From Schlesneria paludicola DSM 18645 (GTDB lineage: Bacteria > Planctomycetota > Planctomycetia > Planctomycetales > Planctomycetaceae), in assembly GCA_945869955.1 (NCBI GenBank), contig CAMBQP010000001.1, positions 12,745 through 76,744 of the forward strand: a DNA stretch of 64,000 bases. Reading direction: 5' to 3'. The notes beneath the pieces were generated by a model. The model searched no databases and had not been told where the DNA came from. It saw only the letters and a list, made by a program, of their open reading frames with translations. Of the stretch, positions 1-64,000 are shown in pieces. Both the position numbers and the translations under genes were made by a program. The stretch's first letter is position 1. Each line of letters opens with the position of its first letter.

Positions 1-1
1 C

Positions 2-820
2 TTCCTCAATAGTGGCGGCCCCTCGTTTCTGGGGCCTGGCTATGCACCGTTTGTGATTGAAGCGGATCCTGCGGCTCCCGAATTTTCGGTTCGGGATGTG
101 GTCCTGCCCGAGAGCATCACCAGTGATCGGAATCTGCGACGGCAGACCGCCATGCGTGCGATGAACCGGTTCGAACAGCAGGTGGAAAAGATCAGCCGAC
201 AAGAACACTCGCTGGATACGTTTTATCAGAAGGCGTATCAACTGATGACGAGTCAGGCGGCGAAACAGGCGTTTGAAATTGACCGTGAAAGCCAGGCGAC
301 ACGCGACGCCTATGGTATGACCAGTATGGGACAATGCTGTTTGCTGGCTCGCCGGCTGGTCGAGGCCGGTTGTCGGTTTGTCAGCATTGAAAATGGTCAC
401 TGGGACACTCATCGCAAGAACACCGAGAGCTTGCGAGACCTGCTGGTGCCGGCGCTGGATCAGGGATTGGCGGCTCTGTTGAACGATCTGGAACAGCGGG
501 GCCAGCTCGATTCCACACTGGTGGTCCTGACCACCGAGTTTGGACGAACTCCGCGCATCAATACGATGGCGGGTCGCGATCATTGGCCTCAGGCCTTTTC
601 GGTTGTGATGGCGGGGGGAGGATTGAAACGGGGTTTGACGATTGGGGCGACCGACAAACAGGCCGCGAGTATCATCGACAGGCCGATTACGCCGGCGGAT
701 ATGGCGGCCACGCTGCTGCATGCCTTGGGGATTGATCCGGGGGTCACATTGCTGACGCCGTTGGGGCGTCCCGTTCAGTTGGCCGGGGGAGGACGCCCGG
801 TCCATGAGCTGTTTTTATAG
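2..820 (+). CDS. DUF1501 domain-containing protein (5' part lies outside the window)
   Basis: The frame is open from position 2 (FLNSGGPSFLGPGYAPF...). DUF1501 motifs: YGMTSMGQCCLLARRLVEAGCRFV, WDTH, TTEFGRTP, GRDHWP, ATLLHALGID. Confidence 0.9.
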   Translation, partial: FLNSGGPSFLGPGYAPFVIEADPAAPEFSVRDVVLPESITSDRNLRRQTAMRAMNRFEQQVEKISRQEHSLDTFYQKAYQLMTSQAAKQAFEIDRESQATRDAYGMTSMGQCCLLARRLVEAGCRFVSIENGHWDTHRKNTESLRDLLVPALDQGLAALLNDLEQRGQLDSTLVVLTTEFGRTPRINTMAGRDHWPQAFSVVMAGGGLKRGLTIGATDKQAASIIDRPITPADMAATLLHALGIDPGVTLLTPLGRPVQLAGGGRPVHELFL

Positions 821-890
821 TATGGCGGGTTGCCGCGTGGCTGGTTTTCGTGAGATGGATTAACCGCCGTTGAAAGCCGTCTGTGGATCG

Positions 891-941
891 TCAGTAATCC
901 AAGGAAATCGGTAATCTGGGGACATCGGTAATCCGGGGACA
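891..941. repeat. Three tandem 17-bp degenerate direct repeats (TCRGTAATCYRRGGAMA)
   Basis: tcagtaatccaaggaaa (891-907), tcggtaatctggggaca (908-924), tcggtaatccggggaca (925-941); the last copy abuts the ATG at 941. Confidence 0.8.
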
Positions 942-3409
942 TGGTTGAGGGTGAAAAGATGGTGGCATCAGCAGCAGAATTTGTTAGCGACCGCATCAGC
1001 GCCTGGGGACGAGTTGCGAACCCCGCCTCGCGATGCCAGCGGATGTTGCTCGTCGCCTTGGGGATGGTGCTGATCGCGGAAACGGTTTTTGCACAGCAGG
1101 TACCGACCGACCCGACCAGCACGCATATCTTTCCTGCGGGTGGTCGCCGGGGGACTACGGTCGAGGTTCGAGTCGGGGGTGAGTGTCTTCCACCGGGAAC
1201 CCGCTTTCGCGGTTTTGGCCAGGGGTTGACCGTTCCGGCGGTGTTAGGCGAGGCGGCGACAGGACAGTATGCTCCGTCGCCACGCCGGAAGCCGGGTGAG
1301 CAGCCGATGAATTATCCGCGTGAATGGCATTCCCAAGTCCAGATTGCCGCGGATGCCCAGCTTGGTGTGAACCTTTGGCGTTTAAGCAGCGCGCGGGGTG
1401 GGACGGGGGGCCGTCCTTTTATCGTGGGGGATTTGCCGGAATTCATCGAGTCAGAACCAAATTCGATTCCGCAGCAGGCCGAGCGGGTTGAGCTTCCGGT
1501 GACGATCAACGGCCAGATTGCCGGTGAAAGTGACCTGGATTATTTCCGGTTTGCGATGGCAAAAGGGGATCTGGTGCGCGTCGATGTGGCGGCGGCCCGT
1601 CTCGGCTCAACACTCGACCCACTGATCCAGTTGCTTGGCCCTGAGGGCCGTCGGGTGGCTGCTGAAGAAGTGCGAATGGGGGCCGACCCGATCCTCGCTT
1701 TCGTCGCCGCAGATTCTGGTGAATACCGGCTGCTGATCGCGAATGTCACCTTTAAGGGGGGCCCGAGCTATGTCTACCGGGTCACGATCTCGCAAGCTCC
1801 GCTGATTCAATCGGTGTTCCCACCGGCAGGTCAGGTGGGGAGCTCGCGGGCGCTCAGTTTCCTGGCATTATCGGGAACAGAAACTCCCCGCACGCTGACG
1901 CAGGAAGTCCCGTTTCCGCTCAGCGCCGGATTATTCTGGTTGCCAGGGCCGCTGCAGTCTAATGAAGTTCCGTTATTGGCGAGTGTACTTCCTGCGGGAA
2001 TTGAGACCGAGGGGAATCAGACGAAGGAGACCGCGACGGAACTGGTTTGGCCACAGATGATGAACGGCCAGTTTGATACGGCAAGCGATCAAGACTGGTA
2101 TCGAATTGTCGCGAAGAAAGGTGTCCCTTTGACGATCGAATGTATTTCGTTTCCTCGATCGTCTCCGACGCTACCCGTGCTGACGGTGTTGAATGCCGAT
2201 GGTGGTGTGTTGGCGGCAGCCAGTGCCATCCAGAGCGGCCGGGGCTCATTGCGGCTGGAATGGCAACCTCCGGCAGACGGCGAGTATTGGTTCCGTTTAC
2301 GCGACCAGCAATTCGGCGTTCGTGGCGGCCAAGAATTTGTGTATTGCCTGAGCGTTCAGGAAGCGGTTCCGGATTTTACGCTCAGTCTGAAATCGGACGT
2401 GATCAACGTTGTGCAAGGGGGACGAACGGAAGTCGAGATCGCCATCGACCGCCGCGGTGGGTGCGTGGCACCGATCGAGTTGAGCGTGACGGGTCTGTCG
2501 GAAGGGATCCGCATTGAGGGTCTTCAAGTTGCGGCAAATCAAGCAACGACGAAACTGGTCTTGATCGCTGATGCAGAGGCTCGATCAACGGATGTCACCT
2601 TGACGATTCAGGGACGAGCCGAAATCAACGGAGCGATGGTCGAGCGAACTGCCTGGGCAACTCATCTGGGTCATGACGCAGATGGAGTGGGTGTGGGGCC
2701 GACCGAGATCCAGCATGTGCAGCTGACGGTGATGCACAAACCGGTTTTCAAGCTGTATTGCAATGAAGCCTATCAGTATGCTCATCGCGGCACGATTTAT
2801 CCCTATTTAATGGAAATTGAGCGTCTCGACGGGTTTGATGGTCCCATCCGCTTGCAGGTCGCGGATCGTCAGATTAAGGATCTGGACGGGATCGAGATCA
2901 AGGAAACAACGGTCGCACCGGGACAGGGACGGGTGATGTTGCCGATTTACCTTCCCGAAACGATGCATATCAATGTGCAAGCTCATTCGAATGTTTATGC
3001 GCAGGGGGCGGTCGAGTTTCAGGACAAGTTTGGCCAGCAGCAGACGTTGCTGGTGGTGTCTACGATGCGCTGCATGATTCGGACGCTCCCCCCGGTCGCC
3101 AAGTTGAAAGCGGTCGAACGCGAACTGGTCGTCGCCGCCGATGGGACCGCCCGGTGTCGACTGGCGTTTGATCGCACGTCGCAATTCTCGGGACCCGTAG
3201 AGTTGGAACTGGTCGATGCCGAACCGGGAATTCAGGCGAAACCAATGACCATTCCGGCGGAACAATCGACAGTCGAGATGGAGATTCAGTTTGCCCCCGA
3301 GGCGCGGCGATCACCCGAGATGCGATTGAAGTTTCGTGCTCAGGGGGCCATGCCGGGTGAGGCCTTGATGGTGAGTGAAGCGAGTATCCCGCTCCGATTT
3401 GATCGTTAA
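941..3409 (+). CDS. Secreted PPC (pre-peptidase C-terminal)-domain protein of the planctomycete type
   Basis: 822-aa ORF with a signal-like segment (MLLVALGMVLIAETVFA), HIFPAGGRRGTTVEV, two ESEPN/ETEGN...P..INGQI...D.D.Y/F PPC-type modules and ARLGSTLDP. It lies directly downstream of a DUF1501 gene. The true start may be later than 941. Confidence 0.8.
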   Translation: MVEGEKMVASAAEFVSDRISAWGRVANPASRCQRMLLVALGMVLIAETVFAQQVPTDPTSTHIFPAGGRRGTTVEVRVGGECLPPGTRFRGFGQGLTVPAVLGEAATGQYAPSPRRKPGEQPMNYPREWHSQVQIAADAQLGVNLWRLSSARGGTGGRPFIVGDLPEFIESEPNSIPQQAERVELPVTINGQIAGESDLDYFRFAMAKGDLVRVDVAAARLGSTLDPLIQLLGPEGRRVAAEEVRMGADPILAFVAADSGEYRLLIANVTFKGGPSYVYRVTISQAPLIQSVFPPAGQVGSSRALSFLALSGTETPRTLTQEVPFPLSAGLFWLPGPLQSNEVPLLASVLPAGIETEGNQTKETATELVWPQMMNGQFDTASDQDWYRIVAKKGVPLTIECISFPRSSPTLPVLTVLNADGGVLAAASAIQSGRGSLRLEWQPPADGEYWFRLRDQQFGVRGGQEFVYCLSVQEAVPDFTLSLKSDVINVVQGGRTEVEIAIDRRGGCVAPIELSVTGLSEGIRIEGLQVAANQATTKLVLIADAEARSTDVTLTIQGRAEINGAMVERTAWATHLGHDADGVGVGPTEIQHVQLTVMHKPVFKLYCNEAYQYAHRGTIYPYLMEIERLDGFDGPIRLQVADRQIKDLDGIEIKETTVAPGQGRVMLPIYLPETMHINVQAHSNVYAQGAVEFQDKFGQQQTLLVVSTMRCMIRTLPPVAKLKAVERELVVAADGTARCRLAFDRTSQFSGPVELELVDAEPGIQAKPMTIPAEQSTVEMEIQFAPEARRSPEMRLKFRAQGAMPGEALMVSEASIPLRFDR

Positions 3410-3691
3410 TTGTTGCTGGCGGAACCCGTTTACCGCAGTTTCTGTGGGGGTTGGCTGTTGCGATTTGAGCATCAGGTCTTATCATGACAGCGGTTCGGGA
3501 CCGTTCCCGCTTCAAATCGATGACGAATCGGATCAATTCGCGATACGATGGGAATCGTTTCCCGTAACATCCGGTCTGCCGAGAGAAAGTGGATCGAGAT
3601 CTGCAGTGGGTGGGTGTTGAGCGGGTCATGAGGACGGGTCGGCAGGACGGGGCGTTGGCGGTTTCAGTGGCATTCAGAGAATGAGCGGGGG

Positions 3692-3919
3692 TTGATCATG
3701 TGTTTTCACTGGCGACGCGGCGTGCTGCTGACTCTGTTTTGTGCGGCGGTTTGCAGCCGGGACGCTTCCGAGCTTTGTGCGCAGGCCACAAATCCCCCTA
3801 TCGTCACACCGTCCAATGTGATCAAACAGTCCCGGCCGTATTACGTGGAAGGTGCCGTGGTGGTATTGCTGATGGCGGCTGCAGGATATGCAGTTTGCCG
3901 ATCCAGTCGACGAGTTTGA
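3692..3919 (+). CDS. Small membrane protein: signal peptide, short linker, C-terminal TM helix ending VCRSSRRV
   Basis: 75-aa ORF (ATG at 3698) with a basic/hydrophobic N-terminus, the TM segment YYVEGAVVVLLMAAAGYAVC and a basic tail. It ends 9 bp before the KAS gene on the same strand. Confidence 0.6.
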   Translation: MIMCFHWRRGVLLTLFCAAVCSRDASELCAQATNPPIVTPSNVIKQSRPYYVEGAVVVLLMAAAGYAVCRSSRRV

Positions 3920-3928
3920 ACCAGTTGA

Positions 3929-5197
3929 GTGATCTCCTTGAGCGAATCTCGTCGAATTGTCCTGACTGGAATTGGCCTGTGTACTCCCTTTGGCCCGGAT
4001 CGCGAGTCGACCTGGCAAGGGTTGTTATCAGGGAGAAGCGCTACCACTTGGTTGCCGGCACCGTATTGGACCGGAGACGGGAAGATGGCCGGTGCAACCC
4101 TCTGTCTCCCGACAACACGTCCCTTTCCGCACCCTGAACCGCTGGTTGAGCTGGCTTTGACGACGGCTGCCGAGTCACTCGCCGATGCCGGCCTCGATGT
4201 CCGCTCGTTGGAACCGCAGCGAACTGGGGTCGTTTTCGGGACGAGTAAGGGGGGATTGCATACGTTCTCTCGGATGTTGGCTTCGTCACGACCTGACGAC
4301 CGGAAGATCACTCCGGGGAATGGGCCACACGATGCTCGGGAATGGCTGGATGTTTTTCCCAATCGGGCGGCTGCCGCGATTGGACAATGGATCGGGAGCA
4401 CTGGACCGGTGCTTTGCCCGGTCGTCGCCTGCGCGACGGGGTTGGCAGCCTGTTTGCGTGGAGCAGAGCTGATCCAGAACGGGGACTGCGACATTGTGTT
4501 GGCGGGGAGTGCGGATGCCTCGTTGCAGCCCGCCCTGCTGGGGTCGTTTCAGCGTCTGGGGGTTCTTTCGCGAGAAACCAGTGACCCTGCACGGGCCTGT
4601 CGGCCGTTTGATCGGCAGCGTTCGGGGTTTGTGATCGGTGAGGGGGCCGCTTGCCTGGTCCTGGAACGGCTGGAGAGTGCCCGGGCGCGGGGTGCGGTCT
4701 GCTATGCCGAATGGTTAGGGGGGCGGATGTTGTCGGATGCTCAGGGTTTGACACAACTCGATCCGACGGGTGCAACCTTGCAGCGTTTATTGCAGATGCT
4801 CAGTTTGGTAGGTCGTTCTGTTCCGGACTATCTCAATCTCCATGGAACCGCGACGGCCACCAACGATCGTATCGAATGTCAGGCGATTCGCAACGTTTTC
4901 GGAGCGGACTGTGACCGGTTTGATTGTTCCAGTCTGAAGGGGGGGATGGGGCATTTGCTGGGGGCTGCGGGGAGTGTCGAGCTGGCGGCGATGGGGCTGG
5001 CGATTCGGGATCAGATCATCCCCCCGACGGTGAACCTGATGGACCCCGATCCCGCGTGTCGATTGAATCTGGTTCCTTGCGTCGCGAAGTCGCGGCCCAT
5101 TGAACACGCCTGGAAACTGTCGCTGGGGTTTGGTGGGCATGTTGCCGGGGCTTGCCTGGGGCGCCTTCCTCAAGCCGATGCACGACCTGCCCGATGA
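3929..5197 (+). CDS. Beta-ketoacyl-ACP synthase II family protein (FabF-like)
   Basis: RIVLTGIG N-terminus; catalytic Cys in VVACATG; His-His pair in NLHGTAT and [33 protein letters not shown]. Confidence 0.9.
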
Positions 5198-5426
5198 AAT
5201 CAGCTTGCGGGATTCCGAAGAATCCACGCGTTGGTTTCGATTGCATGTTGAGTCGTCGGGGGGAAACTTCAGTCCGGCTGAATATTTTGGAAAATTTCCG
5301 CTCGAATCTCGCTTGGCCGAAGATGAAAAAGTGTCGAAATACGGATTGTGCTGGAATCGAATCTCACCGATTATGCCCCCCCAATAACAGGTCCGTTGCG
5401 GCAGCAAAAATTTCGGATACGGATGT

Positions 5427-7007
5427 ATGAACTCGATGAATCATTTGGCACGGATTGCGGTGATTGCGGTCTTTCTGCAGTCGCTGCCGTTGTGGACGGG
5501 GGTGTCTGATCGTCTCGCGGCAGCCGAGGCTGTTGTGGAGACGGGGATCGCTCAGATTGATTCCGAGGACCTACGGCGTCACGTGATGACATTGGCCAGT
5601 GATGCTCTTGAAGGACGCGAAGCGGGGGGACGTGGGGGTAAGGCGGCAGCGGGATATTTGCGGTCCGTGCTGAAGTCAATCCGTCAGACCTATCCGTTGC
5701 CGCTGGAAACAACCCAGGAATTTGGCAACGACTATCAGAACCTGTTGTTGTTGCTTCCCGGTTCCGATCCGGTGCTGCAACGCGAAGTGATCGTCGTGGG
5801 GGCTCACTATGACCATGTTGGCTATGGCAAGGTTTCGAATAGTCAGGGGCCGATTGGCCAGATTCATAACGGAGCGGACGATAATGCCAGCGGCACCTCG
5901 GCGGTGCTGGAACTGATTGAAGCCTTTGCGTCGCAGGAAACCCGACCCGCTCGATCGCTCTTATTTGCCTTCTGGGATGCCGAGGAAGTGGGGTTGCTCG
6001 GGTCAAAGCACTGGGTTGCCCATCCGTCGATTCCCCTGAATCAAATTCGTTTTGCTTTGAATCTCGACATGCTGGGGCGTCTGCGTGACGGTCGCATTGT
6101 GACGGTTGGCTGGCGATCTGCGCCGGGATTGCGACACGTTCTTGCTCGGCATAATCATGCGAATGAGCTGTTGCTGGCATTTCAGCCCAGTGTGATTGCG
6201 GACAGTGATCATCATCCGTTTTACGCCGCGGGGATTCCGGTGATTCACATGGATACGGACAAACATGACGACTACCATCGGCCGAGTGACGATCCGGAAA
6301 AATTGAACTGGGAAGGGATCCGGCAGTTGGCGCAGTTCTCGTATCACATTGTGGACGATGCGGCGAACCGCGCTGATTTTCCGTTGTTTCGCCGCGAGGC
6401 ACTGACCGAAGTGGCACCAACCTGGATGAATCCTCGCGAACCGATGGCCGCTCCGATTCGCTTGGGGGTGAATTGGGATCAGGTACGCTGGGGACAGGGG
6501 TCGGCTGTCGTGTCGCGTGTGAACGCGAATTCGCCGGCAGCTCGAGCCGGGCTTCGATCGGGAGATCGTCTGATCCAGTTGGGATCCTGGCAAAACGGAA
6601 CGACCGACGAACTGAAGGCGATCATCCAGGTTGCGACGAATCCCGTTCCCGTGCGGATTGAACGACCGAATGTGAAGGATCCCGTTGACATGCTGATCAG
6701 CCTGCAGGGAAATCCCGTTCGACTGGGGGCAGGCTGGATGGATGACACCGCTCTGCCGAACAGTGTGGTGGTAACGCATGTGGTCGCAGATTCGCCGGCG
6801 CATCGCTCGGGGATTGCGGCTGGGGATGTGATCATCGAGATGGGTGGACAGCGGCTGGCTTCGTCCGAGGATCTACGAAAACGTGTCCTGATTGAACCTG
6901 GTCCGTTCGAGTTTCGGATCGAACGGCAAGGCCGTATTCGAGAGGTGACGGTCGAGGTGGTGGCCCCCTATCCACAAACACCCCTGACGACGACCCAGCG
7001 TCCATAA
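5427..7007 (+). CDS. M28 family metallopeptidase with C-terminal PDZ domains
   Basis: Signal peptide; GAHYDH, GADDNASG, DAEEVG, LNLDM, SDH and YH zinc-ligand motifs; two SPA(A)xxG(L/I)xxGD PDZ motifs. Confidence 0.9.
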   Translation: MNSMNHLARIAVIAVFLQSLPLWTGVSDRLAAAEAVVETGIAQIDSEDLRRHVMTLASDALEGREAGGRGGKAAAGYLRSVLKSIRQTYPLPLETTQEFGNDYQNLLLLLPGSDPVLQREVIVVGAHYDHVGYGKVSNSQGPIGQIHNGADDNASGTSAVLELIEAFASQETRPARSLLFAFWDAEEVGLLGSKHWVAHPSIPLNQIRFALNLDMLGRLRDGRIVTVGWRSAPGLRHVLARHNHANELLLAFQPSVIADSDHHPFYAAGIPVIHMDTDKHDDYHRPSDDPEKLNWEGIRQLAQFSYHIVDDAANRADFPLFRREALTEVAPTWMNPREPMAAPIRLGVNWDQVRWGQGSAVVSRVNANSPAARAGLRSGDRLIQLGSWQNGTTDELKAIIQVATNPVPVRIERPNVKDPVDMLISLQGNPVRLGAGWMDDTALPNSVVVTHVVADSPAHRSGIAAGDVIIEMGGQRLASSEDLRKRVLIEPGPFEFRIERQGRIREVTVEVVAPYPQTPLTTTQRP

Positions 7008-7017
7008 TTCGAGCTCA

Positions 7018-8628
7018 TCAAGCATCATCCTGAGCATGGATTTTGGCCCAACTCAATTCAAATCTCGCAAGATACTTCCGTAAGCGATCGGCGTCGTTGG
7101 GCTGTGCTTTATGGGCCCGTGACGAGGCAAACAGTGTGCGGCCGGCAGCGGAGATTGTGGGAGAATTCCGGCAAACCCGGATGACTTCTGCCAGTTGCAC
7201 TCGGTCGAACAAATCGAGACTGGCGTTGTGCTCGGGCGTGAGCATTTCCGCCAGCAGATCCTGATTGGGCAGGGGCTGTCGACGCCATGAGGAAACGAGT
7301 CTGACGATCTCGTCTTGAACCTCGGCAAGGGTAATCCGGCCCCCGGTCGCCATGGTCGCCATGCGGGTCACTGCGGCACCCAGGTCGCGGAAATTGGCGG
7401 ACCAGAGTGTTGAGGGGGACTCGGCAAAGACCAGGAAGGCTTCGCGAGCCTGCTGATTCATGGTCACTTTGCGGCCGGTGATCGAGACATAGCGTTCCAG
7501 TTCGAAATCGAGATTCGGAGCAATGTCTTCACGTCGCTCGGCGAGTCCCGGTAGTCGAAATGTCCAGAGATTGATCCGTGCCAACAGGTCTTCGCGGAAA
7601 TTGCCAGAACCGACATCGGTTTGCAGGTCACGATTGGTTCCGGCAATCAGCTGAAAATTGCTTGCGGCTTCCTGATCAGCTCCGACGGGAAGAAATCGCT
7701 GCTCTTCGATGGCCCGCAGCAGCATCGCTTGTTCATCCAGTCCCAGTTCACCAATTTCATCGAGGAACAACAGACCCTGATCGGCGGTTTTCAAAAGTCC
7801 AGGCCGTGTCCCCGTTGCACCGGTAAAGGCTCCTTTGACGTGCCCGAACAGAGCGGACATCGCCTGATCACCCCGCAACGTAGCACAATTCACTTCGACA
7901 AACCCCCCGGCCATTTGTTCACGCCGGCGCTTCAGATCGTAGATTCGGCGGGCCAGTTGAGACTTGCCGGCCCCCGTTGGCCCCGTCAGCAAGAGGGGGG
8001 CGGTGCTGGCAATCACGACCCGCTCGATTCGCTCAATCAACGCATTGAATGCTCCGTTTCGAGTCGCAATTCCCGACTTGAGAAAGACCAATCCTTCCTG
8101 ACGCTGGGAAGAAAATCGCTTGGCCAAGGCGTCGTACTGTGACAAATCCAGATCGATGATGCGGTAACCGCCGGGAGTCATCAGGTTTCGCGGGGGAGGC
8201 GAGGACTGCAGCAGGCGACCAGGAAAATGACGTGATTCGGCCAGCAGGAACAGGCAAATCTGCTGAACGTGAGTCCCGGTCGTGATGTGAATCAAATAGT
8301 CTTCTTCATCGGTGGCAAACGGATAGCTGGCGGCAAAATCGTGAAAGGCACCGAACACCTCTTCAAAATCCCAGGGATCGTTTAGGGGCAGTTCGTGGAG
8401 CCGAACTTCGGTTTCCGGCGAGACCGACTGAATGTCCGACACGACCGCTTGGGCGAGTGACCGTTCTTTCGGTTCGTGGATCAGTTCGAATCGAGTCACG
8501 AGCAGTTCTTCGTGCTGGCATGCGGCAACGGTTGGCCGCCATCGTTGCCAACGCTCTTCCGTCACTTTGGCGCGATCAAGCAAAGTGCCAAGAATTCCAA
8601 ACACAATCAGTGGACGCTGTGATGACAT
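7018..8628 (-). CDS. rtcR: RNA repair transcriptional activator RtcR (CARF + sigma-54 AAA+ enhancer-binding protein)
   Basis: RtcR N-terminus (GTLLD...RWQRWRPTV, DPWDFEEV, IHITTGTHVQQIC); Walker A GPTGAGKS; GAFTGA loop; LFLDEIG; C-terminal NDADRLRKYLARF. Divergent from rtcBA. Confidence 0.95.
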   Translation of the reverse strand: MSSQRPLIVFGILGTLLDRAKVTEERWQRWRPTVAACQHEELLVTRFELIHEPKERSLAQAVVSDIQSVSPETEVRLHELPLNDPWDFEEVFGAFHDFAASYPFATDEEDYLIHITTGTHVQQICLFLLAESRHFPGRLLQSSPPPRNLMTPGGYRIIDLDLSQYDALAKRFSSQRQEGLVFLKSGIATRNGAFNALIERIERVVIASTAPLLLTGPTGAGKSQLARRIYDLKRRREQMAGGFVEVNCATLRGDQAMSALFGHVKGAFTGATGTRPGLLKTADQGLLFLDEIGELGLDEQAMLLRAIEEQRFLPVGADQEAASNFQLIAGTNRDLQTDVGSGNFREDLLARINLWTFRLPGLAERREDIAPNLDFELERYVSITGRKVTMNQQAREAFLVFAESPSTLWSANFRDLGAAVTRMATMATGGRITLAEVQDEIVRLVSSWRRQPLPNQDLLAEMLTPEHNASLDLFDRVQLAEVIRVCRNSPTISAAGRTLFASSRAHKAQPNDADRLRKYLARFELSWAKIHAQDDA

Positions 8629-8761
8629 GATACCACAGTATAAATCAAGATATGCGGATATCGCAAACGACGGCGTTACGAAACGGACCTCTCAAGAGAA
8701 AAAAACTTTAAATCCAACAAATTTATTGACTTACGCTGAATTTCAGCTCATGGATTTCGTT

Positions 8762-8777
8762 TGGCACACCTCATGCT
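8762..8777 (+). promoter_or_regulatory. Sigma-54 (-24/-12) promoter of rtcB-rtcA
   Basis: TGGCACACCTCATGCT: GG (8763-8764) and GC (8775-8776) are separated by exactly 10 nt. It lies 46 bp upstream of the rtcB ATG, opposite a sigma-54 activator gene. Confidence 0.85.
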
Positions 8778-8822
8778 CTCGTGTCATTCTGGTTTAAACT
8801 TGCCTCATCAAAGAGAAATTCG

Positions 8823-10307
8823 ATGCCGTTTGAAATGATTCCCACGACCGAAGCGACCGCCATGCTCCCCACGGGTGCCAAGACCAAGCCGATCACCGTG
8901 ATTGGAACCGCCGCCATTCGTGAAACGTTTGACGAAACCTGCCTGCAACAAGCGGTCAATTCCCGGTTGGCTCCGGGGGTGACCGACCTGATTCTCAATC
9001 CGGACGCGCATTGCGGTTATGGAGCCCCTGTAGGCTGTGTCATGGTTTCGCCCACCCATATTTATCCCGGCCCGGTCGGTGTGGATATCAAGTGTTCCAT
9101 GAGTCTACTGCAATTAAATCTGCCCGCCGATGCGATCCTCGATCGCCCCGTCCGGCGTGCTTTGATCCAAGCCATTTGTGAAAGAACGCCGACCGGTGCA
9201 GGGCGGGGACAACGCCATGCCAAAAAGTCACGCCGGATCGATGCGGAACTGGGGCGACGCGTCGTTGTGGAAGGGGCCTCGACCTCCGTTTGCGAAGCGA
9301 TCGGAATCCCCCCGGAATGGGCGGGGCATTGCGAGGACGCCTCACATGTTGGCCATGATGACACCCGCGATGCACTGGAACTGCGATTACAGCGACACCG
9401 GGATCTCGGTTTCTTCCGCAATTTTGAGGATAAGATCAGCCAGCTGGGTTCGTATGGGGGTGGAAACCATTTTGGCGAATGCGAGATCGTGCATCTCGAA
9501 GACAATGATCGGGCTCGGCAGGCGGCGAGCGTTTTCGGACTGCGTGATCAGCATGTGGCCTTTCTGTCTCATTGTGGTTCACGAGGTTTCGGTCACAATC
9601 TGGCGATGGGACAATTCCGATCGCTGCAGCAAAAGTTTTCAACTTGGGATATTCCCCTGCCGGGTTCCGACCGTGAGCTCGTCTATGCACCGCTGGGTAC
9701 GCTCGAAGCGGATGCGTATCTGGATGACATGGCATTAGGAGCCAACTTTGCCACGATCAATCATCTGCTGATCAACGCGTTGATTCTCGAGGCGTTTCAG
9801 GAAGTGTTTCCCGGAATGACAGGGCAATTGGTCTACTTCATCAGCCACAACATTGCTCGTAAAGAGATTATCGAGAATCGCGTCACCTGGGTGCACCGCA
9901 AGGGGGCGACCCGTGCATTACCCGCAGGACACCCTGTGCTGCGCGGATCTCTTTATGAACTGACGGGACATCCGATTCTCTTGCCAGGGAACCCGCAGGC
10001 GGGATCGAGTGTCATGGTGGCAGACGCGGGTGCCGCGATCAGTTGCTACAGTGTGAATCACGGTGCGGGTCGAACGCTGGGACGGAAGCAAGCGATTCGG
10101 GAATTGGACCAGTCGTCGATTGATCAATCGTTCGATCAGGCCGACATCCTGACAAATTGCCGTACCTACCCGAAAGATGAAGCCCCCGCTGCGTATAAAG
10201 ATTTCGATGAAGTTTTGCGAAGCGTCAAAACCGCAGGCCTGGCGACGGAAGTTGCCAGACTAAAAGCCCGATTTGTGATTAAGGATGGCGATGCGGCGGA
10301 CGACTGA
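8823..10307 (+). CDS. rtcB: RtcB family RNA-splicing/repair ligase
   Basis: PDAHCGYGAPVG, VGVDIKC (metal-binding D/C), GGGNHF, HCGSRG, VHRKGA, NHGAGR (guanylated His), KDEAPAAYKD. ATG at 8823 chosen because it lies downstream of the sigma-54 promoter. Confidence 0.95.
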   Translation: MPFEMIPTTEATAMLPTGAKTKPITVIGTAAIRETFDETCLQQAVNSRLAPGVTDLILNPDAHCGYGAPVGCVMVSPTHIYPGPVGVDIKCSMSLLQLNLPADAILDRPVRRALIQAICERTPTGAGRGQRHAKKSRRIDAELGRRVVVEGASTSVCEAIGIPPEWAGHCEDASHVGHDDTRDALELRLQRHRDLGFFRNFEDKISQLGSYGGGNHFGECEIVHLEDNDRARQAASVFGLRDQHVAFLSHCGSRGFGHNLAMGQFRSLQQKFSTWDIPLPGSDRELVYAPLGTLEADAYLDDMALGANFATINHLLINALILEAFQEVFPGMTGQLVYFISHNIARKEIIENRVTWVHRKGATRALPAGHPVLRGSLYELTGHPILLPGNPQAGSSVMVADAGAAISCYSVNHGAGRTLGRKQAIRELDQSSIDQSFDQADILTNCRTYPKDEAPAAYKDFDEVLRSVKTAGLATEVARLKARFVIKDGDAADD

Positions 10308-10360
10308 GTCACCCGGGTTGCCAAGGTCACCAGCGACAAGAAGAACAACGGATATCAAAA

Positions 10361-11401
10361 ATGATTCAGATCGACGGGTCACAAGGGGAAGGGGGAGGAC
10401 AGATTGTTCGTTCCTCGCTGGCGCTGGCGCTGGTGACTGGTCGGGGGATGGCGATTGAAAAGTTGCGGGCAGGCCGTGCAAAACCCGGCCTGATGCGGCA
10501 GCATTTGACCGCCGTCCGCGCGGCCGCCGAGATCAGCCGGGCAGAAGTGACCGGAGATGTGATCGGTTCGTCTTCATTAACCTTTCGGCCCGGTCCCGTG
10601 ATTCCGGGTGAGTACCAATTCCGTGTCGGGACCGCAGGAAGTGCCACCCTGGTGCTGCAAACCGTGCTTCCGCCGCTCTTAATTGCAGACGGTCCCTCGA
10701 CATTGATCCTGGAAGGAGGGACACACAATCCTTGGGCACCCCCGTTCGATTTTTTATCGCGGGCCTATTTTCCCTTCATCAATCGCATGGGACCTCGTGT
10801 CTCGGGAACTCTCGAGCGGGCGGGATTCTATCCTGCCGGTGGTGGTCGTTTTGTCGTCGAAATCGAACCCGTTCGTCAACTAAAACCCTTTTCGGTGTTG
10901 GAACGTGGCCCGCTGCGACAGCAATCGGGACGAGTTATTTTCGCAAATCTCCCTGATCACATTGCCCAGCGCGAGGTCGAGGCATTGCAACGATTAACGG
11001 GGTGGGATCCCGCTTGTTTTACCGTCGAAAAAATCGATGGCATGGGACCGGGGAATGTCGTCGTGCTGGAACTCGAGTATGAGCAGGTCACCGAGGTCTT
11101 CTCCGGTTTTGGTGAACAAGGGATCCGTGCCGAGGAAGTTTCTCGTCGCGCCATCGACGCCATGCGGAAATACCTGGTTGCGGATGTCCCCGTCGGGCCC
11201 TACCTGGCCGATCAGCTGCTGTTATTGCTGGGGATTATGGCCTGGCAAACCGGAAAGAAAGGGGAGTTTCGTTCGGTCCCGTTGACGCGGCATTCGTCAA
11301 CTCAGGTCGACATTCTCGGTCAGTATCTCGGAGTCATCTCGACGGTGACACCAGATGAAAACTCAAAAAATGTCACCGTGACGGTCCATCTCGATCGATG
11401 A
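10361..11401 (+). CDS. rtcA: RNA 3'-terminal phosphate cyclase RtcA
   Basis: IDGSQGEGGGQIVRSSL, RAKPGLMRQH, GGTHNPWAP, GFYPAGGG, YLADQL; the adenylated His is retained in LTRHSSTQ. Confidence 0.95.
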   Translation: MIQIDGSQGEGGGQIVRSSLALALVTGRGMAIEKLRAGRAKPGLMRQHLTAVRAAAEISRAEVTGDVIGSSSLTFRPGPVIPGEYQFRVGTAGSATLVLQTVLPPLLIADGPSTLILEGGTHNPWAPPFDFLSRAYFPFINRMGPRVSGTLERAGFYPAGGGRFVVEIEPVRQLKPFSVLERGPLRQQSGRVIFANLPDHIAQREVEALQRLTGWDPACFTVEKIDGMGPGNVVVLELEYEQVTEVFSGFGEQGIRAEEVSRRAIDAMRKYLVADVPVGPYLADQLLLLLGIMAWQTGKKGEFRSVPLTRHSSTQVDILGQYLGVISTVTPDENSKNVTVTVHLDR

Positions 11402-11414
11402 TGCGGGTGCAAAC

Positions 11415-12371
11415 TCAAGCCCGCGTGGTTTCCTCTGCGATGCTGTACGAATCGGTCGTGCGGCTGCTGTAATGCACGATCAGTTCTGCGAGCAGTCCCA
11501 GCGAAATCGCCTGGGCACCCAGCAGGGTGGATGCGATCGAATAGGCCAGCATCGGCCGATTTCCGATCGGCTCGGGAGGCCAGACGGGGATCACATGCAT
11601 CAGCAACCAAACGCCAGCCAGATAGGTCAATCCGAGAAACCCCAATCCAAAGCCGACAAGACCAATTGCACCAAGCATGTGTTGGGGACGCTGCCCATAA
11701 CCGGTCAGGAAGGCCACGGTCATGAGGTCGAGAAAACCGCGGAGGAATCGGCGAATACCGTATTTGGACGAACCATGCTGCCGCGCCCGGTGATGGATCC
11801 CAATCTCGGTCACGCGGAATCCCCGCGCATTCGCCAGCACGGGAATAAATCGATGCAGTTCGCCGTAAATACGGATTTCTCGGGCGACTTCGACTTTGAA
11901 GAGTTTCATGCCGCAGTTGTGGTCGTGCAGCTTCAACCCCGTCAGCTTGCCGACCAGCCAATTAAAGACTTTGCTGGGGTAAACCTTATGCCACGGGTCC
12001 AACCGCTTGGTTTTCCAACCATTGACGACATCAAACCCTTCCTTCAATTTGGCGATGAATCGTGGAATCTCGGCGGGGTCATCCTGCAAGTCGGCATCGA
12101 GCATGCAAATGGAATCCCCGATCGCGCAGGACATTCCCGCAGTCAGCGCAGCCGCCTTACCAAAATTTCGGCGGAAACGGAGGCCCCGCACGCGGGGGTC
12201 AAAGCGGGCAAGTCGCTCGATTTCCTGCCATGAACCATCCCGTGAGCCGTCGTCTACAAAGATCACTTCGAGTTCGATCGTCTGTTCAGAGGCGACACGA
12301 ATGATTTGCGAGTGGAGTTCGACCAGGCTTTCGGCCTCGTTCAAGACCGGGATGATGATCGACAGCGTCAT
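11415..12371 (-). CDS. GT2 polyprenol-phosphate glycosyltransferase (ArnC/DPM1-like)
   Basis: [40 protein letters not shown], two C-terminal TM helices. Confidence 0.9.
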
Positions 12372-12440
12372 AAAGTACTCATCAGATTCACAGAGCGGAT
12401 CAATTACGGATGCGGGCAGATCGAAGGTTTCGGTTTCACA

Positions 12441-12827
12441 TCAATTCGCTGGCTTGGATTTGGGTTGAGTCGTCGTTTTGGCGGGGCTTCCGGGATTGGC
12501 GGCCTTTTCTTTCGCCAAATTCCCAGCCTTCCGTTTGGCGATTGCCGCTTCCCGAGCCTGTTTTTCCCGTTCGATTCGCAGCCGATTCGCCTTGGTATGG
12601 GCGTCTCGTTTCCGCTGTTCTTCCGCAGCCTCGGCGGCTGCCGCTTTTTGTTCAGCCTCTGCCATCGCCTTTTGCTCGGCCGCTTGCTGTTTCATCTGCT
12701 CCTGTTGAGCTCGGCGGGCTTGCGCCATCGCAGCACTTCGAATCGAGCCAAACACTTGAACGGGTCCGGCGAATAGGATCAAGACCATCACGATCGCGGT
12801 AAAATGATGAGCACAAAGTCGCTGCAT
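12441..12827 (-). CDS. Small secreted or membrane-anchored Ala/Glu/Lys-rich coiled-coil protein
   Basis: 128 aa with a hydrophobic N-terminus (FTAIVMVLILFAGPV) followed by the low-complexity helical region AEQKAMAEAEQKAAAAEAAEE; GGAGG-type SD upstream. Confidence 0.6.
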   Translation of the reverse strand: MQRLCAHHFTAIVMVLILFAGPVQVFGSIRSAAMAQARRAQQEQMKQQAAEQKAMAEAEQKAAAAEAAEEQRKRDAHTKANRLRIEREKQAREAAIAKRKAGNLAKEKAANPGSPAKTTTQPKSKPAN

Positions 12828-13305
12828 GATTCACTCAACCTCCAACATTGCCGGTCGATAACGCTTCGAGATTCACCAGATCTGCTCTGGAGCCCCTCAA
12901 CAGAACCAAACGGCCCTTCAAAAACTTCCGTGAAAATCACCTGATCACAGGCCCTTTTTCCCATCCCGACCGTATCTAGTTCTCTAATGTGATTCTACCC
13001 GATTTGCTGTCAGGGTGGCGAATTTTCTCGAAAATTCTTCCGGGACGATTGCGGAAAGTACGAGAAAATCCGGAACTCACTTGAAGTTCAGTCTCATCTG
13101 TAACATCCTGATTGAGCCTGACAACGGAAAGCTTTGATTTTGACGTGACCAGGCATGGCCCCGCGAGGGGAATTTTCCCGCAACCAACGGAAACTCCGGC
13201 GAGTTGCGAGTCGCCCGGCGTGATCTCGTTATTTTCAGAAACAGAAATCCTGTTCCCTCTTTCAGGGGGCAAACACTGACAAAACTGATAAAAGGACTTT
13301 CGTTC

Positions 13306-14331
13306 ATGGTGCTTCGACGGATCTGTTTGCCCCTCTTGTTTTCGTTCTTGCTGAATCTGTCTCCCGTTGTTGCTCGCGGGGCCGATCCCGTGCGACTGAT
13401 TTTTGATACAGATATCGGTAACGATGTCGATGATGTCCTCGCGCTCGGCATGATTCATTCTTTACAGTCTCGCGGAGCATGCCAATTGCTGGCCGTGACG
13501 ATCTCAAAAGATAGCGAACTCGCCGGTCCGTTTGTCGATGCCATCAATACGTTCTATCATCGCGGGACAACGCCGATCGGAGTTGTGCGGCCGGGTAAGA
13601 CACCCGAACCAGGGAAATTCCTGCCGATGGCGGCCGAAATGGAAAAAGGTCAGTTTCGCTATCCCCATAAACTGCTCAGCAGCAAGGATGCTCCCGAAGC
13701 GGTGAACCTGATGCGCAAGCTACTGGCCGCCGAATCCGACAATTCTGTCAGTATCGCTCAGGTTGGCTTCTCGACAAATCTGGCGAGATTACTCGATACT
13801 AAACCGGATGCCTCATCGCCGCTCAACGGACGAGAATTGGTCGCAAAAAAGGTCAAACTGCTTTCGGTGATGGCCGGAGCCTTTAAAACGATTGATGGCA
13901 ACCCCCATTATTGTGAATACAACGTGGTGCAGGATATCGAGAACTGCCGCAAGCTGGCCGAAGAATGGCCGACAGCGGTCGTTTGGAGCGGATTCGAAAT
14001 CGGGATTGCAGTCCCCTATCCCGGCGAAAGTATCGTGAAAGATTACAACTATGTCGTGGATCATCCCGTGGCCGAATCATACCGTCGCTACGAAGCCCCG
14101 CCGCATAACCGTCCCACCTGGGACTTGACCAGTGTCCTGTATGCCGTTCACCCGGATCGCGGATACTTTGATCTGTCTCCTCCCGGAAAAATCCTTGTCG
14201 AGGCGGACGGGTTCACCAAGTTTATTCCCGAAGCGGAAGGGAAGCATCGCTATCTGATTCTGACCGAACAACAGCTTCCACGCGTGCTGGAGTCACTGGT
14301 GCAACTCTCGAGCCAGCCACCGTCAAAATAG
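13306..14331 (+). CDS. Secreted nucleoside hydrolase (IUNH) family protein
   Basis: DTDIGNDVDD motif, MAGAF, EYNV, PTWD; signal peptide; AAAGGA SD before the ATG at 13306. Confidence 0.9.
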   Translation: MVLRRICLPLLFSFLLNLSPVVARGADPVRLIFDTDIGNDVDDVLALGMIHSLQSRGACQLLAVTISKDSELAGPFVDAINTFYHRGTTPIGVVRPGKTPEPGKFLPMAAEMEKGQFRYPHKLLSSKDAPEAVNLMRKLLAAESDNSVSIAQVGFSTNLARLLDTKPDASSPLNGRELVAKKVKLLSVMAGAFKTIDGNPHYCEYNVVQDIENCRKLAEEWPTAVVWSGFEIGIAVPYPGESIVKDYNYVVDHPVAESYRRYEAPPHNRPTWDLTSVLYAVHPDRGYFDLSPPGKILVEADGFTKFIPEAEGKHRYLILTEQQLPRVLESLVQLSSQPPSK

Positions 14332-14415
14332 GTGACATCGCCAACGTCATGAATCACTTTCCAGATACTGATTTTCCGTTACGTTGATCGACCTTTTCCC
14401 GGAAAGAGCAGCTCA

Positions 14416-15540
14416 ATGCCAATTCCCGCCGAATCCGTTTCACGCCGTCAATTTCTCTCCACCGCAGTCGTCACCACCGCAGCGGTCACCTCGGCTGCGA
14501 TCCTCGGAGCTCCGATGGTCTCGACCGCCAGCAAAACGGATAAGCCGCTGATCGTGGGTGAGGGGGAATATCAGTACGAAGTGCAACACGAATGGCCCCA
14601 GTTACCCGAACAATTCAGCTGGCAAACGACGCATAACGTTGCGGTCGACAAGTCGGGGAATCTCTACGTGATTCACGAGGGACGAGCGGATCTCAAGGAT
14701 CATCCCTCGATCTTCGTCTTCGATTCCGAAGGGAAATACATTCGTTCATTCGGAGCCCAATTTCAGGGGGGAGGGCACGGGATCGAGATTCGTGAAGAAG
14801 GGAGCCAAGAGTTCCTGTATGTCTGTGCGTACCAACACCTGAAAACCTTCGCCAAAATGGATTTGAAAGGGGGAATTGTCTGGCAGCAGTACGCCCCCAT
14901 GGAATCCGGTGTTTATGCACCCGGGGAAAACACGAGACCTGAAGACCGACCTGAACCAACCAAGGTCTGGGGCTCCGATCGATTTTTACCGACCAATTTC
15001 GCTTTCCTGGAGGATGGCGGGTTTCTCTTGATCGACGGTTATGGTGCGTCTTACGTACACCGTTACGATCGAAACGCCAAATGGGTCAGTTGTTTTGGTG
15101 GTGTCGGAGAAGGGGAAGGAAAGTTTGCCACGCCACATGGTGTCTGGGTCGATCAGCGGGCCGGTCGTACACCCTCCATCGTTGTTTGTGATCGAGCTCA
15201 TCACTCCCTGCAATATTTCACGATGGAAGGGAAATATCTCGAAACACTGAAGGGCTATGGCCTTCCCGCAAATGCGGAGACCTGGAAGAACCTGATGGTT
15301 GTCCCCGAGTTGCATGCACGGGTCACGCTGCTCAACGAGAAAAACGAAGTCGTCGCCAGACTGGGTGATGACGTGGCCCGCGTCACCTCGGACAAGTTCA
15401 CCATTCGCGGTGATAAAACCAAGTGGCAAAACGGCAAATTCGTGCATCCCCACGATGCCTGCTTTGCCGCCGACGGCAGTCTGTTTGTCGCCGAATGGGT
15501 CGGAACAGGGCGTATTTCCAAACTGAAACGGCTCACCTGA
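14416..15540 (+). CDS. Tat-exported NHL-repeat beta-propeller protein (peptidyl-alpha-hydroxyglycine lyase-like)
   Basis: SRRQFL twin-arginine signal; NHL repeats THNVAVDKSGNLYV, FATPHGVWVD, FVHPHDACF...FVAEW. Confidence 0.8.
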   Translation: MPIPAESVSRRQFLSTAVVTTAAVTSAAILGAPMVSTASKTDKPLIVGEGEYQYEVQHEWPQLPEQFSWQTTHNVAVDKSGNLYVIHEGRADLKDHPSIFVFDSEGKYIRSFGAQFQGGGHGIEIREEGSQEFLYVCAYQHLKTFAKMDLKGGIVWQQYAPMESGVYAPGENTRPEDRPEPTKVWGSDRFLPTNFAFLEDGGFLLIDGYGASYVHRYDRNAKWVSCFGGVGEGEGKFATPHGVWVDQRAGRTPSIVVCDRAHHSLQYFTMEGKYLETLKGYGLPANAETWKNLMVVPELHARVTLLNEKNEVVARLGDDVARVTSDKFTIRGDKTKWQNGKFVHPHDACFAADGSLFVAEWVGTGRISKLKRLT

Positions 15541-15660
15541 TCCCTATGACCTTGGCGCCATCACGTTTTTGTCTGCGTGTGATGAAAGCTTGAGCCTGCA
15601 GAGGCTCAGGCCTCATCCAACATCTGTTTTTGATTCCTCCTGATTTGACGAACGAGCAGC

Positions 15661-16776
15661 ATGGATTCCAAGTACGCAATTGCCGACACCTCAACGATTT
15701 TTTCCCCCGCACTGCTCGTTTATCGCGAGATTGTCATCCGCAATCTGCAAAAGATGATTCAGATCGCGGGAAACGTTTCGCAATTACGACCGCATTGTAA
15801 GACCCACAAGATGCCGGCCGTAACCAGGATTGAATTGGAAATGGGGATCACCAAACATAAGTGCGCGACCTTCGCCGAAGCGGAAATGCTCGCCGATTGT
15901 GGCGTGAAAGATCTCTTTCTGGCCTACAACCTTGTCGGTCCGAATATTGGACGGGCGGTGCGGTTCCTGCAGGCCTTTCCCGGTGTTCAACTGGCGGTCA
16001 CCGCCGACGATCCACTGATGATTGCCGAACTCAGCCACGCCATGTCTGCGGCCAATCAAACGATACGCGTCTTGCTGGATCTGGATACGGGTCTGCATCG
16101 GACGGGAGTCGTTCCCGGTCCGCAGGGGGCAGAACTGTATCAACAAATTATCGACTCACCCGGACTCGAACCGGGGGGCTTCCATCTGTATGACGGCCAC
16201 AACCATCAGACCGATTTGCACGAACGAACCGTGGCGGTCACAGCCGGGTGGGAAATGGCAGCAGGGTTGCGCGATGATTTTGTTCGGCGTGGGTGGAGTG
16301 TCCCCGCAATTGTTTGCGGCGGGACCGGTTCGTTTCCGGTCTTTGCCCAACTTCAGGATCCAGTAATTGAACTCGCCCCCGGAACGTGCGTCTTCCATGA
16401 TTCGGGTTATGGATCCGCATTTCCCGATATGGACTTTGAGCCGGCCGTCGTGATGCTGACACGTGTGATCAGTCGTCCCTCTCCGGACCGGTTGACTTGT
16501 GATCTCGGCAACAAGTCGGTTGCTTCGGATCCTCCCAAGGGTCAACGCGTCTTCTTTCCGGACCTTCCCGATGCGGTCCAGGTCCTGCACAACGAAGAGC
16601 ATCTGGTGCTACAGACCCCGCTGGCAGAACGATACCAACCAGGGGACGAGCTGTATGCAATTCCCAGGCATGTTTGTCCCACCTCGGCTCTGCATCGGCA
16701 GGCGTACGTCATTGACGGTGGCAAACTGGTGGAAATGTGGGACGTCACCGCCCGTGATCGCTTTTTAACGATCTAG
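15661..16776 (+). CDS. D-TA family PLP-dependent enzyme (D-threonine aldolase/D-serine dehydratase-like, fold type III)
   Basis: RPHCKTHK (PLP lysine), LDTGLHRTG, YDGH, GGTG, DLGNKS, NEEH, PRHVCPT. Confidence 0.9.
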   Translation: MDSKYAIADTSTIFSPALLVYREIVIRNLQKMIQIAGNVSQLRPHCKTHKMPAVTRIELEMGITKHKCATFAEAEMLADCGVKDLFLAYNLVGPNIGRAVRFLQAFPGVQLAVTADDPLMIAELSHAMSAANQTIRVLLDLDTGLHRTGVVPGPQGAELYQQIIDSPGLEPGGFHLYDGHNHQTDLHERTVAVTAGWEMAAGLRDDFVRRGWSVPAIVCGGTGSFPVFAQLQDPVIELAPGTCVFHDSGYGSAFPDMDFEPAVVMLTRVISRPSPDRLTCDLGNKSVASDPPKGQRVFFPDLPDAVQVLHNEEHLVLQTPLAERYQPGDELYAIPRHVCPTSALHRQAYVIDGGKLVEMWDVTARDRFLTI

Positions 16777-16815
16777 CCGATTCCGAGTTTGCGACGATCG
16801 GCAAGTGAGGGGATT

Positions 16816-18654
16816 TCAACTCCCAACCACCAGCTTCCACTGAATGAAAATCACGCTGAACCAAAAGTAAGCCGAAAAGGAGATCGCTGCGCAGGCCAGG
16901 TCAATCACTGGCCACCAGCGGCGAGGTGTGGTAAGAAACATGGCCGCGACCGCAGCGACCGCAAAGGCAGGCAGAAACCCGATCAGAAAGCTCCACTCGA
17001 TCGCATAGCCCAGGCCACGGCACAAATGGAAATACAGCAGACAAACGCCGATGAATAACAGGCCAGCGCCGCGGGAAAACCAGCGGCGGCGTTTCCGGTC
17101 TGGGCTTTTTTCCGTACTCGTAATGACGTTCAACGTCAATTGAAATGCGGCCCAGAGTACCAGCGGCCATAACAAGATATAATCCGACTGCCGCGCGTTG
17201 ATGATCGGACTTCCAAGTCCTCCGCAGAGTACGACGGTGATCCAAAAAAATGTGCGGCTGGCGTGGGGCGTCAATCGTCCGGCGTTCAACGAAACGATGG
17301 CGATCCCTGTTCCCAATACGATTCCGGCCAGACTCCAGAGATACCAACTCAGGAATTCTTTCCCCTCTGGAACCGTCGCCGGAAATTCTCGCTCACCTCC
17401 AATCAGCCATTGTGCATCAAAAGCACGCCCACGAGGAATGTTTTGGACCGATTTCACCGGCTGCGTCGAGACCAGCGGAGCGGCACCCAGGTAAATCGCT
17501 GCGGCTCGAGTTTGTGTTCGTAGAAAGACAGCGCCCCGATGCAGCGCGGGATAGGTCCAGCAGATCTCATCTCGAAAAACCTGCGTTCGCGCCAACTCAA
17601 CGTATTCGTCGGTTCCCAACCGAGCGAGAATCAGTTCACCACTGTCGGTAAACAGAATCAGCTTGTGATCCGCCACAATCAAATTCGCTTGCCCTACCCG
17701 ATTCGTGGACCAGATGACTCGCCCCGTTGCAAAATCAAGGCAGCGAAATTCTCCACGCGAAGGACGGTCCTGTCGCGATTGCGGATCTTTCAAATCAAAT
17801 CCGTAAATCCGGCCATCGACCAACAGACTCGAGGCAATATCATTCGAAAACTTCGCCGATTCCCAGACTAACCGAGGCTCGTGCCGTTGTTCGGGCTCTG
17901 ACGAATTATCATCCTTGTTCGGAACGACGGAGGCCGTTTCGGTCGGCCACTTTCTCACCGTGGCCTTTCCCTCGGTTCTGTCCTGCTGTTCATCGAGAAC
18001 TCCGCTGGTACGGGAATGATCTTGCGAGTTTGATCGAGTCGAACGGCTGGCCATCGAGGCTACCGAATCCGAGGAATCCGGCTCACCGCTTAACCGATAA
18101 CATTTTGCCCCCGCCCGGAAGGGGGATGCCGTGAACAGAAACGGTTCCTGATACAGCGGTGCGGCCGAATGTTCATCGTAGCCCTGTGAAAAATCGAGCT
18201 CCCAGACCTGCCGTCCGGAATGGACGTCAAACGCGGCCAGCGTGTTTTCCAGTGGCGTAATCACCAGCGACTGATCGCGCCAGCGAATCGGCAGTGGTGT
18301 CGCATAGCTGGCCGAGGTGTCCCCCGAAGCCCAGAGGGTCGAACCGTCGCGAATGTCGAGTGCCACCACGCTGGAGTTACGCCCACCGACCGGAAGAATC
18401 AGTCGTCCCTCCACGATCACGGGTGAAGCCGCATATCCAAAATCGGTCCCTTGACCCCGATGCGTTTTTTTGGGGTTACAAGACCAGACGCGGGTCCCAT
18501 CGACCGCTTTCAGGCACGTCACGCTGCCATCCGGTGCGGAAAAATAGAGGTGTCCCTCATGCCAGGTTGGCGTGCTGCGAGGACCCGGATACAGCCCGCC
18601 CCCTTCATAAGGCCAGCCATAATGATGGGTCCAGATCGCTTTGATGCGGGACAT
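16816..18654 (-). CDS. PQQ-like beta-propeller protein with a C-terminal multi-TM domain; probably 5'-truncated
   Basis: PQQ_2-type repeats (GPRSTPTW, GYAASPVIV, ASYATP, CWTYPAL) and about six C-terminal hydrophobic helices. The ORF starts mid-blade with no signal peptide, just below the lhgO stop codon. Confidence 0.75.
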   Translation of the reverse strand: MSRIKAIWTHHYGWPYEGGGLYPGPRSTPTWHEGHLYFSAPDGSVTCLKAVDGTRVWSCNPKKTHRGQGTDFGYAASPVIVEGRLILPVGGRNSSVVALDIRDGSTLWASGDTSASYATPLPIRWRDQSLVITPLENTLAAFDVHSGRQVWELDFSQGYDEHSAAPLYQEPFLFTASPFRAGAKCYRLSGEPDSSDSVASMASRSTRSNSQDHSRTSGVLDEQQDRTEGKATVRKWPTETASVVPNKDDNSSEPEQRHEPRLVWESAKFSNDIASSLLVDGRIYGFDLKDPQSRQDRPSRGEFRCLDFATGRVIWSTNRVGQANLIVADHKLILFTDSGELILARLGTDEYVELARTQVFRDEICWTYPALHRGAVFLRTQTRAAAIYLGAAPLVSTQPVKSVQNIPRGRAFDAQWLIGGEREFPATVPEGKEFLSWYLWSLAGIVLGTGIAIVSLNAGRLTPHASRTFFWITVVLCGGLGSPIINARQSDYILLWPLVLWAAFQLTLNVITSTEKSPDRKRRRWFSRGAGLLFIGVCLLYFHLCRGLGYAIEWSFLIGFLPAFAVAAVAAMFLTTPRRWWPVIDLACAAISFSAYFWFSVIFIQWKLVVGS

Positions 18655-18686
18655 AACAACCCTGACGTCATGCCTGATCGGATTGG

Positions 18687-18705
18687 GAACGGCTCTTGAC
18701 CGTTC
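18687..18705 (-). terminator. 6-bp stem hairpin overlapping the lhgO stop codon (possible weak terminator)
   Basis: GAACGG-N7-CCGTTC (18687-18692 / 18700-18705); no U-tract follows on the minus strand. Confidence 0.3.
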
Positions 18706-19900
18706 AAAAGCGGGGAGCCAATTTATCAACAATCAATTGACCGATATTCAGCGAGGCGGTTGCGGCCGGTGACGGGGCATTGCAGACATTGACCACCAGA
18801 TCGTTTTCCTGGATCAGAAAATCATCCACCAGGTTTCCTTCCCTGGTGAGTGCCTGGGCTCGCACACCCGCCGGTGCCGGGACGAGGTGCTCGGCCTGAA
18901 CTTCCGGGACCAGTCGCTGTAGCGCCGACACAAATGCGGCTTTGCTGAAGGAACGATACATTTCGTTCCAGCCCGCCCGCCAATGCCGCCAGGCCATCCG
19001 CAAAAAACCAGGATAAGTCAGCGATTCGAGCGTGTCGAACAGGTTGAAACTGGTCTTGTGATAACCCTCACGGGCAAACGAGAAGACCGCATTCGGACCA
19101 CACTCGACACCCCCATGAATCATCCGGGTAAAATGAACGCCGAGAAAAGGAAAATCGGGATCAGGGACCGGATAGATGAGACCGCGGCAAAGATGTTGTG
19201 CCGAAGGCTTGAGCTCGAAGTACTCACCACGGAACGGAACAATCTGTGCATTGGGCCGAACTCCCGAAAGCCAGGCGACCCGATCGCTTTGCAGGCCTGC
19301 ACAGTTCACCACCAACCGGCTCTCGATTTCTCCTGCAGCATTCTGAACCACCATCCGTTTCTCATGACGAAACATCCCCGTTACCCGGGCATTCATCTTG
19401 ATTTCGCCACCCATAGCCTTGACCCGTTCAGCGATTCGTTCTGCCACCTGCCGATAATCGACGATCCCCGCGTCGGGAACATGAATCGCCTGCACCCCGA
19501 TCACGTGGGGCTCGATCTCTTTCAACCGTTCCGGGCCGATTCGTTCGCAGCGAATGTCGTTGGCCAAACCCCGCTCATAAATTCGTTCCAACTGCGCAAT
19601 CTCGCTCGCATTCACTGCAACAATCACCTTGCCACAACGGTCAAACGGGATGTTTTCCTGCTGACAGAAGGCTTCCATCGCGAGTTTTCCCTCACGGCAA
19701 TTCGTCGCCCGCAGTGAACCGGGACGGTAATAGATCCCCGAATGAAGCACGCCGGAATTATGCCCCGTTTGGTGTTGAGCCACCTCGCGCTCTTTCTCCA
19801 GAATCGTCACTTTGCGACCGGGGTAGCGTTCGAGTAAGCGATATGCCGTCGCCAGTCCAACAATCCCTCCGCCGATGATAACAACGTCTGCTTGCTGCAT
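18704..19900 (-). CDS. lhgO: L-2-hydroxyglutarate oxidase (FAD-dependent)
   Basis: IIGGGIVG FAD motif, HQTGHNSGVLHSG, IVPFRGEY, IYPVPDPDFPFLGVHFT, GPNAV, AGVRAQA, NAPSPAATASL. The ATG at 19900 fits the family start. Confidence 0.92.
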   Translation of the reverse strand: MQQADVVIIGGGIVGLATAYRLLERYPGRKVTILEKEREVAQHQTGHNSGVLHSGIYYRPGSLRATNCREGKLAMEAFCQQENIPFDRCGKVIVAVNASEIAQLERIYERGLANDIRCERIGPERLKEIEPHVIGVQAIHVPDAGIVDYRQVAERIAERVKAMGGEIKMNARVTGMFRHEKRMVVQNAAGEIESRLVVNCAGLQSDRVAWLSGVRPNAQIVPFRGEYFELKPSAQHLCRGLIYPVPDPDFPFLGVHFTRMIHGGVECGPNAVFSFAREGYHKTSFNLFDTLESLTYPGFLRMAWRHWRAGWNEMYRSFSKAAFVSALQRLVPEVQAEHLVPAPAGVRAQALTREGNLVDDFLIQENDLVVNVCNAPSPAATASLNIGQLIVDKLAPRF

Positions 19901-20325
19901 TTGAGATCCTGAATTCCTGCGAACCGATTCGGCAACGAAAAGTGGACGGCTAAACCACTCGCGCCAGTAAACCATTCGCTTCAGTATAGTCCACCTGAAT
20001 CACCCAGGGTAACTCTCGCGGCGACGGATCGATCCTGGTCCTGAAGAAAAACCACTGCAAGCAACTCGCCATCCGATTTCAGAAAAGTGGACCATCGGAC
20101 CCAACCAGCGGAGTCCTCAGACTGGTCGGCGAGCGACGCACGCAATTCCTCTCGCCGTGCGGTCGTGTTCATGTCATGGACTCGTCATCCCAACCCGCCA
20201 ACAGGCTCTTTAGCCGATCGCTGACGCGACATCGCGTTTGGCTGCGCTCATTGATTCCACGAGAACGAGATTTTCCCATCGACGGATGAATCCATCAATG
20301 CCGAGACACGAACCGCTCTCGCTAC

Positions 20326-21444
20326 CTAATTCGGCGCAATGTTCAAGCTTCGACTCGGAAGTCGATGTTTCAATTTCAGGAAATGCTTTTCAACAAGGTG
20401 CCAACTGATGACTCCTGCAACGACTGACAGAGGAGTTGCAATCAAAAAGAGAGAAATAGGTCCAATTCCATGTATTTGGCTGACGATCAATTGTTGAATA
20501 GGAAACGCGTACAGATAAATCCCATAGGAAAAGTCTCCAAAACAGGCCCAATTCTGTAAACGAACATTTGGTCGGAATGCAAGCCAAAATAACACGTAGG
20601 GAATTGCAAAAGGAAAAATAAGACGGCCTAACGGTGGAAGCATCGCCGCCACCACGAGAGCGATGAATGCACTCATGGCCCATCGAGCAGAAGCCGGAAT
20701 TCGGTGCTCAAATAAGTAAAATGTCATCCCAGCGAGGAAATAGGGAAACACGATGAACCAATTTGACGCGTTTCCAACAACCACCGCGAATGCGCCCCGC
20801 TCGAAAAATGGCGCGTTCAACAGCGGGTAAACCATGCCACCAATTATAAAGCCAATCAATAAAATGACATTCAACCATTTGCGACGATTGAACAGGCCTA
20901 AGCCTCCCAACAGCATCACCGCCAAATAACACTTGAATTCGTAAGGAATCGACCAAAGTGAGCCATTGATCGCAAAAGGTAACGGATTATCGGGGAATCC
21001 TCCTGACAGTTCCATACGCCGCAGCATGACGAGGTTTACGAGAAGTGTCAGGAAGTTGCGGATTGTCAGCGTAAAGTGCTCCGACGCCATGGGCTCAACG
21101 CAGAAGAGGCCAATAAGGACGGCAACAATAAAACCAGGATAAATCCGTAATACACGCTTCAGAAGGAAGTCCGTGGTCGATTTTGATCTCAGCCAACTAT
21201 GAGTGATTAAATAACCACTAATCGCAAAGAAACAATTAACGGCTAATGAACCGGAATCAATCTGGGCGTTTGTAAGGACTCTCAACGGTTCACGGTCTTC
21301 ATTACCATCAGCGAGCGCGAATGAATGTGCGAAAATAACCAGGATTGATAACCAAAAGCGGCAGAAATCGAAATTATTTCTGGAGATTGTTCGTGAGTAC
21401 TGATTGGCAGTGCTAATATTCGGGTCGAGACTTGGAATCGACAT
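20326..21444 (-). CDS. Acyltransferase family 3 (OafA/OatA-like membrane O-acyltransferase)
   Basis: NNFDFCRF...V..AHS, AVNCFFAISGYLI, RVLRIYPG, NGSLWSIPYE, GDFSYGIYLYAFP, SWHLVEK; about 10 TM helices; AT-rich relative to its neighbours. Confidence 0.92.
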   Translation of the reverse strand: MSIPSLDPNISTANQYSRTISRNNFDFCRFWLSILVIFAHSFALADGNEDREPLRVLTNAQIDSGSLAVNCFFAISGYLITHSWLRSKSTTDFLLKRVLRIYPGFIVAVLIGLFCVEPMASEHFTLTIRNFLTLLVNLVMLRRMELSGGFPDNPLPFAINGSLWSIPYEFKCYLAVMLLGGLGLFNRRKWLNVILLIGFIIGGMVYPLLNAPFFERGAFAVVVGNASNWFIVFPYFLAGMTFYLFEHRIPASARWAMSAFIALVVAAMLPPLGRLIFPFAIPYVLFWLAFRPNVRLQNWACFGDFSYGIYLYAFPIQQLIVSQIHGIGPISLFLIATPLSVVAGVISWHLVEKHFLKLKHRLPSRSLNIAPN

Positions 21445-21761
21445 TCGTATTTTTTCTTTACGATTTAAACAATCATGTCACGTTGGTTTTCTGACGTAGA
21501 TCATGTCCTGCCCCAATACCTCACGCGTTAAATGCTTAGAGATTGAATGCCGAAAAGACGTTACGCAACAAGACCAAGATCTTAATCGTCGCAGAAAAAG
21601 AACAGGCAGTCAAGGAGTCAAAAACTCTTTACGAAATCGATCGAAAAGGGAACGAATTTGAGCTGAAGCCCACGAAAACCCTTCGCCGCGTAGATTTTTT
21701 GCCGAGCGACCGAGACATCCATTCGTTCACCTGTGCGTGTCAAGAATTCGGAAAACCGCAC

Positions 21762-23162
21762 TTACGAGATCAATTCCACCAGCGGTTTGGCATTGTCTTC
21801 AACCAGGTATTGCGGACGGCCGTTGAGGTCTGCGACCGTGGTGTTATCGACATCCAGGCCCAAGTGATGGAACAGCGTGGCGTAGACTTCACCGAATGAA
21901 ACCGGTCGGGAGATCGCTTCTCCGGCAATACGATCGGTGGCGCCGATCACCTGACCATGCCGCATCGAGCCCCCTGCCAGCATCGCGCAGTTCACTTGCG
22001 GCCAATGATCTCGACCCACAATCGAACTGATTTTCGGCGTCCGGCCAAATTCTCCCCAGATCACCACGGCACAATCGTCTGCCAAGCCGCGCAGATGCAG
22101 ATCTTCTACCAGTGCACTGACGCATTGATCGAAGACCGGAAAGTCCTCGGCCTCCCGCACGAAAATCGAGTTATTCGCGCGTCCTTCGGCGTTGGTTCCC
22201 CCATGCCAGTCCCACTTGCTGTAGTTGAGTGTGACGACGCGGACTCCGGCTTCAATCATGCGACGAGCCAGTAGCAAGCTTTGCGGAGCACGGGGAGCCC
22301 CATTCCCGTCCATCATGATCTTCGGGTCGCCAACCCCGTAACGAGCGATCGTACGGGGGTCTTCTTGCGACGGATCCAAAGCCTCGGCCAGTTTGGACGA
22401 GGTGAGCAATCCCATCGCCTGTTCCGTGAATGCATCCAGGCCCGTCATCATCGAGGTTTGATCGGCATCCCTGCGGAAGTGATCAAAGCTCTTTAGCAGT
22501 GACTGCCGGTCAGCCAGACGATCCAGTGTCACTCCATTCAGGACCATGTCGTCCCGAGTCTCGCCCAGCGGCTTAAACGGTGCATGGGCGGTCCCCAGAA
22601 ATCCAGGCCCCGGTTCGTTGTAAGGTCCATGCGTGCAGGTGTAGCACAGGCTAACATAGGGGGGAGATTCCCGCCGGGCTGGTCCCTGAACTTTGGAGAC
22701 CATCGTGCCGAACTGTGGCCACCCCCCCGACGGTTTCGACTTCTTCGGATCATGGCCATTGAAAACCTGGATGGCATCATGATCGTGCTGATTACCGACC
22801 AGCGAACGAATGACAGAGAATTTATCGGCTAGCTTTGCCAGACGAGGAAACGCCTCACAGATTTCGAAGCCAGGAACATTGGTGGCAATCGGTCGCCAAG
22901 GCCCCGCAATTTCCTTGGGAGCTTCCGGCTTCAGATCGAACATATCCTGATGCGGTGGCCCACCCACCAAGTAAATCATGATGACCGATTTCGGTGACTT
23001 TCGCCCGGAAATTGACTCGGCACGCAGCAGATCCGGCAAAGTCCACCCACCCGCCGTTCCCAGCGCCGCCAAGCTACCAATCCGCAACAGATCACGTCGC
23101 GAAACGCCGTCGCAGAAATCACGATGGGAAGTGGAACGCCCTGCAATCGTCAGCATCATCAA
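21762..23162 (-). CDS. DUF1501 domain-containing protein (Tat-type leader)
   Basis: FCDGVSRRDLL, GGPPHQDMFDLKP, LARRMIEAGV, WDWH, GEFGRTP, GRDHWP. Confidence 0.92.
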   Translation of the reverse strand: MMMLTIAGRSTSHRDFCDGVSRRDLLRIGSLAALGTAGGWTLPDLLRAESISGRKSPKSVIMIYLVGGPPHQDMFDLKPEAPKEIAGPWRPIATNVPGFEICEAFPRLAKLADKFSVIRSLVGNQHDHDAIQVFNGHDPKKSKPSGGWPQFGTMVSKVQGPARRESPPYVSLCYTCTHGPYNEPGPGFLGTAHAPFKPLGETRDDMVLNGVTLDRLADRQSLLKSFDHFRRDADQTSMMTGLDAFTEQAMGLLTSSKLAEALDPSQEDPRTIARYGVGDPKIMMDGNGAPRAPQSLLLARRMIEAGVRVVTLNYSKWDWHGGTNAEGRANNSIFVREAEDFPVFDQCVSALVEDLHLRGLADDCAVVIWGEFGRTPKISSIVGRDHWPQVNCAMLAGGSMRHGQVIGATDRIAGEAISRPVSFGEVYATLFHHLGLDVDNTTVADLNGRPQYLVEDNAKPLVELIS

Positions 23163-23603
23163 TCTCCTGCCGGAAACGATATTTGATTCGTGGTGACTTC
23201 TTGAACCTTTTATGCTGAATCGAGGATTTCAACCCCATTCGCAAAAAAGCACCTTGTTCATGGTATCAACAAAACCCAATGGGTGCCATTCTAACTGGGA
23301 TCACCATCCGCCCCCCCCGACATCCGTATTTCCCCGGCATTGCGACGTTGAACTTTCCTCCGCTTGGCGTTGAGTTCACCCAACCATGGATTCGTAACTC
23401 TGATGGTCAAGGTGACTTCGAATCTCGGTGGATTCAGAAAATCACGCCGAGACCACTGTTGCCACTTGGAATGAATCGCCTCGCGACCGATGCTCTGGTT
23501 GTGCCGGAACATTTGGATCCCTTCGCCACCCGGTACGTATGCCAATGGATCAAAGCCTGCAGGGACTTCAGGACGACCCGCCGCGTTTTCGTTGTCGCGA
23601 GAA

Positions 23604-24749
23604 TTATTGTGGGTCAACCAGGCGCCCTGAAAACAGGATGACATTGGTTTGTCGGTCCCTGATGAAGAATAAGAAGGGGTGGTCGGCTTGGAAGTGTTTT
23701 TCTACGATCGCCGCCTCCCTGGAAGGAAGGGAACCCTCGGCCCTTCCGGTCGAGACGGCGGCGGCTTCTGTACCCTCCTCATTGACTTCAATGAAGGTCT
23801 TGTGAACCACTTCAGAAATCTTCAGTGGTTTTTCACGATCGTCGCTGATCCCCCCCAAATCGGCATGGTCACTAAAAGCGAGTTGGGTCCCCATGTCACA
23901 CAGCACGGATGTCAGGTTAAATTCCGTTTCCATCTTGAAACGAGGAAGCGAGACCACAACAACCTTTTCGTGGCGTAATTCTTGCGTCACCCTTTGGAAG
24001 AGTTCTTGGGTGGCCCATTTGGCTTCTAATGCATCCAGGCCGTTATTCGCTCTTGGCAATACCACCAGCATTCCCAATTGCTGACCCAAATAAGGGAGAT
24101 CGAGGGCTTGAAACTCCTCGTTTTCAAAGTACTGATAGCCTGTAGTCCGGTGCATCGTCGGCACCGGGCGCGTGCTATGAGGGCCGTACCAGGACGCATC
24201 ATGAGTTGCATGCTTCGTAAAAAGCAATTCCCACCTCGCCTTGAAATAAATGGCATTCGTGAGAATCAGTCGAGTGTCGTCATGGATACTGCTCCGCTGA
24301 ATCAGATTCCGAATTTTCTGCCGGGTCTGCTCACTGACCCAATCATTGATCCTCGTCACAGCCTCGTCTGGTAGTCCCACAAAATCGACTTCCTGTAAGC
24401 CGCTCTGATAATCGGTTGCCAACGTCTGCTGAAATTCTGGGTTAAAATGGTAGCCCTGTTGTCCCCACAGTGCGCTGCTGCTGCAAAGTTCAAATCGTTG
24501 CGATCCTTGGAAATTGACCGACTTGATCCGCTGAGCGTAATAGTGGTTTTGTTGAGCGACACTTTCGGGTGCCCCGATGAGTTCCGTCAGCACCCTGCGT
24601 GTCTCACCTCTTGCTCCCACGGCACACATCGCCAGCGCGACCTCGATACTGAAGGGGGACAGAAACAAGTTCTGGCCCGCCGCTCGACCGGCAAGGTAGG
24701 CATTGAGGCGGGTCGCGAAAACGTTCGGGTTGGATACGGTGGTAAACAT
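23604..24749 (-). CDS. Serpin family protein (no signal peptide)
   Basis: NLFLSPFSI, INDWVSEQTRQKI, LTNAIYFKARW, LPRFK, hinge EVNEEGTEAAA, ADHPFLFFIRD, LFSGR; GGAG SD before the ATG at 24749. Confidence 0.95.
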   Translation of the reverse strand: MFTTVSNPNVFATRLNAYLAGRAAGQNLFLSPFSIEVALAMCAVGARGETRRVLTELIGAPESVAQQNHYYAQRIKSVNFQGSQRFELCSSSALWGQQGYHFNPEFQQTLATDYQSGLQEVDFVGLPDEAVTRINDWVSEQTRQKIRNLIQRSSIHDDTRLILTNAIYFKARWELLFTKHATHDASWYGPHSTRPVPTMHRTTGYQYFENEEFQALDLPYLGQQLGMLVVLPRANNGLDALEAKWATQELFQRVTQELRHEKVVVVSLPRFKMETEFNLTSVLCDMGTQLAFSDHADLGGISDDREKPLKISEVVHKTFIEVNEEGTEAAAVSTGRAEGSLPSREAAIVEKHFQADHPFLFFIRDRQTNVILFSGRLVDPQ

Positions 24750-25349
24750 GCAGTCGCTCCCTTGTTCAACGGTGAAAGCGGGCGTCATGCCACACAAAAA
24801 TCAGGCTGATCGATCATCCCCGTCAATCGGAAATCCCCTCCAACATCGCTGTTGTCGCTGGTCTGTCTTCGAATTCGGTCGGTTCCATTCTGATCAGGAC
24901 TTGAATGAGCAGCATCCGGAGACGGAATCGCCCACAATCCCCCTTGACCCTGGGGCTGCTGATGACTGCAAGATTGATGGGGCGGCAACATCCTTCGAGC
25001 CATTTTCGAGTTGGCTTGCTCCACATCGGGAAATGTCTCATTCGAACGCGGCGAGCATACCATCACGCTGTTATGCCCCGCTAGCAGCATTGATACATGG
25101 ACGCGCCCCGTGATGATCCAAATCAAATTCGGCCAAGTGTCTACCCGGAACTCGTCGGGTGATGTCTGAGGTGTGATCTGAAAGAAACCCGGGCACGACG
25201 GATCCATCACAGCAGAGAGCGTGCTGATCGTCGCGGAAATGTTATACTCGGAGCACAGCGCGAACAATTTGCCGGGACGGGTGTTCCGGCAACCCCCAAC
25301 TCACGTATGGGGGATTGTTGCAGAAAGAGGATGTTCCGAAGGATCACCA

Positions 25350-27038
25350 ATGACTGACTCCGTAAAGATAAATCAAATTGCCGTTGCTTGTGCGTTTTTC
25401 GTCCTCCTGCAGCTTCAGGCTTTCGCCGCCGAAGGTCCGGTGGCACGCTGGAAACTGATGGGCGACACGAAGAACTCGGTGCCGTCGAGTCCCGACGGAG
25501 TGAATCATGGGGTCAAGCTGGCCGCAAAACAGGCCACGTTCGACGGGCTCGGCAGCCACATCACGGTTCCGGCTAACGATGTTTTGAAGCTGGGAAAAGA
25601 AGACTTCACGATTTCCGTATGGGTCGACTCCAACGGCATCACCGACGATGACCAGGGGGACATCCTGAGCCAGTTCGATCCGAAAACGCGGACCGGGTTT
25701 CATCTGAGCCTACGCAGCAATTCCGGCGTCACACATTGCCAGCCCAACGAGCGGCAATTGCAATTTGGTATCGACGCAGGGACCGAACCCCTCTTGACCG
25801 ACGAAGGTCGGCCAGGGAATTGCGTCTTTGGGCAGTCGATGGCCGTCAATGAGGGAACGCTGTACGTTGGCACCTGCGAGCCGGGAAGCGACCAGGCGGG
25901 GCATGTTTATCGTTATGACGGTCCGAACAACTGGATCGATCTCGGGACACCGGACAAAGCGAATAGTATCACGAGCATGGCTGCGTTTCATGGCGACTTG
26001 TACGTCGGCTCGGGAAAATACCGGCTGGGTGGTTCGAAGCTCTCTGAGTCAGAAAACCCGCACCTCGGTGGACGAATTTTTCAATGGGTCGATGGCCAAT
26101 GGAAAATGATCGGCCATTTTCCTGAGATGGAAGCAGTCGGCGGCATGGTTGGCTTTCGCGGAAAGCTCTACGTCAGTTCGCTCTATAAACCCGCTGCGTT
26201 TTTCCGGTATGACGGAGACGGGAAATGGACTCCGCTGGAAGTCCCGAACGGCAAACGGGTCGAAGCCCTGGGTGTCTTTAACGATTACCTTTGGGCGACA
26301 GGTTACGACGAAGGCCACGTCTATCGCTACGACGGCACGGAATGGACCGATCTCGGCAACGTCGGCGAAAAAGAGAATACGCAGACGTACGCCTTCTCGA
26401 CTTATCAAGGGGCGCTTCAAGTCGCCACATGGCGCACGGGCAAGGTATTTGCCTGGCAGGCACCCACTCCGGCAGCGGCGAAGGATGTTCTCGGCGGGCA
26501 TTGGCAAGATCGCGGCCGGTTGGGGGAAGAAATGGAAGTGATGGGAATGCTGGTCCACAACGGCAGTCTCTACGCTGGAACCTTACCATTGGCCCAAATG
26601 TATCGGTATGACGGAGGGAAAACATGGACCCCGATCAAACAGCTTGATACGACCGATGTCGAGTACCGCCGCGTCTGGACGATGGCCCAGCATCAAGGGA
26701 AACTGTTCGCCACCACGTTACCTTCCGGCCATGTCTGGTCGCTGCAGACCGGAACTGTCGTGACTTGGGACCAATGGAAGCAAGTGGCGAATCACGACCG
26801 GTTTCATCTCGTCGCGCAACGGCACGGTGACACGTTGCGGCTATTCGTCGGTGGAAAAATGGTTGCAGAATCGAAAACCGCAAGGACGAGCGAATTAGAT
26901 CTTTCCACCGATCACCCTTGGCAGATCGGTGCGGGGAGTGGCGATTTCTTCCACGGTTCGCTGGCCGACGTACAGATTTTCCGCCGCGCGTTGACCGCCG
27001 AGGAAATTCGAGTCCTGGGCCAGGCTACACGGGATTGA
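25350..27038 (+). CDS. Secreted protein with a split LamG/concanavalin-A-like domain enclosing a beta-propeller
   Basis: Signal peptide; LamG halves (ATFDGLGSHITVP...DFTISVWV and LFVGGK...WQIGAG...FFHGSLADVQIFRRALTAEEI) flank repeated GxLYVG...YRYDG blades. Confidence 0.8.
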   Translation: MTDSVKINQIAVACAFFVLLQLQAFAAEGPVARWKLMGDTKNSVPSSPDGVNHGVKLAAKQATFDGLGSHITVPANDVLKLGKEDFTISVWVDSNGITDDDQGDILSQFDPKTRTGFHLSLRSNSGVTHCQPNERQLQFGIDAGTEPLLTDEGRPGNCVFGQSMAVNEGTLYVGTCEPGSDQAGHVYRYDGPNNWIDLGTPDKANSITSMAAFHGDLYVGSGKYRLGGSKLSESENPHLGGRIFQWVDGQWKMIGHFPEMEAVGGMVGFRGKLYVSSLYKPAAFFRYDGDGKWTPLEVPNGKRVEALGVFNDYLWATGYDEGHVYRYDGTEWTDLGNVGEKENTQTYAFSTYQGALQVATWRTGKVFAWQAPTPAAAKDVLGGHWQDRGRLGEEMEVMGMLVHNGSLYAGTLPLAQMYRYDGGKTWTPIKQLDTTDVEYRRVWTMAQHQGKLFATTLPSGHVWSLQTGTVVTWDQWKQVANHDRFHLVAQRHGDTLRLFVGGKMVAESKTARTSELDLSTDHPWQIGAGSGDFFHGSLADVQIFRRALTAEEIRVLGQATRD

Positions 27039-27085
27039 GGCCGATCCCCGTTGAGCACTGTCCCTGTGTTCGCCACGTCTACTCG

Positions 27086-27371
27086 GCGAAAATGCCGGTA
27101 AGGCGATTTTAACGCAAAGACGCCAGGACGCAGGGACGCCAGGAATACGAAAACAGCAAATGGGATTTCGCCCTTCTCTCTTCCTCTTTCTTGCGTCTCT
27201 GCGGCTTGACGCCATTGCGTTAAATTTTCCGCTCATTTCCTGTGACCCAATCGTGGATCTATGAGGGCGATCTGATCGCGAAAAGGGGGTTGCGGATTTT
27301 GCATGGATCGGGATTTTCGCTTCTGCACAAAAATCGGTAAGTGAATTCCGGTTCGGAGAGATGGGCAAGAC
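27086..27371. repeat. Copy 1 of the hairpin-containing island repeat (core hairpin 27107-27225)
   Basis: Aligns by eye with 34761-35054 and 35719-35939. Left arm TTAACGCAAAGACGCCAGGACGCAGGGACGCCAGGA at 27109-27144; complementary right arm at 27188-27223. Confidence 0.95.
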
Positions 27372-27697
27372 TGTGGTTGAAGACGATTTCTTGGGTCAAG
27401 ACTTTCTGTGAGGATCTGGAGAATCCGAGTTGCTGAGCATCCGCGTCAAGAAGGACAAAAGTTCGATCAGAATCGGACTCATCAAGCTGCAGACGAGAAT
27501 TCGGCAGTGAGCGTGCGCGCGATGAGGGTCAAAGTGGCTCAACAGTTTTGGTGACCTTCCCACAGTAGCTCTCACGGCGTCAGCTCTTCCATCAGCCGTG
27601 CAGGCGGGGTTTCTGGAGTCTCTTGATGTTGAGGTTCCCGGACCGGATAATCCGGCGGCAGCGTTCTCTTGTAACGAACTGAAACAGGACTGGCCAC

Positions 27698-28756
27698 ATG
27701 GCAGCCGATCAGCATCTCATCGGGTACCCCGACGGGTTTTGCCTATTTGAGAGCGGGTCTCTTTTGCCGGAGGCATGGCAGTTGGCATCCGGTCAAGGGC
27801 CCGTTTGGATCTTTAATCCCGCCATCATCGAGGCCACGGACGGTTATTTGCTCGCTTATCGCGTCGTCCTACACGACGGTCGACGACAGATGGCAGTCTG
27901 CCGACTGGGCCGCAATCTTCAAGTCCGGCCCCAGTCCGCGATTCCACTGAGCGACTTTCTGGTTTTGCCTGCCGGGTGGTATCCGGAACAGGGGCGGAAT
28001 TGGTTTGCCGACCCCCGCTTGATTCGCTGGCAGGGCCGGCTGCTGGTCCACTGGAATTCCGGGATGCACAAGCCGGCGAATCACCAGTTTGTTCAAGAGC
28101 TGGATTCCGAAACACTGACCCCGATCGGAACTTCACGAGAATTGCGGCTGGTTGCCGGGCAGGCCCCAATCGAAAAGAACTGGGGCCTTTTCGGGTGGGG
28201 TGACGAGTTGTACGGTCTCTATTCGCCCGCCCCGCTTTGCATTATTCGACTGGAAAACGACGATGGTCGCATCTGGTCATTCGCCAAGGTGCAAACCCAT
28301 CACTCCCATCTCGCCGGTTATATCAAGCATTTCGGGGCGCTGCGCGGAGGATCGCCACCAGTCTTGCAGGGGGGGCAGCTCATCGCGTTTTGTCATTCTC
28401 AGTCTCAAACCTCGCAAGGAATTCGGTATCATCCCAGCGCGGTCAGGTTCGCTGGTCCTCCTGATTTCAAGCCCAACGCATACCTTGCCCAGCCGTTGGA
28501 GCTACCAAATCCGTTCGCGGATCGATTGATTCAGCCGCGGTTAAATCCACAGGTCGCTGAGGTTATCTATCCATCGGGAGCTGTCTTCGCGAAGGGACGT
28601 TGGCTGGTGAGTTATGGAATCAATGACGAGCATTGTGCGCTGATGACGTTCGATTCCTTCGAGCTTGATCGTCATTTGCGGCCAGCCAGAGGAGCCACGA
28701 GGGCGTGGATCGGATCAGTCCTTCGGCGAAACCTTCCCGGATGGTTTGCGGGCTGA
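27698..28756 (+). CDS. Five-bladed beta-propeller glycan enzyme (GH130/GT91-like fold)
   Basis: Motifs FNPAI, DPR, EKNW, LRGG, FCH, IYPSG and SYGIND; located in a glycosyltransferase cluster. The family call comes from motif memory only. Confidence 0.65.
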   Translation: MAADQHLIGYPDGFCLFESGSLLPEAWQLASGQGPVWIFNPAIIEATDGYLLAYRVVLHDGRRQMAVCRLGRNLQVRPQSAIPLSDFLVLPAGWYPEQGRNWFADPRLIRWQGRLLVHWNSGMHKPANHQFVQELDSETLTPIGTSRELRLVAGQAPIEKNWGLFGWGDELYGLYSPAPLCIIRLENDDGRIWSFAKVQTHHSHLAGYIKHFGALRGGSPPVLQGGQLIAFCHSQSQTSQGIRYHPSAVRFAGPPDFKPNAYLAQPLELPNPFADRLIQPRLNPQVAEVIYPSGAVFAKGRWLVSYGINDEHCALMTFDSFELDRHLRPARGATRAWIGSVLRRNLPGWFAG

Positions 28757-28990
28757 GATCTGCGGCGCCGGGAAACCCCAATCAATGCGGTCATCAATGT
28801 CGAATCGGACTCGCGAGCAGCGTTGGATGGCGGTTTCCCGCGAGACGGCATTGTTGGGAAACGGGAAGAGAGAAACGGAGATTCGCGTCGTCGTGACCAG
28901 AAAAACCGTTCACAGTCGGACTCGATCCCCTGCCCGTTTTCGCGATGGCCAAATTGAGCAACAGTTCAAGCGATACCGACAGCCACGCGG

Positions 28991-30109
28991 TCATTGTTCC
29001 GCAAACGCCGCCAACAGTTGCTGAATCACCTCGACCGGAGGGATTTCCGTGATACAGATCGGGGACGCATGCACGCACTTCCAGCCACATTCATAACAGT
29101 CGAGGGGGCGGTTTAACCATCTCTGTCGCGGGCTTTTCGACCAGGGGGCAACATTGCCGAAATTCCCCCCGCCAATCAGCACCACAATCGGTTGATCGAG
29201 TGCCGTCGCAATATGGGCTGGTCCCGATTCCGGCGCAAGCAGGATCCGTACTGAGGCGATTTCCTGAACCAAATCGGGAATTGTTGCAGGGAATCGCCAA
29301 GTGACCGAGTTCAGCCCCGCCGCTTCATTCGCGCAGTCCCATACACGGATGTCGGTGCCCGGGGGGACACAGAATTCGACCGGCATCGGATGTTGTGCAA
29401 TAAACCCCTGGATCACTGTCGCCAGCAGTTCAGGAGGGTATTGGCGAATTTCATCACTGGCTTGGGGACAGACCAGCAGTACGGTGCGAACCTCAGTGGC
29501 TCGTACCGTGAGTCGCGAATGGATTTGCTCAAGAGGGACCTCAAATCCCCGAACAGAGCTGACGACACGTCGGTGTGCTTCGAGCTCTTGACAGTGGCCA
29601 ATCAGGACTTCGGGATACGGAGACAAAACTGCGTCAGGAAAGGGGACCGCTGCCTTTCCGAGGTAGGATTCCTTTTTCTCGCAAGCATAACGGACTGAGG
29701 CGGGTAACAGTCGCATCATGGCATGCAGATAATCGGAGGGATGGTGTCGCAAACAGACGAGCTCATCACAGGAAAGGCCAGAAAAACGGGAATGGTACTT
29801 CCAGAGAAACGTGACAAATTCAGGCCAGAACGAAATACATGAGATGGGTAACACGAGGAAATCGGTGCGAGGGAACTCAGCCCGGTACAAAGATTCCGCA
29901 ATCGGCGAGATGACCAGCAATGACTGATCCTCACCCACGCGATCAATCAACAATCGAATCGCCCCAACCGCCAGCACGGCATCGCCAATTCGATCCATCT
30001 TGATGATCGCCAGGCGGTAGTGCTTTCTGCGGCGGCACAGGACTTGGTTCCACAAGAACGCAATCCTGATCAGTAGCCAATATTTCCAAGGCCCAATTTC
30101 CAGACTCAT
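28991..30109 (-). CDS. GT9 glycosyltransferase (ADP-heptose:LPS heptosyltransferase-like)
   Basis: IIKMDRIGDAV and ESGPAHIATAL motifs; the ATG at 30109 overlaps the upstream TGA (ATGA coupling). Confidence 0.88.
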   Translation of the reverse strand: MSLEIGPWKYWLLIRIAFLWNQVLCRRRKHYRLAIIKMDRIGDAVLAVGAIRLLIDRVGEDQSLLVISPIAESLYRAEFPRTDFLVLPISCISFWPEFVTFLWKYHSRFSGLSCDELVCLRHHPSDYLHAMMRLLPASVRYACEKKESYLGKAAVPFPDAVLSPYPEVLIGHCQELEAHRRVVSSVRGFEVPLEQIHSRLTVRATEVRTVLLVCPQASDEIRQYPPELLATVIQGFIAQHPMPVEFCVPPGTDIRVWDCANEAAGLNSVTWRFPATIPDLVQEIASVRILLAPESGPAHIATALDQPIVVLIGGGNFGNVAPWSKSPRQRWLNRPLDCYECGWKCVHASPICITEIPPVEVIQQLLAAFAEQ

Positions 30110-31287
30110 TCGATTTCTTTTCCTGCACTGACGGACGCCTCGGTCAGCCAATCTCTGACAGACGCCGCCGCGATTTCTGCGAGAGATTCGAGTCGATCAA
30201 GGGAAATCGTCGCGGCAGCGGAGACCCCCGAAATGATCTCGGAAACTTCGGAGACGCTGTTGACGCGTGGCAAACCGAATTGATCTGCCAAACCGGTCAA
30301 CTTGCCACTCCGGGCGACAATCAGAACTTTGGCACCGATCCAGACCGCCAAAAGTGCCCCGTGATAGCGGCTGCTGATCACCTTCGCAGGCCACTTTAAA
30401 AAGTCTACCGGACTTGTCGAACACGTCGACTCCCTATCAAGATTGAAAATCGTTAACCGCTGACGCAGGCTTTCAGAAAATCGCCGCCACCAGTCATTTT
30501 CCATACCTGGCAATAATCGGGGATCCTGTACCAACCAGAACGCTCGTTCCGCAGGAAGTCCCTGCATGAGCACCGGCAGGGCATCGATCACATTTTCTGT
30601 TGGCTTTTCAAAATTGAACAGGAAACCAATTGCGTGGGGATCGGGATTTCGTTCCTGTCCCGCGAATCGTTCCCGAAACAGAATATTCGCAAGATCGGCG
30701 GCGCTGGTCGTTCGTCCTGGATTTGCCTCGTCCAACCACTTTGCCGATCGTTCATCGCAAGCCCAACAATGCCGTACCGACATGAATGCCCGGCGGAATT
30801 GTGGTCGCTGCATGACGAACGAGTTTTCGACACCAATTCCCAAAAAATCCATCGGTTTGGCGAGCACCTGACACATGAACCACTCCTGATCCAATTGGCA
30901 TTCAAAAAATCGGCCGCTGTCCGTTTGGAAGGGGGTGCCACCCAGTCCGAGCCAGCAATCTGCCGATCGAATTGCGTTCCAACGCGCATCGATCGTATAG
31001 GGGAGCCAGGTGATTTCCGGATAGCGTTTGGCCAGCAATTCCCAATTTTCCGGTACACAACAGGTGAATCCCACCCTGCGTCGTTGACGGCCAATTTCTC
31101 GCAAAAATCCTAATAGCATGAAATCGTCACCGGCATTTCCGGCACCCCAGAATGCATGGCCGATGTGGACTTTTAAGGGGTGATTCCCCCTTCGTGCCGG
31201 TTGACGAAGGTGGTACGACATCAGTTGTCTGACGCGAATATTCAGCCGAAACCGCCAACGTTCAAGAATGGACTGCATGTTCAGCAC
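30106..31287 (-). CDS. Polysaccharide pyruvyl transferase family protein
   Basis: GAGNAGDDFML, GLGGTPFQ, GIGVE, ADLA, SSRYHG motifs; translationally coupled between the GT4 and GT9 genes. Confidence 0.8.
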   Translation of the reverse strand: MLNMQSILERWRFRLNIRVRQLMSYHLRQPARRGNHPLKVHIGHAFWGAGNAGDDFMLLGFLREIGRQRRRVGFTCCVPENWELLAKRYPEITWLPYTIDARWNAIRSADCWLGLGGTPFQTDSGRFFECQLDQEWFMCQVLAKPMDFLGIGVENSFVMQRPQFRRAFMSVRHCWACDERSAKWLDEANPGRTTSAADLANILFRERFAGQERNPDPHAIGFLFNFEKPTENVIDALPVLMQGLPAERAFWLVQDPRLLPGMENDWWRRFSESLRQRLTIFNLDRESTCSTSPVDFLKWPAKVISSRYHGALLAVWIGAKVLIVARSGKLTGLADQFGLPRVNSVSEVSEIISGVSAAATISLDRLESLAEIAAASVRDWLTEASVSAGKEIE

Positions 31288-32626
31288 CTTCGGTATCGGG
31301 CGTTTCCATCGACGGCGAATCCACGGATTCTGCGAGTACCCGACACTTTTGCAAAAATTGTCGGGTACTGTCTCGCCAACTGATGACGGCCGAAGGGTCC
31401 CAGTCGCTCACTGCAGCGAATGCCCCCGTTTGTTCACGATCGATGACGATCTGAGCGAGCGTTGAGGGGGAGCCAATGTCGAAATAGAGGCAGGATTCTC
31501 CCCCGACTTCGCGATGGACAGGGATATCACTGGCAAGCACTGGCAGACCGTTCCGGAGACCCTCGATCAGTGGTAAGCCAAATCCTTCGGCGTGCGAGGA
31601 AAAAACCAGTGCTCGTGCATGCTGGTAACAGTACGCCAGATCGGCATCGCTGGCGTTGGTGAGCAGATGCAGTTCATGTCCAAAACGGGGGTGATGATGG
31701 ATGCGATCTAACAGATCTCCACACAACCACCCCGGCCGACCGACGATGCAAAGGCGTGTTTGGGGACAACGGTCCCAGATCTGCTCAAAGGCATCCAGCA
31801 AATAGTTGTGGTTCTTGCGAGGTTCCAGTGTCCCCACTGATAAATACGGAGGGGGACCGGGGGTCTGGGCAAAGACTTGACGAGCGGAGTCGCTGATCTG
31901 GTCCGTGGAGGGGATACCCGAGGCGATCAAGTCGAGGTCCGAACCGAGCCGAAAGAAATCGATTTTGACCGCTTCACCCGCCCTATCTCCCAAGAGTTTC
32001 TTCGCGTACTTTCGCAATTCGTTTTGCACCGTTTGCGAGATCACCATCAGCACGTCGGCATGCTTCAAGTAATGGTCCAGGTATTGTTGAAAAATCGATG
32101 TCAGGCCACTGGGAAAAAACTGCGGATGGGTGATGGGGAGCAGGTCGTAAACGACAATTCCTGTTTGTGCTCTCTGTTGATGGGCTTGTTGCAACAACCT
32201 CCTCAGTGATGGAGTCCACCAGACATCCAGCGAAATGACCAGGTCATCCGACTGAAAATGAATCGCCGAACTCTGCCAGGCGAGCGATTCCTGCTCCACG
32301 ATCGAAGAGATCGATTGAAGGGTGCCACGTCGGAGGAATCGCAGAAGTCGTTTGAGCAAGCTGTTGCCGCTGTGAAACGATTCCAGCGTCCGGGTCACCG
32401 GTTTTTGCGGATTCCCTGCCTCAATACGCCGCTCCAATGCCGCCAGCCAGCGTGTACCATCGTAACAACGCCAGCGGTGTTTGATGATCGGAATGGATGT
32501 CACCCCCAGTTCGGCTCCGACGGCAATCGCTTGCCGAGCCAGATTCCGGGAAACGCGCTGGATTCCCGAGTTATTCCCCGAAACAAGCGTATTCCCACAT
32601 TCCAACAGGATTCGACCAACGTTCAT
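31262..32626 (-). CDS. GT4 (glycosyltransferase family 1 domain) protein, mannosyltransferase-like
   Basis: SGIQRV, VYDLLPITHPQFF, VGTLEPRKNH, EGFGLPLIE, ASDIPVHREV. Confidence 0.92.
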   Translation of the reverse strand: MNVGRILLECGNTLVSGNNSGIQRVSRNLARQAIAVGAELGVTSIPIIKHRWRCYDGTRWLAALERRIEAGNPQKPVTRTLESFHSGNSLLKRLLRFLRRGTLQSISSIVEQESLAWQSSAIHFQSDDLVISLDVWWTPSLRRLLQQAHQQRAQTGIVVYDLLPITHPQFFPSGLTSIFQQYLDHYLKHADVLMVISQTVQNELRKYAKKLLGDRAGEAVKIDFFRLGSDLDLIASGIPSTDQISDSARQVFAQTPGPPPYLSVGTLEPRKNHNYLLDAFEQIWDRCPQTRLCIVGRPGWLCGDLLDRIHHHPRFGHELHLLTNASDADLAYCYQHARALVFSSHAEGFGLPLIEGLRNGLPVLASDIPVHREVGGESCLYFDIGSPSTLAQIVIDREQTGAFAAVSDWDPSAVISWRDSTRQFLQKCRVLAESVDSPSMETPDTEGAEHAVHS

Positions 32627-33164
32627 GAAAGCCCTTGCCTCACGGAATTCGCGAAAAAAAAAGAATTCAATTGAAGAGGGGATTTTATAGGGCCAAGGGT
32701 GATGGCCGATATGGGCGTCCTCAACACCCCTGTTGGATGCCTTGCATCAATCGGAGTTTTACGGGGGGATCGCATCAAATTCAATGCAGGTCTTTTTTGC
32801 TGGGAATTGTTGGATTTCCGCAATCTTCTGGGCTTTTTGAAAAAAAGCGAAGGCAAAGAGAAGGCCATTCAATTCATGATGGGTGGTTGCTAACATGCCA
32901 CGCTGTGTTGTTGGATGAGCGTGGTTCGAAGTTCGGGTGTGTGATGTCTCTTGATGATACCGATTTTGGCATGCTTCAGAGGCGTGTCAATAATTTTTTG
33001 CGAGAATACGGCAACCAACAGGGATCAACGGTGCTCCGTCACCATCCGGAAGTTTTCGCCATCAAGTCGACCAACTACTGCAATCTTCGCTACCTGATGT
33101 GTCCTCGAGGCGAACCAGACATCATGGAGCATGATCTGGGAAATCTGCCCAAGGAACTCTTTCA

Positions 33165-33194
33165 AAAGATCCTCGGTGAAAGATCCTCGGTGAA
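33165..33194. repeat. Perfect 14-bp tandem duplication (AAAGATCCTCGGTG x2)
   Basis: Copies at 33165-33178 and 33179-33192, followed by AA. Confidence 0.9.
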
Positions 33195-33294
33195 GTCAAG
33201 TTTTTCTCAAATTCCGGCGGGTTCCACGGATTTGGTGGCCCGTTACCGTTCGACACGAACGAAGTGAAAACAATGGTTTTTGCGTCTTTGCCGT

Positions 33295-33326
33295 CAGTGG
33301 TCTGGCAAAACAGTGGTCTGGCAAAA
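33295..33326. repeat. Perfect 16-bp tandem duplication (CAGTGGTCTGGCAAAA x2)
   Basis: Copies at 33295-33310 and 33311-33326. Confidence 0.9.
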
Positions 33327-33406
33327 AGATTCCGCGATTCCCATAATTTTGCCTCAAACCCGTTTCTTTTGATGGAATCGGTTACAGCACAAGCAGGATT
33401 CCCCAA

Positions 33407-34513
33407 TTGATGAACAGGCCACTGCGGATCGGTATTGATGGTACGCTGTTTCGAGAGCAACCTCGGGGGCACTCGCTGTATGCCATGCAGCTGTTTCATG
33501 AGCTCCCCTCATTTCTCCCGGATGCCGAGTTTTTTCTCTACACCCCATCACCCATAGAGCTCACGAAGTTTCCCGGCAAGCTCACGCAACGGGTTGATTC
33601 AAGCTGGTTTGCGAAGTCCCCGGTTGTCTGGCAAAAACTGGCTGAAGGGAAGCTTTGCCGAGCCGATGCACTCGATGTCTTTTGGAGCCCTTATGTCTTT
33701 TTGCCGAAACTCCCTCGGGATCTTCCTACTGCTGTGACGCTCTACGATTTTGTGCATGAGGTGACACCCGATTCTTTCCATTGGCTGCATGCCCTCGCGT
33801 TTCGTCTGTTCTTCAAACGAGACCTGAAACGGGCTCAATCGATCATTACGATTTCGCGCGGAACACAACAGAGAATTCGTCAGCAATTTGGCCGTGAATC
33901 GATTGTCGTGCTGCCGGGGTTGGATGCGCGGTTCCAAAAGCCAACCGATGCACAACGGGCAGACGTTCTCCAAGAATATGGCCTTGATCGTCCCTACCTG
34001 CTGAATGTGGCGACATGGGATCCTCGTAAAAACGTCGCGACGCTGATCAAGGCCTTTTTGGCGATGAAAGAGGCGAATGAATTACCGGATTATCAATTGG
34101 TACTGGTCGGACGGAAAGAAAGCCGATTTGCCGAGATCGAGCAGTTGTTGCAGCGCGATGGCGGTCAGCACCTTCGGCACCTCGGGTACATCTCCGATGA
34201 TCACTTGCCGGCCCTGTACGGGGGAGCGAAGCTGTTTGTGTTTCCTTCGTTATACGAAGGGTACGGTATGCCCGCGATGGAGGCCCGCGCTTGCGGAACT
34301 CGCGTTGTGACCTCCGATCTCCCGGAAATCCGTGAAGCGGGGGGCGATGATTCAATTTACATCGAGCCAACCGCAGCAGGGATTCGGGCAGGAATCCTGG
34401 AAGGAATGGCTCGCAATTCACAAGGACCGCTCCCACTTCCTGTGGCTCCCAGTTGGCATCAAAGTGCCCGGATTCTCGCAGCTGAGCTTCAGCGTCTCGC
34501 GGGCCGTATTTGA
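33407..34513 (+). CDS. GT4 glycosyltransferase (mannosyltransferase-like)
   Basis: RIGIDG, TLYDF, VATWDPRKN, FPSLYEGYGMPAMEA, SDLPEIRE. Confidence 0.92.
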   Translation: MMNRPLRIGIDGTLFREQPRGHSLYAMQLFHELPSFLPDAEFFLYTPSPIELTKFPGKLTQRVDSSWFAKSPVVWQKLAEGKLCRADALDVFWSPYVFLPKLPRDLPTAVTLYDFVHEVTPDSFHWLHALAFRLFFKRDLKRAQSIITISRGTQQRIRQQFGRESIVVLPGLDARFQKPTDAQRADVLQEYGLDRPYLLNVATWDPRKNVATLIKAFLAMKEANELPDYQLVLVGRKESRFAEIEQLLQRDGGQHLRHLGYISDDHLPALYGGAKLFVFPSLYEGYGMPAMEARACGTRVVTSDLPEIREAGGDDSIYIEPTAAGIRAGILEGMARNSQGPLPLPVAPSWHQSARILAAELQRLAGRI

Positions 34514-34602
34514 GTTTGGTAGTAAGAATCAAAATGCTGTCAGGCACCCTGATCGACGAAAAAAAACAAGGGGAAAAACACGAGATACTGGAATGATTTT
34601 GG

Positions 34603-34624
34603 TTGGCCGATAGGGTACGGCCAA
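34603..34624 (+). terminator. 7-bp stem hairpin downstream of the GT4 gene
   Basis: TTGGCCG-N8-CGGCCAA; no clear U-tract. Confidence 0.3.
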
Positions 34625-34660
34625 TAACAGGTGTGTGCGGAGCGAAAGCCACTCAAGCAG

Positions 34661-35054
34661 CCGCGAAATCACACGTTTTTCGTGATTTCGCGGCCGGAAT
34701 TCACGAGAGAACGCGATGAAGTCGCAGCGACGACGACGACGTCCCGCCCCCCTCTTTGATAGCGAAAACGCCGGTAAGGCGATTTTAACGCAAAGACGCC
34801 AGGACGCAGGGACGCCAGGACTACCAAAACAGAAAATGGGATTTCGCCCTTCTCTCTTCCTCTTTTCTTGCGTCTCTGCGGCTTGGCGCCATTGCGTTAA
34901 ATTTTTCGCTCATTTCCTGCGACCTGATCGTCGATCCATGGGGGCGCGATCTGATCGTGAAAAGGGGGTTGCGGATTTTGAATGGGGCTGGCTCGATTTT
35001 CGCCTCCTCACCAAAATCGGTGGATGAATTCCGGTACGGAGAGAGGGGCAAGAC
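34661..35054. repeat. Copy 2 (longest) of the island repeat: 12-bp inverted repeat at 34661-34693 plus core hairpin 34783-34902
   Basis: CCGCGAAATCAC-N9-GTGATTTCGCGG; left arm 34785-34820, right arm 34865-34900. Its left flank is shared with copy 3 and its right flank with copy 1. Confidence 0.95.
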
Positions 35055-35265
35055 CAACACTCGTCAGGTTCGGGCCTTTATGCGCATTGCAATCAGGGCA
35101 GGCGAGAGCCAGGTTTTCCTCCACATCTTCACCCCCATGCTGCCTGGCGCGGATGTGTTCGATGTGAAACCAGAAAAATGCTGCTGCGGACTGCGGTAAC
35201 AAACAGTATTCGCATCGATTATTGGCTCTCTGCCGAACGAATTCGCGTAATGCGTTGTTCATCAT
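35008..35265 (-). pseudogene. HNH endonuclease, C-terminally truncated by repeat copy 2
   Basis: CEYC...HIEHI...ENLALACPDCNAHKG core in residues 1-70; the last 15 codons are read from the repeat, which begins at 35054. Confidence 0.8.
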
Positions 35266-35531
35266 TCGACCGCTTGTCGTTTCAGAGAGGCGCGCGCTTT
35301 TGATTGAAGGATCGTGACGAAGTGAAAGACCGATCGGTAGCTTTCGTATTCAACTTGTTCTTCCGCTGTGAGCAGGCCTTCGTTCGCTTGATCGGCCAAG
35401 TAATCCAAACGCAATTGCGCCGTTGGAGCAGATTGGAAACTGGCGACTCGCGCGGCAACTTCGGGCGTCAAGCATTCCATAAACGGGTCGAGAACACTGT
35501 TGGTGATTTCGAAGGCGGAGAGCGATGGCAT
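35262..35531 (-). CDS. Small acidic helical protein coupled to the HNH gene (putative antitoxin)
   Basis: 89 aa; AGGAAA SD; ATGA overlap with the HNH start; LDYLADQANEGLLTAEEQVEY resembles antitoxin-like partners of HNH toxins. Confidence 0.7.
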   Translation of the reverse strand: MPSLSAFEITNSVLDPFMECLTPEVAARVASFQSAPTAQLRLDYLADQANEGLLTAEEQVEYESYRSVFHFVTILQSKARASLKRQAVE

Positions 35532-35567
35532 GTCAGATTTCCTGCTAATGTAGACGATTCCTCCAGT

Positions 35568-35596
35568 ATTATGACCGCCGGGGAATCGAGAAACAA
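35568..35596 (-). promoter_or_regulatory. Possible sigma-70 promoter for the antitoxin-HNH pair
   Basis: Minus strand TTGTTT (35596-35591), 17-nt spacer, CATAAT (35573-35568); 37 bp upstream of the ATG at 35531. Confidence 0.35.
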
Positions 35597-35626
35597 CGGT
35601 CCGTTGCGAAAGCGCAACGCGAGTTT

Positions 35627-35939
35627 GAAATCATCTGTTTTTCGTGATTTCGCCGCCGGAAATCGCAAGAGGATGCGATGAAGTCGCAACGACGACCACG
35701 ACTCTTCGCGTCGTTGATAGCGAAAATGCCGGTGAGTCGATTTTAACGCAAAGACGCCAGGACGCAGGGACGCCAGGAATACCAAAACGGAAAACAGGGT
35801 TTTGTCTCTTCCTCGGATTCTTCCTTGAGTCCCTGAGGCTTGGCGACTTGGCGTTAAATTTTCCGCTCATTTCCTGTGACCCAATCGTGGATCCATAGGG
35901 GCGATCCGATCGCGAAAAAGGGGAATACGGATTTTGAAT
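35627..35939. repeat. Copy 3 of the island repeat (core hairpin 35741-35859)
   Basis: Left arm 35743-35778 is identical to copies 1 and 2; right arm 35822-35857 has diverged but is still complementary. Confidence 0.95.
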
Positions 35940-35954
35940 TGATGTGATGATGTC

Positions 35955-37085
35955 TCACGTGCCTCGCGGCGGCGATCTAAAGCCGCTGAATAGTTCTTGG
36001 ATCTCCACTCTGGATGGCGCGATCATTTTTTTGTCGTCTATCCAATAATGGAAATCTTGTTGAATGACGTGATATACGTTGGCGGAAACTCTGTAAATGT
36101 CCATGAGACATGAGTTGAATAGAAGGATGGCTTCGCACTTTCCATGCTTTTCAATGAGGGAAGCGAGTGCGATCTCATCGCCATTGTTGGATTCGCTGTG
36201 CAACAAACGGCCGCCATACATGAACATTTGAATGATTTGACGTCGCGTCGCGGTGGTTTCTTGAGCAAACACGGGCGGCGAGTCAATTAACTTAACGAAG
36301 ACGTCTCTCTCCCGTTCAATCTACAACCGCTTTAATTCCTCACCAGTGTGATCGAGGTAGGCGTCGCAGGCTTTCAGTAGTAGTTTGTCGCCGGCATGCA
36401 ATTGTCGAAAGTAAGCAAGAACGCAAAGTGTTTCCGCATCGTTCGGGAAAATCGCCTCAAGCAATTCTACTTCGCGGGTTTCTTGAGTAGCAGACGCGAT
36501 GGATTTCGGAGAGTCATACCATTCGCTGTGATAAATCCGACGCACCACATCGAGAAACTGAGAGATTGTATTTGCTTTTTTTAACGTCCATTCGGCTTCG
36601 TTTTTGGGAGACGTCGGCCCCAGTTGAATAACGCTTTTGGGATCGCCGAAAATGACCGTGAACTCCTGCCCGTTAACATGACGCATAATATCAATCATTG
36701 TCCATGGAGTTCCGGTTTCATCTTCGATGTAGCCGTACGGTGCGCTGAGGATGTGGAATCCAGTCTTTTGTTCAGTTGCATACGAATGAAATTGTTTTAG
36801 GTCATCGGTTGACGCTTCGACGAACGCGTGGCGGTATCCGATTAAATCAGATTTAAAGCTGGTTTTGCTTAAAGATATTGTTTTTACCGTTTCGTCAAAC
36901 CCACGTGGATGAAATCGAGAATCGTCAGCATTCAAGATTGACAAAACGTCAGCAATTTCGGTCGTCGAAAGCTTTTCCCAGTCTAGACAAAGATGACGAT
37001 TGAACAATGGAAGTGGATTTTCTTTTCGGCGGTCAAAACATTGAACCGCAAGTCGAACGTAGGGCAGATTTTTTGGAGTTGTCAT
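35955..37085 (-). pseudogene. AT-rich hypothetical gene interrupted by one in-frame TAG (36321-36323)
   Basis: ORFs 36321..37196 and 35955..36272 are in the same frame and joined by 16 open codons after the TAG (…EELKRL*IERERDVFVKLIDSPPVFAQ…); ATG at 37085. Confidence 0.75.
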
Positions 37086-37292
37086 CTGAATCAGATTCCA
37101 TTCGCTTAACTGGGACTCAAGTTTAGGCCATCCGGGAAGGCAAATTCGCCACGAACCAGTCCAGTACTTGATTGTTTTGCACTGTCGCAATCCCATTTTG
37201 AGTTGACTCTTTGCATGTCGAATTCATCAGACAAGAGAGGATTGTGAAGTTTTGTTATCCTTTCCATTGGAGACAAGGGGACACTAGAATTA

Positions 37293-37856
37293 TTGGCCCT
37301 GAATCCAGCGATCAGCATTTGCGTCCTGACCAAACCGATGTACTCGCGTGATCCACGTTTGCACTTGGATTTTCGGCTTCGCGATCCATCCGGATTGCTG
37401 CTGACAAACGATTTACAAATTCATCTTTTGCAGTTGTCAAAACTGAGCAAGACAGTGCAAAATGTGTCTCAGGCCAGTTCGATTGAGAAATGGGCCTATT
37501 TTCTGGTAAACGCCGCCAATCTGTCGTTGAATGGTATCGAGGGATTGTTTCCCGAAGCCGAATTCAGCGAAGCGGCAGGAGTCCTGGACATGATTTCACA
37601 TAACCCTGAACAACGGCAATTGTATGATGCACGCCTAAAGCTACAGCTCGACGAAGCCGCACGGCTGGAAGGGGCGCTCAATCAAGGCCGTGAGGAAGGC
37701 CGTGCGGAAGGGGAGTTGTTTGGGCAGATCATGCTGCTGCAAGAGCTTTTGGGTATCGCCGAGTTAACCAGGGACGAATTGACAAACCTCAGCGAAGTGC
37801 AATTGTCCGAAGTGACTGAGGAATTCAAGCGTCGGTTGAGAAATCGCAGCGTCTAA
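37293..37856 (+). pseudogene. 5'-truncated Rpn family (PD-(D/E)XK nuclease family transposase, PDDEXK_2) gene
   Basis: PAISICVL, LQIHLLQL, IEKWAYFL, LYDAR and the GREEGRAEG tail are present. The N-terminal catalytic region is absent: an in-frame TGA lies at 37245 and the upstream residues do not resemble the family. Confidence 0.8.
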
Positions 37857-38011
37857 ATGAGATCAATGCGAGGCTGGAACAGTTCAGAAACCCCGATTGG
37901 AGTGGTCCGGGCACCACGTGACAAATCGTTCGTCGTTCATGCTGGAAGCCGCGATAGGGGTGCCGATGTCAGCCCCGGCGGCAACGGGGTGCGGGCAGTC
38001 TGTCATTCGAT

Positions 38012-38039
38012 TCTGCTCGGCTCAGTCTGCTCGGCTCAG
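38012..38039. repeat. Perfect 14-bp tandem duplication (TCTGCTCGGCTCAG x2)
   Basis: Copies at 38012-38025 and 38026-38039, intergenic. Confidence 0.9.
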
Positions 38040-38237
38040 ATTGTCGTGAGATGGCCAGCGACGGTTGTGAATCAATTTCCGAAATCCTGCGTCAACTCAA
38101 TCTAAAAATCCAAACCCGCCTGCTGATGGTGATGCTGATCACCTTGGGGTAAACGATCACGATCTCTCTCGTTTCTCCCCATCATTTTCTTTTCGACAAC
38201 CCCCGGTCGGACCTGGCGATTTTGCTGACCCGTAACT

Positions 38238-39269
38238 TCAGTCGTTGGACTTTGCCACCGGTGGTGAAGGCCTCGTTGAGGGAGCGTATTTTTTGGACGG
38301 GACGAATTTTCTGGGTGTTGCCTCATCGCCCCCCTTCGGTGTCTCGGAAGTTTTCTCATTCGTCGGTTCACCGAGAACGGGGACATTCACTTTGGACTCA
38401 ATCAGTCCCCCTTTTTGCGTTTCCGCGACGATCCCGGCGGACGATTCTTCGCGAATGTCCACTAACGGTGCCGAGGCAGGCCGCTCGCCGAGATGTTTGT
38501 TTCCATCAAGCCGTGGTGTCGGCTCCAGCCCGCTCGATCGTTCCACAGACGTGGTCCCCGCAGCTTTCGTTTGAGCCGCTTTCGAGGCCGAGTTTGACGC
38601 CAATTCCGGGATTTTCAAGACCATCCCGGATCGTAGGTCATTCGCGTCCCTGAGCTGGTCTCGATTGGCTTCGAACAGGTCCTGAAAACGGTTGGAATTG
38701 CCCAAGTGTTTCGCGGCAATCGACGAGAGCGATTCTCCTTTCAGGACGAGATGCGTTCGCTCTTTCTGCAGATTTTCCCCGCTCGTCCGTCCGGAAGTTC
38801 CCGGTTTACTGCTCGAGATCGAATTTCCAGTCTCGGTTTTTCCCGCCGAAAGTGATCGATCCCCCGGTAGTCGATCCCCCGGTACGGGGATTGGTGCGAG
38901 TTCCTGAACGTCGCTGTCGCTGTCGGTCAGTTGCGATAAAGGCTGTCCCCCTCCCGAGGAATTTTTGCCGCCGAACGCTTGTTCAGCAGAACTCAAATAG
39001 GACCCACCGTGATCCTCGTCGGACGCCAACTCGGATTCTTTACGGTCTGCGACGGAACGGATACGAACCCGGTCACCCGCTTCGACGGCCTCAACCCCCT
39101 TCAGATACGGGCGAGTTGTCCGTTCGGCGATACGATCATCCAGTTCCTGAGCATGTTGCAATCGAGGTGTTTCCACTCGTTCTCGCGTTTCGTTGCGAAA
39201 GAACAGGGCGGCGCAGGCTCCGATGAGCAGCACCCCGAGTGCCAAACCAATTCGTTGATCCTGGTGCAT
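38238..39269 (-). CDS. Membrane-anchored LysM peptidoglycan-binding protein
   Basis: AGGAGG SD; N-terminal TM (IGLALGVLLIGACAALFF); LysM HLVLKGESLSSIAAKHLG...LFEANRD...LRSGMVLKIP; disordered flanks. Confidence 0.9.
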   Translation of the reverse strand: MHQDQRIGLALGVLLIGACAALFFRNETRERVETPRLQHAQELDDRIAERTTRPYLKGVEAVEAGDRVRIRSVADRKESELASDEDHGGSYLSSAEQAFGGKNSSGGGQPLSQLTDSDSDVQELAPIPVPGDRLPGDRSLSAGKTETGNSISSSKPGTSGRTSGENLQKERTHLVLKGESLSSIAAKHLGNSNRFQDLFEANRDQLRDANDLRSGMVLKIPELASNSASKAAQTKAAGTTSVERSSGLEPTPRLDGNKHLGERPASAPLVDIREESSAGIVAETQKGGLIESKVNVPVLGEPTNEKTSETPKGGDEATPRKFVPSKKYAPSTRPSPPVAKSND

Positions 39270-39448
39270 TGAGACCTCCTGAAAATGAACCCATTCCTAT
39301 GAAGAATGGATCATGCCCGTCAGTCGTGCGGTCGGAACTTGCCCAAAAGTGACTTAAAACCCGAATTACGGTGATTTGGTGATTGATTTAACGATTGTGA
39401 ACGGGATACCTGTTGGCCAAGCGTCTCGGGTTGGTCTGGTTGTTTACC

Positions 39449-41863
39449 TCAAGGCTTAGGCCCTGCAGCGACTTCGTTACGTACGGGTTCTTTGGCCGGC
39501 GTTTGAGTTGGCACAGGAAAGAGGTTTCGCGGTGCTAAGGCGTCAGCGGGGTGTGACAGATCCAGAAGTTCAGGCTCGCGAGGAAATTCCACTTTGGCAG
39601 GTTCAATCAAACGTCGGGCTTCAGCCAGCACAAAATCGACGTCCATAAACGGTTCGGGGCCCAGATCGTGCCAGCGGATTTTTCCCTGAGCGTCAATCAG
39701 CACCGTGGCGTGTAACGGAGTGGATTCGAAATCGTCGTAGGCGTGAAATCGCTTGAACGTTTCCAGTGTCGTATCCGAAACCAGCTGGAACGGAAAGACC
39801 CCTTCCGCGTTATAGCGTTCCTGCGATTTTTTGAGGTTCTCGACGCTGTCTGTGCTGATCGCCACCAACGAAATTCCCGCGTCCGCATACTGTTTTTGCT
39901 TGGAAGCAAAAGCCTTTAATTGCTCGGCACAGTGCAGACAACCCGATCCCAAATAGAAGATCGCAACAACGGGCCGTCCTTGGAATTCGGCCGCCGAGTG
40001 CAATTGACCAGCACCGTCGGGAAGCGACCAACTGGGAGCATCTACGGGCTTCCAGGTCAGTGGGCCAAGTGTCGCCAAGTCAGGAAGTTCGGCGGCATTG
40101 CGAGCGACCGGCTTCGGCAAGCGCCAGTCGGCCTTGAACCCCAGTTCCATCGCAATCGGCTGCAATCTTGCAAACGGCGGCACATCCAGATCGATGGAAC
40201 CCGAGATTTCTCGCAGGGTCTCGAAGGATCGCTTCGCTTCGTCCTTGTTTCCTTGTCGCCAGAGGAGTTGAACCAACGCTGCCAGGGGCCGGGCCTGATT
40301 TTTGCTTCTTCCAACCCAATCCTTCAGTCGCTTCAAGGCGACATCCTGTTTTCCGGCTTGGAATTCCACGTCCGCAAGGAGGGCTTCGTCCACCTCATTC
40401 GCCTTCACCAGTCGTTCCAGCGCTTCGGCGGGCTTTCCTTCTGACAACAGCACGTATCCCTGCAATTCATCCACGCCTCGTTCTAACGTTCGAATCCGTT
40501 CTGCTGTCGGCTGGATCGCTTGTGCCCGTTTTTCCTCGACCGCTTTCGCGTCATTTCCCTCAAAGCGAGCCTTGGCAACCGCTTCGTCGACGGCGATGTC
40601 CGAGTCTTGCTTCAGTCTCGCCAATCGCCGTTCGAGGATTGCCAATTGGGCACGACCTTTTACGGGATCGCTCGACCGGAAATAGGCTCGACCCAAGTGG
40701 CGGAAATATTTGATCTGTTCGTTTTCGTCGGTCGTCGGTGCAAGGACTTGTGTCTGTGCGTCGGCAATGAGCGACTCCCACAGCTCGAATTGCGAGTAAA
40801 CTTGCAGCAGCCGCAATCGTCCGTAATGTGCACTTTTCCCGCCGGGAAACGAGTTATATTTCGGGTGTCGCGGCAGATCGATGATATTCCGGGCCAAGGT
40901 GACGGCATCATGCACTCGACCGAGAAACTGCAGATTCCGCACCAGCCATTCATTGTTGTGGGCAAAGTTATGGATCCGATCGGGGAAAACCCCCTCACGG
41001 ATCATGTAGGCATGGTCGGTTCTTGCCGCCGCTTCCTGATGCCAGGCGGCATCAAAATATTGATGCAGGTCACTGTAGATATGTCCGGACATATGCCACA
41101 TATGAGCAATCCCCGGTGCGGAGAGGCCGCATCGTTCGGCAGAATGGACTGCCAATTTTGCCTTATCATTATCCCAGAGGTGGACACGGTAATGATGGAC
41201 AGGATGAAAGGGATCAACCGCCAGGACGTCGTTGAGTAGCGCATCAATCGCGAAATATCCCGGCATTTCCAGCTCACCCCGATGCTGCCAGAGTCCCATC
41301 CCCAGCATCGCTTTGGCTTCGAGGTCGTCAGGAAATCGATAGAGGATTTCTTCGAGAGCGTTCACGTAATTACGGATTCGCTCCTTTTTTTTCTTCTCGT
41401 CCCCGACATCGGCTTTATACCACGCGTCCAGGGCATCAATGTACTTTTGTTCACGTTCCGAGGACTTGGATTTTCGCTTGACCGCCTCGGCCAGAAATCC
41501 CTTGGCACGTGTGTCGTTATTCACATTCGCCAAAGCCATGCCGAAATAGGTCATCGCACAGTCGGGGTCCAGTTTGGCTGCTTGTCGGAACGAGCGTTCC
41601 GCTTCGAAGTACCAGAATCCATGGAGTTGGCCGACCCCCTGATTGAAGAATTGTTGGGTTTGCACCACGCTGGTTGTCACGGGAAAGGTGACCCGACCGG
41701 TGGTTCCGAGCAGCGAGGCGGCCCGACGCGGACCTTCATCGAACGATTCGCCATGCATGGAATGCCCAGGCGGGGTGACGTTCGCCGGTAGCAAGGCGTC
41801 GGCGGGGAGGGCAGGGTCCGCACCCGTGAGCAGCATGCAGAGCAGGGTCGTGAAGTTCATCAT
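39449..41863 (-). CDS. Secreted TPR-repeat protein with a C-terminal AhpC/TSA (redoxin) domain
   Basis: QQFFNQGVGQLHGFWYFEAERSFRQAA TPR motif, HPVHHY, HAWHM-like HMWHM; C-terminal FYLGSGCLHC, VAISTD, LIDAQGKIRW. Confidence 0.85.
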   Translation of the reverse strand: MMNFTTLLCMLLTGADPALPADALLPANVTPPGHSMHGESFDEGPRRAASLLGTTGRVTFPVTTSVVQTQQFFNQGVGQLHGFWYFEAERSFRQAAKLDPDCAMTYFGMALANVNNDTRAKGFLAEAVKRKSKSSEREQKYIDALDAWYKADVGDEKKKKERIRNYVNALEEILYRFPDDLEAKAMLGMGLWQHRGELEMPGYFAIDALLNDVLAVDPFHPVHHYRVHLWDNDKAKLAVHSAERCGLSAPGIAHMWHMSGHIYSDLHQYFDAAWHQEAAARTDHAYMIREGVFPDRIHNFAHNNEWLVRNLQFLGRVHDAVTLARNIIDLPRHPKYNSFPGGKSAHYGRLRLLQVYSQFELWESLIADAQTQVLAPTTDENEQIKYFRHLGRAYFRSSDPVKGRAQLAILERRLARLKQDSDIAVDEAVAKARFEGNDAKAVEEKRAQAIQPTAERIRTLERGVDELQGYVLLSEGKPAEALERLVKANEVDEALLADVEFQAGKQDVALKRLKDWVGRSKNQARPLAALVQLLWRQGNKDEAKRSFETLREISGSIDLDVPPFARLQPIAMELGFKADWRLPKPVARNAAELPDLATLGPLTWKPVDAPSWSLPDGAGQLHSAAEFQGRPVVAIFYLGSGCLHCAEQLKAFASKQKQYADAGISLVAISTDSVENLKKSQERYNAEGVFPFQLVSDTTLETFKRFHAYDDFESTPLHATVLIDAQGKIRWHDLGPEPFMDVDFVLAEARRLIEPAKVEFPREPELLDLSHPADALAPRNLFPVPTQTPAKEPVRNEVAAGPKP

Positions 41864-42148
41864 GATCAATTTCCACAAATCGTTGCAGAACCAGCGATTT
41901 GGCCGCAAGTCGTGATTTCATCATTTCGTTGGCGAGATGCATGAGGGCCAGCCCCCTTTCGCCTCCACCGACATACACATCCCGAAATCATACCGTGAAA
42001 AAATGGCGAATGCAGCAAAGATTCGGGTGAGACGTAGGCAAAAATTGCAGAGAGCCCATCAAGGTGCAAGAACGTTTCTGTGGCAATCAGGGGGACTGCT
42101 ACGGTCAACCGAAGTCCGATTCGCCGGGTTGCGTTGACAATCGGGATT

Positions 42149-43453
42149 TTACTTTGCGGAGGGGCTGAGTAATTCACTCAAGAGTCGGCTTAATTCGTCC
42201 CCCCGCGCATTCATCGAAACGACTTTTCCCTGCTGATCCACCAGAATTGCGGCGGGAATTGCCGTGACTCCATACTTCACGGCCATCGAATGCTGCCAGC
42301 CCGATCCCTTTCCGGAAGAATCCTCGTACATCTGTTTCCAGGGAATGGATTCGCGATTCACGAAGTTGACAAGTGGCTTGCGGTCTTTATCCAGACTGAT
42401 TCCCAGCACATCGAAGCCGCGATCGTGATACTTGCGATAGTTCTCTTTCACGTTGGGGACTTCGGCAATGCAGGGGCCACACCACGTTGCCCAAAAATCG
42501 ACTAGCACGACTTTGCCACGATAAGATTCCCAGTCCAACTGGCTGCCATCAAGCAAGGTTCCCTCGAGTTCCAACTTCGATCCGGGAAGTCGCAATTGAG
42601 CCGCTTTGCCTTGCCATTGGGTCATCAACTTACCCCGTGTTTCCTTTTCTGGCGACTGCTGGATCGCCTCGACCAGGTGCTCATAATGGCCCGCTGCCGC
42701 CTCGATTTGATTGGCCTTGGTCAGTTGATCTGCCACGAGCACGGCATCGCGCAGTGAATCATCCGAAAAACCGTTTACGCGAACCCATTCGATCGCTTCC
42801 TCACGCAATTTTTCCTGATCTGCGGGTGGCAGAGAATTGACATTTAAGGCACGGACGGCCAACCAGTACTGGTTGGCAACTTCCACCACCACGGGGCGAG
42901 CATCTCCTCGTAATCGCTGAACTTCTGCCAGGATCTGCTCGGGGGCGTCGTCCAGGCCAGAAACCGCCAGACCAATTTGACCGACGATTTTTCGCGTTAA
43001 GGCTTCCTTGAGCGTTGCATCATCCGCTTTTTGAGCCAAAATTTTGTCGCCAGCCCGAATGATGGCCCTTTGCAATTTCAGCGTGTACTCGTTCGCATCC
43101 TGCTGACTGGAAGGCTGATACTTTTGGCTTACCAGCCCTTTGACAAATGCGAGAATTTTGACCGAGTCCCCGTCAGGAACGCGAAATGACGGATCATTTT
43201 CGCTTCCTCCGCCCCCCTGACCGCTTTTCGAGCCCGATTTCTGATTGGAGAAACTCGCAGGATTTTCCAACGAGGGATCGGTACTGCGGCCACACCCGCT
43301 GAGCGTGAAGACCAGCCCACTCCACAGTGCAGCCAGCGCGACCGTCGAAAACAATGTCAGTCTTGACGAAATCATCGCAGAGACCAATCCACCCCACAGT
43401 CCGGACAGCAGCGCTGAGGAACCAATAGATTTCCAATAACGACACATGTTCAA
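42149..43453 (-). CDS. TlpA-like thioredoxin-fold disulfide reductase, probable lipoprotein
   Basis: LSGC lipobox; YRGKVVLVDFWATWCGPC; GISLD; YGVTAIP; LVDQQGKV. Confidence 0.9.
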   Translation of the reverse strand: MNMCRYWKSIGSSALLSGLWGGLVSAMISSRLTLFSTVALAALWSGLVFTLSGCGRSTDPSLENPASFSNQKSGSKSGQGGGGSENDPSFRVPDGDSVKILAFVKGLVSQKYQPSSQQDANEYTLKLQRAIIRAGDKILAQKADDATLKEALTRKIVGQIGLAVSGLDDAPEQILAEVQRLRGDARPVVVEVANQYWLAVRALNVNSLPPADQEKLREEAIEWVRVNGFSDDSLRDAVLVADQLTKANQIEAAAGHYEHLVEAIQQSPEKETRGKLMTQWQGKAAQLRLPGSKLELEGTLLDGSQLDWESYRGKVVLVDFWATWCGPCIAEVPNVKENYRKYHDRGFDVLGISLDKDRKPLVNFVNRESIPWKQMYEDSSGKGSGWQHSMAVKYGVTAIPAAILVDQQGKVVSMNARGDELSRLLSELLSPSAK

Positions 43454-43722
43454 ACTCCTGAAACAGACCGCAAATCACCAAAGTGGCCTGAAAGCTCGTA
43501 GCGGCAGCATTTCGCCCGGAAGTGTAACGGTTCACTGCAAAAAGTAAGGAGGACGGGAAGTTTTTTTGAAGCCAACTCTCGTCGGAAATGGATTTTGAGA
43601 ATGGCTCAATTTGCGTTTTCAAGGCTGGGAGTCAGCGGATTGGAAATGAGCACTTTTTCCGGAGCATCAACACGGACGGCAAAAGTACACCGAGGGTCTA
43701 TCCCTTTCCCTCACACTTACCC

Positions 43723-43782
43723 GAGTGAAACACGATTTACAGAGTGAAACACGGTTTCACCCAGAACTCGTTTCACCCAGAA
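43723..43782. repeat. Nested direct/inverted repeats: GAGTGAAACACG x2 followed by GTTTCACCCAGAA x2
   Basis: 43723-43734 and 43742-43753; 43754-43766 and 43770-43782. The inner pair forms the GTGAAAC-ACG-GTTTCAC hairpin just past the stop codon of the minus-strand gene. Confidence 0.8.
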
Positions 43783-44732
43783 ATCAATTCTCGAAGTTTC
43801 GCGAGATGGCCGGGGATGGCGACAAACGGATCTGCTTCGGCTTCATACTCAAGCACCAGAAACCCGCGATAATGGGCCTCTTTCAGAATTTTGACCACCC
43901 GAGCGAGATCTGCGAATTCTTTCTTGCCGCCAGGATACAGATCGACCTTGATCTGCGCGTTGATCGTGTAGGGGGCGATTTTTGCCAGATCACCGTAGGG
44001 GTCTTCCGTCCGTAAATTTCCTCCGTCAAAATTCACACCGAACCAGGGTGAGGGCTTCACTCCGCGCACAATTTTTAACAGTTGTTCCGAGGTGGCGGTA
44101 ATCCCCCCATGGTTTTCGAGTGCCAGGCAAACCCCCTTGCTTGCCGCGTATTCCAGTGAACGGTTGATCCCTTCGATACAACGTTCTCGGGCAGTCTCTT
44201 CCGTATCGCCTGCGGGAATATTTCCGGCAAAAATTCGAATCACAGGAGCCCCCAGGGTGGCCGAATGATCAATCCATTCGCGACACATCTGCAGATTTCG
44301 CTCGCGCGCTTCCCCTTCCGCCAGGCAGAAATCATTGCCGATCGCAGTCCCCGAGATATCCAGACCTAAACGGAATGTGCGTTCTTTCAGGCTGAGCAGA
44401 TAGTCTCTGGTGATCTCTTTCGGAAAATAATACGCGGTTAACTCGGTCCCATCCAGATTTTGTTCGGCACAAAAGTCAATGAATTTTTCGAGTGTAAACT
44501 TGGCCCCGGCAAGTTGCTCGGGTGTTCCTCGCGTCGTCAGTACTCGACTGAACGAGTACGCTGCGAGGCTTAATTTCATGTGCGATTTGCCATTTCTCAG
44601 CACCGGTTCCGCCGCACAAAGGGAGTGGCCACCCATCAGCGGGGCTGCAATTCCGATCGCAGAGAGACCTGCCAGACTCTGGTGCAGAAAGTCGCGTCGA
44701 TTGACGGTGGTCGATCCGTGTTGCGTAGTCAT
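43773..44732 (-). CDS. Tat-exported sugar phosphate isomerase/epimerase (xylose isomerase-like TIM barrel)
   Basis: NRRDFL signal; SLAAYSF, ELTAYY, RIFAG, LENHGG, NFDGGN, LEYE. Confidence 0.88.
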   Translation of the reverse strand: MTTQHGSTTVNRRDFLHQSLAGLSAIGIAAPLMGGHSLCAAEPVLRNGKSHMKLSLAAYSFSRVLTTRGTPEQLAGAKFTLEKFIDFCAEQNLDGTELTAYYFPKEITRDYLLSLKERTFRLGLDISGTAIGNDFCLAEGEARERNLQMCREWIDHSATLGAPVIRIFAGNIPAGDTEETARERCIEGINRSLEYAASKGVCLALENHGGITATSEQLLKIVRGVKPSPWFGVNFDGGNLRTEDPYGDLAKIAPYTINAQIKVDLYPGGKKEFADLARVVKILKEAHYRGFLVLEYEAEADPFVAIPGHLAKLRELISG

Positions 44733-44886
44733 GAAGCGTTCCCTTTTTGATCGAGTGAATGACATCATCCGCCATGCCGCCGGCTACCTCAGATCGTTTC
44801 GATCGTCCCCGACAGACCCGTTCCTCGCTCTATTGTGATCCAGAAGTGCGTGTTGGGGAAGCGAGTCACTGGAAATACGCGACCCT

Positions 44887-44922
44887 AACGTCCAAGATGG
44901 TCACGAACGTCCAAGATGGTCA
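44887..44922. repeat. Tandem duplication AACGTCCAAGATGGTCA (period 19)
   Basis: Identical 17-mers at 44887-44903 and 44906-44922 in a divergent intergenic region. Confidence 0.85.
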
Positions 44923-44972
44923 TGGATAAGATCTGAAGGAAATCGTGATAAGCTTGATCGGGAATCCTGGAA

Positions 44973-45671
44973 ATGGCACTGACTGAACCGACGCTGGTGA
45001 TCGAGCAACTGACAAAAACCTATCCGACGGCGGAAGGTTCGCTCTCGATTTTACGAGGCGTGAACCTGATGATGGGGCGGGGCGAGGCCTTGGCGATCAC
45101 GGGCCCGTCGGGGTCGGGGAAAAGTACGTTGCTCTATCTGCTGGGTGCTCTGGATACGCCGACTTCCGGTCGAGTGATCCTCGCAGGCCAGCAACCATTC
45201 CAGTTGAATAGCCGTGAGCAGGCGCACTTCCGCAATACCCAGGTCGGCTTCATCTTTCAGGATCATCATCTGCTGCCGCAATGCTCGGTCCTCGAGAATG
45301 TGCTGATTCCCCTGCTGGCTGGCCCGGGGGCCGATGCCGAGTCTGAATCGCGGGCTCGTACTCTTCTCGATCGAGTCGGTCTGGCGGATCGTCTTTCGCA
45401 TCGTCCGGCTCAATTGTCCGGGGGTGAACGACAACGTGTTGCTGTCTGTCGGTCACTGATCAACAAACCGGTCCTGCTGCTGGCTGACGAACCGACGGGA
45501 AATCTGGACCGGGCAACGGCCGAAAGTGTGGGGTCTTTATTGCTCGAATTGAACCATGAACAGAACACGCTGCTGGTTTGCGTCACGCATAGTCCCGAAC
45601 TGGCCGCACGCTTTCCCCGGCAGACCGTGCTGAAGGACGGGCAACTCGAAGAACAACTCATCGAACACTGA
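44973..45671 (+). CDS. ABC transporter ATP-binding protein (LolD-like)
   Basis: GPSGSGKST, GFIFQDHHL, LSGGERQRVA, LLADEPTGNLD, VTH. Confidence 0.92.
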   Translation: MALTEPTLVIEQLTKTYPTAEGSLSILRGVNLMMGRGEALAITGPSGSGKSTLLYLLGALDTPTSGRVILAGQQPFQLNSREQAHFRNTQVGFIFQDHHLLPQCSVLENVLIPLLAGPGADAESESRARTLLDRVGLADRLSHRPAQLSGGERQRVAVCRSLINKPVLLLADEPTGNLDRATAESVGSLLLELNHEQNTLLVCVTHSPELAARFPRQTVLKDGQLEEQLIEH

Positions 45672-45778
45672 ATCTGTGACTTGCCCATTCTGCGATTCCC
45701 CAAATTCGGTTGCTTCCGGCACCTTTTCACGACTTGACGACGATTGCCGCACACCGGTTACCTTCCAGAGATTTTTTC

Positions 45779-47200
45779 ATGCTCATCCGACTTGCCAGTC
45801 TCGTGGCCCTGATGCTTTTCACCGTCCAAACGGCACAGGCTCAAAAGCAAACGATGGTTGACCGCATTCAGCAGCGTGAGTCGACAACATGGGATTGGGC
45901 ATCCCGCATCTGGAATCTGTCCGAACCGGGTTATCAAGAGGTCGAATCGGCTCGATTACTGGCCGACGCACTTGAGGCTGCCGGCTTTCACGTCGAGCGG
46001 GGAGTTGCCGAGATCCCGACTGCCTTCACGGCAACCTTTGGCTCAGGGAGTCCGGTGATTGCGATTCTCGGCGAATACGACGCCTTGCCGGGTCTGTCAC
46101 AACAGGCGGTCCCTGAGCAGTTGCCCCGTGCGGGAGCCACCTACGGTCATGCTTGCGGTCACCATTTGTTCGGGGCCGCTTCTGCTTCGGCCGCCATTGC
46201 GATCGCGGAGCAAATCCAAAACGGAAAACTGCAGGGGACTGTTCGTTTTTATGGGTGCCCTGCCGAAGAAGGGGGAAGTGGAAAAACGTTTATGGTTCGA
46301 GCCGGTCTGTTTGACGATTGTGATGCGGCGTTACATTGGCACCCCGCGTCGAAAAATACGGCTGGGGATTCGTCATGCCTGTCGCGTGCTGCGGTGAAAT
46401 TTCGATTTATTGGCCGCAGCGCCCATGCGGCGGGGGCACCCGAACAAGGTCGATCTGCCCTGGATGCGGTCGAGCTCGCCTGCCATGCTTCCGAACTGCT
46501 TCGTGAACATACCCCGGACTTTACGCGGATTCACCATGTGATTGTCAGCGGAGGGGCAGCGCCGAATGTGGTCCCTGATTCAGCCGAAGTGTTCTTTTAT
46601 TTGCGTCATCCGAAAGCCGAGATCGTCCGCGAACTCTACCCGCGACTGCTCAAGTGTGCCCAGGCGGGAGCACTCGCCACAGAGACCAAACTCGAGGAAC
46701 GATATCTCGGTGGGACGATGGAATTACTCCCCAATAATCGACTGGCCGATGTTGCATTGGCGAATCTCAGGGAATTCAATCAGTTGAAGTATGACAATCA
46801 ACAGCGTGAGTTCGCGCAACGGATTCAGCAGACACTGACCAAACCACTTCCCCTCGACATCATCAGCGAAGTCTTCGATACCAGTGGCGAAGTCGGTAAG
46901 GGGTCAACCGATGTGGGTGATGTTTCTTGGGTGATACCGACGGCAGGCTTTACGACCGCCTGTTTTGTGCCCGGCACAACATCGCATTCTTGGCAGGCTG
47001 TCGCGGCCAGTGGGATGTCGATCGGGAAGCAAGGAATGCAACTCGCGGCGCAAACCATGGCGGCCTCGGTCTGGGATTTGATGACACAACCCGAGATCCT
47101 CGTTGAAGCCAAGCAGGAACATGCCAGACGCCGGGAAGGAAGAAAATATGAACCCTTACTTCTTCCCGAGCAGCAACCCCCGCTCGACTATCGAAATTGA
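45779..47200 (+). CDS. M20 amidohydrolase (AbgB-like, p-aminobenzoyl-glutamate hydrolase subunit B family)
   Basis: Signal peptide; GEYDALPG, GHACGH, PAEEG, HWHP, SAHAAGAP, GSTDVGDVSW, HSWQ. Confidence 0.9.
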   Translation: MLIRLASLVALMLFTVQTAQAQKQTMVDRIQQRESTTWDWASRIWNLSEPGYQEVESARLLADALEAAGFHVERGVAEIPTAFTATFGSGSPVIAILGEYDALPGLSQQAVPEQLPRAGATYGHACGHHLFGAASASAAIAIAEQIQNGKLQGTVRFYGCPAEEGGSGKTFMVRAGLFDDCDAALHWHPASKNTAGDSSCLSRAAVKFRFIGRSAHAAGAPEQGRSALDAVELACHASELLREHTPDFTRIHHVIVSGGAAPNVVPDSAEVFFYLRHPKAEIVRELYPRLLKCAQAGALATETKLEERYLGGTMELLPNNRLADVALANLREFNQLKYDNQQREFAQRIQQTLTKPLPLDIISEVFDTSGEVGKGSTDVGDVSWVIPTAGFTTACFVPGTTSHSWQAVAASGMSIGKQGMQLAAQTMAASVWDLMTQPEILVEAKQEHARRREGRKYEPLLLPEQQPPLDYRN

Positions 47201-47340
47201 GTCGAATCCTATTCTTCGCAAACAGCCCAAATCTCTGATCTTTTACACTTTGCTGAATCCATCTTGACCTGAATCCTTGAGTTGGCATATACGGTGAACC
47301 GATCCGGTTTTCCTTCCTTTCTGCCAACTCAAGTCACCTT

Positions 47341-48522
47341 ATGCGGCAAGTTGAACGCTATGTCATGATGGAATTGCTGCGAGTTTTCGTGGCATTGATT
47401 ACCATTTCCACCTTGTTGCTGGTCTTTGTCGGAGTTTTTGGCGAAGCGAGAAAATTCGACTTGGGAATCTGGCAGATTCTGCAAATCATGCCGTTTGTTG
47501 TTCCCAGTCTGATGCCGTACACAATTCCGGCGACGTTGCTGTTAACCGTCTGCGTCGTTTATGGACGAATGGCCGGCGACAACGAAATCATCGCGGTTCG
47601 TGCCGCCGGAATTCACATTATCCACCTGATGTGGCCCTCGTTCTTCCTAGCGGGAGTGCTCAGCATCGTGGCCTTGTTTCTGACCGATCAAATTATTCCG
47701 TGGGCCTTCACGAATATTGAGCGAATCGTCACCCTGGCGATGGAAGACATCATTTTTGACAAACTTCGCACCGAGAACCAGATCAATGATCGAGACCATG
47801 GCATCACCATCAACGTGACCGGAGTCAAAGGCCGCAGACTGATCCATCCAACGATTCGGTATAAGCCCAAAGGGGGCGAATCGGTGATCATGCAGGCAAA
47901 CGAAGCCCAGATTGAATTCGATTTAAAAAACCAAAAGTTTTATCTGAGTCTCTGGGGGATGCAAGGGAATCTGGCTGGTAAAAATTCGACGTTTTTTCTC
48001 GAACATGACCGGATTCCGCAGAATCTTCCCAGTCGGACCGATTCGGCAGGGAATCGAGTCCTGCGGACACAGGATCTGGTCCGCAAGATTGACGCCATGC
48101 ACCAACAGAAACGAAATGCACGGCAGCAGCAGGCGGTCGAGTCTGCTTTTGCTCTTGCACGAGGTGATTTTGACGGACTGCAGAGCAATACGTTCCTGAC
48201 CCACCAGCACCTGTCGAATGCCGCGACCAATGAAATCTACGGTCTCCGCACCGAATATTACAATCGTTTTTCGATGTCTGTCAGTTGCTTTTTCTTCGTA
48301 TTACTGGGAAGTCCTTTCGCCATCTTAATGGCAAAAAATCAATTCTTGACCTGCTTTCTCTTCTGCTTCCTGCCGATCTTGACGGTCTATTATCCGATTG
48401 CGATGATGACACAAAATATGTCCAAAACCGGAGCGATTGACCCCATGTGGTCGGCTTGGCTGGCAAATGCCACGTTGTTATGCGCCGGCATTTATTATAT
48501 TCGTCGTGTACTGGTGAATTAG
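47341..48522 (+). CDS. LptF/LptG family LPS export permease
   Basis: ERYVMMELL, PATLLL...YGRMAGDNEIIAVRAAG; three N-terminal and three C-terminal TM helices around a periplasmic domain. Confidence 0.9.
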   Translation: MRQVERYVMMELLRVFVALITISTLLLVFVGVFGEARKFDLGIWQILQIMPFVVPSLMPYTIPATLLLTVCVVYGRMAGDNEIIAVRAAGIHIIHLMWPSFFLAGVLSIVALFLTDQIIPWAFTNIERIVTLAMEDIIFDKLRTENQINDRDHGITINVTGVKGRRLIHPTIRYKPKGGESVIMQANEAQIEFDLKNQKFYLSLWGMQGNLAGKNSTFFLEHDRIPQNLPSRTDSAGNRVLRTQDLVRKIDAMHQQKRNARQQQAVESAFALARGDFDGLQSNTFLTHQHLSNAATNEIYGLRTEYYNRFSMSVSCFFFVLLGSPFAILMAKNQFLTCFLFCFLPILTVYYPIAMMTQNMSKTGAIDPMWSAWLANATLLCAGIYYIRRVLVN

Positions 48523-49622
48523 CAGAACGGCGAAAACGGGAGCTGGAACGTATCGGCAACCGGTTTGTTTGTCACCTTTCCGTCGTGCAGATTGATCGCG
48601 TTGGCAAATCCTGGGTCTGCCGTGGCCATTGCCTTTAAACCCTGATTTGCCAGTCGCAGGACATACGGAAGTGTGACATTGCACAAGGCGTAGGTACTGG
48701 TTCGTCCCACGGCTCCTGGCATATTCGTCACGCAATAGTGGACGATCCCGTCGACAACATAGGTTGGGCTGGAATGAGTGGTCGGACGGGTCGTTTCCAC
48801 GCATCCCCCCTGGTCCACCGCCACATCGATGATGACCGCTCCTGGTTTCATCAATTTTAAATCGTCTCGCTTCACCAAACGGGGGGCACGAGCCCCTTCC
48901 ACGAGCACGGCGCCAATGACTAAATCGGCCAGCTGCAATTGTTCGCGGATATTATGGCGATCGCTAAAGACGGTATTCACATTCGGGGGCATGATGTCTT
49001 CGAGATAGCGTAATCGATCGACGTTGACATCGAGAATCACGACATCCGCCTGGAAACCGGCGGCAATTCGTGCCGCATTCTTACCGACGACTCCCCCCCC
49101 GAGGATTGCGATATGAGCGGGAGCCACACCGGGGACTCCGGCCAACAGAATTCCTCGCCCTAATTGCGGTCGTTCCAGGTATTTGGCCCCTTCCTGAATA
49201 CTCATTCGACCCGCGACTTCACTCATCGGTGTCAAGCAAGGAAGATCCCCTTTGGGGCCGCGGAGCGTCTCGTACGCAATCGCAGTGATCCCGCGAGCCA
49301 AAATCTTTTTTGTCAGCTCTTCGCTGGCCGCAAAATGAAAATAGGTAAAGACCAACTGGCCGGTGCGTAACAGCGGCCATTCTGTTGCCTGTGGCTCTTT
49401 CACCTTGACGATCAATTCGGCCAGTTCCCAGACCTCGGCCGCCGTCGCCACGATCCGGGCACCATTCGACGCGTAACTCTCGTCGGAAATACCACTTCCG
49501 AGCCCCGCACCTGCTTCGATCAGAACCTCGTGACCGGCATGGGTTAACTCGTCGACACCGACTGGCAACATCGCCACGCGATATTCGTCTGACTTGACTT
49601 CACGGGGGACACCGATACGCAT
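48519..49622 (-). CDS. ald: Alanine dehydrogenase
   Basis: MRIGVPREVKSDEYRV, VKVKEP, FTYFHFAA, PMSEVAGR, ILGGGVVG, DVAVDQGGC, YCVTNMPGAV. Confidence 0.96.
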   Translation of the reverse strand: MRIGVPREVKSDEYRVAMLPVGVDELTHAGHEVLIEAGAGLGSGISDESYASNGARIVATAAEVWELAELIVKVKEPQATEWPLLRTGQLVFTYFHFAASEELTKKILARGITAIAYETLRGPKGDLPCLTPMSEVAGRMSIQEGAKYLERPQLGRGILLAGVPGVAPAHIAILGGGVVGKNAARIAAGFQADVVILDVNVDRLRYLEDIMPPNVNTVFSDRHNIREQLQLADLVIGAVLVEGARAPRLVKRDDLKLMKPGAVIIDVAVDQGGCVETTRPTTHSSPTYVVDGIVHYCVTNMPGAVGRTSTYALCNVTLPYVLRLANQGLKAMATADPGFANAINLHDGKVTNKPVADTFQLPFSPFC

Positions 49623-49634
49623 GAGATGTTCCTT

Positions 49635-51689
49635 CTAGTCTTGCTTGAGCTGCACAGTGGTGCGGAGGCGGCGTCGATAAACAAACAAGGTCGAAAGTGT
49701 CAGCAAACCGACAAGCGCGCTGATCACCAGGCGACTCATTTGAGTAACTCGGCCGAGCGAATTGTTTGGACCGGGGATGACGCACAGTGTGCCTGACTCG
49801 TCCGAGTGATTGTCCATCCCGCCAGAGAGAGACGAGTCTCCCGCGTTGGCGTCTTGGTGGCACGATCCTGCTACCGAACAGGAATCTTCGATGCAGTCCG
49901 GTGACACCGAATTTTTTCCGGAACCTGCGTTGAAGCCGCCCCAACTATCGGTTCCCTGGGAGCCCTGCGGCGTGACGTTACCGCTGCGGGGAGGAACCGG
50001 TGCCGTTTTCAATCCCCCGGCCGCGAGCTTTGTCTGTTTCGCAGCAGTGTCATTTTCAGGGGCTTTCGCATGGCTCCAAAAATCACCTTTTAAGGGGCGA
50101 ATCGAGCTCGATTTCCCAGTTGCGGAGGGGCTGGAAAAATCGTCGTCGACCGAACTTTCCGAGGCCGCCGGAATGATTTTGACCCCCGGACTTTCCCGTC
50201 CAAGTTCCGCAACACGTTTGCCTTTGTCGCTGGACGTTCCCTTCAATCCTGAGGAAACCCCATGGGTTGCTTCCGACCCCGATTTGGCGGATCGCCAGGC
50301 AATCATGGTCGCATGGCTGACGACGGGTTTTCGGTGATTGCCAGCAGCCGGGGTGGTATCCGCTGATGAATTCCCTTGGAAATCATCGACCTTCTCGACC
50401 GAAGGATTGGTTTTTTCCACATCCGTCTCGGATTGGGTCGCTGATTCGTCATCGGATAATAAAATCCGTGGAATAAATTGTTTGCGTATCTTAAAGGAAA
50501 CGGCCTGCTCAGGTTCCAAGTCCGGTTCGTCGTCTGTGGACGCAAACGGCTGAGGGTCGGTTTCCTCTTGCCAGTCAGTTGTTTCCTCGACATTCGCGGC
50601 AGTGGATCGCTCTGCGTGAGGATCCGCCGTGGGCTGACGATCGGCTTCTTTCTGGGAGGTATGATCAACCAGACGGGTTTCCGCATCGTTCCCAGTGTCA
50701 TCCGCAGTAAAATCCCCGGCGTCATCCCCGGTGAAATCGGTGGTCGATGGTGAAAACACATCCGTAGAGACCACCTCTGCAGAAACGACCTCTGCCTGAT
50801 TCCCGCTCGCCGTGGTGTGATCAACTTCTGGCTGCGGTTCTGAATCCGCTTCCGCTTTTCCTTCGAGTCCCGCCGTGTTCTCTGCGTCAACGGAGATCGA
50901 TTCCGTGCGGTCGCTGAACGCTTCACGATCCCAGGAATCGGACGACGATTCCTCAATGTCCAATTTCGCCCCCAGTGCCTGTCGGAGATCTTTTGGGGAC
51001 GTGATCGGACTCGCTTGGGGAAGCTTCGCTTCCTGGTCAGCGAGCGAATCACGAACCGATTCGAACGCTCTGGCCGTTCGTTGTTTGACGCGTGACGATT
51101 CCGCCGCCAACTCTTTGTTGCTCGCCGGCACAATCTCTTCAGTGAGAGACGAAATGAGCGTTTTCTTTTGCGGGGCAGAATTCACGGCCTGCCGGACTTT
51201 CGAGGATTTTTCCACCGAAACGGCAACGGGTCCGCCATCACGCGCATCACGCAAAGTTTTGGCTGCAAGGGCTTCTTTTGCTGCCAGTTTTGCTTTCCTT
51301 TGACGCAACTCACGAACATATTTTGCCGTTGCCGCGGGGGAAACATCTTCGGCGGATGAGACCGCTTTCGAGGCGGTTTCCGAGATTTTGGCAGCTCGTT
51401 CGGCGAGAAAACAGGCTCGTTCGAGTTCGCCACGCTCTTCTGCCGATTGAGACTCGACTAATAAGGTCCGAATCGCCTCATCAAATCGATTCTTCGCTTG
51501 CGCTGGTCTTGATTGTGGTGCGATGCGACCCGCTGGTCGTGAAAACCATTCCGCGAACCCCGGACTCGGATGACAGGCCAGCAGCGAAGCCGCCGTCAGC
51601 CCCGCAACTGCGGTATACCGAATCTGGTGCGACCACCACACGCTTTTTGCACGAAAATGAATCACTCGCGCACCCTCTTCCCAAGGCAA
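49635..51689 (-). CDS. Large low-complexity acidic protein with an N-terminal signal and a C-terminal TM anchor
   Basis: 684-aa ORF rich in D/E/S/T/A; N-terminal hydrophobic stretch; C-terminal LVISALVGLLTLSTLFVYRRRLR. Confidence 0.7.
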   Translation of the reverse strand: MPWEEGARVIHFRAKSVWWSHQIRYTAVAGLTAASLLACHPSPGFAEWFSRPAGRIAPQSRPAQAKNRFDEAIRTLLVESQSAEERGELERACFLAERAAKISETASKAVSSAEDVSPAATAKYVRELRQRKAKLAAKEALAAKTLRDARDGGPVAVSVEKSSKVRQAVNSAPQKKTLISSLTEEIVPASNKELAAESSRVKQRTARAFESVRDSLADQEAKLPQASPITSPKDLRQALGAKLDIEESSSDSWDREAFSDRTESISVDAENTAGLEGKAEADSEPQPEVDHTTASGNQAEVVSAEVVSTDVFSPSTTDFTGDDAGDFTADDTGNDAETRLVDHTSQKEADRQPTADPHAERSTAANVEETTDWQEETDPQPFASTDDEPDLEPEQAVSFKIRKQFIPRILLSDDESATQSETDVEKTNPSVEKVDDFQGNSSADTTPAAGNHRKPVVSHATMIAWRSAKSGSEATHGVSSGLKGTSSDKGKRVAELGRESPGVKIIPAASESSVDDDFSSPSATGKSSSIRPLKGDFWSHAKAPENDTAAKQTKLAAGGLKTAPVPPRSGNVTPQGSQGTDSWGGFNAGSGKNSVSPDCIEDSCSVAGSCHQDANAGDSSLSGGMDNHSDESGTLCVIPGPNNSLGRVTQMSRLVISALVGLLTLSTLFVYRRRLRTTVQLKQD

Positions 51690-51911
51690 ATCAAAAACTC
51701 AATTGGACTGTTTTCAACAGACCATACACTCCTTTCGATCGGTTGTTCTGCGTGTCCCGCTTAAAAGACTTGAAGCGACTTTGACGATTTTACGGGGCTA
51801 TCTTGTTTTAACCCCCCTATAAGTTACCCAATTCAACATTCGGGATTTGCGTATTTCCCACGCAGTGGAAAATCTACCCAGCCGCGGGGGGATCCAAATC
51901 GCGTAAAGAGC

Positions 51912-53276
51912 TCAGGATTCGAGTCGAATATCAACGCTCGCACTATGAGCCGTCAATCCCTCGACAGCGGCGATGCGACGAATATCATCAGCGGCATCGG
52001 CCAACGCATCCTGGTTGTAATAAATGACGCTTGATCGTTTCAAGAAATCATTAGCACAAAGCCCGTTGGCAAATCGGGCGGTCCCTCCTGTCGGTAAGAC
52101 GTGCGATGGGCCTGCAAAATAGTCCCCGACTGCCACAGGGGTCATGTGCCCCAGAAAAATCGCCCCTGCATTCTGAATCTGGTCCAGCAGCCGCTCGGGA
52201 TCACTGGTCGAAATGTGCAGGTGTTCGGGAGCCATCAAATCGGTTAATTCGACGGCCTGAGCTTCATCACGGGCAAGAATCAGTGCCCCATAGTCATTCA
52301 AACTGGTCAGCGCCAGATCGCACCGAGGCAATGTGGCCAATTGTTTTGTCAGTTCTGCGCGGACCGCTTCAATCAGTGGTGCGTGCCAAGTGATCAAAAC
52401 CCCCGACCCAGGACTATGTTCGGCCTGCGAGATCAGATCTGCGGCGACGAATCGAGGATTCGCCGTCTCATCCGCCAGCATCACGACTTCACTAGGGCCC
52501 GCAATACTATCGATGTCGACTTCACCAAACACATGCTGTTTGGCAAGTGCCACAAACAGGTTTCCTGGACCGACAATTTTATCAACACGAGGAAGCCCCT
52601 CGATACCGTAAGCCATCGCGGCCACCGCTTGAGCACCACCAATTCGATAAACTTCGGTCACTCCGACTTCCGCACAGGTTGCCAGCAATGATGCGTTATA
52701 TCCTCCAAATTCGGTAGGGGGGACGACGACCGCAATTTCCTTGACTCCGGCCGCCTTGGCGGGAACGGCGGTCATGAGCACCGTTGACGGGTAAGCAGCA
52801 GCTCCCCCCGGCACACAGATACCGATCCGTCGCAGCGCTCGATACCGCTGACGCAGTTCGACGCGACTGGTCCCATCCTGGCGAATCAGACTCAGATCCT
52901 CATGCAAAATCCGACTCTGAAACTCCAGGATATTCTCGCGAATCTTGCGGATCGTATCGAGGAACGAGCGATCACAGGCCGCGTGTGCTGCGGCAAGTTC
53001 TGCGGCGGTGACACGAATCGTCGCCGCCGTTAACACTTTCTGATCCAGTTTTTCGGTATATTCGAGGACAGCCGGTAAACCCCGCTGACGAACATCCGCA
53101 CAGATTCGCTGGACAACTTGACGCGGTGCCAGCGGCTCTCCGAACAGCGAGATTGTCCGCTGTCGCCCTGCTGCGGAAACAACATCCCCCTGTGGACTCA
53201 ATTTCTGCCGTAATTCGGCCAAGGCGACCAAGGGATCCTGAACGGAACAATCGATGGTGGGGATGCTCAAATTCAC
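51912..53276 (-). CDS. hisD: Histidinol dehydrogenase
   Basis: GICVPGG.AAYPSTVLM, GGAQAVAA, KIVGPGN, AGPSE, DLISQAEH, APEHL, GDYFAGPSHVLPT; GTG start at 53276 is likely. Confidence 0.96.
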   Translation of the reverse strand: MNLSIPTIDCSVQDPLVALAELRQKLSPQGDVVSAAGRQRTISLFGEPLAPRQVVQRICADVRQRGLPAVLEYTEKLDQKVLTAATIRVTAAELAAAHAACDRSFLDTIRKIRENILEFQSRILHEDLSLIRQDGTSRVELRQRYRALRRIGICVPGGAAAYPSTVLMTAVPAKAAGVKEIAVVVPPTEFGGYNASLLATCAEVGVTEVYRIGGAQAVAAMAYGIEGLPRVDKIVGPGNLFVALAKQHVFGEVDIDSIAGPSEVVMLADETANPRFVAADLISQAEHSPGSGVLITWHAPLIEAVRAELTKQLATLPRCDLALTSLNDYGALILARDEAQAVELTDLMAPEHLHISTSDPERLLDQIQNAGAIFLGHMTPVAVGDYFAGPSHVLPTGGTARFANGLCANDFLKRSSVIYYNQDALADAADDIRRIAAVEGLTAHSASVDIRLES

Positions 53277-53402
53277 AGTGAAAAACTCAATCTCAATAAG
53301 GGGCAATGGAACGGGGCAAGGAACGTGCAACGGGACAGATGTCAGGGCAGATATCGTGGCATGCGCCCGGAATAAAAAAAGTTACCATCGGGTGGCCCTG
53401 AT

Positions 53403-53993
53403 TTACGAAGAGGATTTTGAGGTGGATTTTCCCTTCAGGGCCCCTTTGACGGCTGCTTCAATCTCTTCGTGCTTCAACTCTTTGTCCTCATGACTTTCGA
53501 AGATTTTGAAGAGCTTGCCATCTTTGCCGTAGACTTTGAAGTGCGGGAGTGCCCCATCGGTAATCTCAAACGCCTCGGCACCCTCTTCCGAGAGATCCAG
53601 CGAACTGACAAGGTTCTCGAAATGGGCATCATTCAGCGCCAAAAATCGTTTGACCGCTTCCGGGGCCTGGTCCTTGACCGGTTTGTCAAAGCTGAGCGAA
53701 ACCACAACGACCCCCTGGCCCGCATAGGCTTTGCTCAGTTCAACGGTCTTCGGAAAGGCTTTGCGGCAGGGGTTACACCAAGTCGCCCAACAATCGACGA
53801 CAATCACCTTTCCTTTGTTTGAGGCAATCACCTTGTCGTAGCCCGCTTTATCCACAACCCGAACGCTAATCGATTTGTTCTCTTGCCCCCGCAATGGACC
53901 GTTAACACTGACCAACCCCATACCAGCCAGTACGAGACCTGTACACAGCAGACTTGCACTGAACCACCTACACTGCGTCTGAATGTCATCCAT
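53403..53993 (-). CDS. TlpA/thioredoxin-like protein with a signal peptide or TM anchor
   Basis: GKVIVVDCWATWCNPC, VVSLSFD, GALPHFKVY. Confidence 0.85.
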   Translation of the reverse strand: MDDIQTQCRWFSASLLCTGLVLAGMGLVSVNGPLRGQENKSISVRVVDKAGYDKVIASNKGKVIVVDCWATWCNPCRKAFPKTVELSKAYAGQGVVVVSLSFDKPVKDQAPEAVKRFLALNDAHFENLVSSLDLSEEGAEAFEITDGALPHFKVYGKDGKLFKIFESHEDKELKHEEIEAAVKGALKGKSTSKSSS

Positions 53994-54250
53994 GATGCTG
54001 CTTTTCCCACAAAAACGTTTGATCACCCGACGATATGACACTTCGTACATGTCACTACTGAAAAGCTTACTGACCGTGCCACTGAAGTCTAGTGAGGCCA
54101 TGGTCTTTCCCCACCCCAAAAAAGGGGCGTCGTTCGATTCGGTCTGATTCTACTCGAATCGCCGTTCAGGAACGGCCAGCAAACACCCGCGAGGTAAACT
54201 CTTCACGCAGAATACCAGACAGCTCCCCTTCATCTTTGGGTCGAAACTCG

Positions 54251-54285
54251 TGTTGAGATCAAACAGGATGTTGAGATCAAACAGG
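54251..54285. repeat. Tandem duplication TGTTGAGATCAAACAGG (period 18)
   Basis: Identical 17-mers at 54251-54267 and 54269-54285, intergenic. Confidence 0.85.
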
Positions 54286-54327
54286 GTGGTCGCTGGTTCG
54301 GCTTCGGGAGTTAAAAGTCAGGGCTCT

Positions 54328-55494
54328 TCAGTAGATTTGCTGCAGCAGGCTGAGTAATTCCTGATCCCCGACATCACACGGGTTACCACTCATACTGTTG
54401 CCACGGGAAGCGGGGACCAGCAGTGGCAGCTGATCGGCACTCACACCCAAATCTCGCAAGCGACTCGGAATCCCAATGTCGCGACATAGAGACTCGATTC
54501 GGCTCACGAATGCCCCAGCGGCAACGGCGTTGGTGGAATGGTGAGAATCAAATAGCCGTTCCAGTTCTGCGAGCTCACGTTCGCGGACCGACTGATTCAC
54601 TTTGAGTGCCGTCGAGAGCATCACCGCACAGGCGAGTCCATGCGGAATTCGGCAGTGAACCCCCAGCGCCGCGGCAACACCGTGGGCCAGCCCTAATCCC
54701 GAGTTCGCCAGCGCCAGCCCGGATAACAGTGCGGCGTGAGCCATCGCCTCGCGATCGGGTCTCGAACGACCGTCCCGAACCACTGCCGGTAATGCGGGAA
54801 TCGCGTATTTTAATCCCGACAGACAGAGCGCCTGGGGAATCGGTGCCGCACGTCGGGAAATGTAACTTTCAATTAACTGTGTGATTGCATCCATCCCTGT
54901 ATACGCGGTTGTCTCGCGTGACAGACTCACTGTCAATTCGGGATCAATCAACACGATGCGGGGGACCATTAAGTCGCTGCGAATGCTTTTCTTGAACGCA
55001 GGTTGATAAGACGAAATGACCGCATTTTTTGTCACTTCGGTCCCCGTGCCGGATGTGGTTGGAACCGCGATCAGCGGGAGCGGAGGGAGGGTGATCTGCA
55101 GGCCTCGACCGACACCTTCCAGAAAATCCTGCACAGAATCTCCGTGGCGATTCTGTACCACGGCTGCTGCCGCTTTGGCGAGATCAATGGTCGAACCCCC
55201 GCCGATGGCGACCACGACATCCCGATCATTCGGTGACAGTCTGCGAAATTCGTTCACCAGGGCATCAACATCGGCCACCTCGGGCTCGCGTGAGGCCACC
55301 TGGAAACGATGCAGCGGAACAGCGGGGTTGGTAAATCCCGACACAATTTGCTCAATCAGGCCAGTTCGCTCGAGTGTTCTGCTGCCGGAAATCAGCAAGA
55401 TCCGGCCCCCAAGTCGAGCGGCCAGTTTCGGCAGTTCGGTTCGTCGTCCCCAACCAAAGACGATCTGATTCGGTGCGAGAAAATCGTAATTCAT
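54328..55494 (-). CDS. Iron-containing alcohol dehydrogenase family protein
   Basis: FGWG, IGGGSTID, PTTSGTGTE, GMDAITQLIESY, GLAHG...IPHG metal-binding histidines. Confidence 0.92.
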   Translation of the reverse strand: MNYDFLAPNQIVFGWGRRTELPKLAARLGGRILLISGSRTLERTGLIEQIVSGFTNPAVPLHRFQVASREPEVADVDALVNEFRRLSPNDRDVVVAIGGGSTIDLAKAAAAVVQNRHGDSVQDFLEGVGRGLQITLPPLPLIAVPTTSGTGTEVTKNAVISSYQPAFKKSIRSDLMVPRIVLIDPELTVSLSRETTAYTGMDAITQLIESYISRRAAPIPQALCLSGLKYAIPALPAVVRDGRSRPDREAMAHAALLSGLALANSGLGLAHGVAAALGVHCRIPHGLACAVMLSTALKVNQSVRERELAELERLFDSHHSTNAVAAGAFVSRIESLCRDIGIPSRLRDLGVSADQLPLLVPASRGNSMSGNPCDVGDQELLSLLQQIY

Positions 55495-55603
55495 GATGAG
55501 CCACAGTATACTGACGAAACGGCTGGACGTCGCTGCTGAGGGCTGCCACAGTATCCAGCAGGATGATTTTGAATTTGATTTTGCGGGTTTAAAGGATGAC
55601 GCG

Positions 55604-56428
55604 ATGTCCGCGAATTTAACACCGATCAAAACGACGTTCACTCGTCGTTCAATCTGGATCCTGGCGGCGCTCCTCGTGCTGAGCAGTGTCGTCGGCATCA
55701 CGGCGTTTGCACAATTCAAAAAGACCCCCAAAGGGGAAGTCTGGGGTTTTCAAGTCGACGCGACGTATCCGCACGATCAGGCCGCTTTTACCCAGGGGCT
55801 GGTTTTCACCCAGGGGCGGCTGCTGGAAGGGACCGGAAAAAAAGGAGAATCGTCGCTACGACTGGTGGACCTGAAGACGGGAAAAGTACAAAAACAGGCC
55901 GATCTGAACGCCCATTATTTTGGCGAAGGGATCACGGTGATTGGCCCGCGGATCTACCAGTTAACGTGGCAAAATCGGATCGGGCTGGTTTATGACATCG
56001 AGACCTTTGATCTCGAAACCACCTTTCAATACACCGGTGAAGGCTGGGGGCTGACCAATGATGGCAAACGGTTAATCATGAGCGATGGAACAGCCACGCT
56101 CCGATTTCTCGATCCCGGCACGTTTGAAGTCGTTAAGCGGATCACGGTCCGTAACTCCGAAGGGAAGGTCTCGAAACTCAACGAACTGGAATATGTCAAC
56201 GGCGAAATCTGGGCCAATATCTGGTACGAAGACCGGATCGCACGCGTTTCGCCGGAAAGTGGCGAAGTACTGGGCTGGATCGATCTGAGTGGACTTTACC
56301 CTCGCAGCAAACGGGGGAGTAACGAAGATGTGCTGAATGGAATTGCGTACGACCCGGAAAGCAAGCGGTTGCTCGTGACCGGCAAGAACTGGCCCAAACT
56401 GTACGAAATCACGGTCAAACGAAAGTAA
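55604..56428 (+). CDS. Glutaminyl-peptide cyclotransferase (plant/bacterial type II QC)
   Basis: YPHDQAAFTQGL, EGTG, FGEG, QLTW, EGWGL, SDGT, LNELE, VLNGIAYD, VTGKNWP. Confidence 0.93.
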   Translation: MSANLTPIKTTFTRRSIWILAALLVLSSVVGITAFAQFKKTPKGEVWGFQVDATYPHDQAAFTQGLVFTQGRLLEGTGKKGESSLRLVDLKTGKVQKQADLNAHYFGEGITVIGPRIYQLTWQNRIGLVYDIETFDLETTFQYTGEGWGLTNDGKRLIMSDGTATLRFLDPGTFEVVKRITVRNSEGKVSKLNELEYVNGEIWANIWYEDRIARVSPESGEVLGWIDLSGLYPRSKRGSNEDVLNGIAYDPESKRLLVTGKNWPKLYEITVKRK

Positions 56429-56554
56429 GTGACCCGGCTTTCCATCGTTCTCGGCAAGGAATTCTGGTAGTCTTCGCGGCATCTTGTTCGACGTTTTGCT
56501 GAGGATCAATTCTGTTTGACTTGATTCAATGACCCTGTACAAAGAGGTGCTCCG

Positions 56555-57610
56555 TTGCCCGTTTTAAAAGATGCTGAACTGACCCAATTTTCATCGGCAC
56601 TCTTCCGAGCTGCTGGCGTTCCGGAAGCCCAATCCGAGTTGGTAGCCCGCAGTCTGGTCGAATCCAACCTTCGAGGACACGATTCCCATGGTGTGATGCG
56701 GGTTCCGTTCTATATCGGAAAAGTTCTCGACGGGACGCTCAATCCTCAGGCCGCGCTGATCGTCGAAAAGGAATCGCCCAGCTCGCTCATGTGCGATGGG
56801 GGTTGGGGACTGGGGCAGGTCTTGTCACAGGATCTGATGCAGCGACTCATCGCCAAATGTCAGACCTCGGCCATCGTTTGCGGCACGCTTCGCCGCGCCT
56901 GCCACATCGGTCGACTGGGTGAATATGCCGAGATGGCGGCGGCCAAGGGTTTGACCGCCATGGTGATTGCCAACAATCACGGAGCCGCGCAGCGGGTGGC
57001 ACCGGTCGGAGGAAAACGGCCGCGACTGGGGACAAATCCGATCTGCATCGGAATGCCCGGTGGGGCCAAAGGGCCATTCGTGTTTGATATCGGGACCAGC
57101 GCCACCGCCGAGGGAAAAGTCCGCGTGAAAAAGATTGCCGGGCAATCCGTACCCCTTGGCTGGATTCTGGATCCAGATGGCAAACCGACCGCCGACCCCA
57201 ATCAACTCTACGGAAATCCACCAGGGACGATTCTCCCGCTTGGCGGTGATCAGGCCTACAAGGGATTCGGTCTGGCGTTCATGATTGAAATGCTGGCGGG
57301 GGGATTCTCAGGGGGACAATGCGCCTTCCCCAATCCGCCACCTCCATTGGGGAATTGTGCCATGTTCTGGGTGATGAACCCCGAATTTTTCGGTGGCTCA
57401 CAACACATCCAACAGGAAGTCGGTCAGCTGGAAACGTATGTTCGTGAGGTTCCCCGAATTGACGGAGTCGCGCAAGTGACTTTGCCGGGCGATCCCGAAC
57501 GAAACACCCTGCAGGCCCGAAGGGAAGCGGGAATTCCGCTCGACGAGGGGAACTGGAAAGCGCTGACCGATCTCGCCAGCCAACTGAAGGTCCCCGTCCC
57601 CTCCGTTTGA
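56555..57610 (+). CDS. Ldh_2 family oxidoreductase (malate/L-lactate/sulfolactate dehydrogenase-like)
   Basis: LRGHDSHG, HIGRLG, GTNPI, FDIGTS, LPLGG...YKGFGL, LPGDPE. Confidence 0.92.
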   Translation: MPVLKDAELTQFSSALFRAAGVPEAQSELVARSLVESNLRGHDSHGVMRVPFYIGKVLDGTLNPQAALIVEKESPSSLMCDGGWGLGQVLSQDLMQRLIAKCQTSAIVCGTLRRACHIGRLGEYAEMAAAKGLTAMVIANNHGAAQRVAPVGGKRPRLGTNPICIGMPGGAKGPFVFDIGTSATAEGKVRVKKIAGQSVPLGWILDPDGKPTADPNQLYGNPPGTILPLGGDQAYKGFGLAFMIEMLAGGFSGGQCAFPNPPPPLGNCAMFWVMNPEFFGGSQHIQQEVGQLETYVREVPRIDGVAQVTLPGDPERNTLQARREAGIPLDEGNWKALTDLASQLKVPVPSV

Positions 57611-57647
57611 AACCGATTAAAACCCCCTGTAGGTCAGGAATACGAAG

Positions 57648-58655
57648 ATGTCGCATCCCTATGCGAGTGAGCTCGCAACTGGACTGGCTGCGGTCCGCGC
57701 AGCGGCCCGAATTTGTCAGACCGTTCAAGCAACGATTACCCCCGAGGCTTTGGAAAAAAAAGACCTCAGCCCCGTCACGATTGCTGACTTCGCCAGCCAG
57801 GGGGTGATCTGTCACGCCATCGGCGAGTCGTTTCCGGCAGACCCCATCATCGCGGAAGAGGATTCGCAAGAGTTGCATCAACCCGAAAATGCCCGATTTC
57901 TTGAGCAGATCTCCAGCTTGATTCAGCAGGATTACCGGACCGCATCTGCCGACGAGATTTGCCGCTGGATTGATCGAGGGGGAGCCAACACATTTTCCCA
58001 ACGGTTCTGGACACTCGACCCCATCGATGGGACCAAGGGATTTCTGCGTCGGGAGCAATACGCGATTTCCCTTGCTCTGATCATTGATGGCCAGATTGCA
58101 CTGGGGATTCTCGGCTGCCCGAATTTGGCAACCAGAAATCCTCGGGGACATTCACTCTTTTACGCCATCGCGGGCCGCGGAGCCTTCTCGACCACGCTCG
58201 AACCGGGGGCAGAGATCACGCCCATTCGAGTGACTCAATCCACCGACCCTGCGCTGGCTCGGTTTTGTGAATCGTTCGAGTCCGGGCATAGTGCGCATGA
58301 CGAGTCCGCAATGATTGCCGAAAAACTGCGGATCACCGCCTCGCCAGTTCGCATGGATAGCCAAGCCAAGTATGCCACCGTTGCCGCAGGAGAGGCCGAT
58401 GTCTATTTGCGACTTCCCACCAAAGCCGGCTATTACGAAAAAATCTGGGATCATGCGGGAGGGGTGCTGATTGTTCAAGAGGCTGGCGGGACCGTGACCG
58501 ACCTGCAAGGCCAACCGCTCAACTTCTCGTGCGGACGTGAGCTACGAGAAAATCGAGGGGTGATTGTGACGAATGGTCCATTACATCCCGCAGTCCTCGC
58601 CGCCGCTCAATCCATCATCGCCCAAAAGGCCGCGAATCAGCCTGTAAATCGGTGA
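57648..58655 (+). CDS. 3'(2'),5'-bisphosphate nucleotidase, HAL2-type
   Basis: SPVTIADF, IIAEED, WTLDPIDGTKGF, CPNL, DSQAKY, EKIWDHAGG. Confidence 0.9.
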   Translation: MSHPYASELATGLAAVRAAARICQTVQATITPEALEKKDLSPVTIADFASQGVICHAIGESFPADPIIAEEDSQELHQPENARFLEQISSLIQQDYRTASADEICRWIDRGGANTFSQRFWTLDPIDGTKGFLRREQYAISLALIIDGQIALGILGCPNLATRNPRGHSLFYAIAGRGAFSTTLEPGAEITPIRVTQSTDPALARFCESFESGHSAHDESAMIAEKLRITASPVRMDSQAKYATVAAGEADVYLRLPTKAGYYEKIWDHAGGVLIVQEAGGTVTDLQGQPLNFSCGRELRENRGVIVTNGPLHPAVLAAAQSIIAQKAANQPVNR

Positions 58656-58703
58656 AGTGCACAACCTCAACCATGGTCTTGGGGCAAGAAGGACAAAATC
58701 GGT

Positions 58704-61700
58704 ATGTGGATCTCGCAACTCGACTTGCTGGCGTTTGGTCGATTCACCGACGTACGACTGAATCTGGGTCCTGGTTTTCATCTGGTCTACGGCCCTAATG
58801 AAGCGGGGAAGAGCACCACCCTGCGCGCCATTCGACAGCTGCTCTACGGTTTTGATGATCGAACCGAGGACAACTTTTTGCATCCGAATCCTCAACTGCG
58901 GATTGGCGGGGTTGTCTGCAGCCCACCCGATCTCGAACTCAAGGTGATTCGCCGCAAGACGCGTAAAGATTCGCTGCGAGGGGAAGATGATCAAACGATG
59001 ATCGATTCGGAACGTTGGAATCAATTGCTGGCGGGGGTCGAAGAAAAAACCTTTTGTCAGCGATACGGGATTGATTATGAACAGTTAACTGAAGGGGGAC
59101 ACCAGATCGCGACCGGAAGTGGAGATCTGGGCGAAATTCTGTTCGCCACTGGTTCCGGGGTGACGGACCTCAATGCGGTCAAACGTCGGTTGATCGATGA
59201 GGCGGACGAAATCTTCAAGCCACAAGGAAAAAAACAGCGTCTTAACCTGGCGATCACCCGTTGGCAGGAACTCAAAGATCAGGTTCGTGATCAATTGCTC
59301 TCGGTGACCCAGTGGGACGAAGCGGATCGGCTGCGTCAGGAAACGTTCGAGCGATTGAAACAGGTTGCCGAGAGATTCACGAATTTGACCGCCGATCGTG
59401 ATCGACACCGGCGATGGCAACAGGCCTGGCCATTGGTACAAGAATCGGACCGACTGAAACAGGCGCTTGCCCCGCTGCATGCGGTCCGCCGGTTGCCACC
59501 GGATTTTGGAGTGAAGCGTCAGGAAGCCCTGCTGCTACTCGAACAAGCACGGACGTCCGAAAAACAAGCCTTGGTCGCAAAACAATTAGCCGAGGAGGCC
59601 ATGGCCAAACTTGGTCAACCCCTAGCTCTCCTCGCACAAGCCGATCAACTGTCACTGCTCATCACCGCGTGGGGCTCGTGTCAAAAAGGGACTGAAGATC
59701 GAGTTGGTCTGATGCTGCAGCGAAGTCGTCATACTCAGGCAATCGACGACCTGCGACAATCGCTCGGACGCAACGCAAGCGATTCAACGGATACAACTGA
59801 GACCGCCACAACCGAGACCGCCATGCAATCGGTTGCCATTGATCGTGCATACCGAACGCGACTGGGAATCCTGGGACGCCAGCAAACGGGATTCCTTAAA
59901 TCGCTTGAAGAAGCCGAATTTCATCGCGACCGAGTCGCTCAACAGTACGCCGAATGTCAACTTCGACTGGCACAAATTCCCCCCGGAAAGCCGCTCGACG
60001 AATTCCGCGATCGACTCCGTACCGTCCAAAACGATGGCGATCTTGAATCGCGTCTCACGGAAGTTCAGCGGGAATTATCGACCCTGCGTGACGACCAGCG
60101 CCGACAGGTTGACGCGCTCGGACTGCAGACTCTGACGATCGAAGCGGTGCTCAAATTGCAGGTGCCAGCGGCAACGGTACTCAAACGCATCGAAACCGAT
60201 TTCCAAACGAATCAAGCCGAGCAATCTTTGCTCAAGTCTCGACTCGTCGACTTTGAAGACTTGCACCGTCAACTGGAACAGAAAATCCAGCATCTGCGGC
60301 AGCAATTCCAGGTTCCCACCGAAGCCGATCTGGACCATGCCCGCACTCGACGAGACGAAATCTGGTCAGAAATTCTTGCCACATGGAAATCCAAATCGTT
60401 CCCCCCAGAAAAACAGATCGAGGCATTTGAAACCGCGCAGCGAGACTCGGATATCATTTCGGACCGATTACGGCATGAAGCAGACCGCGTAGCCCAACTC
60501 GCCGAAGAACTCGCAGATCTGGAAACTAACGAAACGCAACAGCATGAAGCGTCGCTACGTCTGGCGGAACTCGAAGCGGCCAGGATTGAATTGGATAAAC
60601 AGTGGCAAGCCCAATGGCCAGAACTGAAAGAGAATCGGCCGTCGCCAGGTGAAATTCAAACTTGGCTGTCGCGTCACGAAGCATTCCTGAAAAACGAAGA
60701 ATTGGTCAGTCGGCGCGAGCGGGAAGTCGTCACGATCACCAACCAGATCGCACAAAATCTTGCGACAGTTTCCCAATTATTGGGTAACGCCAAAGTGGAT
60801 GATCCCGCTCAAGAGAATGCGGCCACAGGTGTGGGCTTCTCGTTAAAAGAACAGATTCAACAGGCGACAGAACTGTTGATCCATACCGATGCGGTCGAGC
60901 GGACCCGTAAAGAGTTGCTCGAATCCTTGGCAAAACTCGACCGTGAAATCACGGAATCAACCGAACGTTTGGCCCGATCTCGCACCGAACTGCAGCTATG
61001 GACGACATCCTGGCAAGCGGCCATGACGGAATTGGGACTCCCCGGTGACGCAACTCCCGAGGCGGCGGCGACGTTTGTCGAGAACCTGAACGAATTGGCA
61101 GACCATCAGCGCCAGGCCGAGCAATTGCTTGAGCGAATTACCGGGATTGATGCCGACGGACAACGTTTCGAGACGCGATTCAAATCCTTCTGTGTCGAGG
61201 TCGCTCCGGATCTTGCAAATGACGATGTTGCCGACGGCGTGGTTGCGCTGCGAGATCGCTTGATCGCCAGTCAGCGTATCGAGTCCGCCCGAAATGAACA
61301 CCTGCTGAAAAAGAATCAGGCCGAGCAGCAACTACAGCAAGCCCGGGAATTAGGCCGACGGGGCGAGCAACTGGTTGTTGAACTTTGTGATGCAGCAGGA
61401 GTCACTGTCGGCGAATCTCCGTCGCAAATTACGGAATCCGGGGTGATGTTCAATGAAGCGGGGCAGGCACAAGCGGCCGCCCCAATCACCGTCATCGCCG
61501 AATCCGCAGCAAAACGAGAGGCACTGTTCGAGCAACTGAATGGGATCGAGCACCAATCCCAAATTCGGGATCGGTTCGAATCCACGCTCGAGCAAATTAA
61601 TGCCCGACTCAGTGAACTCGCCGCAGAAGAACCGAGAGATTTGTTCGACGAACAGGTTCGGCTGCATTCACTCGAAGATCTGGTGACACGGATTCAACAG

Positions 61701-62366
61701 CGAGAAACAGAAATCAAGCAACTGGCCGTCGAACGGGACCTGCTGAATATTCAGTTAGGCGAATTCAATTTGAAGTTGAGTCAAATGAGTGGTAGTTCGA
61801 CCGCCGCTGATGCCGAAGAGCAGCGACAGTTATGTTTGGCACAAATCCGCTCGGATGCCGAAGAATATCTGCGACTGAAGCTGGCCAGCGCCGTCTTGCA
61901 TACGTCGATTGAACGGTATCGGGAAAAAATTCGCGGACCCGTCTTATCGATCGCCAGCAACCTGTTTAAAGAACTCACCCTCGGCTCATTTGAAAGCCTG
62001 CGTGTCGACGAAGATGACAACCACAAACCCATCCTGGTCGGAGTTCGCCCGGGGAGCCGTGCGGCGGTCAGTGTCAAGGGAATGAGTGAAGGGACGTGTG
62101 ACCAACTGTACCTGGCACTGCGATTGGCCAGCCTGCAGTTAGAACAGGCCCCTGGCTGCGATATTCCCCTCATCATCGACGACATTCTGATCCAGTTTGA
62201 TGATCAGCGTGCCATTGCCGCCTTAAAATTGCTGGCAAAAATGGCCCAACAGCGTCAGGTCATCTTTTTCACTCACCATGAACATTTGCTCGATCTCGCC
62301 AGCGAGCATTTGCCGGGGGAACTCAGACACCACCGGCTCGAGATTTTGGCCGATTCTGCGGAGTAA
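58704..62366 (+). CDS. YhaN-like SMC/Rad50-type AAA ATPase (AAA_27) with a long coiled coil
   Basis: Walker A GPNEAGKST; C-terminal signature MSEGTCDQLYLALRLA; Walker B PLIIDDILIQFDD; FTHH; about 900-aa heptad region. Confidence 0.9.
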   Translation: MWISQLDLLAFGRFTDVRLNLGPGFHLVYGPNEAGKSTTLRAIRQLLYGFDDRTEDNFLHPNPQLRIGGVVCSPPDLELKVIRRKTRKDSLRGEDDQTMIDSERWNQLLAGVEEKTFCQRYGIDYEQLTEGGHQIATGSGDLGEILFATGSGVTDLNAVKRRLIDEADEIFKPQGKKQRLNLAITRWQELKDQVRDQLLSVTQWDEADRLRQETFERLKQVAERFTNLTADRDRHRRWQQAWPLVQESDRLKQALAPLHAVRRLPPDFGVKRQEALLLLEQARTSEKQALVAKQLAEEAMAKLGQPLALLAQADQLSLLITAWGSCQKGTEDRVGLMLQRSRHTQAIDDLRQSLGRNASDSTDTTETATTETAMQSVAIDRAYRTRLGILGRQQTGFLKSLEEAEFHRDRVAQQYAECQLRLAQIPPGKPLDEFRDRLRTVQNDGDLESRLTEVQRELSTLRDDQRRQVDALGLQTLTIEAVLKLQVPAATVLKRIETDFQTNQAEQSLLKSRLVDFEDLHRQLEQKIQHLRQQFQVPTEADLDHARTRRDEIWSEILATWKSKSFPPEKQIEAFETAQRDSDIISDRLRHEADRVAQLAEELADLETNETQQHEASLRLAELEAARIELDKQWQAQWPELKENRPSPGEIQTWLSRHEAFLKNEELVSRREREVVTITNQIAQNLATVSQLLGNAKVDDPAQENAATGVGFSLKEQIQQATELLIHTDAVERTRKELLESLAKLDREITESTERLARSRTELQLWTTSWQAAMTELGLPGDATPEAAATFVENLNELADHQRQAEQLLERITGIDADGQRFETRFKSFCVEVAPDLANDDVADGVVALRDRLIASQRIESARNEHLLKKNQAEQQLQQARELGRRGEQLVVELCDAAGVTVGESPSQITESGVMFNEAGQAQAAAPITVIAESAAKREALFEQLNGIEHQSQIRDRFESTLEQINARLSELAAEEPRDLFDEQVRLHSLEDLVTRIQQRETEIKQLAVERDLLNIQLGEFNLKLSQMSGSSTAADAEEQRQLCLAQIRSDAEEYLRLKLASAVLHTSIERYREKIRGPVLSIASNLFKELTLGSFESLRVDEDDNHKPILVGVRPGSRAAVSVKGMSEGTCDQLYLALRLASLQLEQAPGCDIPLIIDDILIQFDDQRAIAALKLLAKMAQQRQVIFFTHHEHLLDLASEHLPGELRHHRLEILADSAE

Positions 62367-62400
62367 TCGCTGGTAGGGGGCGTTCCCTGTTGGTAAAAGG

Positions 62401-63990
62401 TTAATGGGACAGCATCGATCGGAGTTCCACCAGGGCCGGTGTCAGATTCGCCGAAATCCGGCCCAGCGTCGCCCGATCCTCGGTCTGACATTTGACGAGA
62501 TACCCATAGAGACGACGCCATGTTTCATAAACGTCGTTCATTTGCAGCTTGAGTTCCGCGTCGGGTTTACTATTGGCAATATCGTCGTGGAGTTGCGCGG
62601 CCAGATCCGTGAGATCTGCCGCGTCTTTCAGGCAATTCGCTGCGAAGGGTTGACGATCCTGTTCGATCCATCTTTTCACCGAAATCTCAATTTGCTCGGT
62701 GAAATTCAGAATCGATGCGGCTAAGTCCTCGCCCCCCTGGCGATTAAAATCATCATGCTGCAGATGCAAGGTGGATCTGAGCGCTTTCACCGTTTGACTG
62801 ATTCGACTCAGGACCCCCATCGCTTTATCACTGTCGAGATCACGATAAACGTCGAGAAAAGCCCGTTCAGCCGATTCGATCTGGCGAAACGATTCCAGAA
62901 TTTCGGATTGTTCGTGTCTCTGGTTCACGACTTCAGTAAATTGGCTGCAGGCATAGTAAAACTGGTCGGCTGTGGCGATCGCCTGCTTGGCTTTCGGTAA
63001 CTGCATCACCAGAATCAACGGGGTTCGCTCGAAAAACTCATCGATATCTCTCTTCAGATCCGTAGCAGCCTGAATGATCCGCGACGAATCCACCTTTTTC
63101 GGCAACAACAGCAGTTGATGAATCTCGCTGGATGTGGCCGAAACTCGCCTCAATCCGCGCTCAATGTAGCGGTCCTCTTCTTCTCGCAGTTTCAACGCGA
63201 GTGGTGTCCAGAGGGTTTCAAACTGCTGATATTCCTCCACAATCACTTTGGCATCAGATCGATCATCCCGAATCACCGCAATCAAATTCAAGATCACCTG
63301 TCGAATTCGGCCTACGGCTCGCCGATAAACCTGAGCGGACTGGGCATTACTCAGTTCCGAGGCCATATCTTCTTGCAGATTTTCCAAATCGGCGACCAAA
63401 CCCGCTGATTTCAACAACAATTGCCTTCGATCGAGTTGCGGCTGGATCCCCAGTGCCTGGCGAATTCGTTGGTCCGCCGAGTTCATTTCTTTGATCAGAT
63501 CCAGAGATTCTTCTGGAACTCCTCGCAAATTCTCCAGGCGATAGGCCAATTCACGCCAATCCGCGTCGAGCTGTCGCAGCTGATCCTGTAACGGTCGATC
63601 CAACGCGTGTTTGTCTGCATATTTATGCAGACCCAAGGCAATCCCACTTAAGCGTAGCGCTTGCGAATAACTCTGTCGCAAACCCGGCACGGCGTTGACC
63701 TGCTCGCTGAGTGCGTAGGTGAGCTGCGTCATTCCATCTGAAAAGGTGCGAATAAGCGGCCTGAGGACCTTGATGTCCACGTCGGGTTGATTTTCAACCT
63801 GCCCATTCGCCGACTCACGAGCTGAATTAAACTCGGAACCAAACTCGGAATCAAACGAATTGCTGTAATCATCAATGAATCCACGGGTCCGATCCGAAGC
63901 GGAGCCTCCGCGCGAGGGCTGGCCATTCTGAGCGAACAGCATCGATCGAGTGGCGAGGGACGAAAAAATCAGTGCGAAAAATAAAGCCAT
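62401..63990 (-). CDS. Secreted all-alpha hypothetical protein with internal helical repeats (start may extend beyond the window)
   Basis: 529-aa ORF with a hydrophobic N-terminus; recurring ...W/A-x-x-L/F helices (DADWRELAYRL, ETLWTPLALKL, ESAERAFLDVY, YETWRRLYGYL). Confidence 0.7.
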   Translation of the reverse strand: MALFFALIFSSLATRSMLFAQNGQPSRGGSASDRTRGFIDDYSNSFDSEFGSEFNSARESANGQVENQPDVDIKVLRPLIRTFSDGMTQLTYALSEQVNAVPGLRQSYSQALRLSGIALGLHKYADKHALDRPLQDQLRQLDADWRELAYRLENLRGVPEESLDLIKEMNSADQRIRQALGIQPQLDRRQLLLKSAGLVADLENLQEDMASELSNAQSAQVYRRAVGRIRQVILNLIAVIRDDRSDAKVIVEEYQQFETLWTPLALKLREEEDRYIERGLRRVSATSSEIHQLLLLPKKVDSSRIIQAATDLKRDIDEFFERTPLILVMQLPKAKQAIATADQFYYACSQFTEVVNQRHEQSEILESFRQIESAERAFLDVYRDLDSDKAMGVLSRISQTVKALRSTLHLQHDDFNRQGGEDLAASILNFTEQIEISVKRWIEQDRQPFAANCLKDAADLTDLAAQLHDDIANSKPDAELKLQMNDVYETWRRLYGYLVKCQTEDRATLGRISANLTPALVELRSMLSH

Positions 63991-64000
63991 CGCGGGGACG

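Follow-up and report, generated by a model that had tools for sequence, protein, structure and literature searches.

MITEs, such as the Correia elements of Neisseria and ERIC/IRU of enterobacteria, are short (110–200 nt), non-coding, intergenic and multi-copy. Their long terminal inverted repeats fold as a hairpin, and their copy number varies among related species. The hairpin repeats described here, which were found in a stretch of 64,000 nt from Schlesneria paludicola DSM 18645 (the window), share all of these traits, and a longer relative in the sister genome G014 has a gene between the same arms. They differ from MITEs in that neither a target-site duplication nor a clean empty site was seen. 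Moreover, the gene between the arms encodes a PD-(D/E)XK protein of ~120 aa (GxxExxY) and not a known transposase, and the arms are tandem 8–9-nt units instead of a unique inverted repeat, with the same termini across phyla.

The ORF-bearing intervening sequences (IVS) of 23S rRNA likewise have a long inverted-repeat stem around a small ORF, and gene-less stems occur there too. In contrast to IVS, the copies studied here were intergenic and their partner gene belongs to GxxExxY/PDDEXK_3; no 23S_rRNA_IVP (PF05635) gene was found in this genome. Short tandem repeats that form hairpins, such as cyanobacterial STRR, are a further comparison. The arms resemble these in consisting of short tandem units whose number varies between copies. 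Unlike in STRR, the units are arranged in inverted arrays whose unique termini and flanks are conserved, and they have a partner gene family.

REP/REPIN-RAYT systems match in being dispersed extragenic palindromes in tens of copies with doublet-like hairpins, and one copy here is adjacent to a Y1 gene. However, the arms are not self-palindromic, the Y1 genes carry a hairpin of their own and Y1 adjacency is not consistent. The likeness to integron attC sites and CALIN lies in hairpin length (within the attC range), in ends resembling RYYYAAC/GTTRRRY and in some small genes elsewhere that lie between two complete hairpins. Here, no IntI was found, the hairpins do not form an array, and they have neither conserved extrahelical bases nor an unpaired central spacer; the cargo comprises several genes on both strands, and the copies are single and scattered. 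No paper describing hairpins of this build was found in the literature.

Three repeats and an accessory island in the window

The first-pass annotation reported three co-oriented, non-coding repeats at 27086–27371, 34661–35054 and 35627–35939 (copies A, B and C), which was confirmed. The features of the region are:

25221–27038, + strand: LamG-domain gene (Laminin_G_3), the conserved left anchor, with its stop 48 nt 5′ of repeat A
27086–27371, + strand: repeat copy A, with left flank GCGAAAATGCCGGTAAGGCGA, core, family-wide right flank and a right extension of ~170 nt
27391–37295, no strand: accessory segment absent from G014, with the glycosyltransferase cluster, copy B, P89-HNH, copy C and two unknown frames
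27698–34513, both strands: glycosyltransferase cluster, with GH130-like, GT9, pyruvyl-transferase-like, GT4, an unknown frame and GT4 (Pfam, NCBIfam)
34655–34764, + strand: module 1 of copy B, a partial copy of a separate ~1-kb dispersed repeat, containing two hairpins, one of them GAAATCAC..GTGATTTC
34762–35054, + strand: hairpin part of copy B, with core (34783–34902) and a right extension that terminates within the HNH frame, at its 3′ end
35262–35531 (P89) and 35008–35265 (HNH), − strand: P89 and HNH endonuclease (HNH E 1e-11), an overlapping two-gene module between B and C
35617–35722, + strand: module 1 of copy C, with a module-to-hairpin junction identical to that of copy B
35720–35939, + strand: hairpin part of copy C, with core (35741–35859) and a right flank that is shorter and stops at GGATTTTGAAT
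37293–37856, + strand: 5′-truncated rpn (PDDEXK_2 / TIGR01784), marking the right border of the accessory segment

The repeat is not a chance pattern: a reversed control pattern gave 0 matches, and nhmmer E-values went down to 1e-80. All cores (A: 27107–27225, 119 nt; B: 120 nt; C: 119 nt) ended in TTTTAAC and GTTAAAT, and the core-to-core spacing was as annotated (A–B: 7,676 bp, B–C: 958 bp). The left arm was the same in the three copies (38 of 38 nt), with GACGC three times at a period of 8 nt. In copy A, the ungapped stem of 36 positions comprised 28 Watson–Crick pairs, 2 G–T pairs and 6 mismatches. The mismatches annotated as conserved, at arm positions 12, 18, 20 and 32 (14, 20, 22 and 34 when counting from the first T, with a G–T pair at 20), were indeed common to A, B and C. 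This is expected from common descent, since the copies were 85–89% identical (B versus A: 89% over 293 nt). The right arms varied while the left arm was fixed, so the right-arm changes were not compensatory. The left arm was also invariant in the G014 orthologue, in contrast to ~10–15% divergence elsewhere, which neutral decay does not account for and which may point to a constraint on the sequence.

The G014 orthologue of copy A, with the same extension, was located 3′ of the LamG gene (94% amino acid identity in G014, 63–70% in four other species). Copy A is thus older than the species split, and would be the ancestral copy in the window. Within this genome, the right extension occurred in A and B only. 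The left module of B and C (~100 nt) is a piece of a separate ~1-kb repeat and was detected at 30 loci with nhmmer; most of these lay within the ~1-kb repeat, which has ~15–20 copies and a decayed Y1-transposase-like frame. The module had no match in Rfam. Since B and C have the same module-to-hairpin junction, the composite of other-repeat fragment and hairpin arose once and was then duplicated, probably by recombination within a horizontally acquired segment rich in repeats.

The region 3′ of copy A had been annotated as accessory, in agreement with its absence from G014. A single G014 locus (L140) aligned to window positions 24800–27390 and 37296–37746, and held ~1 kb of other sequence and a full-length rpn (at least 264 aa) in between. 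The left border of the island lay 19 nt past the extension of repeat A, and the right border inside the truncated rpn. Island borders and hairpin positions therefore did not coincide, indicating that the hairpins do not bound the island. Among 33 species of the genus, the GH130-like gene was detected only in the present one. The GT4 gene recurred at 89% nucleotide and 91% amino acid identity only in genomes G007 and G022, in which no hairpin adjoined it. The P89-HNH genes run opposite to repeats B and C. They are multi-copy in the genus, the pair was kept in 6 of 9 loci of relatives, and none of the nine other P89-HNH loci was flanked by such hairpins. The HNH homologues in relatives aligned only to approximately residue 69–80 of the 85-residue frame.

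These data bear on the central claim of the first-pass annotation, namely that the hairpins are attC-like sites, folded as single strands, at the borders of two mobile cassettes (7.7 kb and 0.96 kb) in an integrase-free array. Several features fit this proposal: the core length, the agreement of GTTAAAT with GTTRRRY (TTTTAAC is one base off RYYYAAC), the direct orientation of B and C around a small gene pair and the accessory nature of the region. GxxExxY genes elsewhere lie between two complete hairpins, an order that would arise if a circle integrated at a hairpin already in place. CALIN need no IntI. An integron integrase (TIGR02249) was not found in the assembly, which is 94.8% complete; the best match scored 79 bits versus a cut-off of 265, and the matches look like ordinary tyrosine recombinases. 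Against the proposal, copies were singletons on ~30 contigs, many stems were near-perfect without fixed extrahelical bases, and the A-to-B cargo consisted of six genes on both strands. The covariation score (0.167) was reached by 132 of 500 shuffles and was thus not above controls (RNAalifold covariation term: +0.23). Neither the GT4 cargo in G007 and G022 nor P89-HNH elsewhere was accompanied by such hairpins, and the hairpins do not lie at the island borders.

The cassette-array reading is consequently very unlikely. Among the observations that the annotation had named as speaking against it, a lack of covariation and a REP/MITE-like scatter of copies were both observed; a lack of variable cargo was not, as the cargo differs between relatives. 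The island of glycan genes was acquired horizontally but is not an integron-like cassette array. The hairpins at its edge would be recombination-prone junk instead of cassette boundaries.

Build, spread and decay of the hairpin family

Each arm consists of the terminus TTTTAACGC followed by tandem 8-nt units (nnnGACGC / nCGCAAAG), usually three to five, and the other arm is the inverse. The units are direct repeats (GACGC three to five times) without internal complement. The unit count per arm started at 3 and reached 6 or more; longer elements were present on contigs C180, C335 and C351. At least 37 family loci were counted in this genome. They are spread over ~30 contigs and both strands, mostly one by one, and a covariance model gave 58 matches. 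Full copies (n = 26, on 22 contigs) were mostly single. Approximately 40 nt of non-repetitive flank was conserved on each side across copies, with conserved flank motifs and a loop motif (GGATTTTGCC). The core ends varied across the family (GTTGAAA, GTTCAAT, GTGAAAT). Mismatch positions also differed among members, and near-perfect stems occurred on C184, C315 and at the cross-phylum loci L036, L048 and L099.

Within the genus, the family was present in 17 of 24 sampled species, with 0–69 covariance-model matches and 0 to ~35 loci per species. In many phyla, similarly built hairpins start with the terminus TTTTAACGCAAAGACGCC. The exact 18-mer terminus was found at 118 loci or more, in many phyla and with the same architecture, whereas an estimated ~17 would be expected by chance.

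At least ten hairpin loci of G014 were colinear with hairpin loci of this genome, and most copies were common to both. Orthologous hairpins were 85–98% identical, versus ~95% for their flanks. Among the changed stem pairs in orthologues, 9 kept pairing and 19 altered it. Neither a target-site duplication nor a site filled in one genome and empty in another was found; the single site polymorphic with respect to G014 was a replacement, and more distant species lacked synteny. Once inserted, copies would persist for long and decay roughly neutrally.

We considered whether the hairpins are kept for a host function, as RNA or DNA structures such as transcript stabilisers, RNase III sites, insulators or terminators. 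All 26 full copies were intergenic, their stems were stable (−30 to −85 kcal/mol), and the conserved flank and loop motifs and the invariant left arm of the local subfamily would fit such a role. Furthermore, G–T cells outnumbered A–C cells (81 versus 46), which mildly favours folding of one strand. However, the copies followed no orientation rule. Gene contexts were tandem, convergent and divergent; in tandem contexts, the hairpin had the direction of the genes in 3 cases and the opposite direction in 8, and copies lay between divergent gene starts (C1:5161, C1:9368, C85, C14). Intrinsic terminators were rejected for these two reasons. Host function is further disfavoured by the pair-breaking changes gained by orthologous stems, the absence of covariation, the wide range of locus numbers among congeners and the absence of an Rfam family (no match of the repeats at E ≤ 1). 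Overall, we regard it as unlikely.

If the hairpins were immobile and had arisen where they now lie, through slipped-strand expansion of 8-nt microsatellites together with fold-back copying, this could account for the varying unit number per arm, for a one-unit block shift between orthologues (C34 versus G014) and for the tandem hairpins present in G014. Such a local origin is hard to reconcile with an identical 18-nt terminus and unit order in many phyla, with the conserved non-repetitive flanks and with arms tied to one gene family, and its probability appears to be minimal.

Mobilisation by the Y1 (IS200-like / RAYT-like) transposases of this genome, as in REPINs, was also weighed. The genome has at least six Y1_Tnp genes and many fragments. 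An intact 233-aa Y1 gene on C42 has a family hairpin 30–35 nt past its stop, and C18 has two units, 3.2 kb apart, each of one hairpin arm and a truncated Y1 N-terminus. Yet the Y1 genes on C107 and C37 were flanked by hairpins of another repeat (GGGGACAGGCACC...GGAGCCAGTCCCC), and only 1 of ~26 full hairpins adjoined an intact Y1 gene; with ~0.04 expected by chance, this adjacency is suggestive only. The arms are not palindromic REPs and have no GTAG-type tag, and the cross-phylum hairpin loci were without a Y1 gene, except for one fragment. A role of Y1 transposases therefore seems quite improbable.

Link to GxxExxY nuclease genes and origin of the hairpins

The GxxExxY/PDDEXK_3 family is listed as being of unknown function (PMC3424549). 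A link between such palindromes and GxxExxY genes, which the first-pass annotation had suggested, proved to be real: arms or complete hairpins bracket or flank GxxExxY genes in G014, Flavobacterium, G040 and G007. On contig C487 of G014, a GxxExxY gene lies between a left and a right arm that both belong to the hairpin family described here. The orthologous locus in this genome (G000:C176) is a one-armed remnant with the left arm and leader only. The Flavobacterium locus L030 has the same layout of arms bracketing the gene, and complete hairpins were found on both sides of the GxxExxY gene in G040 and G007. Among relatives, 18 of 30 GxxExxY genes had inverted repeats with 8–9-nt-periodic arms within 350 nt, versus 2 of 167 control genes, and 13 of those 18 were bracketed by the repeats.

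We consider it probable that the repeats derive from small nuclease cassettes, in a MITE-like manner and without a gene of their own; they would be old, in decay and spread locally by recombination. The hairpins would relate to nuclease cassettes as MITEs do to insertion sequences, that is, as internally deleted copies whose arms are the element ends. Their spread may have been driven in trans by the nuclease of the cassettes, or by recombination of the host acting on the arms. This origin is consistent with scattered intergenic copies on both strands that vary across the genus and have the same termini in many phyla, with the gene-bearing member in G014 and the enrichment near GxxExxY genes. 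The colinear old loci, the pair-breaking decay, the covariation within the range of shuffles and the junction common to B and C also argue for it. On the other hand, no clean insertion or target-site duplication was seen, and the copy number of GxxExxY genes did not track that of hairpins (G014: 2 genes, 69 matches; G007: 11 genes, 3 matches). We know of no PD-(D/E)XK protein of this size that acts alone as a transposase, so that a precedent is missing. The invariant left arm and the G–T excess over A–C also do not fit well. The direction of change may have been the reverse, with the gene entering an existing hairpin instead of being lost from a cassette.

Tentatively, the origin as gene-less cassette derivatives can be extended to a broader and rather doubtful proposal, in which octamer- or nonamer-armed hairpins are the ends or attachment sites of undescribed, widespread miniature cassettes. 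Their sole gene would be the ~120-aa GxxExxY nuclease, each lineage being matched to its own repeat unit. The nuclease would recognise folded or cruciform arms. Movement would take place by break-and-copy or by integration at resident hairpins, giving hairpin-gene-hairpin units, and the thousands of gene-less hairpins across phyla would be footprints of cassettes.

Hairpins of the same build, and spurious low-complexity ORFs arising from them, occur in genomes of many phyla. Since such repeats break assemblies and generate false genes, recognising them would improve annotation. The tie between hairpins and GxxExxY genes suggests a new minimal selfish element as a candidate that can be tested.

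Three hairpin repeats and a genome-wide family

The window (contig C1:12745–76744 of a 6.25-Mb assembly with 394 contigs, 94.8% complete) contains three co-oriented, non-coding hairpin repeats (A, B and C), as well as fragments of a separate repeat of approximately 1 kb.

Hairpin repeats and repeat fragments in the window
27086–27371, co-oriented with B and C: repeat copy A, hairpin core 27107–27225
34661–35054, co-oriented with A and C: repeat copy B, hairpin core 34783–34902
35627–35939, co-oriented with A and B: repeat copy C, hairpin core 35741–35859
34655–34764 and 35617–35722: fragments of the ~1-kb repeat (module 1)

The cores are 119–120 nt long and end in TTTTAAC and GTTAAAT. The 38-nt left arm does not differ among the copies (27107–27144, 34783–34820, 35741–35778), and 28 of the 36 stem positions of copy A form Watson–Crick pairs, with a further two G-T pairs. 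The positions, cores, terminal motifs and identical left arm were all found as the first-pass annotation had given them, and the four mismatch positions it described as shared are present in A, B and C once its numbering is offset by two. The copies are 85–89% identical to one another, so common descent would predict such shared mismatches. The right arms differ among copies against an unchanged left arm, hence the right-arm changes are not compensatory. The same left arm is found in the orthologue of A in the sister genome G014 (G014:C407:5917–5950), with 10–15% differences elsewhere and diverged right arms, and this exact variant is restricted to the two genomes' species. The invariance of the left arm could result from gene conversion or from a sequence-specific constraint.

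The repeats have a mosaic build: module 1 (~100 nt) opens B and C, and a right extension (~170 nt) is common to A and B. Module 1 occurs at 30 loci in this genome, most of them within the ~1-kb repeat (about 15–20 copies), which combines three conserved hairpins with an opposite-strand frame that is Y1-transposase-like and decayed. Copies of this repeat lie at C96:1080–2100 and C117:5304–5997 and on C125, C173 and C268, the last with three copies ~3.45 kb apart; some of them form co-oriented arrays, on contigs that are short. Rfam had no match for a full copy, nor for any part of the region. B and C have the same module-to-hairpin junction, indicating a single origin of the composite, followed by duplication. 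The local copies were probably produced via recombination at the repeat-rich edge of the island described below.

Searches of this genome with BLASTN, nhmmer and a covariance model recovered ~37 hairpin loci on ~30 contigs and both strands, comprising 26 full hairpins and ~11 single arms. Common to the copies are a left flank of ~20 nt (GGAAATGCCGGnAAGAnnA), a right flank of ~45 nt (TTTCCGaTCATTTCCTGCGACCnGATCGTGGATCC) and the loop motif GGATTTTGCC; the arms consist of TTTTAACGC and then a series of 8-nt units, numbering three to five or more. All 26 full copies were intergenic according to a self-trained gene caller, between tandem, convergent or divergent genes. In tandem contexts, the hairpin had the direction of the genes three times and the opposite direction eight times. 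Contig C1 carries five copies, every one on the + strand, where ~0.5 were expected, which indicates some local clustering. In G014, hairpins also lie nearly head to tail (three copies at C401:2928–3912, two at C672:4132–4392). Contigs of this genome end at the matching sites; thus, the hairpins interrupt assemblies, and counts fall short of the true copy numbers.

With the covariance model, the family was detected in 17 of 24 sampled species of the genus (0–69 matches per species) and in three genomes from other families of the class. The exact 18-mer TTTTAACGCAAAGACGCC occurred at at least 118 loci, against an estimated ~17 chance matches. The matches listed included Verrucomicrobiota, Acidobacteriota, Chloroflexota, Chlamydiota, Bacteroidota, Proteobacteria, Planctomycetota and others, and nearly all listed loci had the same hairpin architecture. 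A Schlesneria sp. MAG record contained 115 nt identical to the G014 copy orthologous to the C34 hairpin, which makes Schlesneria the probable genus. A literature search by sequence and family names found no paper on such hairpins.

The accessory island and its borders

Genes between and beside the repeats
A-to-B interval, both strands: six genes (GH130-like, GT9, pyruvyl-transferase-like, GT4, unknown frame, GT4)
B-to-C interval, strand opposite to the repeats: 89-aa frame (P89) and HNH gene
37293–37856: rpn (PDDEXK_2/TIGR01784), 5' truncation coincides with the right border of the island; full-length in G014

At this locus, G014 is 90–95% identical at the nucleotide level and has, in order, a LamG gene, an orthologue of copy A that carries this right extension too, ~1 kb of different sequence and a full-length rpn. 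This genome has 9.9 kb (27391–37295) in place of the ~1 kb. The first-pass view that the region after copy A is accessory was therefore upheld by its absence from G014. The left border lies 19 nt past the extension common to A and B, and the right border lies inside rpn. The stretch from copy C to rpn contains two unknown frames (35955–37196, − strand) that matched no family; a translation with TAG as an amino acid also had no Pfam match.

The GH130-like gene had no match in other species (33 species of the genus searched). The last GT4 gene (33250–34521) was found only in G007 and G022, at 89% nucleotide and 91% amino acid identity, although these genomes are otherwise ~69% identical to this one. 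GT4 is followed in both genomes by 93 nt of the GT9 gene (29892–29983 in the window). Together with the high GT4 identity, this indicates a mosaic, horizontally exchanged history of the glycan cluster. Neither the hairpin nor module 1 was found on the GT4 contigs of G007 and G022.

P89 overlaps the small HNH gene (35008–35531, − strand), with which it forms a two-gene module conserved in the genus, with up to eight copies per genome, and absent from G014. The pair resembles a toxin–antitoxin or small selfish module. In this genome, repeat B's right extension takes the place of the HNH gene's 3' end. A general hairpin-bounded cassette of the form B-[P89-HNH]-C was rejected: relatives keep the gene pair at other loci, but without such flanking hairpins.

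The first-pass annotation had read the intervals as an integron-like array with attC-like cassette borders. This reading fails. A profile search of this genome, at its 94.8% completeness, found no integron integrase; most family copies stand alone; the stems of many members are almost perfect and lack fixed extrahelical bases; and the cargo between A and B comprises six genes on both strands. The proposal that the hairpins delimit mobile cargo did not hold either, as the island borders lie elsewhere and the last GT4 gene and the P89-HNH pair occur without hairpins in relatives. The island is real and horizontally acquired, and the hairpins neither delimit it nor travel with its cargo.

Stem pairing, age and Y1 transposase genes

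Across 26 copies and 38 stem positions, 73% of cells were Watson–Crick and 8% G-T pairs (81 G-T versus 46 A-C). The RNAalifold covariation term was +0.23 kcal/mol. In a 20-sequence alignment, the covariation score (0.167) was not above chance, being reached in 132 of 500 shuffles, and the fraction of paired cells (92.7%) was matched in 178 of 500. Since shuffles reach the observed values, pairing is explained by sequence conservation of both arms without covariation support, and selection on structure, as initially proposed, was not borne out. Orthologous hairpins of this genome and G014 were 85–98% identical (flanks ~95%); among the changed stem pairs, nine still pair (two via double changes) and 19 have altered pairing.

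At least 10 of 20 G014 hairpin loci were colinear with hairpin loci in this genome, hence the copies are mostly older than the species split. Several loci fall at contig ends. The 20-locus comparison revealed no clean insertion, empty site or target duplication; it yielded one site with replacement by a fragment of another repeat and one cassette-versus-remnant site. When the C1:5161 locus was searched across the genus, synteny was conserved in G014 alone, and more distant species were not syntenic. We infer mobility solely because copy number and location differ from species to species.

Y1 (IS200-like, RAYT-like) genes, which are multi-copy and decaying in this genome, are an unlikely candidate for mobilising the hairpins. 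On C42, a family hairpin lies 30–35 nt downstream of an intact Y1 gene, and C18 carries two direct copies 3.2 kb apart (19205–19400 and 22394–22600) of a unit that joins one hairpin arm to the start (~27 codons) of a Y1 transposase gene, a site common to G014:C637. Adjacency was seen at these two contigs only. The link is weak, because another hairpin repeat, distinct from the family, borders the Y1 genes on C107 and C37. This second repeat (GGGGACAGGCACC...GGAGCCAGTCCCC; C107:930–1300, C37:1–290 and, in G014:C487, positions 2001–2240 of extracted locus L180) lies in tandem beside Y1 genes, has dozens of copies genome-wide and is probably the true REP of the Y1 transposases.

Association with GxxExxY nuclease genes

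The link between the hairpins and GxxExxY genes (TIGR04256, equivalent to Pfam PDDEXK_3), which the first-pass annotation had mentioned, is strong. PMC3424549 lists this family as being of unknown function and as frequently transferred between divisions. Inverted repeats with arms of 8–9-nt periodicity, the criterion applied, occurred within 350 nt of 18 of 30 GxxExxY genes of relatives, compared with 2 of 167 control genes, and bracketed the gene in 13 of the 18 cases. The unit sequences differ by locus (CACGGAG, CTTCGTG, CACAGAG, CGCGAAG, CGCGGAT, CACGAAT), and at each gene the arm upstream matches the arm downstream.

Individual loci were also detected with tblastn: arms bracket a GxxExxY gene in a Flavobacterium (sp. 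LMO8), genome G040 has the order hairpin-GxxExxY-hairpin, and in G007 the gene lies directly beside or inside a hairpin. Beside the Flavobacterium case, nothing else stood out among ORFs inside the loops of cross-phylum hairpins. No 23S_rRNA_IVP/four-helix-bundle genes were found in this genome. Its only GxxExxY gene (C34:1700–2600, locus L177) has complete hairpins on both sides, of a different unit family (CTCTGTGC...GTGGTTAAC).

All 24 sampled species encoded GxxExxY genes (1–11 copies), without correlation between their copy number and hairpin number. The protein had no solved structure in a sequence search and no PHROG or PADLOC family.

On G014:C487, a complete family hairpin is followed by a left arm, a leader, a GxxExxY gene and a right arm. 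The orthologous site of this genome, on C176, has kept a single left arm and a portion of the leader, and nothing more. The best-supported reading, in which we infer the mechanism of spread, is that the hairpin family derives from small GxxExxY nuclease cassettes bounded by inverted repeats, as a MITE-like form without the gene.

Follow-up and report, generated by a model that had tools for sequence, protein, structure and literature searches.

Positions 27391-34659 of the window, the 64,000-nucleotide stretch of Schlesneria paludicola DSM 18645 DNA analysed here, carry five intact glycan genes between two direct repeats (copies 1 and 2). These genes constitute an accessory glycosyltransferase islet, real and functional, located where a LamG-domain gene and a LysM-domain gene enclose an intergenic hot spot of rearrangement. 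Presence or absence of the islet is a polymorphism at the population level and not a demonstrated switch. On balance, the islet appears to have been gained or lost as a block, over evolutionary time, by ordinary homologous recombination at the repeat units.

The first islet gene (27698-28756, + strand) is a distant GH130-like beta-propeller gene. Its own Pfam match is weak (E 0.0025), PF04041 is matched by 15 of its 21 homologues, and its family profile matches the beta-1,2-mannobiose phosphorylase 7fip in the PDB (5.8e-10). Three genes form an operon on the minus strand: a GT4 glycosyltransferase at its head (GT4a, 31262-32626; PF00534, 1e-21), a member of the polysaccharide pyruvyl-transferase family (30106-31287), and lastly a GT9, heptosyltransferase-like glycosyltransferase (28991-30151; PF01075, 4e-8). 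As called in the independent contig L076, they overlap by 4 and 17 nt and are thus coupled in translation. The pyruvyl-transferase protein itself has no Pfam match at E 0.01; its homologues (39-44% identity) contain PF04230, and it gives a full-length alignment with TIGR03609 CsaB (3.4e-8) at 33 bits, below the cut-off of 213. No homologue of this gene occurs among 24 genomes of the same genus. A second, divergent GT4 gene (GT4b, 33407-34513, +; PF00534, 2e-25) precedes copy 2. The earlier note held that only glycan genes lie between copies 1 and 2; the five glycan genes are indeed intact, but the interval also includes a radical-SAM/SPASM remnant (32915-33181, +), the N-terminal ~90 codons of a gene, which match the start of a 361-aa rSAM-SPASM gene in the more distant genome G007 (contig C117). 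Measured against G007 and another distant genome, G022, 3.5 kb has been deleted at the remnant. Comparison with G007 identifies the missing DNA as the rest of the rSAM gene and two FkbM methyltransferases.

In the L087 lineage, the five genes contain no stop codons and have pN/pS values of 0.13-0.28, a pattern that, at the level of sequence, marks them as functional and under purifying selection. Their composition is native, with a GC content of 53-58% against 54.5% for the genome. Synonymous divergence of the GT9, pyruvyl-transferase and GT4a genes is 0.026-0.030, one third of the value for the LamG gene (0.092), and GT4b has 88-89% nucleotide identity to genes of G007 and G022. This low divergence and the similarity of GT4b to genes of distant species suggest that islet genes have been exchanged among relatives.

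The variable interval is anchored on its left by the LamG-domain gene (25221-27038, +; Pfam Laminin_G_3, 4e-17), whose orthologues (94-99% amino acid identity) adjoin the repeat in every haplotype; in the outgroup species, the gene stands in another context. The conserved right anchor is the LysM-domain gene (38238-39269, -; PF01476), which adjoins the variable interval in the sister species G014 and in L087, L090 and L092. A third repeat, copy 3, follows copy 2, and the cargo between these two consists of a truncated HNH endonuclease gene (85 aa) and an 89-aa partner (35008-35531, -; PF01844, 1e-11). The HNH gene is intact (116 aa) in L092, and L107 has the same extra segment at a contig end. 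Further to the right lie an AT-rich gene of unknown function (35955-37196, -; 46% GC), broken by an amber codon at 36321-36323 that is TGG in five other assemblies, and the C-terminal remnant of a PD-(D/E)XK (Rpn-like) gene (37293-37856, +; PF12784, 1e-13). The latter, intact in G014 and L090 (300 and 326 aa), contains the right breakpoint of the window relative to both.

The repeat units at this locus are paralogous composites of ~330-400 bp, 81-92% alike, built from a short hairpin (module A), a hairpin of ~115 nt (module B) and a sequence found at this locus only (module C). Copy 1 (27086-27371, extending to 27390; +) begins 48 nt past the LamG stop codon and comprises module B (~27110-27222) and module C, without module A. 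Copy 2 (34762-35054, or 34660-35054 with module A; +) has module A at 34660-34745, module B at 34786-34899 and module C up to 35054, the last shortened by a 304-bp deletion. Copy 3 (35627-35939, +), spaced 958 bp from copy 2, has all three modules, with module C truncated. The direct repeats copies 1 and 2 start 7,676 bp from each other. The ~290 bp of shared sequence previously claimed for them stands; the description 'near-identical' is overstated, because the two agree at 89% of 286-293 bp, with no perfect run longer than 51 nt, runs of 41-51 nt being common to the copies. The loops of copies 1 and 2 are 95% alike, copy similarity extends ~20-40 nt further to the right, to ~27390-27413, and the 85-nt left module of copy 2 (34660-34745) is absent from copy 1. 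Module A is missing from the LamG-adjacent copy in every haplotype and present in later copies, the cargo constantly lies after module C and before module A, and three different cargoes begin directly after module C. No Rfam 15 family matches the window at any position.

Six haplotypes, drawn from relatives and metagenome contigs, together reveal a rearrangement hot spot. The islet is absent from G014 and from lineage L090, in both of which a single repeat unit separates LamG from LysM. G014 (90-92% nucleotide identity) is collinear with the window over 21064-27390 and 37296-41918, with 1,038 bp in between, and in L090 collinearity ends at 27371 and resumes at 37296; in both, the left break coincides with the right end of the copy 1 unit (27371-27390). 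Their single repeat is chimeric, with parts akin to copies 1, 2 and 3. In G014, the left flank is of the copy 1 type (80-92% identity), the loop and right arm match copy 3 at 94% and copy 1 at 66%, and module C matches the copy-2 type at 87% and copy 1 at 71%. Such mutual chimerism shows past recombination or gene conversion among the copies. The difference between G014 and the window corresponds to the copy 1-copy 3 interval (8.6 kb) and not to the 7,676-bp copy 1-copy 2 unit, and its right border falls inside the Rpn-like gene, where there is no repeat, so that one or more further events of a non-homologous kind must be assumed. Chimeric copies could also arise by gene conversion alone.

L087, the best-sampled related lineage (24 contigs read), keeps the islet and has lost the copy-2 hairpin and the right extension through a deletion of 34712-37920, one end of which (34711/34712) lies inside copy 2; the islet therefore exists and persists unbracketed. 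In L092, a deletion of 32259-34821, with an end at 34821/34822 inside copy 2, removes the N-terminal part of GT4a. With the window's own 304-bp deletion, whose breakpoint (35054/35055) is at copy 2, this makes three independent deletions with one end inside copy 2, and all three variants of the islet group are illegitimate deletions rather than events between one repeat and another. The sole candidate for an islet-less close strain, and for a fused copy-1/copy-2 junction, L107, is a scaffold joined across ten Ns; its hairpin is of a third type, which a simple crossover between copies 1 and 2 would not yield. Neither a clean fused copy-1/copy-2 junction nor an amplification occurs in the ~45 contigs read (~25 as DNA), two pattern scans of JGI metagenomes found no such junction, and no circular or empty-site product was seen.

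Direct repeats undergo loop-out deletion and Campbell-type integration through RecA-dependent recombination. Units of 0.3-0.4 kb that are 81-92% alike and share perfect runs of 41-51 nt are therefore possible substrates for recombination of the RecA type. Acting in cis between units, it would produce a loop-out deletion; acting with DNA from a related strain, it could insert a looped-out circle by a single crossover or, alternatively, replace the allele by a double crossover. DNA between units would thus be added or removed blockwise over evolutionary time, and the hairpins may also attract illegitimate deletions. The unit layout, with the cargo after module C and before module A, fits Campbell-type single-crossover integration or loop-out at the repeats; one crossover at a B+C site in the chromosome would account for the absence of module A from the first copy only. 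The locus resembles direct-repeat islets with RecA-dependent loss or gain in the length of its repeats and of their perfect runs, in its presence or absence among close relatives, in the break at the repeat and in the chimeric surviving copy; it differs in that the event separating G014 from the window spans copies 1-3 rather than 1-2, that one border is non-homologous and that recombinants have not been seen within any one population. Homologous recombination had earlier been proposed to move the module as a 7,676-bp unit. The accessory nature of the islet, the break at the repeat and the chimeric copies agree with the mechanism, but the 8.6-kb difference from G014 and the lack of amplification or of a clean fused junction in the contigs read do not agree with that unit. 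Across the LamG-to-LysM interval, the islet is absent from G014 and L090 and is kept in L087 even though the copy-2 hairpin is lost there.

Module B belongs to a family scattered over 32 loci of the genome, and module A to one of 27 loci; the repeat core is therefore not specific to the islet locus. The loci of both are intergenic, and overlap with large ORFs is rare. Module B consists of inverted arms of ~35 nt, with 26 consensus pairs, around a loop of ~60 nt, a spacer longer than in REPINs, and an AAATTTT tail follows the hairpin. The hairpin is conserved: in the alignment, 89% of pair cells are paired, and on one strand there are 72 G.U pairs against 22 A.C mismatches. Both modules are of REP/REPIN-like families with ties to RAYT-like Y1 transposase genes, and they probably act as hairpins at the RNA level, downstream of genes. 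Copies of module B are syntenic in G014 at all three loci tested and at two more on the same contig (5/5). A RAYT-like ORF (G000:C42:30961-31671) has NF047646 as its best match, aligned along the whole profile with 54.7 bits where the cut-off is 80, against 16.6 bits for IS200; a module B copy lies 33 nt downstream of it, with no clear copy upstream. A Y1 pseudogene has a module A copy ~95 nt downstream.

Module B looks REPIN-like because it is dispersed, syntenic in the sister species and, in one copy, adjacent to a RAYT-like gene. It shares with REP/REPIN and RAYT systems (PMC3116915, PMC3337134, PMC3733652) the two inverted arms around a spacer, the many intergenic copies, old and syntenic, and a copy just past the gene that best matches the RAYT model. 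REPs sit downstream of genes, probably as RNA hairpins, and such repeats occur in Planctomycetes (PMC3733652). In REP palindromes, one end bears a tag, GTAG or CGTC (PMC3733652). Module B shares with REPs the GACGC/GCGTC motifs that recur in its arms, but no GTAG tag was seen in it. It differs further in that the score of the RAYT-like gene does not reach the curated cut-off and a copy lies on one side of this gene only, that no mobility was seen, with all five compared loci kept in G014, and that at the islet locus module B is one part of a larger unit, alongside modules A and C. A MITE was considered and rejected: the inverted arms are present, but in G014 each of the five loci examined is occupied and in synteny, with no insertion polymorphism. 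The TTAA at both ends of module B is not separable, as a target-site duplication, from the palindrome itself.

These properties lend themselves to another account, in which the repeats are bystanders, REP-like terminator or 3'-UTR hairpins, the islet was moved by illegitimate recombination or hairpin-stimulated deletion, and the copies are alike through local duplication and gene conversion. Such a history is conceivable, though rather improbable. The three islet-group variants, all illegitimate, the right border inside a gene relative to G014, the stability and synteny of module B elsewhere and the G.U bias and AAATTTT tail, as for an RNA-level element, are in keeping with it. Chance placement, however, does not predict a left border at the unit end in both G014 and L090, three different cargoes starting right past module C, a lack of module A in the first copy only, or the three-way chimera of the G014 copy. 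Homologous recombination at the units is preferred here also to the notion that these are sites of a dedicated recombination system moving multi-gene cassettes, either an integron-like one driven by an unknown recombinase or one in which a RAYT-type Y1 transposase acts on single-stranded module B. This is unlikely, despite the cassette-like layout of unit, cargo and unit in a single orientation, the presence of RAYT-like genes in the genome, one of them beside a module B copy, and a strand bias of the hairpin compatible with recognition as single-stranded DNA. As in integrons and CALINs, same-strand imperfect palindromes lie between accessory gene blocks. The right end of module B, GTTAAAT, fits R' (GTTRRRY), and its left end, TTTTAAC, matches 6/7 of R'' (RYYYAAC), the consensus being short enough for a chance match; the block from copy 2 to copy 3 has the size of a cassette, and its cargo is a small nuclease gene pair on the other strand.

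The genome (95% complete) yielded no integron integrase: its best TIGR02249 match looks XerC/D-like and reaches 78.9 bits against a cut-off of 265, and the 77-kb contig C1, which carries the islet, has no tyrosine-recombinase match. The missing integrase alone does not rule out a CALIN, since these attC clusters lack IntI by definition (PMC4889954). An attC site folds asymmetrically, its extrahelical bases conferring strand selectivity. For the hairpin, single-sequence DNA folds and the consensus fold have only symmetric 1x1, 3x3 and 5x5 internal loops, with no bulges or extrahelical bases. The sites of attC arrays share a strand and cluster at distances under 4 kb (PMC4889954), a rule that encompasses copies 2-3 (958 bp) but not copies 1-2 (7,676 bp), and the other 29 module B loci occur one per contig or more than 4 kb apart. 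In addition, conservation between units extends beyond the hairpin, over ~170 nt on its downstream side and 85 nt on its upstream side, module C is confined to the islet locus, and the 7.3-kb five-gene cargo and 7.7-kb spacing exceed the usual cassette range. With no IntI, a symmetric hairpin, 32 dispersed loci and stable synteny elsewhere, the repeats do not look like attC sites, and the site-specific, attC-like recombination once envisaged for the module is not supported. It would be more surprising still if the A-B-C units were sites of an undescribed Planctomycetes cassette system without an integron integrase, its recombinase being novel or a RAYT-type enzyme acting on module B; such a system would shuttle multi-gene cargo, for example the glycan islet of 7.3 kb, into and out of one fixed hot spot of the chromosome next to the LamG gene. 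Finally, repeat-induced misjoins might have created the bracketing, the metagenome-assembled genome being in 394 contigs and five related contigs ending inside the copy-1 hairpin. This reading is refuted for practical purposes, because contigs of independent assemblies, from at least eight samples and from independent assemblers (L076, L078, L106, L079-L083, L092-L094 and L087-L089), run collinear with the window from copy 1 through the islet and copy 2 to copy 3, with identities of 98-99.96%.

The islet contains no flippase, polymerase, exporter or priming transferase, and its proposed role as a cassette that switches LPS or capsule chemistry is for this reason conjecture. A self-contained LPS O-antigen or capsule locus is recognized by genes for sugar-nucleotide synthesis, for a priming transferase and for either a flippase/polymerase or ABC/Wza export, a set not found between the repeats. 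An exopolysaccharide locus of Prosthecobacter fluviatilis (L063) differs in also having a Bac_transf priming transferase, a UDP-glucose dehydrogenase and methyltransferases, the islet having transferases only. It resembles the islet in its adjoining, overlapping PS_pyruv_trans and Glyco_transf_9 genes; its pyruvyl transferase is 41% identical to that of the islet, with GT4 and GT2 genes nearby.

Comparison with related genomes and metagenome contigs indicates that the glycan islet of the window (27391-34659) is accessory and that it occupies a hot spot between two anchors, the LamG gene (25221-27038) and the LysM gene (38238-39269). The presence/absence check in relatives suggested in the earlier note bears this out, as the islet is absent from the sister species (G014) and from a fourth lineage (L090). 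Repeat-mediated gain and loss is a reasonable explanation, since the repeat units have recombined and mark the border of variable DNA; excision or amplification of a 7,676-bp unit, the form in which this had been envisaged, is not observed.

In the source assembly (394 contigs, 95% complete; the window's contig, C1, spans 77 kb), a repeat finder run on the window gives three direct copies (27086-27371, 34762-35054 and 35627-35939) whose starts lie 7,676 and 958 bp apart. Alignment resolves them into a composite unit of three modules. Module A, 85 nt with a 13-bp hairpin, is missing from copy 1 and lies at 34660-34745 in copy 2 and at 35627-35702 in copy 3. An imperfect hairpin of about 115 nt forms module B, which in copy 2 occupies 34786-34899; the DNA fold z-scores of this module range from -2.7 to -5.3. 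Module C (about 170 nt) is complete only in copy 1, whereas copy 2 has a shortened version and copy 3 half of it. The unit end reads ...CGATTTC and is followed by some 25-40 nt weakly similar in all copies. Copies 1 and 2 are direct copies 7,676 bp apart, as first described, but ‘near-identical’ was too strong for the roughly 290 bp they share: their identity is 89% across 286-293 bp, and the longest perfect run is 51 nt.

Six haplotypes of this one interval (H1-H6) are open to study. The window arrangement (H1) is found at full length in the window itself, the ERZ27280231 contig and L106, and partially in five GROS21 contigs running from the divergent GT4 gene (GT4b) to an AT-rich gene (35955-37196) and in several contigs running from copy 1 into the islet, all collinear at 98-99.96%. 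G014 (H2; 90-92% nucleotide identity) is collinear with window 21064-27390 and 37296-41918. Only 1,038 bp separate these blocks, and they include the N-terminus of an intact 300-aa PD-(D/E)XK gene; G014 has a single B+C unit here and no islet. L090 (H4) resembles H2 with an extra 1.07 kb, being collinear to 27371 and again from 37296, and its PD-(D/E)XK gene is intact as well (326 aa; L090 10119-11099). This Rpn-like gene is intact in G014 (L062 4056-4958), reduced to a C-terminal remnant in the window (37293-37856) and wholly absent from the L087 lineage. The latter (H3; L087-L089, with 24 contigs read in the same neighbourhood) is collinear with 25203-34713 at 97.1% and then jumps to 37921; it retains copy 1, the islet and the module A hairpin of copy 2, and lacks modules B and C of copy 2, the HNH pair (35008-35531), copy 3, the AT-rich gene and the PD-(D/E)XK remnant. 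Synteny in this lineage also breaks just upstream of LamG (25203), where the serpin and DUF1501 genes give way to DUF1485/MlrC and CstA genes, so that LamG sits between two variable borders.

In L092 (H5; 99.65%), 32259-34821 is missing, from the N-terminus of the first operon GT4 gene (GT4a) to the left arm of the copy 2 B hairpin. After module C of its copy 2, L092 carries 304 bp that are absent from the window (35054/35055) and are found, 100% identical, in scaffold L107. Given these missing 304 bp, copy 2 appears to cut the HNH gene of the window, whose protein has 85 aa versus 116 aa, intact, in L092. L107 (H6) joins a LamG region at 98.8% and an L090-type B hairpin, across ten Ns, to module C of copy 2 and the 304 bp; if this N-gapped join is right, L107 would represent an islet-less close strain. 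Two exact-pattern scans of JGI metagenome contigs, for the L107-type hairpin and for LamG flank, unit and HNH side in succession, gave no match to an H6-type junction. Five independent metagenome contigs (L086, L095, L108-L110) stop inside the copy 1 hairpin (window 27123-27187), which may reflect either repeat collapse or real structural heterogeneity in assembly graphs. The AT-rich gene is split by an amber codon at 36321-36323 (TAG, minus strand) that the ERZ27280231 contig shares; the codon is TGG in five other assemblies (L092, where the gene is intact at 376 aa, L106 and L079-L082), so the change is a real strain-specific nonsense change and not a sequencing error.

Several signs of recombination converge on the units. 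Different cargoes begin at the same unit end in alignment: copy 1 is followed by the islet, copy 2 of L092 by the HNH segment, and the lone copy of G014 and L090 by another stretch (segment X). The left flank of the G014 copy is 80-92% identical to copy 1. Its loop and right arm are 94% identical to copy 3 and 66% to copy 1, their positional counterpart, and its module C is closest to copy 2 of L092 (87%, versus 71% for copy 1); the loops of copies 1 and 2 are 95% alike. An orthologue with flanks at about 90% that differs by 34% in 80 nt, where a paralogue differs by 6%, implies past crossing-over or conversion among copies. The G014 copy was also considered as a simple fusion of copies 1 and 2, a reading set aside because the stretch common to all copies beyond CGATTTC makes the flank non-discriminating.

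Two histories would give the same pattern: either the G014 branch lost 8.6 kb when copies 1 and 3 looped out the DNA between them, or the window's branch gained DNA by a single-crossover insertion. In every haplotype module A is absent from the first copy and present in later ones, as expected if a single crossover had integrated DNA at a chromosomal B+C site. Outgroups favour neither history because their LamG gene lies elsewhere: in four same-genus genomes (G007, G003, G020 and G023) it adjoins DUF1501 genes in another context with no repeat beside it. The right border against G014 and L090, at 37296, falls inside the PD-(D/E)XK gene, so there must also have been at least one non-homologous event, which probably brought in the 46%-GC gene at 35955-37196. 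Every variant actually caught is an illegitimate deletion that has one end in copy 2, and the islet persists in the L087 lineage without the downstream hairpin. A site-specific, attC-like system is not supported. G000, the genome under study, yielded no integron integrase, and the corresponding tyrosine-recombinase model had no match on the 77-kb contig; the internal loops of the B hairpin are symmetric and bulged bases are absent; B copies are dispersed over the genome and syntenic with G014; conservation between the local units extends well past the hairpin; and no Rfam family matched anywhere in the window. On these features an attC identity of the units is unlikely. Nor does module B act as a general cassette border, since the three other loci tested are all collinear with G014 across the element: collinearity is uninterrupted on contigs C34 and C51, and on C8 the G014 assembly breaks within the element and is otherwise collinear. 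The best-supported mechanism, and a somewhat probable one, is that units of REP-like origin have undergone general homologous recombination with one another over evolutionary time. At present neither a new kind of mobile system nor a demonstrated surface phase switch is revealed. If true, the locus would be a well-resolved natural example of dispersed REP-like hairpins serving as portable homology in a planctomycete, allowing gain, loss and swapping of accessory surface-glycan genes among close relatives while doubling as fragile sites for deletions.

The content of the islet was first read as glycan genes only; its five glycan genes are intact, but a radical-SAM/SPASM N-terminal remnant (32915-33181) had been overlooked. 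The first gene encodes a distant GH130-like propeller, for which the family profile is informative and a sequence-only PDB search with the protein alone is not. It is followed by mutually overlapping GT9, pyruvyl-transferase family and GT4 genes on the minus strand and by the divergent GT4b between copies 1 and 2. The remnant emerges from comparison with G007 and G022, where two FkbM methyltransferase genes and a GT4 come after a full rSAM gene (L070 = G007:C117 678-5740); the 3.5 kb downstream of the rSAM start there are missing from the window. That GT4 is 88-89% identical in nucleotides to GT4b, with LamG only about 73% identical in amino acids, which suggests lateral exchange within the genus. 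In both the window and L087 the five genes are all intact (pN/pS 0.13-0.28). LamG shows a synonymous divergence of 0.092 and the GH130-like gene one of 0.070, against 0.044 for GT4b and 0.026-0.030 for the operon (28991-32626), about threefold below LamG; this suggests a later exchange between lineages with tract ends inside the islet, not at the repeats. A recently foreign origin is ruled out by a GC content of 53-58% (genome 54.5%) and a GC3 that likewise matches the genome, and a search of genome contigs for loci related to the pyruvyl transferase, seeking the islet's origin, found no match. PADLOC reports no defence family in the islet, and PtuB was matched only through a generic HNH domain. 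Neither a priming transferase nor a flippase, polymerase or exporter is encoded in the islet; it can only modify a glycan made elsewhere. An overlapping pyruvyl-transferase/GT9 pair also occurs in an exopolysaccharide locus of Prosthecobacter fluviatilis.

Beyond the locus, nhmmer places module B at 32 loci of G000 and module A at 27, with module C confined to the three local copies. B copies are about equally numerous in G014, and few or absent in the other 31 genomes of the genus; two further B copies, upstream on C1, are 4.2 kb apart in G014 too. Two-sided covariation is slight among the 26 pairs of the consensus B hairpin. Pair cells over the 32 loci comprise 558 Watson-Crick, 72 G.U and 22 A.C, a count that is not a clean statistic as the copies are related; the excess of G.U over A.C suggests a structure that acts on a single strand, either RNA or single-stranded DNA. 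In a crude ORF analysis, B orientation shows no clear bias relative to neighbouring genes (16 same-strand, 12 opposite). REP-type repeats have been reported in Planctomycetes, mostly downstream of genes and likely as RNA hairpins (PMC3733652). Among six Y1-transposase matches in G000, the ORF at C42:30961-31671 has as its best model the NCBIfam REP-associated tyrosine transposase (54.7 bits, below the cut-off of 80, versus 16.6 for IS200). This RAYT-like gene encodes 233 aa with an HWH motif, and a B hairpin lies 33 nt past its stop codon (L111 = C42:30400-32200, 571-1410). On C117, a Y1 pseudogene interrupted by three in-frame TGA codons is followed, about 95 nt downstream, by an A copy (L112, C117:5500-6900). 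Modules A and B with these RAYT-like genes fit the REP/REPIN-RAYT picture (PMC3337134, PMC3116915) as well as that planctomycete report, and would give Schlesneria a previously undescribed REPIN-like family that has a candidate RAYT partner. On two small contigs, module A recurs in the same orientation at intervals of 1.8-3.5 kb (C268: 509-582, 3952-4029 and 7440-7514; C173: 759-834 and 2524-2599), and these series may mark other repeat-partitioned regions.

Follow-up and report, generated by a model that had tools for sequence, protein, structure and literature searches.

The HNH nuclease PtuB, known from the Septu and retron-Eco7 defence systems, carries a four-cysteine zinc site and a catalytic histidine in a ββα-metal core, and in the retron-Eco7 protein the HNH nuclease domain corresponds to residues 1-152, with an essential zinc finger (PMC12673091). 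The gene examined here lies in a 64,000-nt stretch of DNA from Schlesneria paludicola DSM 18645 (the "window", to which all unprefixed positions refer). Its intact allele (protein record P0152, 133 aa) exhibits the same zinc site and catalytic histidine in the same kind of core. The PADLOC PtuB HMMs cover residues 4-117 of this allele (E-value = 3 × 10-13), and its full-length structural model aligns only to PtuB chains: in a Foldseek search these alone match over more than 130 columns with a TM-score above 0.6 and an rmsd below 6 Å (8eea_G of Septu, TMq = 0.67; 9vhl_F of retron-Eco7, TMq = 0.65; 143-145 columns). Most other good fold matches are limited to the core of 60-85 residues, and the few longer ones have an rmsd above 6 Å. 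By sequence, no close solved structure was found for the family, only IscB/Cas9 HNH cores being matched.

The locus also departs from the PtuB systems in several respects. PtuB, which cleaves tRNA-Tyr in retron-Eco7, is about 210-230 aa long, against 133 aa here, and both its N-terminal extension and its PtuA-binding C-terminal domain are missing from the 133-aa protein. No PtuA ATPase adjoins the gene (there is no ATPase gene between 33407 and 37856), the partner being instead an 89-aa helical protein without any PtuA/AAA match. Finally, the window copy keeps only the first 70 residues of the intact allele, so that the extended PtuB-like homology exhibited by P0152 is lost in the 85-aa product.

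The gene resembles the pseudogenes that arise by illegitimate deletion in the accessory islands of bacteria: a blunt loss of the 3' half, a reading frame running on into non-coding DNA up to a chance stop codon, independent frameshift and missense lesions in sister alleles, and damaged neighbour genes. It differs from them in nothing essential, and is unusual only in that intact and deleted alleles are both available from environmental assemblies of the same species. We regard the locus as a pseudogene of a PtuB-like HNH family, produced by deletion in an accessory island that is itself decaying. That the 85-codon ORF of the window is the remnant left by a deletion in a 133-codon nuclease gene is, in our view, very highly probable.

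The HNH gene of the window and its relatives

The features of the locus are listed in Table 1. The 85-aa protein matches the Pfam HNH profile well above the cutoff (PF01844, residues 18-64, E-value = 1.1 × 10-11, 45.2 bits for a cutoff of 21.4) and, with both CxxC pairs and the H/N residues in place, has the features of an HNH endonuclease. All the invariant core columns of alignment A2 are retained (C18, C21, C56, C59, H34, E36, H37, N51 and N60). Residues 1-70 are 97% identical to the same residues of P0152. Codon 70 (GTT, V) occupies 35056-35058 and codon 71 (GGT, G) 35053-35055; the boundary 35054|35055 therefore falls within codon 71. Residues 71-85 (GLAPLSVPEFIHRFW) and the stop codon are repeat sequence, and this tail is aligned by no homolog, either from related genomes or from the phmmer search described below.

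Table 1. Features of the HNH locus and of the neighbouring repeats (window coordinates)
Feature	Position	Strand	Remarks
Repeat copy 1	27086..27391	+	Core B and extension R; similarity to undeleted copy 2 reaches 27391
Repeat copy 2	34665..35054	+	Modules: hairpin, palindrome core B, right extension R
HNH ORF, 85 aa	35008..35265	-	Pfam HNH PF01844 match
Non-homologous tail and stop codon	35008..35055	-	Codon 71 (spanning the junction) and 14 codons, from repeat copy 2
Deletion junction	35054..35055	.	Blunt, no filler, 304 nt absent relative to the intact allele
HNH codons 1-70, authentic coding part	35056..35265	-	Zinc site CxxC...CxxC and H-N-N catalytic core
Partner gene, 89 aa, all-helical	35262..35531	-	Stop codon overlaps the HNH start codon (ATGA)
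Repeat copy 3	35627..35939	+	Hairpin module and core B, without R; upstream of the partner/HNH operon

HNH homologs are present in 40 of the 41 related genomes, and the best of them align to query residues 1-75 from within longer reading frames, the alignments to the window protein ending at residue 69-75. At 11 related-genome loci the HNH ORFs are 128-139 aa long, the exceptions being one degenerate ORF of 116 aa and one of 170 aa with an over-extended start; relatives of the window gene are mostly of 132-133 aa. The motif LF(H/N)PR..W..HF....G.T..GR.T, with which the relatives at these loci continue, is missing from the window protein. A phmmer search of 1.8 billion representative sequences yielded 3,166 matches, the best 150 of which all end by residue 82, nearly all by residue 69-75; 132 aa is the commonest length among the matches in the 90%-identity database. 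In the GTDB species genomes, the best 80 of 406 matches (chiefly Planctomycetota, with some Acidobacteriota and Verrucomicrobiota) all reach at least query residue 116, most of them 124-133. No remnant of the HNH C-terminus was detected in the 6.25-Mb assembly by tblastn with 10 homolog C-termini (best E-value = 0.005, chance level).

The gene is accordingly truncated, as the initial annotation of this DNA had proposed, and the related-genome, phmmer and GTDB lengths dispose of the possibility that its close homologs are naturally 70-85 aa long. The initial annotation was equally right in describing the zinc and HNH core as intact. It had further described such proteins as continuing for about 70 residues, typically from DP.TG: the length is close (about 60 residues past query residue 69-73, where homologs cease to align), and the observed form is (I/V)D..T....LF.PR...W..HF.

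A gene similar to the partner lies upstream of the HNH homologs at 10 of the 11 related-genome loci, and immediately upstream of the HNH gene at 60 of the 80 loci represented by the best GTDB matches, in Planctomycetota, Acidobacteriota and Verrucomicrobiota. Its reading frame is open in all 13 haplotypes examined. The AF2 model of the partner consists of four helices (pLDDT 91.8). It matches no Pfam, NCBIfam or PADLOC family and has no significant relative by sequence or fold, the nearest being a weak match to the YnzC/UPF0291 helical hairpin (E-value = 4 × 10-4 over 30 residues; E-value about 1 for the YnzC/UPF0291-like match by Foldseek). This pairing of a PtuB-like HNH protein with the 89-aa partner is a common, uncharacterised module that may deserve an investigation of its own.

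The intact allele and the 304-nt deletion

The initial annotation had named relatives as a possible source of an intact allele. Metagenome contigs of this species, collinear with the window and 98-99.7% identical to it, do have an intact 133-aa HNH gene at the corresponding position (contigs L032, L023 and L033-L035; protein records P0152, P0278, P0281 and P0285). The 7.9-kb contig L032 is collinear with window positions 37240-29838 at 98.1-99.7% identity, with the single exception of 304 extra nt (L032:2187-2490) placed exactly between window positions 35055 and 35054. L028-L031 and L033-L035 exhibit the identical 304-nt difference between the identical two bases, and L023, the contig encoding P0152, is 98.5% identical to window positions 35800-35055 and divergent beyond. 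All nine contigs with an intact 3' end lose their similarity to the window exactly at 35055|35054; the single-nucleotide junction pointed out in the initial annotation is a real rearrangement breakpoint.

The missing 304 nt consist of 191 nt of coding sequence, beginning with two bases of codon 71 and running through codons 72-133 to the end of the stop codon, and of 113 nt of 3' spacer. Relative to L032 and the eight other contigs they form one contiguous segment, as in a deletion pseudogene. Comparison with the intact locus reveals zero microhomology and no filler at the junction, and at the left end of the deletion the sequence is unrelated coding DNA that has no motif in common with the right end. 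The event is an ordinary 304-nt deletion ending within the neighbouring repeat. A 7-nt direct repeat (GTCTTGC) begins at the right breakpoint, its partner lying 20 nt within the deleted segment, and a 9-nt inverted repeat is found close to the junction. Both were considered as a cause of the junction and rejected: they may well have arisen by chance, and neither would lead one to expect the junction where it is found.

The course of events is best explained as follows. In gene orientation, the ancestral order, which is still extant in the species, is partner gene, HNH gene, 113-nt spacer and repeat copy 2. One illegitimate, blunt-ended deletion of 304 nt took 191 nt of coding sequence, from the last two nucleotides of codon 71 to the end of the stop codon, together with the spacer and the outermost 20-42 nt or so of repeat copy 2. 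The coding sequence was thus fused at codon 70/71 to the interior of the repeat, of which translation now reads 15 codons up to a chance stop. Repeat copy 2 was a bystander, with no insertion involved.

Identical deletion junctions are found in four independent metagenome contigs (L024, L036, L037 and L038), and at least 10 distinct protein variants share the same repeat-derived tail. The junction is therefore not an assembly artefact, its support in the window assembly being these identical junctions in other assemblies. The deleted and intact forms coexist with alleles broken in other ways, the allele forms being counted within two 90% clusters. P0275 and P0282 exhibit a 1-nt deletion equivalent to position 35193, which destroys the first CxxC and leaves the 3' end intact; P0271 and P0272 carry another frameshift; P0287 is a truncated allele with a change of a zinc ligand (C18R); and P0273 combines the frameshift with the 304-nt deletion. 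All four combinations of the frameshift and the 304-nt deletion are present. Among the truncated alleles, 6 of the 15 tail positions are variable and one allele stops three residues early; residues 1-70 vary less, at 7 of 70 positions. Codon variants within residues 1-70, counted over all haplotypes with truncated and intact alleles together, amount to five non-synonymous and two synonymous. With different lesions in its other alleles, the gene is decaying.

The base at position 35058 is G (Val70) in all five deletion haplotypes and A (Ile70) in all nine haplotypes with an intact 3' end; the more distant HNH homologs have Val at residue 70. Since G is present in every deletion haplotype, a single origin on a haplotype of the ancestral type is most likely. 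The deletion allele is found on several haplotype backgrounds, which, together with the four combinations above, shows that recombination is frequent in the population. It is also found in lineages with flanks of only 86-93% identity to the window. Its presence on these backgrounds requires either recombination or recurrence, and recurrence at a blunt junction would be odd. A three-taxon comparison of the window, L023 and L024, which is unrootable, agrees with a deletion that occurred only one time. We thus infer a probable single origin on a haplotype carrying the ancestral Val70, from which the deletion would then have spread through homologous recombination.

Fate of the truncated nuclease

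The deletion removes 17 C-terminal residues that are conserved in alignment A2: six invariant (F81, P83, R84, G106, N116 and R124) and the others near-invariant (W88, H91, F92, G101, R107, A108, T109, L112, L113, R120 and L127). AF2 predicts the 133-aa protein as one compact model (pLDDT 94.7, pTM 0.88), in which the strands and helices of residues 68-129 run on from the core. By comparison with retron-Eco7 PtuB, the lost region corresponds to part of the nuclease domain rather than to a detachable appendage. Loss of conserved residues and signs of relaxed constraint, as seen in deletion pseudogenes, are both evident here, from the 17 residues, the frameshifts and the C18R change. Because the conserved residues and about half of the fold are lost, and because other alleles carry extra lesions, we infer that the 85-aa product is probably inactive or unstable and that the gene segregates in the population as a pseudogene. 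It is unlikely that the shortened nuclease still works, as the initial annotation had suggested it might. The intact core residues and the low variation of the core may reflect some residual constraint or function in the remnant.

It is possible, if rather doubtful, that the partner/HNH pair is an uncharacterised toxin-antitoxin-like or defence module of two genes, widespread in Planctomycetota, Acidobacteriota and Verrucomicrobiota, in which a PtuB-like nuclease is held by its 89-aa helical partner. The nuclease would then be undergoing repeated knock-out in one wild species (at least four independent lesions) with the partner left intact, and the deletion allele would have moved between lineages by recombination. 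If this is true, the old deletion allele would point to selection against the nuclease in its active form, or to a defence gene under balancing selection.

Less probable still, the deletion being real, is that selection has kept its 85-aa product, either as a functional minimal HNH nuclease or as a fragment with a dominant-negative or regulatory role. HNH domains of about 80-100 aa do exist on their own (e.g. the Gme HNH structure 4h9d), and such a role would agree with the intact zinc and catalytic residues, with an ORF that is open in at least 10 variants, with a partner gene that is intact across all haplotypes, and with a core that is less polymorphic than the tail. These points are outweighed by the loss of the 17 strongly conserved C-terminal residues and, if the model is correct, of about half of one compact fold. 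The truncated alleles moreover gather further damage (C18R, an added frameshift, a shortened tail), and in residues 1-70, all haplotypes pooled, non-synonymous variants outnumber synonymous ones (five against two). Decay after deletion accordingly remains our preferred interpretation of the remnant.

The repeats and the surrounding island

The three nearby repeat copies are all in one orientation. In copy 2 the hairpin module lies at about 34646-34740, core B at about 34762-34905 and R at 34966-35054; the next gene ends at 34513, leaving only about 150 nt between it and this copy. Over 325 nt, copies 2 and 3 have 80.6% identity, and the left-hand hairpin module is common to both. Copies 1 and 2 (27086-27371 and 34762-35054) are 88.7% identical over 293 nt (E-value about 10-103), and in the window both terminate in GGGCAAGAC, the next bases being T... 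(27372) and C... (35055). As the initial annotation had stated, correctly in every particular, the similarity of these two copies ends at 27371 and 35054, inside codon 71 of the HNH ORF, so that the repeat supplies the stop codon together with the final 15 residues. An apparent 107-nt deletion in copy 3 of L034 proved to be a scaffold gap of Ns and was discarded.

The intact locus indicates what this end represents. Copy 2 is already present there downstream of the HNH stop codon (L032, L023 and L033-L035), and it passes GGGCAAGAC by 20 nt when compared with copy 1, and by about 42 nt when compared with a copy in the sister species (genome G014). L032:2471-2783 matches window positions 27391-27086 (88.5% identity over 313 nt). 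The sequence starting with GTCTTGCC (the reverse complement of GGCAAGAC) resumes at L032:2491, and before this point 20 nt are homologous to 27372-27391 and about 42 nt to the G014 copy. The similarity between copies 1 and 2 of the window thus ends at GGGCAAGAC because the deletion took the rest of copy 2. The initial annotation had taken GGGCAAGAC for the end of the repeat; it is internal to the undeleted repeat, and is an endpoint of the deletion only. Extension R is found only in copies 1 and 2 of the window genome (and once in G014), and copies 1 and 2 both originally extended beyond this point.

Core B is a long imperfect palindrome with inverted arms of about 32-36 nt and a folding energy of -60.8 kcal/mol. 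About 20-25 copies of it exist in the window genome and 29 matches in G014, and the palindrome arms are matched in 17 of the 33 related genomes searched. No Rfam family was detected in 26000-37000 at an E-value of 1 or below, and no repeat match near the HNH module was found at the 11 related-genome loci, the repeats thus being no part of the module in these relatives. With its long imperfect palindrome, its modular mosaic flanks and its tens of copies per genome, the repeat is akin to the REP/BIME-like or MITE-like palindromic repeats. Unlike these, it gives no indication of recent movement: copy 1 and all three of the other core copies tested occupy orthologous positions in G014, in collinear alignments of 91-95% identity. 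Copies at orthologous sites in the sister species imply that the repeat is old and passive. The initial annotation had read the breakpoint as a sign of an active repeat, which the orthologous copies and the presence of copy 2 in the intact allele do not support. In comparison with the REP/BIME/MITE-like elements, the repeat here is a substrate of homologous recombination and an endpoint of deletion rather than an insertion.

An origin of the junction other than by ordinary deletion has to be considered in three forms. The first, which we regard as very improbable, is that the repeat end is a site-specific recombination site or a cassette boundary, at which a recombinase truncated the HNH gene, possibly repeatedly. 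The deletion allele does occur on several haplotypes and in diverged lineages, and other rearrangements of the island also end in or beside repeats (in L024, L037 and L028-L031, and at 27390). The endpoints, however, all lie at different positions of the repeat (35054, 34821/34822 and about 27390, besides one crossover within the core), and such scatter speaks against a site-specific mechanism; an integron-like fixed recombination point was not found, the four island rearrangements using four repeat positions. The unrelated coding sequence at the left end of the deletion, the internal location of GGGCAAGAC in the undeleted repeat, and the association of the deletion with G at 35058 in all five DNA haplotypes, which fits one origin, stand against it as well. 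Finally, the hybrid of copies 1 and 2 described below switches gradually from one set of diagnostic sites to the other, as in ordinary homologous recombination.

The second form, to be given even less credit, is the insertion of an active MITE-like repeat that split the HNH gene. It would account for a dispersed element with a long palindrome and inverted arms, and for a similarity between copies 1 and 2 that ends inside the HNH gene. It is in practice refuted by the intact allele of L032, where the same repeat occupies the same place downstream of the stop codon, and is at odds with the nature of the difference between the alleles, which is a loss of 304 nt rather than a gain. The remainder of the gene is found neither beyond the repeat nor elsewhere in the genome, the copies tested are orthologous in G014, and the R extension is confined to copies 1 and 2, both of which originally ran past GGGCAAGAC. 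An empty-site allele, with an intact HNH gene and no repeat, was not found: in each of the five fully intact alleles, and of the four frameshift alleles whose 3' end is intact, the repeat lies 113 nt (spacer included) beyond the HNH stop codon. The third form, an assembly chimera made at the repeat, might be thought of in a 394-contig draft genome with three repeats of about 300 nt at the locus, but can be dismissed almost entirely, since the identical junction recurs in L024, L036, L037 and L038, from different samples and assemblers, and in further protein records, and since a chimeric switch would be expected within the shared repeat sequence rather than at its edge.

Several other structural differences were observed around the locus. 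In L024:1-2445 and L037:1-984 (window positions 27086-35054), nothing but a single hybrid repeat separates the LamG-domain gene from the truncated HNH gene. The left part of this repeat resembles copy 1 and the right part copy 2, and both contigs lack the 7.7-kb glycan gene cluster that lies between the two copies. This structure fits homologous recombination between two direct repeats, or the reverse, a Campbell-type insertion. Over 20 kb, L028-L031 share 99% identity with the window, but 2.56 kb are missing from them (32259-34821; L028:10690-10705). The lost segment takes in the left half of copy 2, the GT4 gene at 33407-34513, the ORF at 32635-33267 and the 5' end of the GT gene at 31262-32626; on its right side this deletion stops exactly where the left palindrome arm of copy 2 ends. 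In G014 (L014, G014:C407:4188-7475), window positions 27391-37295 (9.9 kb, from copy 1 to the PDDEXK_2 gene) are replaced by about 1 kb of unrelated sequence, the breakpoint between the species being located at about 27390, just after copy 1.

Neighbouring genes exhibit damage of their own. The PDDEXK_2/Rpn-like gene is full-length in G014; in the window it is 5'-truncated and matches only profile positions 106-228, the N-terminal 105 profile positions being absent. A 376-codon neighbour gene of unknown function contains an in-frame amber TAG at 36321-36323, where L028 and L036 have TGG (Trp) and L038 also encodes Trp; the TAG is accordingly a window-specific nonsense change or a sequencing error.

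The intergenic regions here are mosaics of several repeat families. L039:1884-3200 (G000:C86:4283-5599) is a separate multi-copy element of about 1.3 kb with more than 40 matches in G014 at 78-93% identity; it is probably an insertion sequence or belongs to a different large repeat family, and has no relation to the repeat of the HNH locus. L023:214-300, which lies upstream of the intact locus, is one more short dispersed repeat (about 87 nt), recurring with 77-81% identity at eight or more sites of the window genome (C86, C82, C11, C374, C329, C282, C96 and C125).

The population data show passive recombination and deletion at repeats. The breakpoint in the HNH gene is real, yet it gives no evidence for a mobile repeat or a cassette boundary, and readings of the region as a repeat-driven cassette array should not rely on it. 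The gene is best read as an ordinary deletion pseudogene. The repeats of about 300 nt are shown to be passive substrates for the recombination that removes the 7.7-kb glycan gene cluster, and at this locus a single species provides a clean natural case of a defence-type nuclease gene in different degrees of decay, with intact, deleted, frameshifted and doubly damaged alleles side by side.
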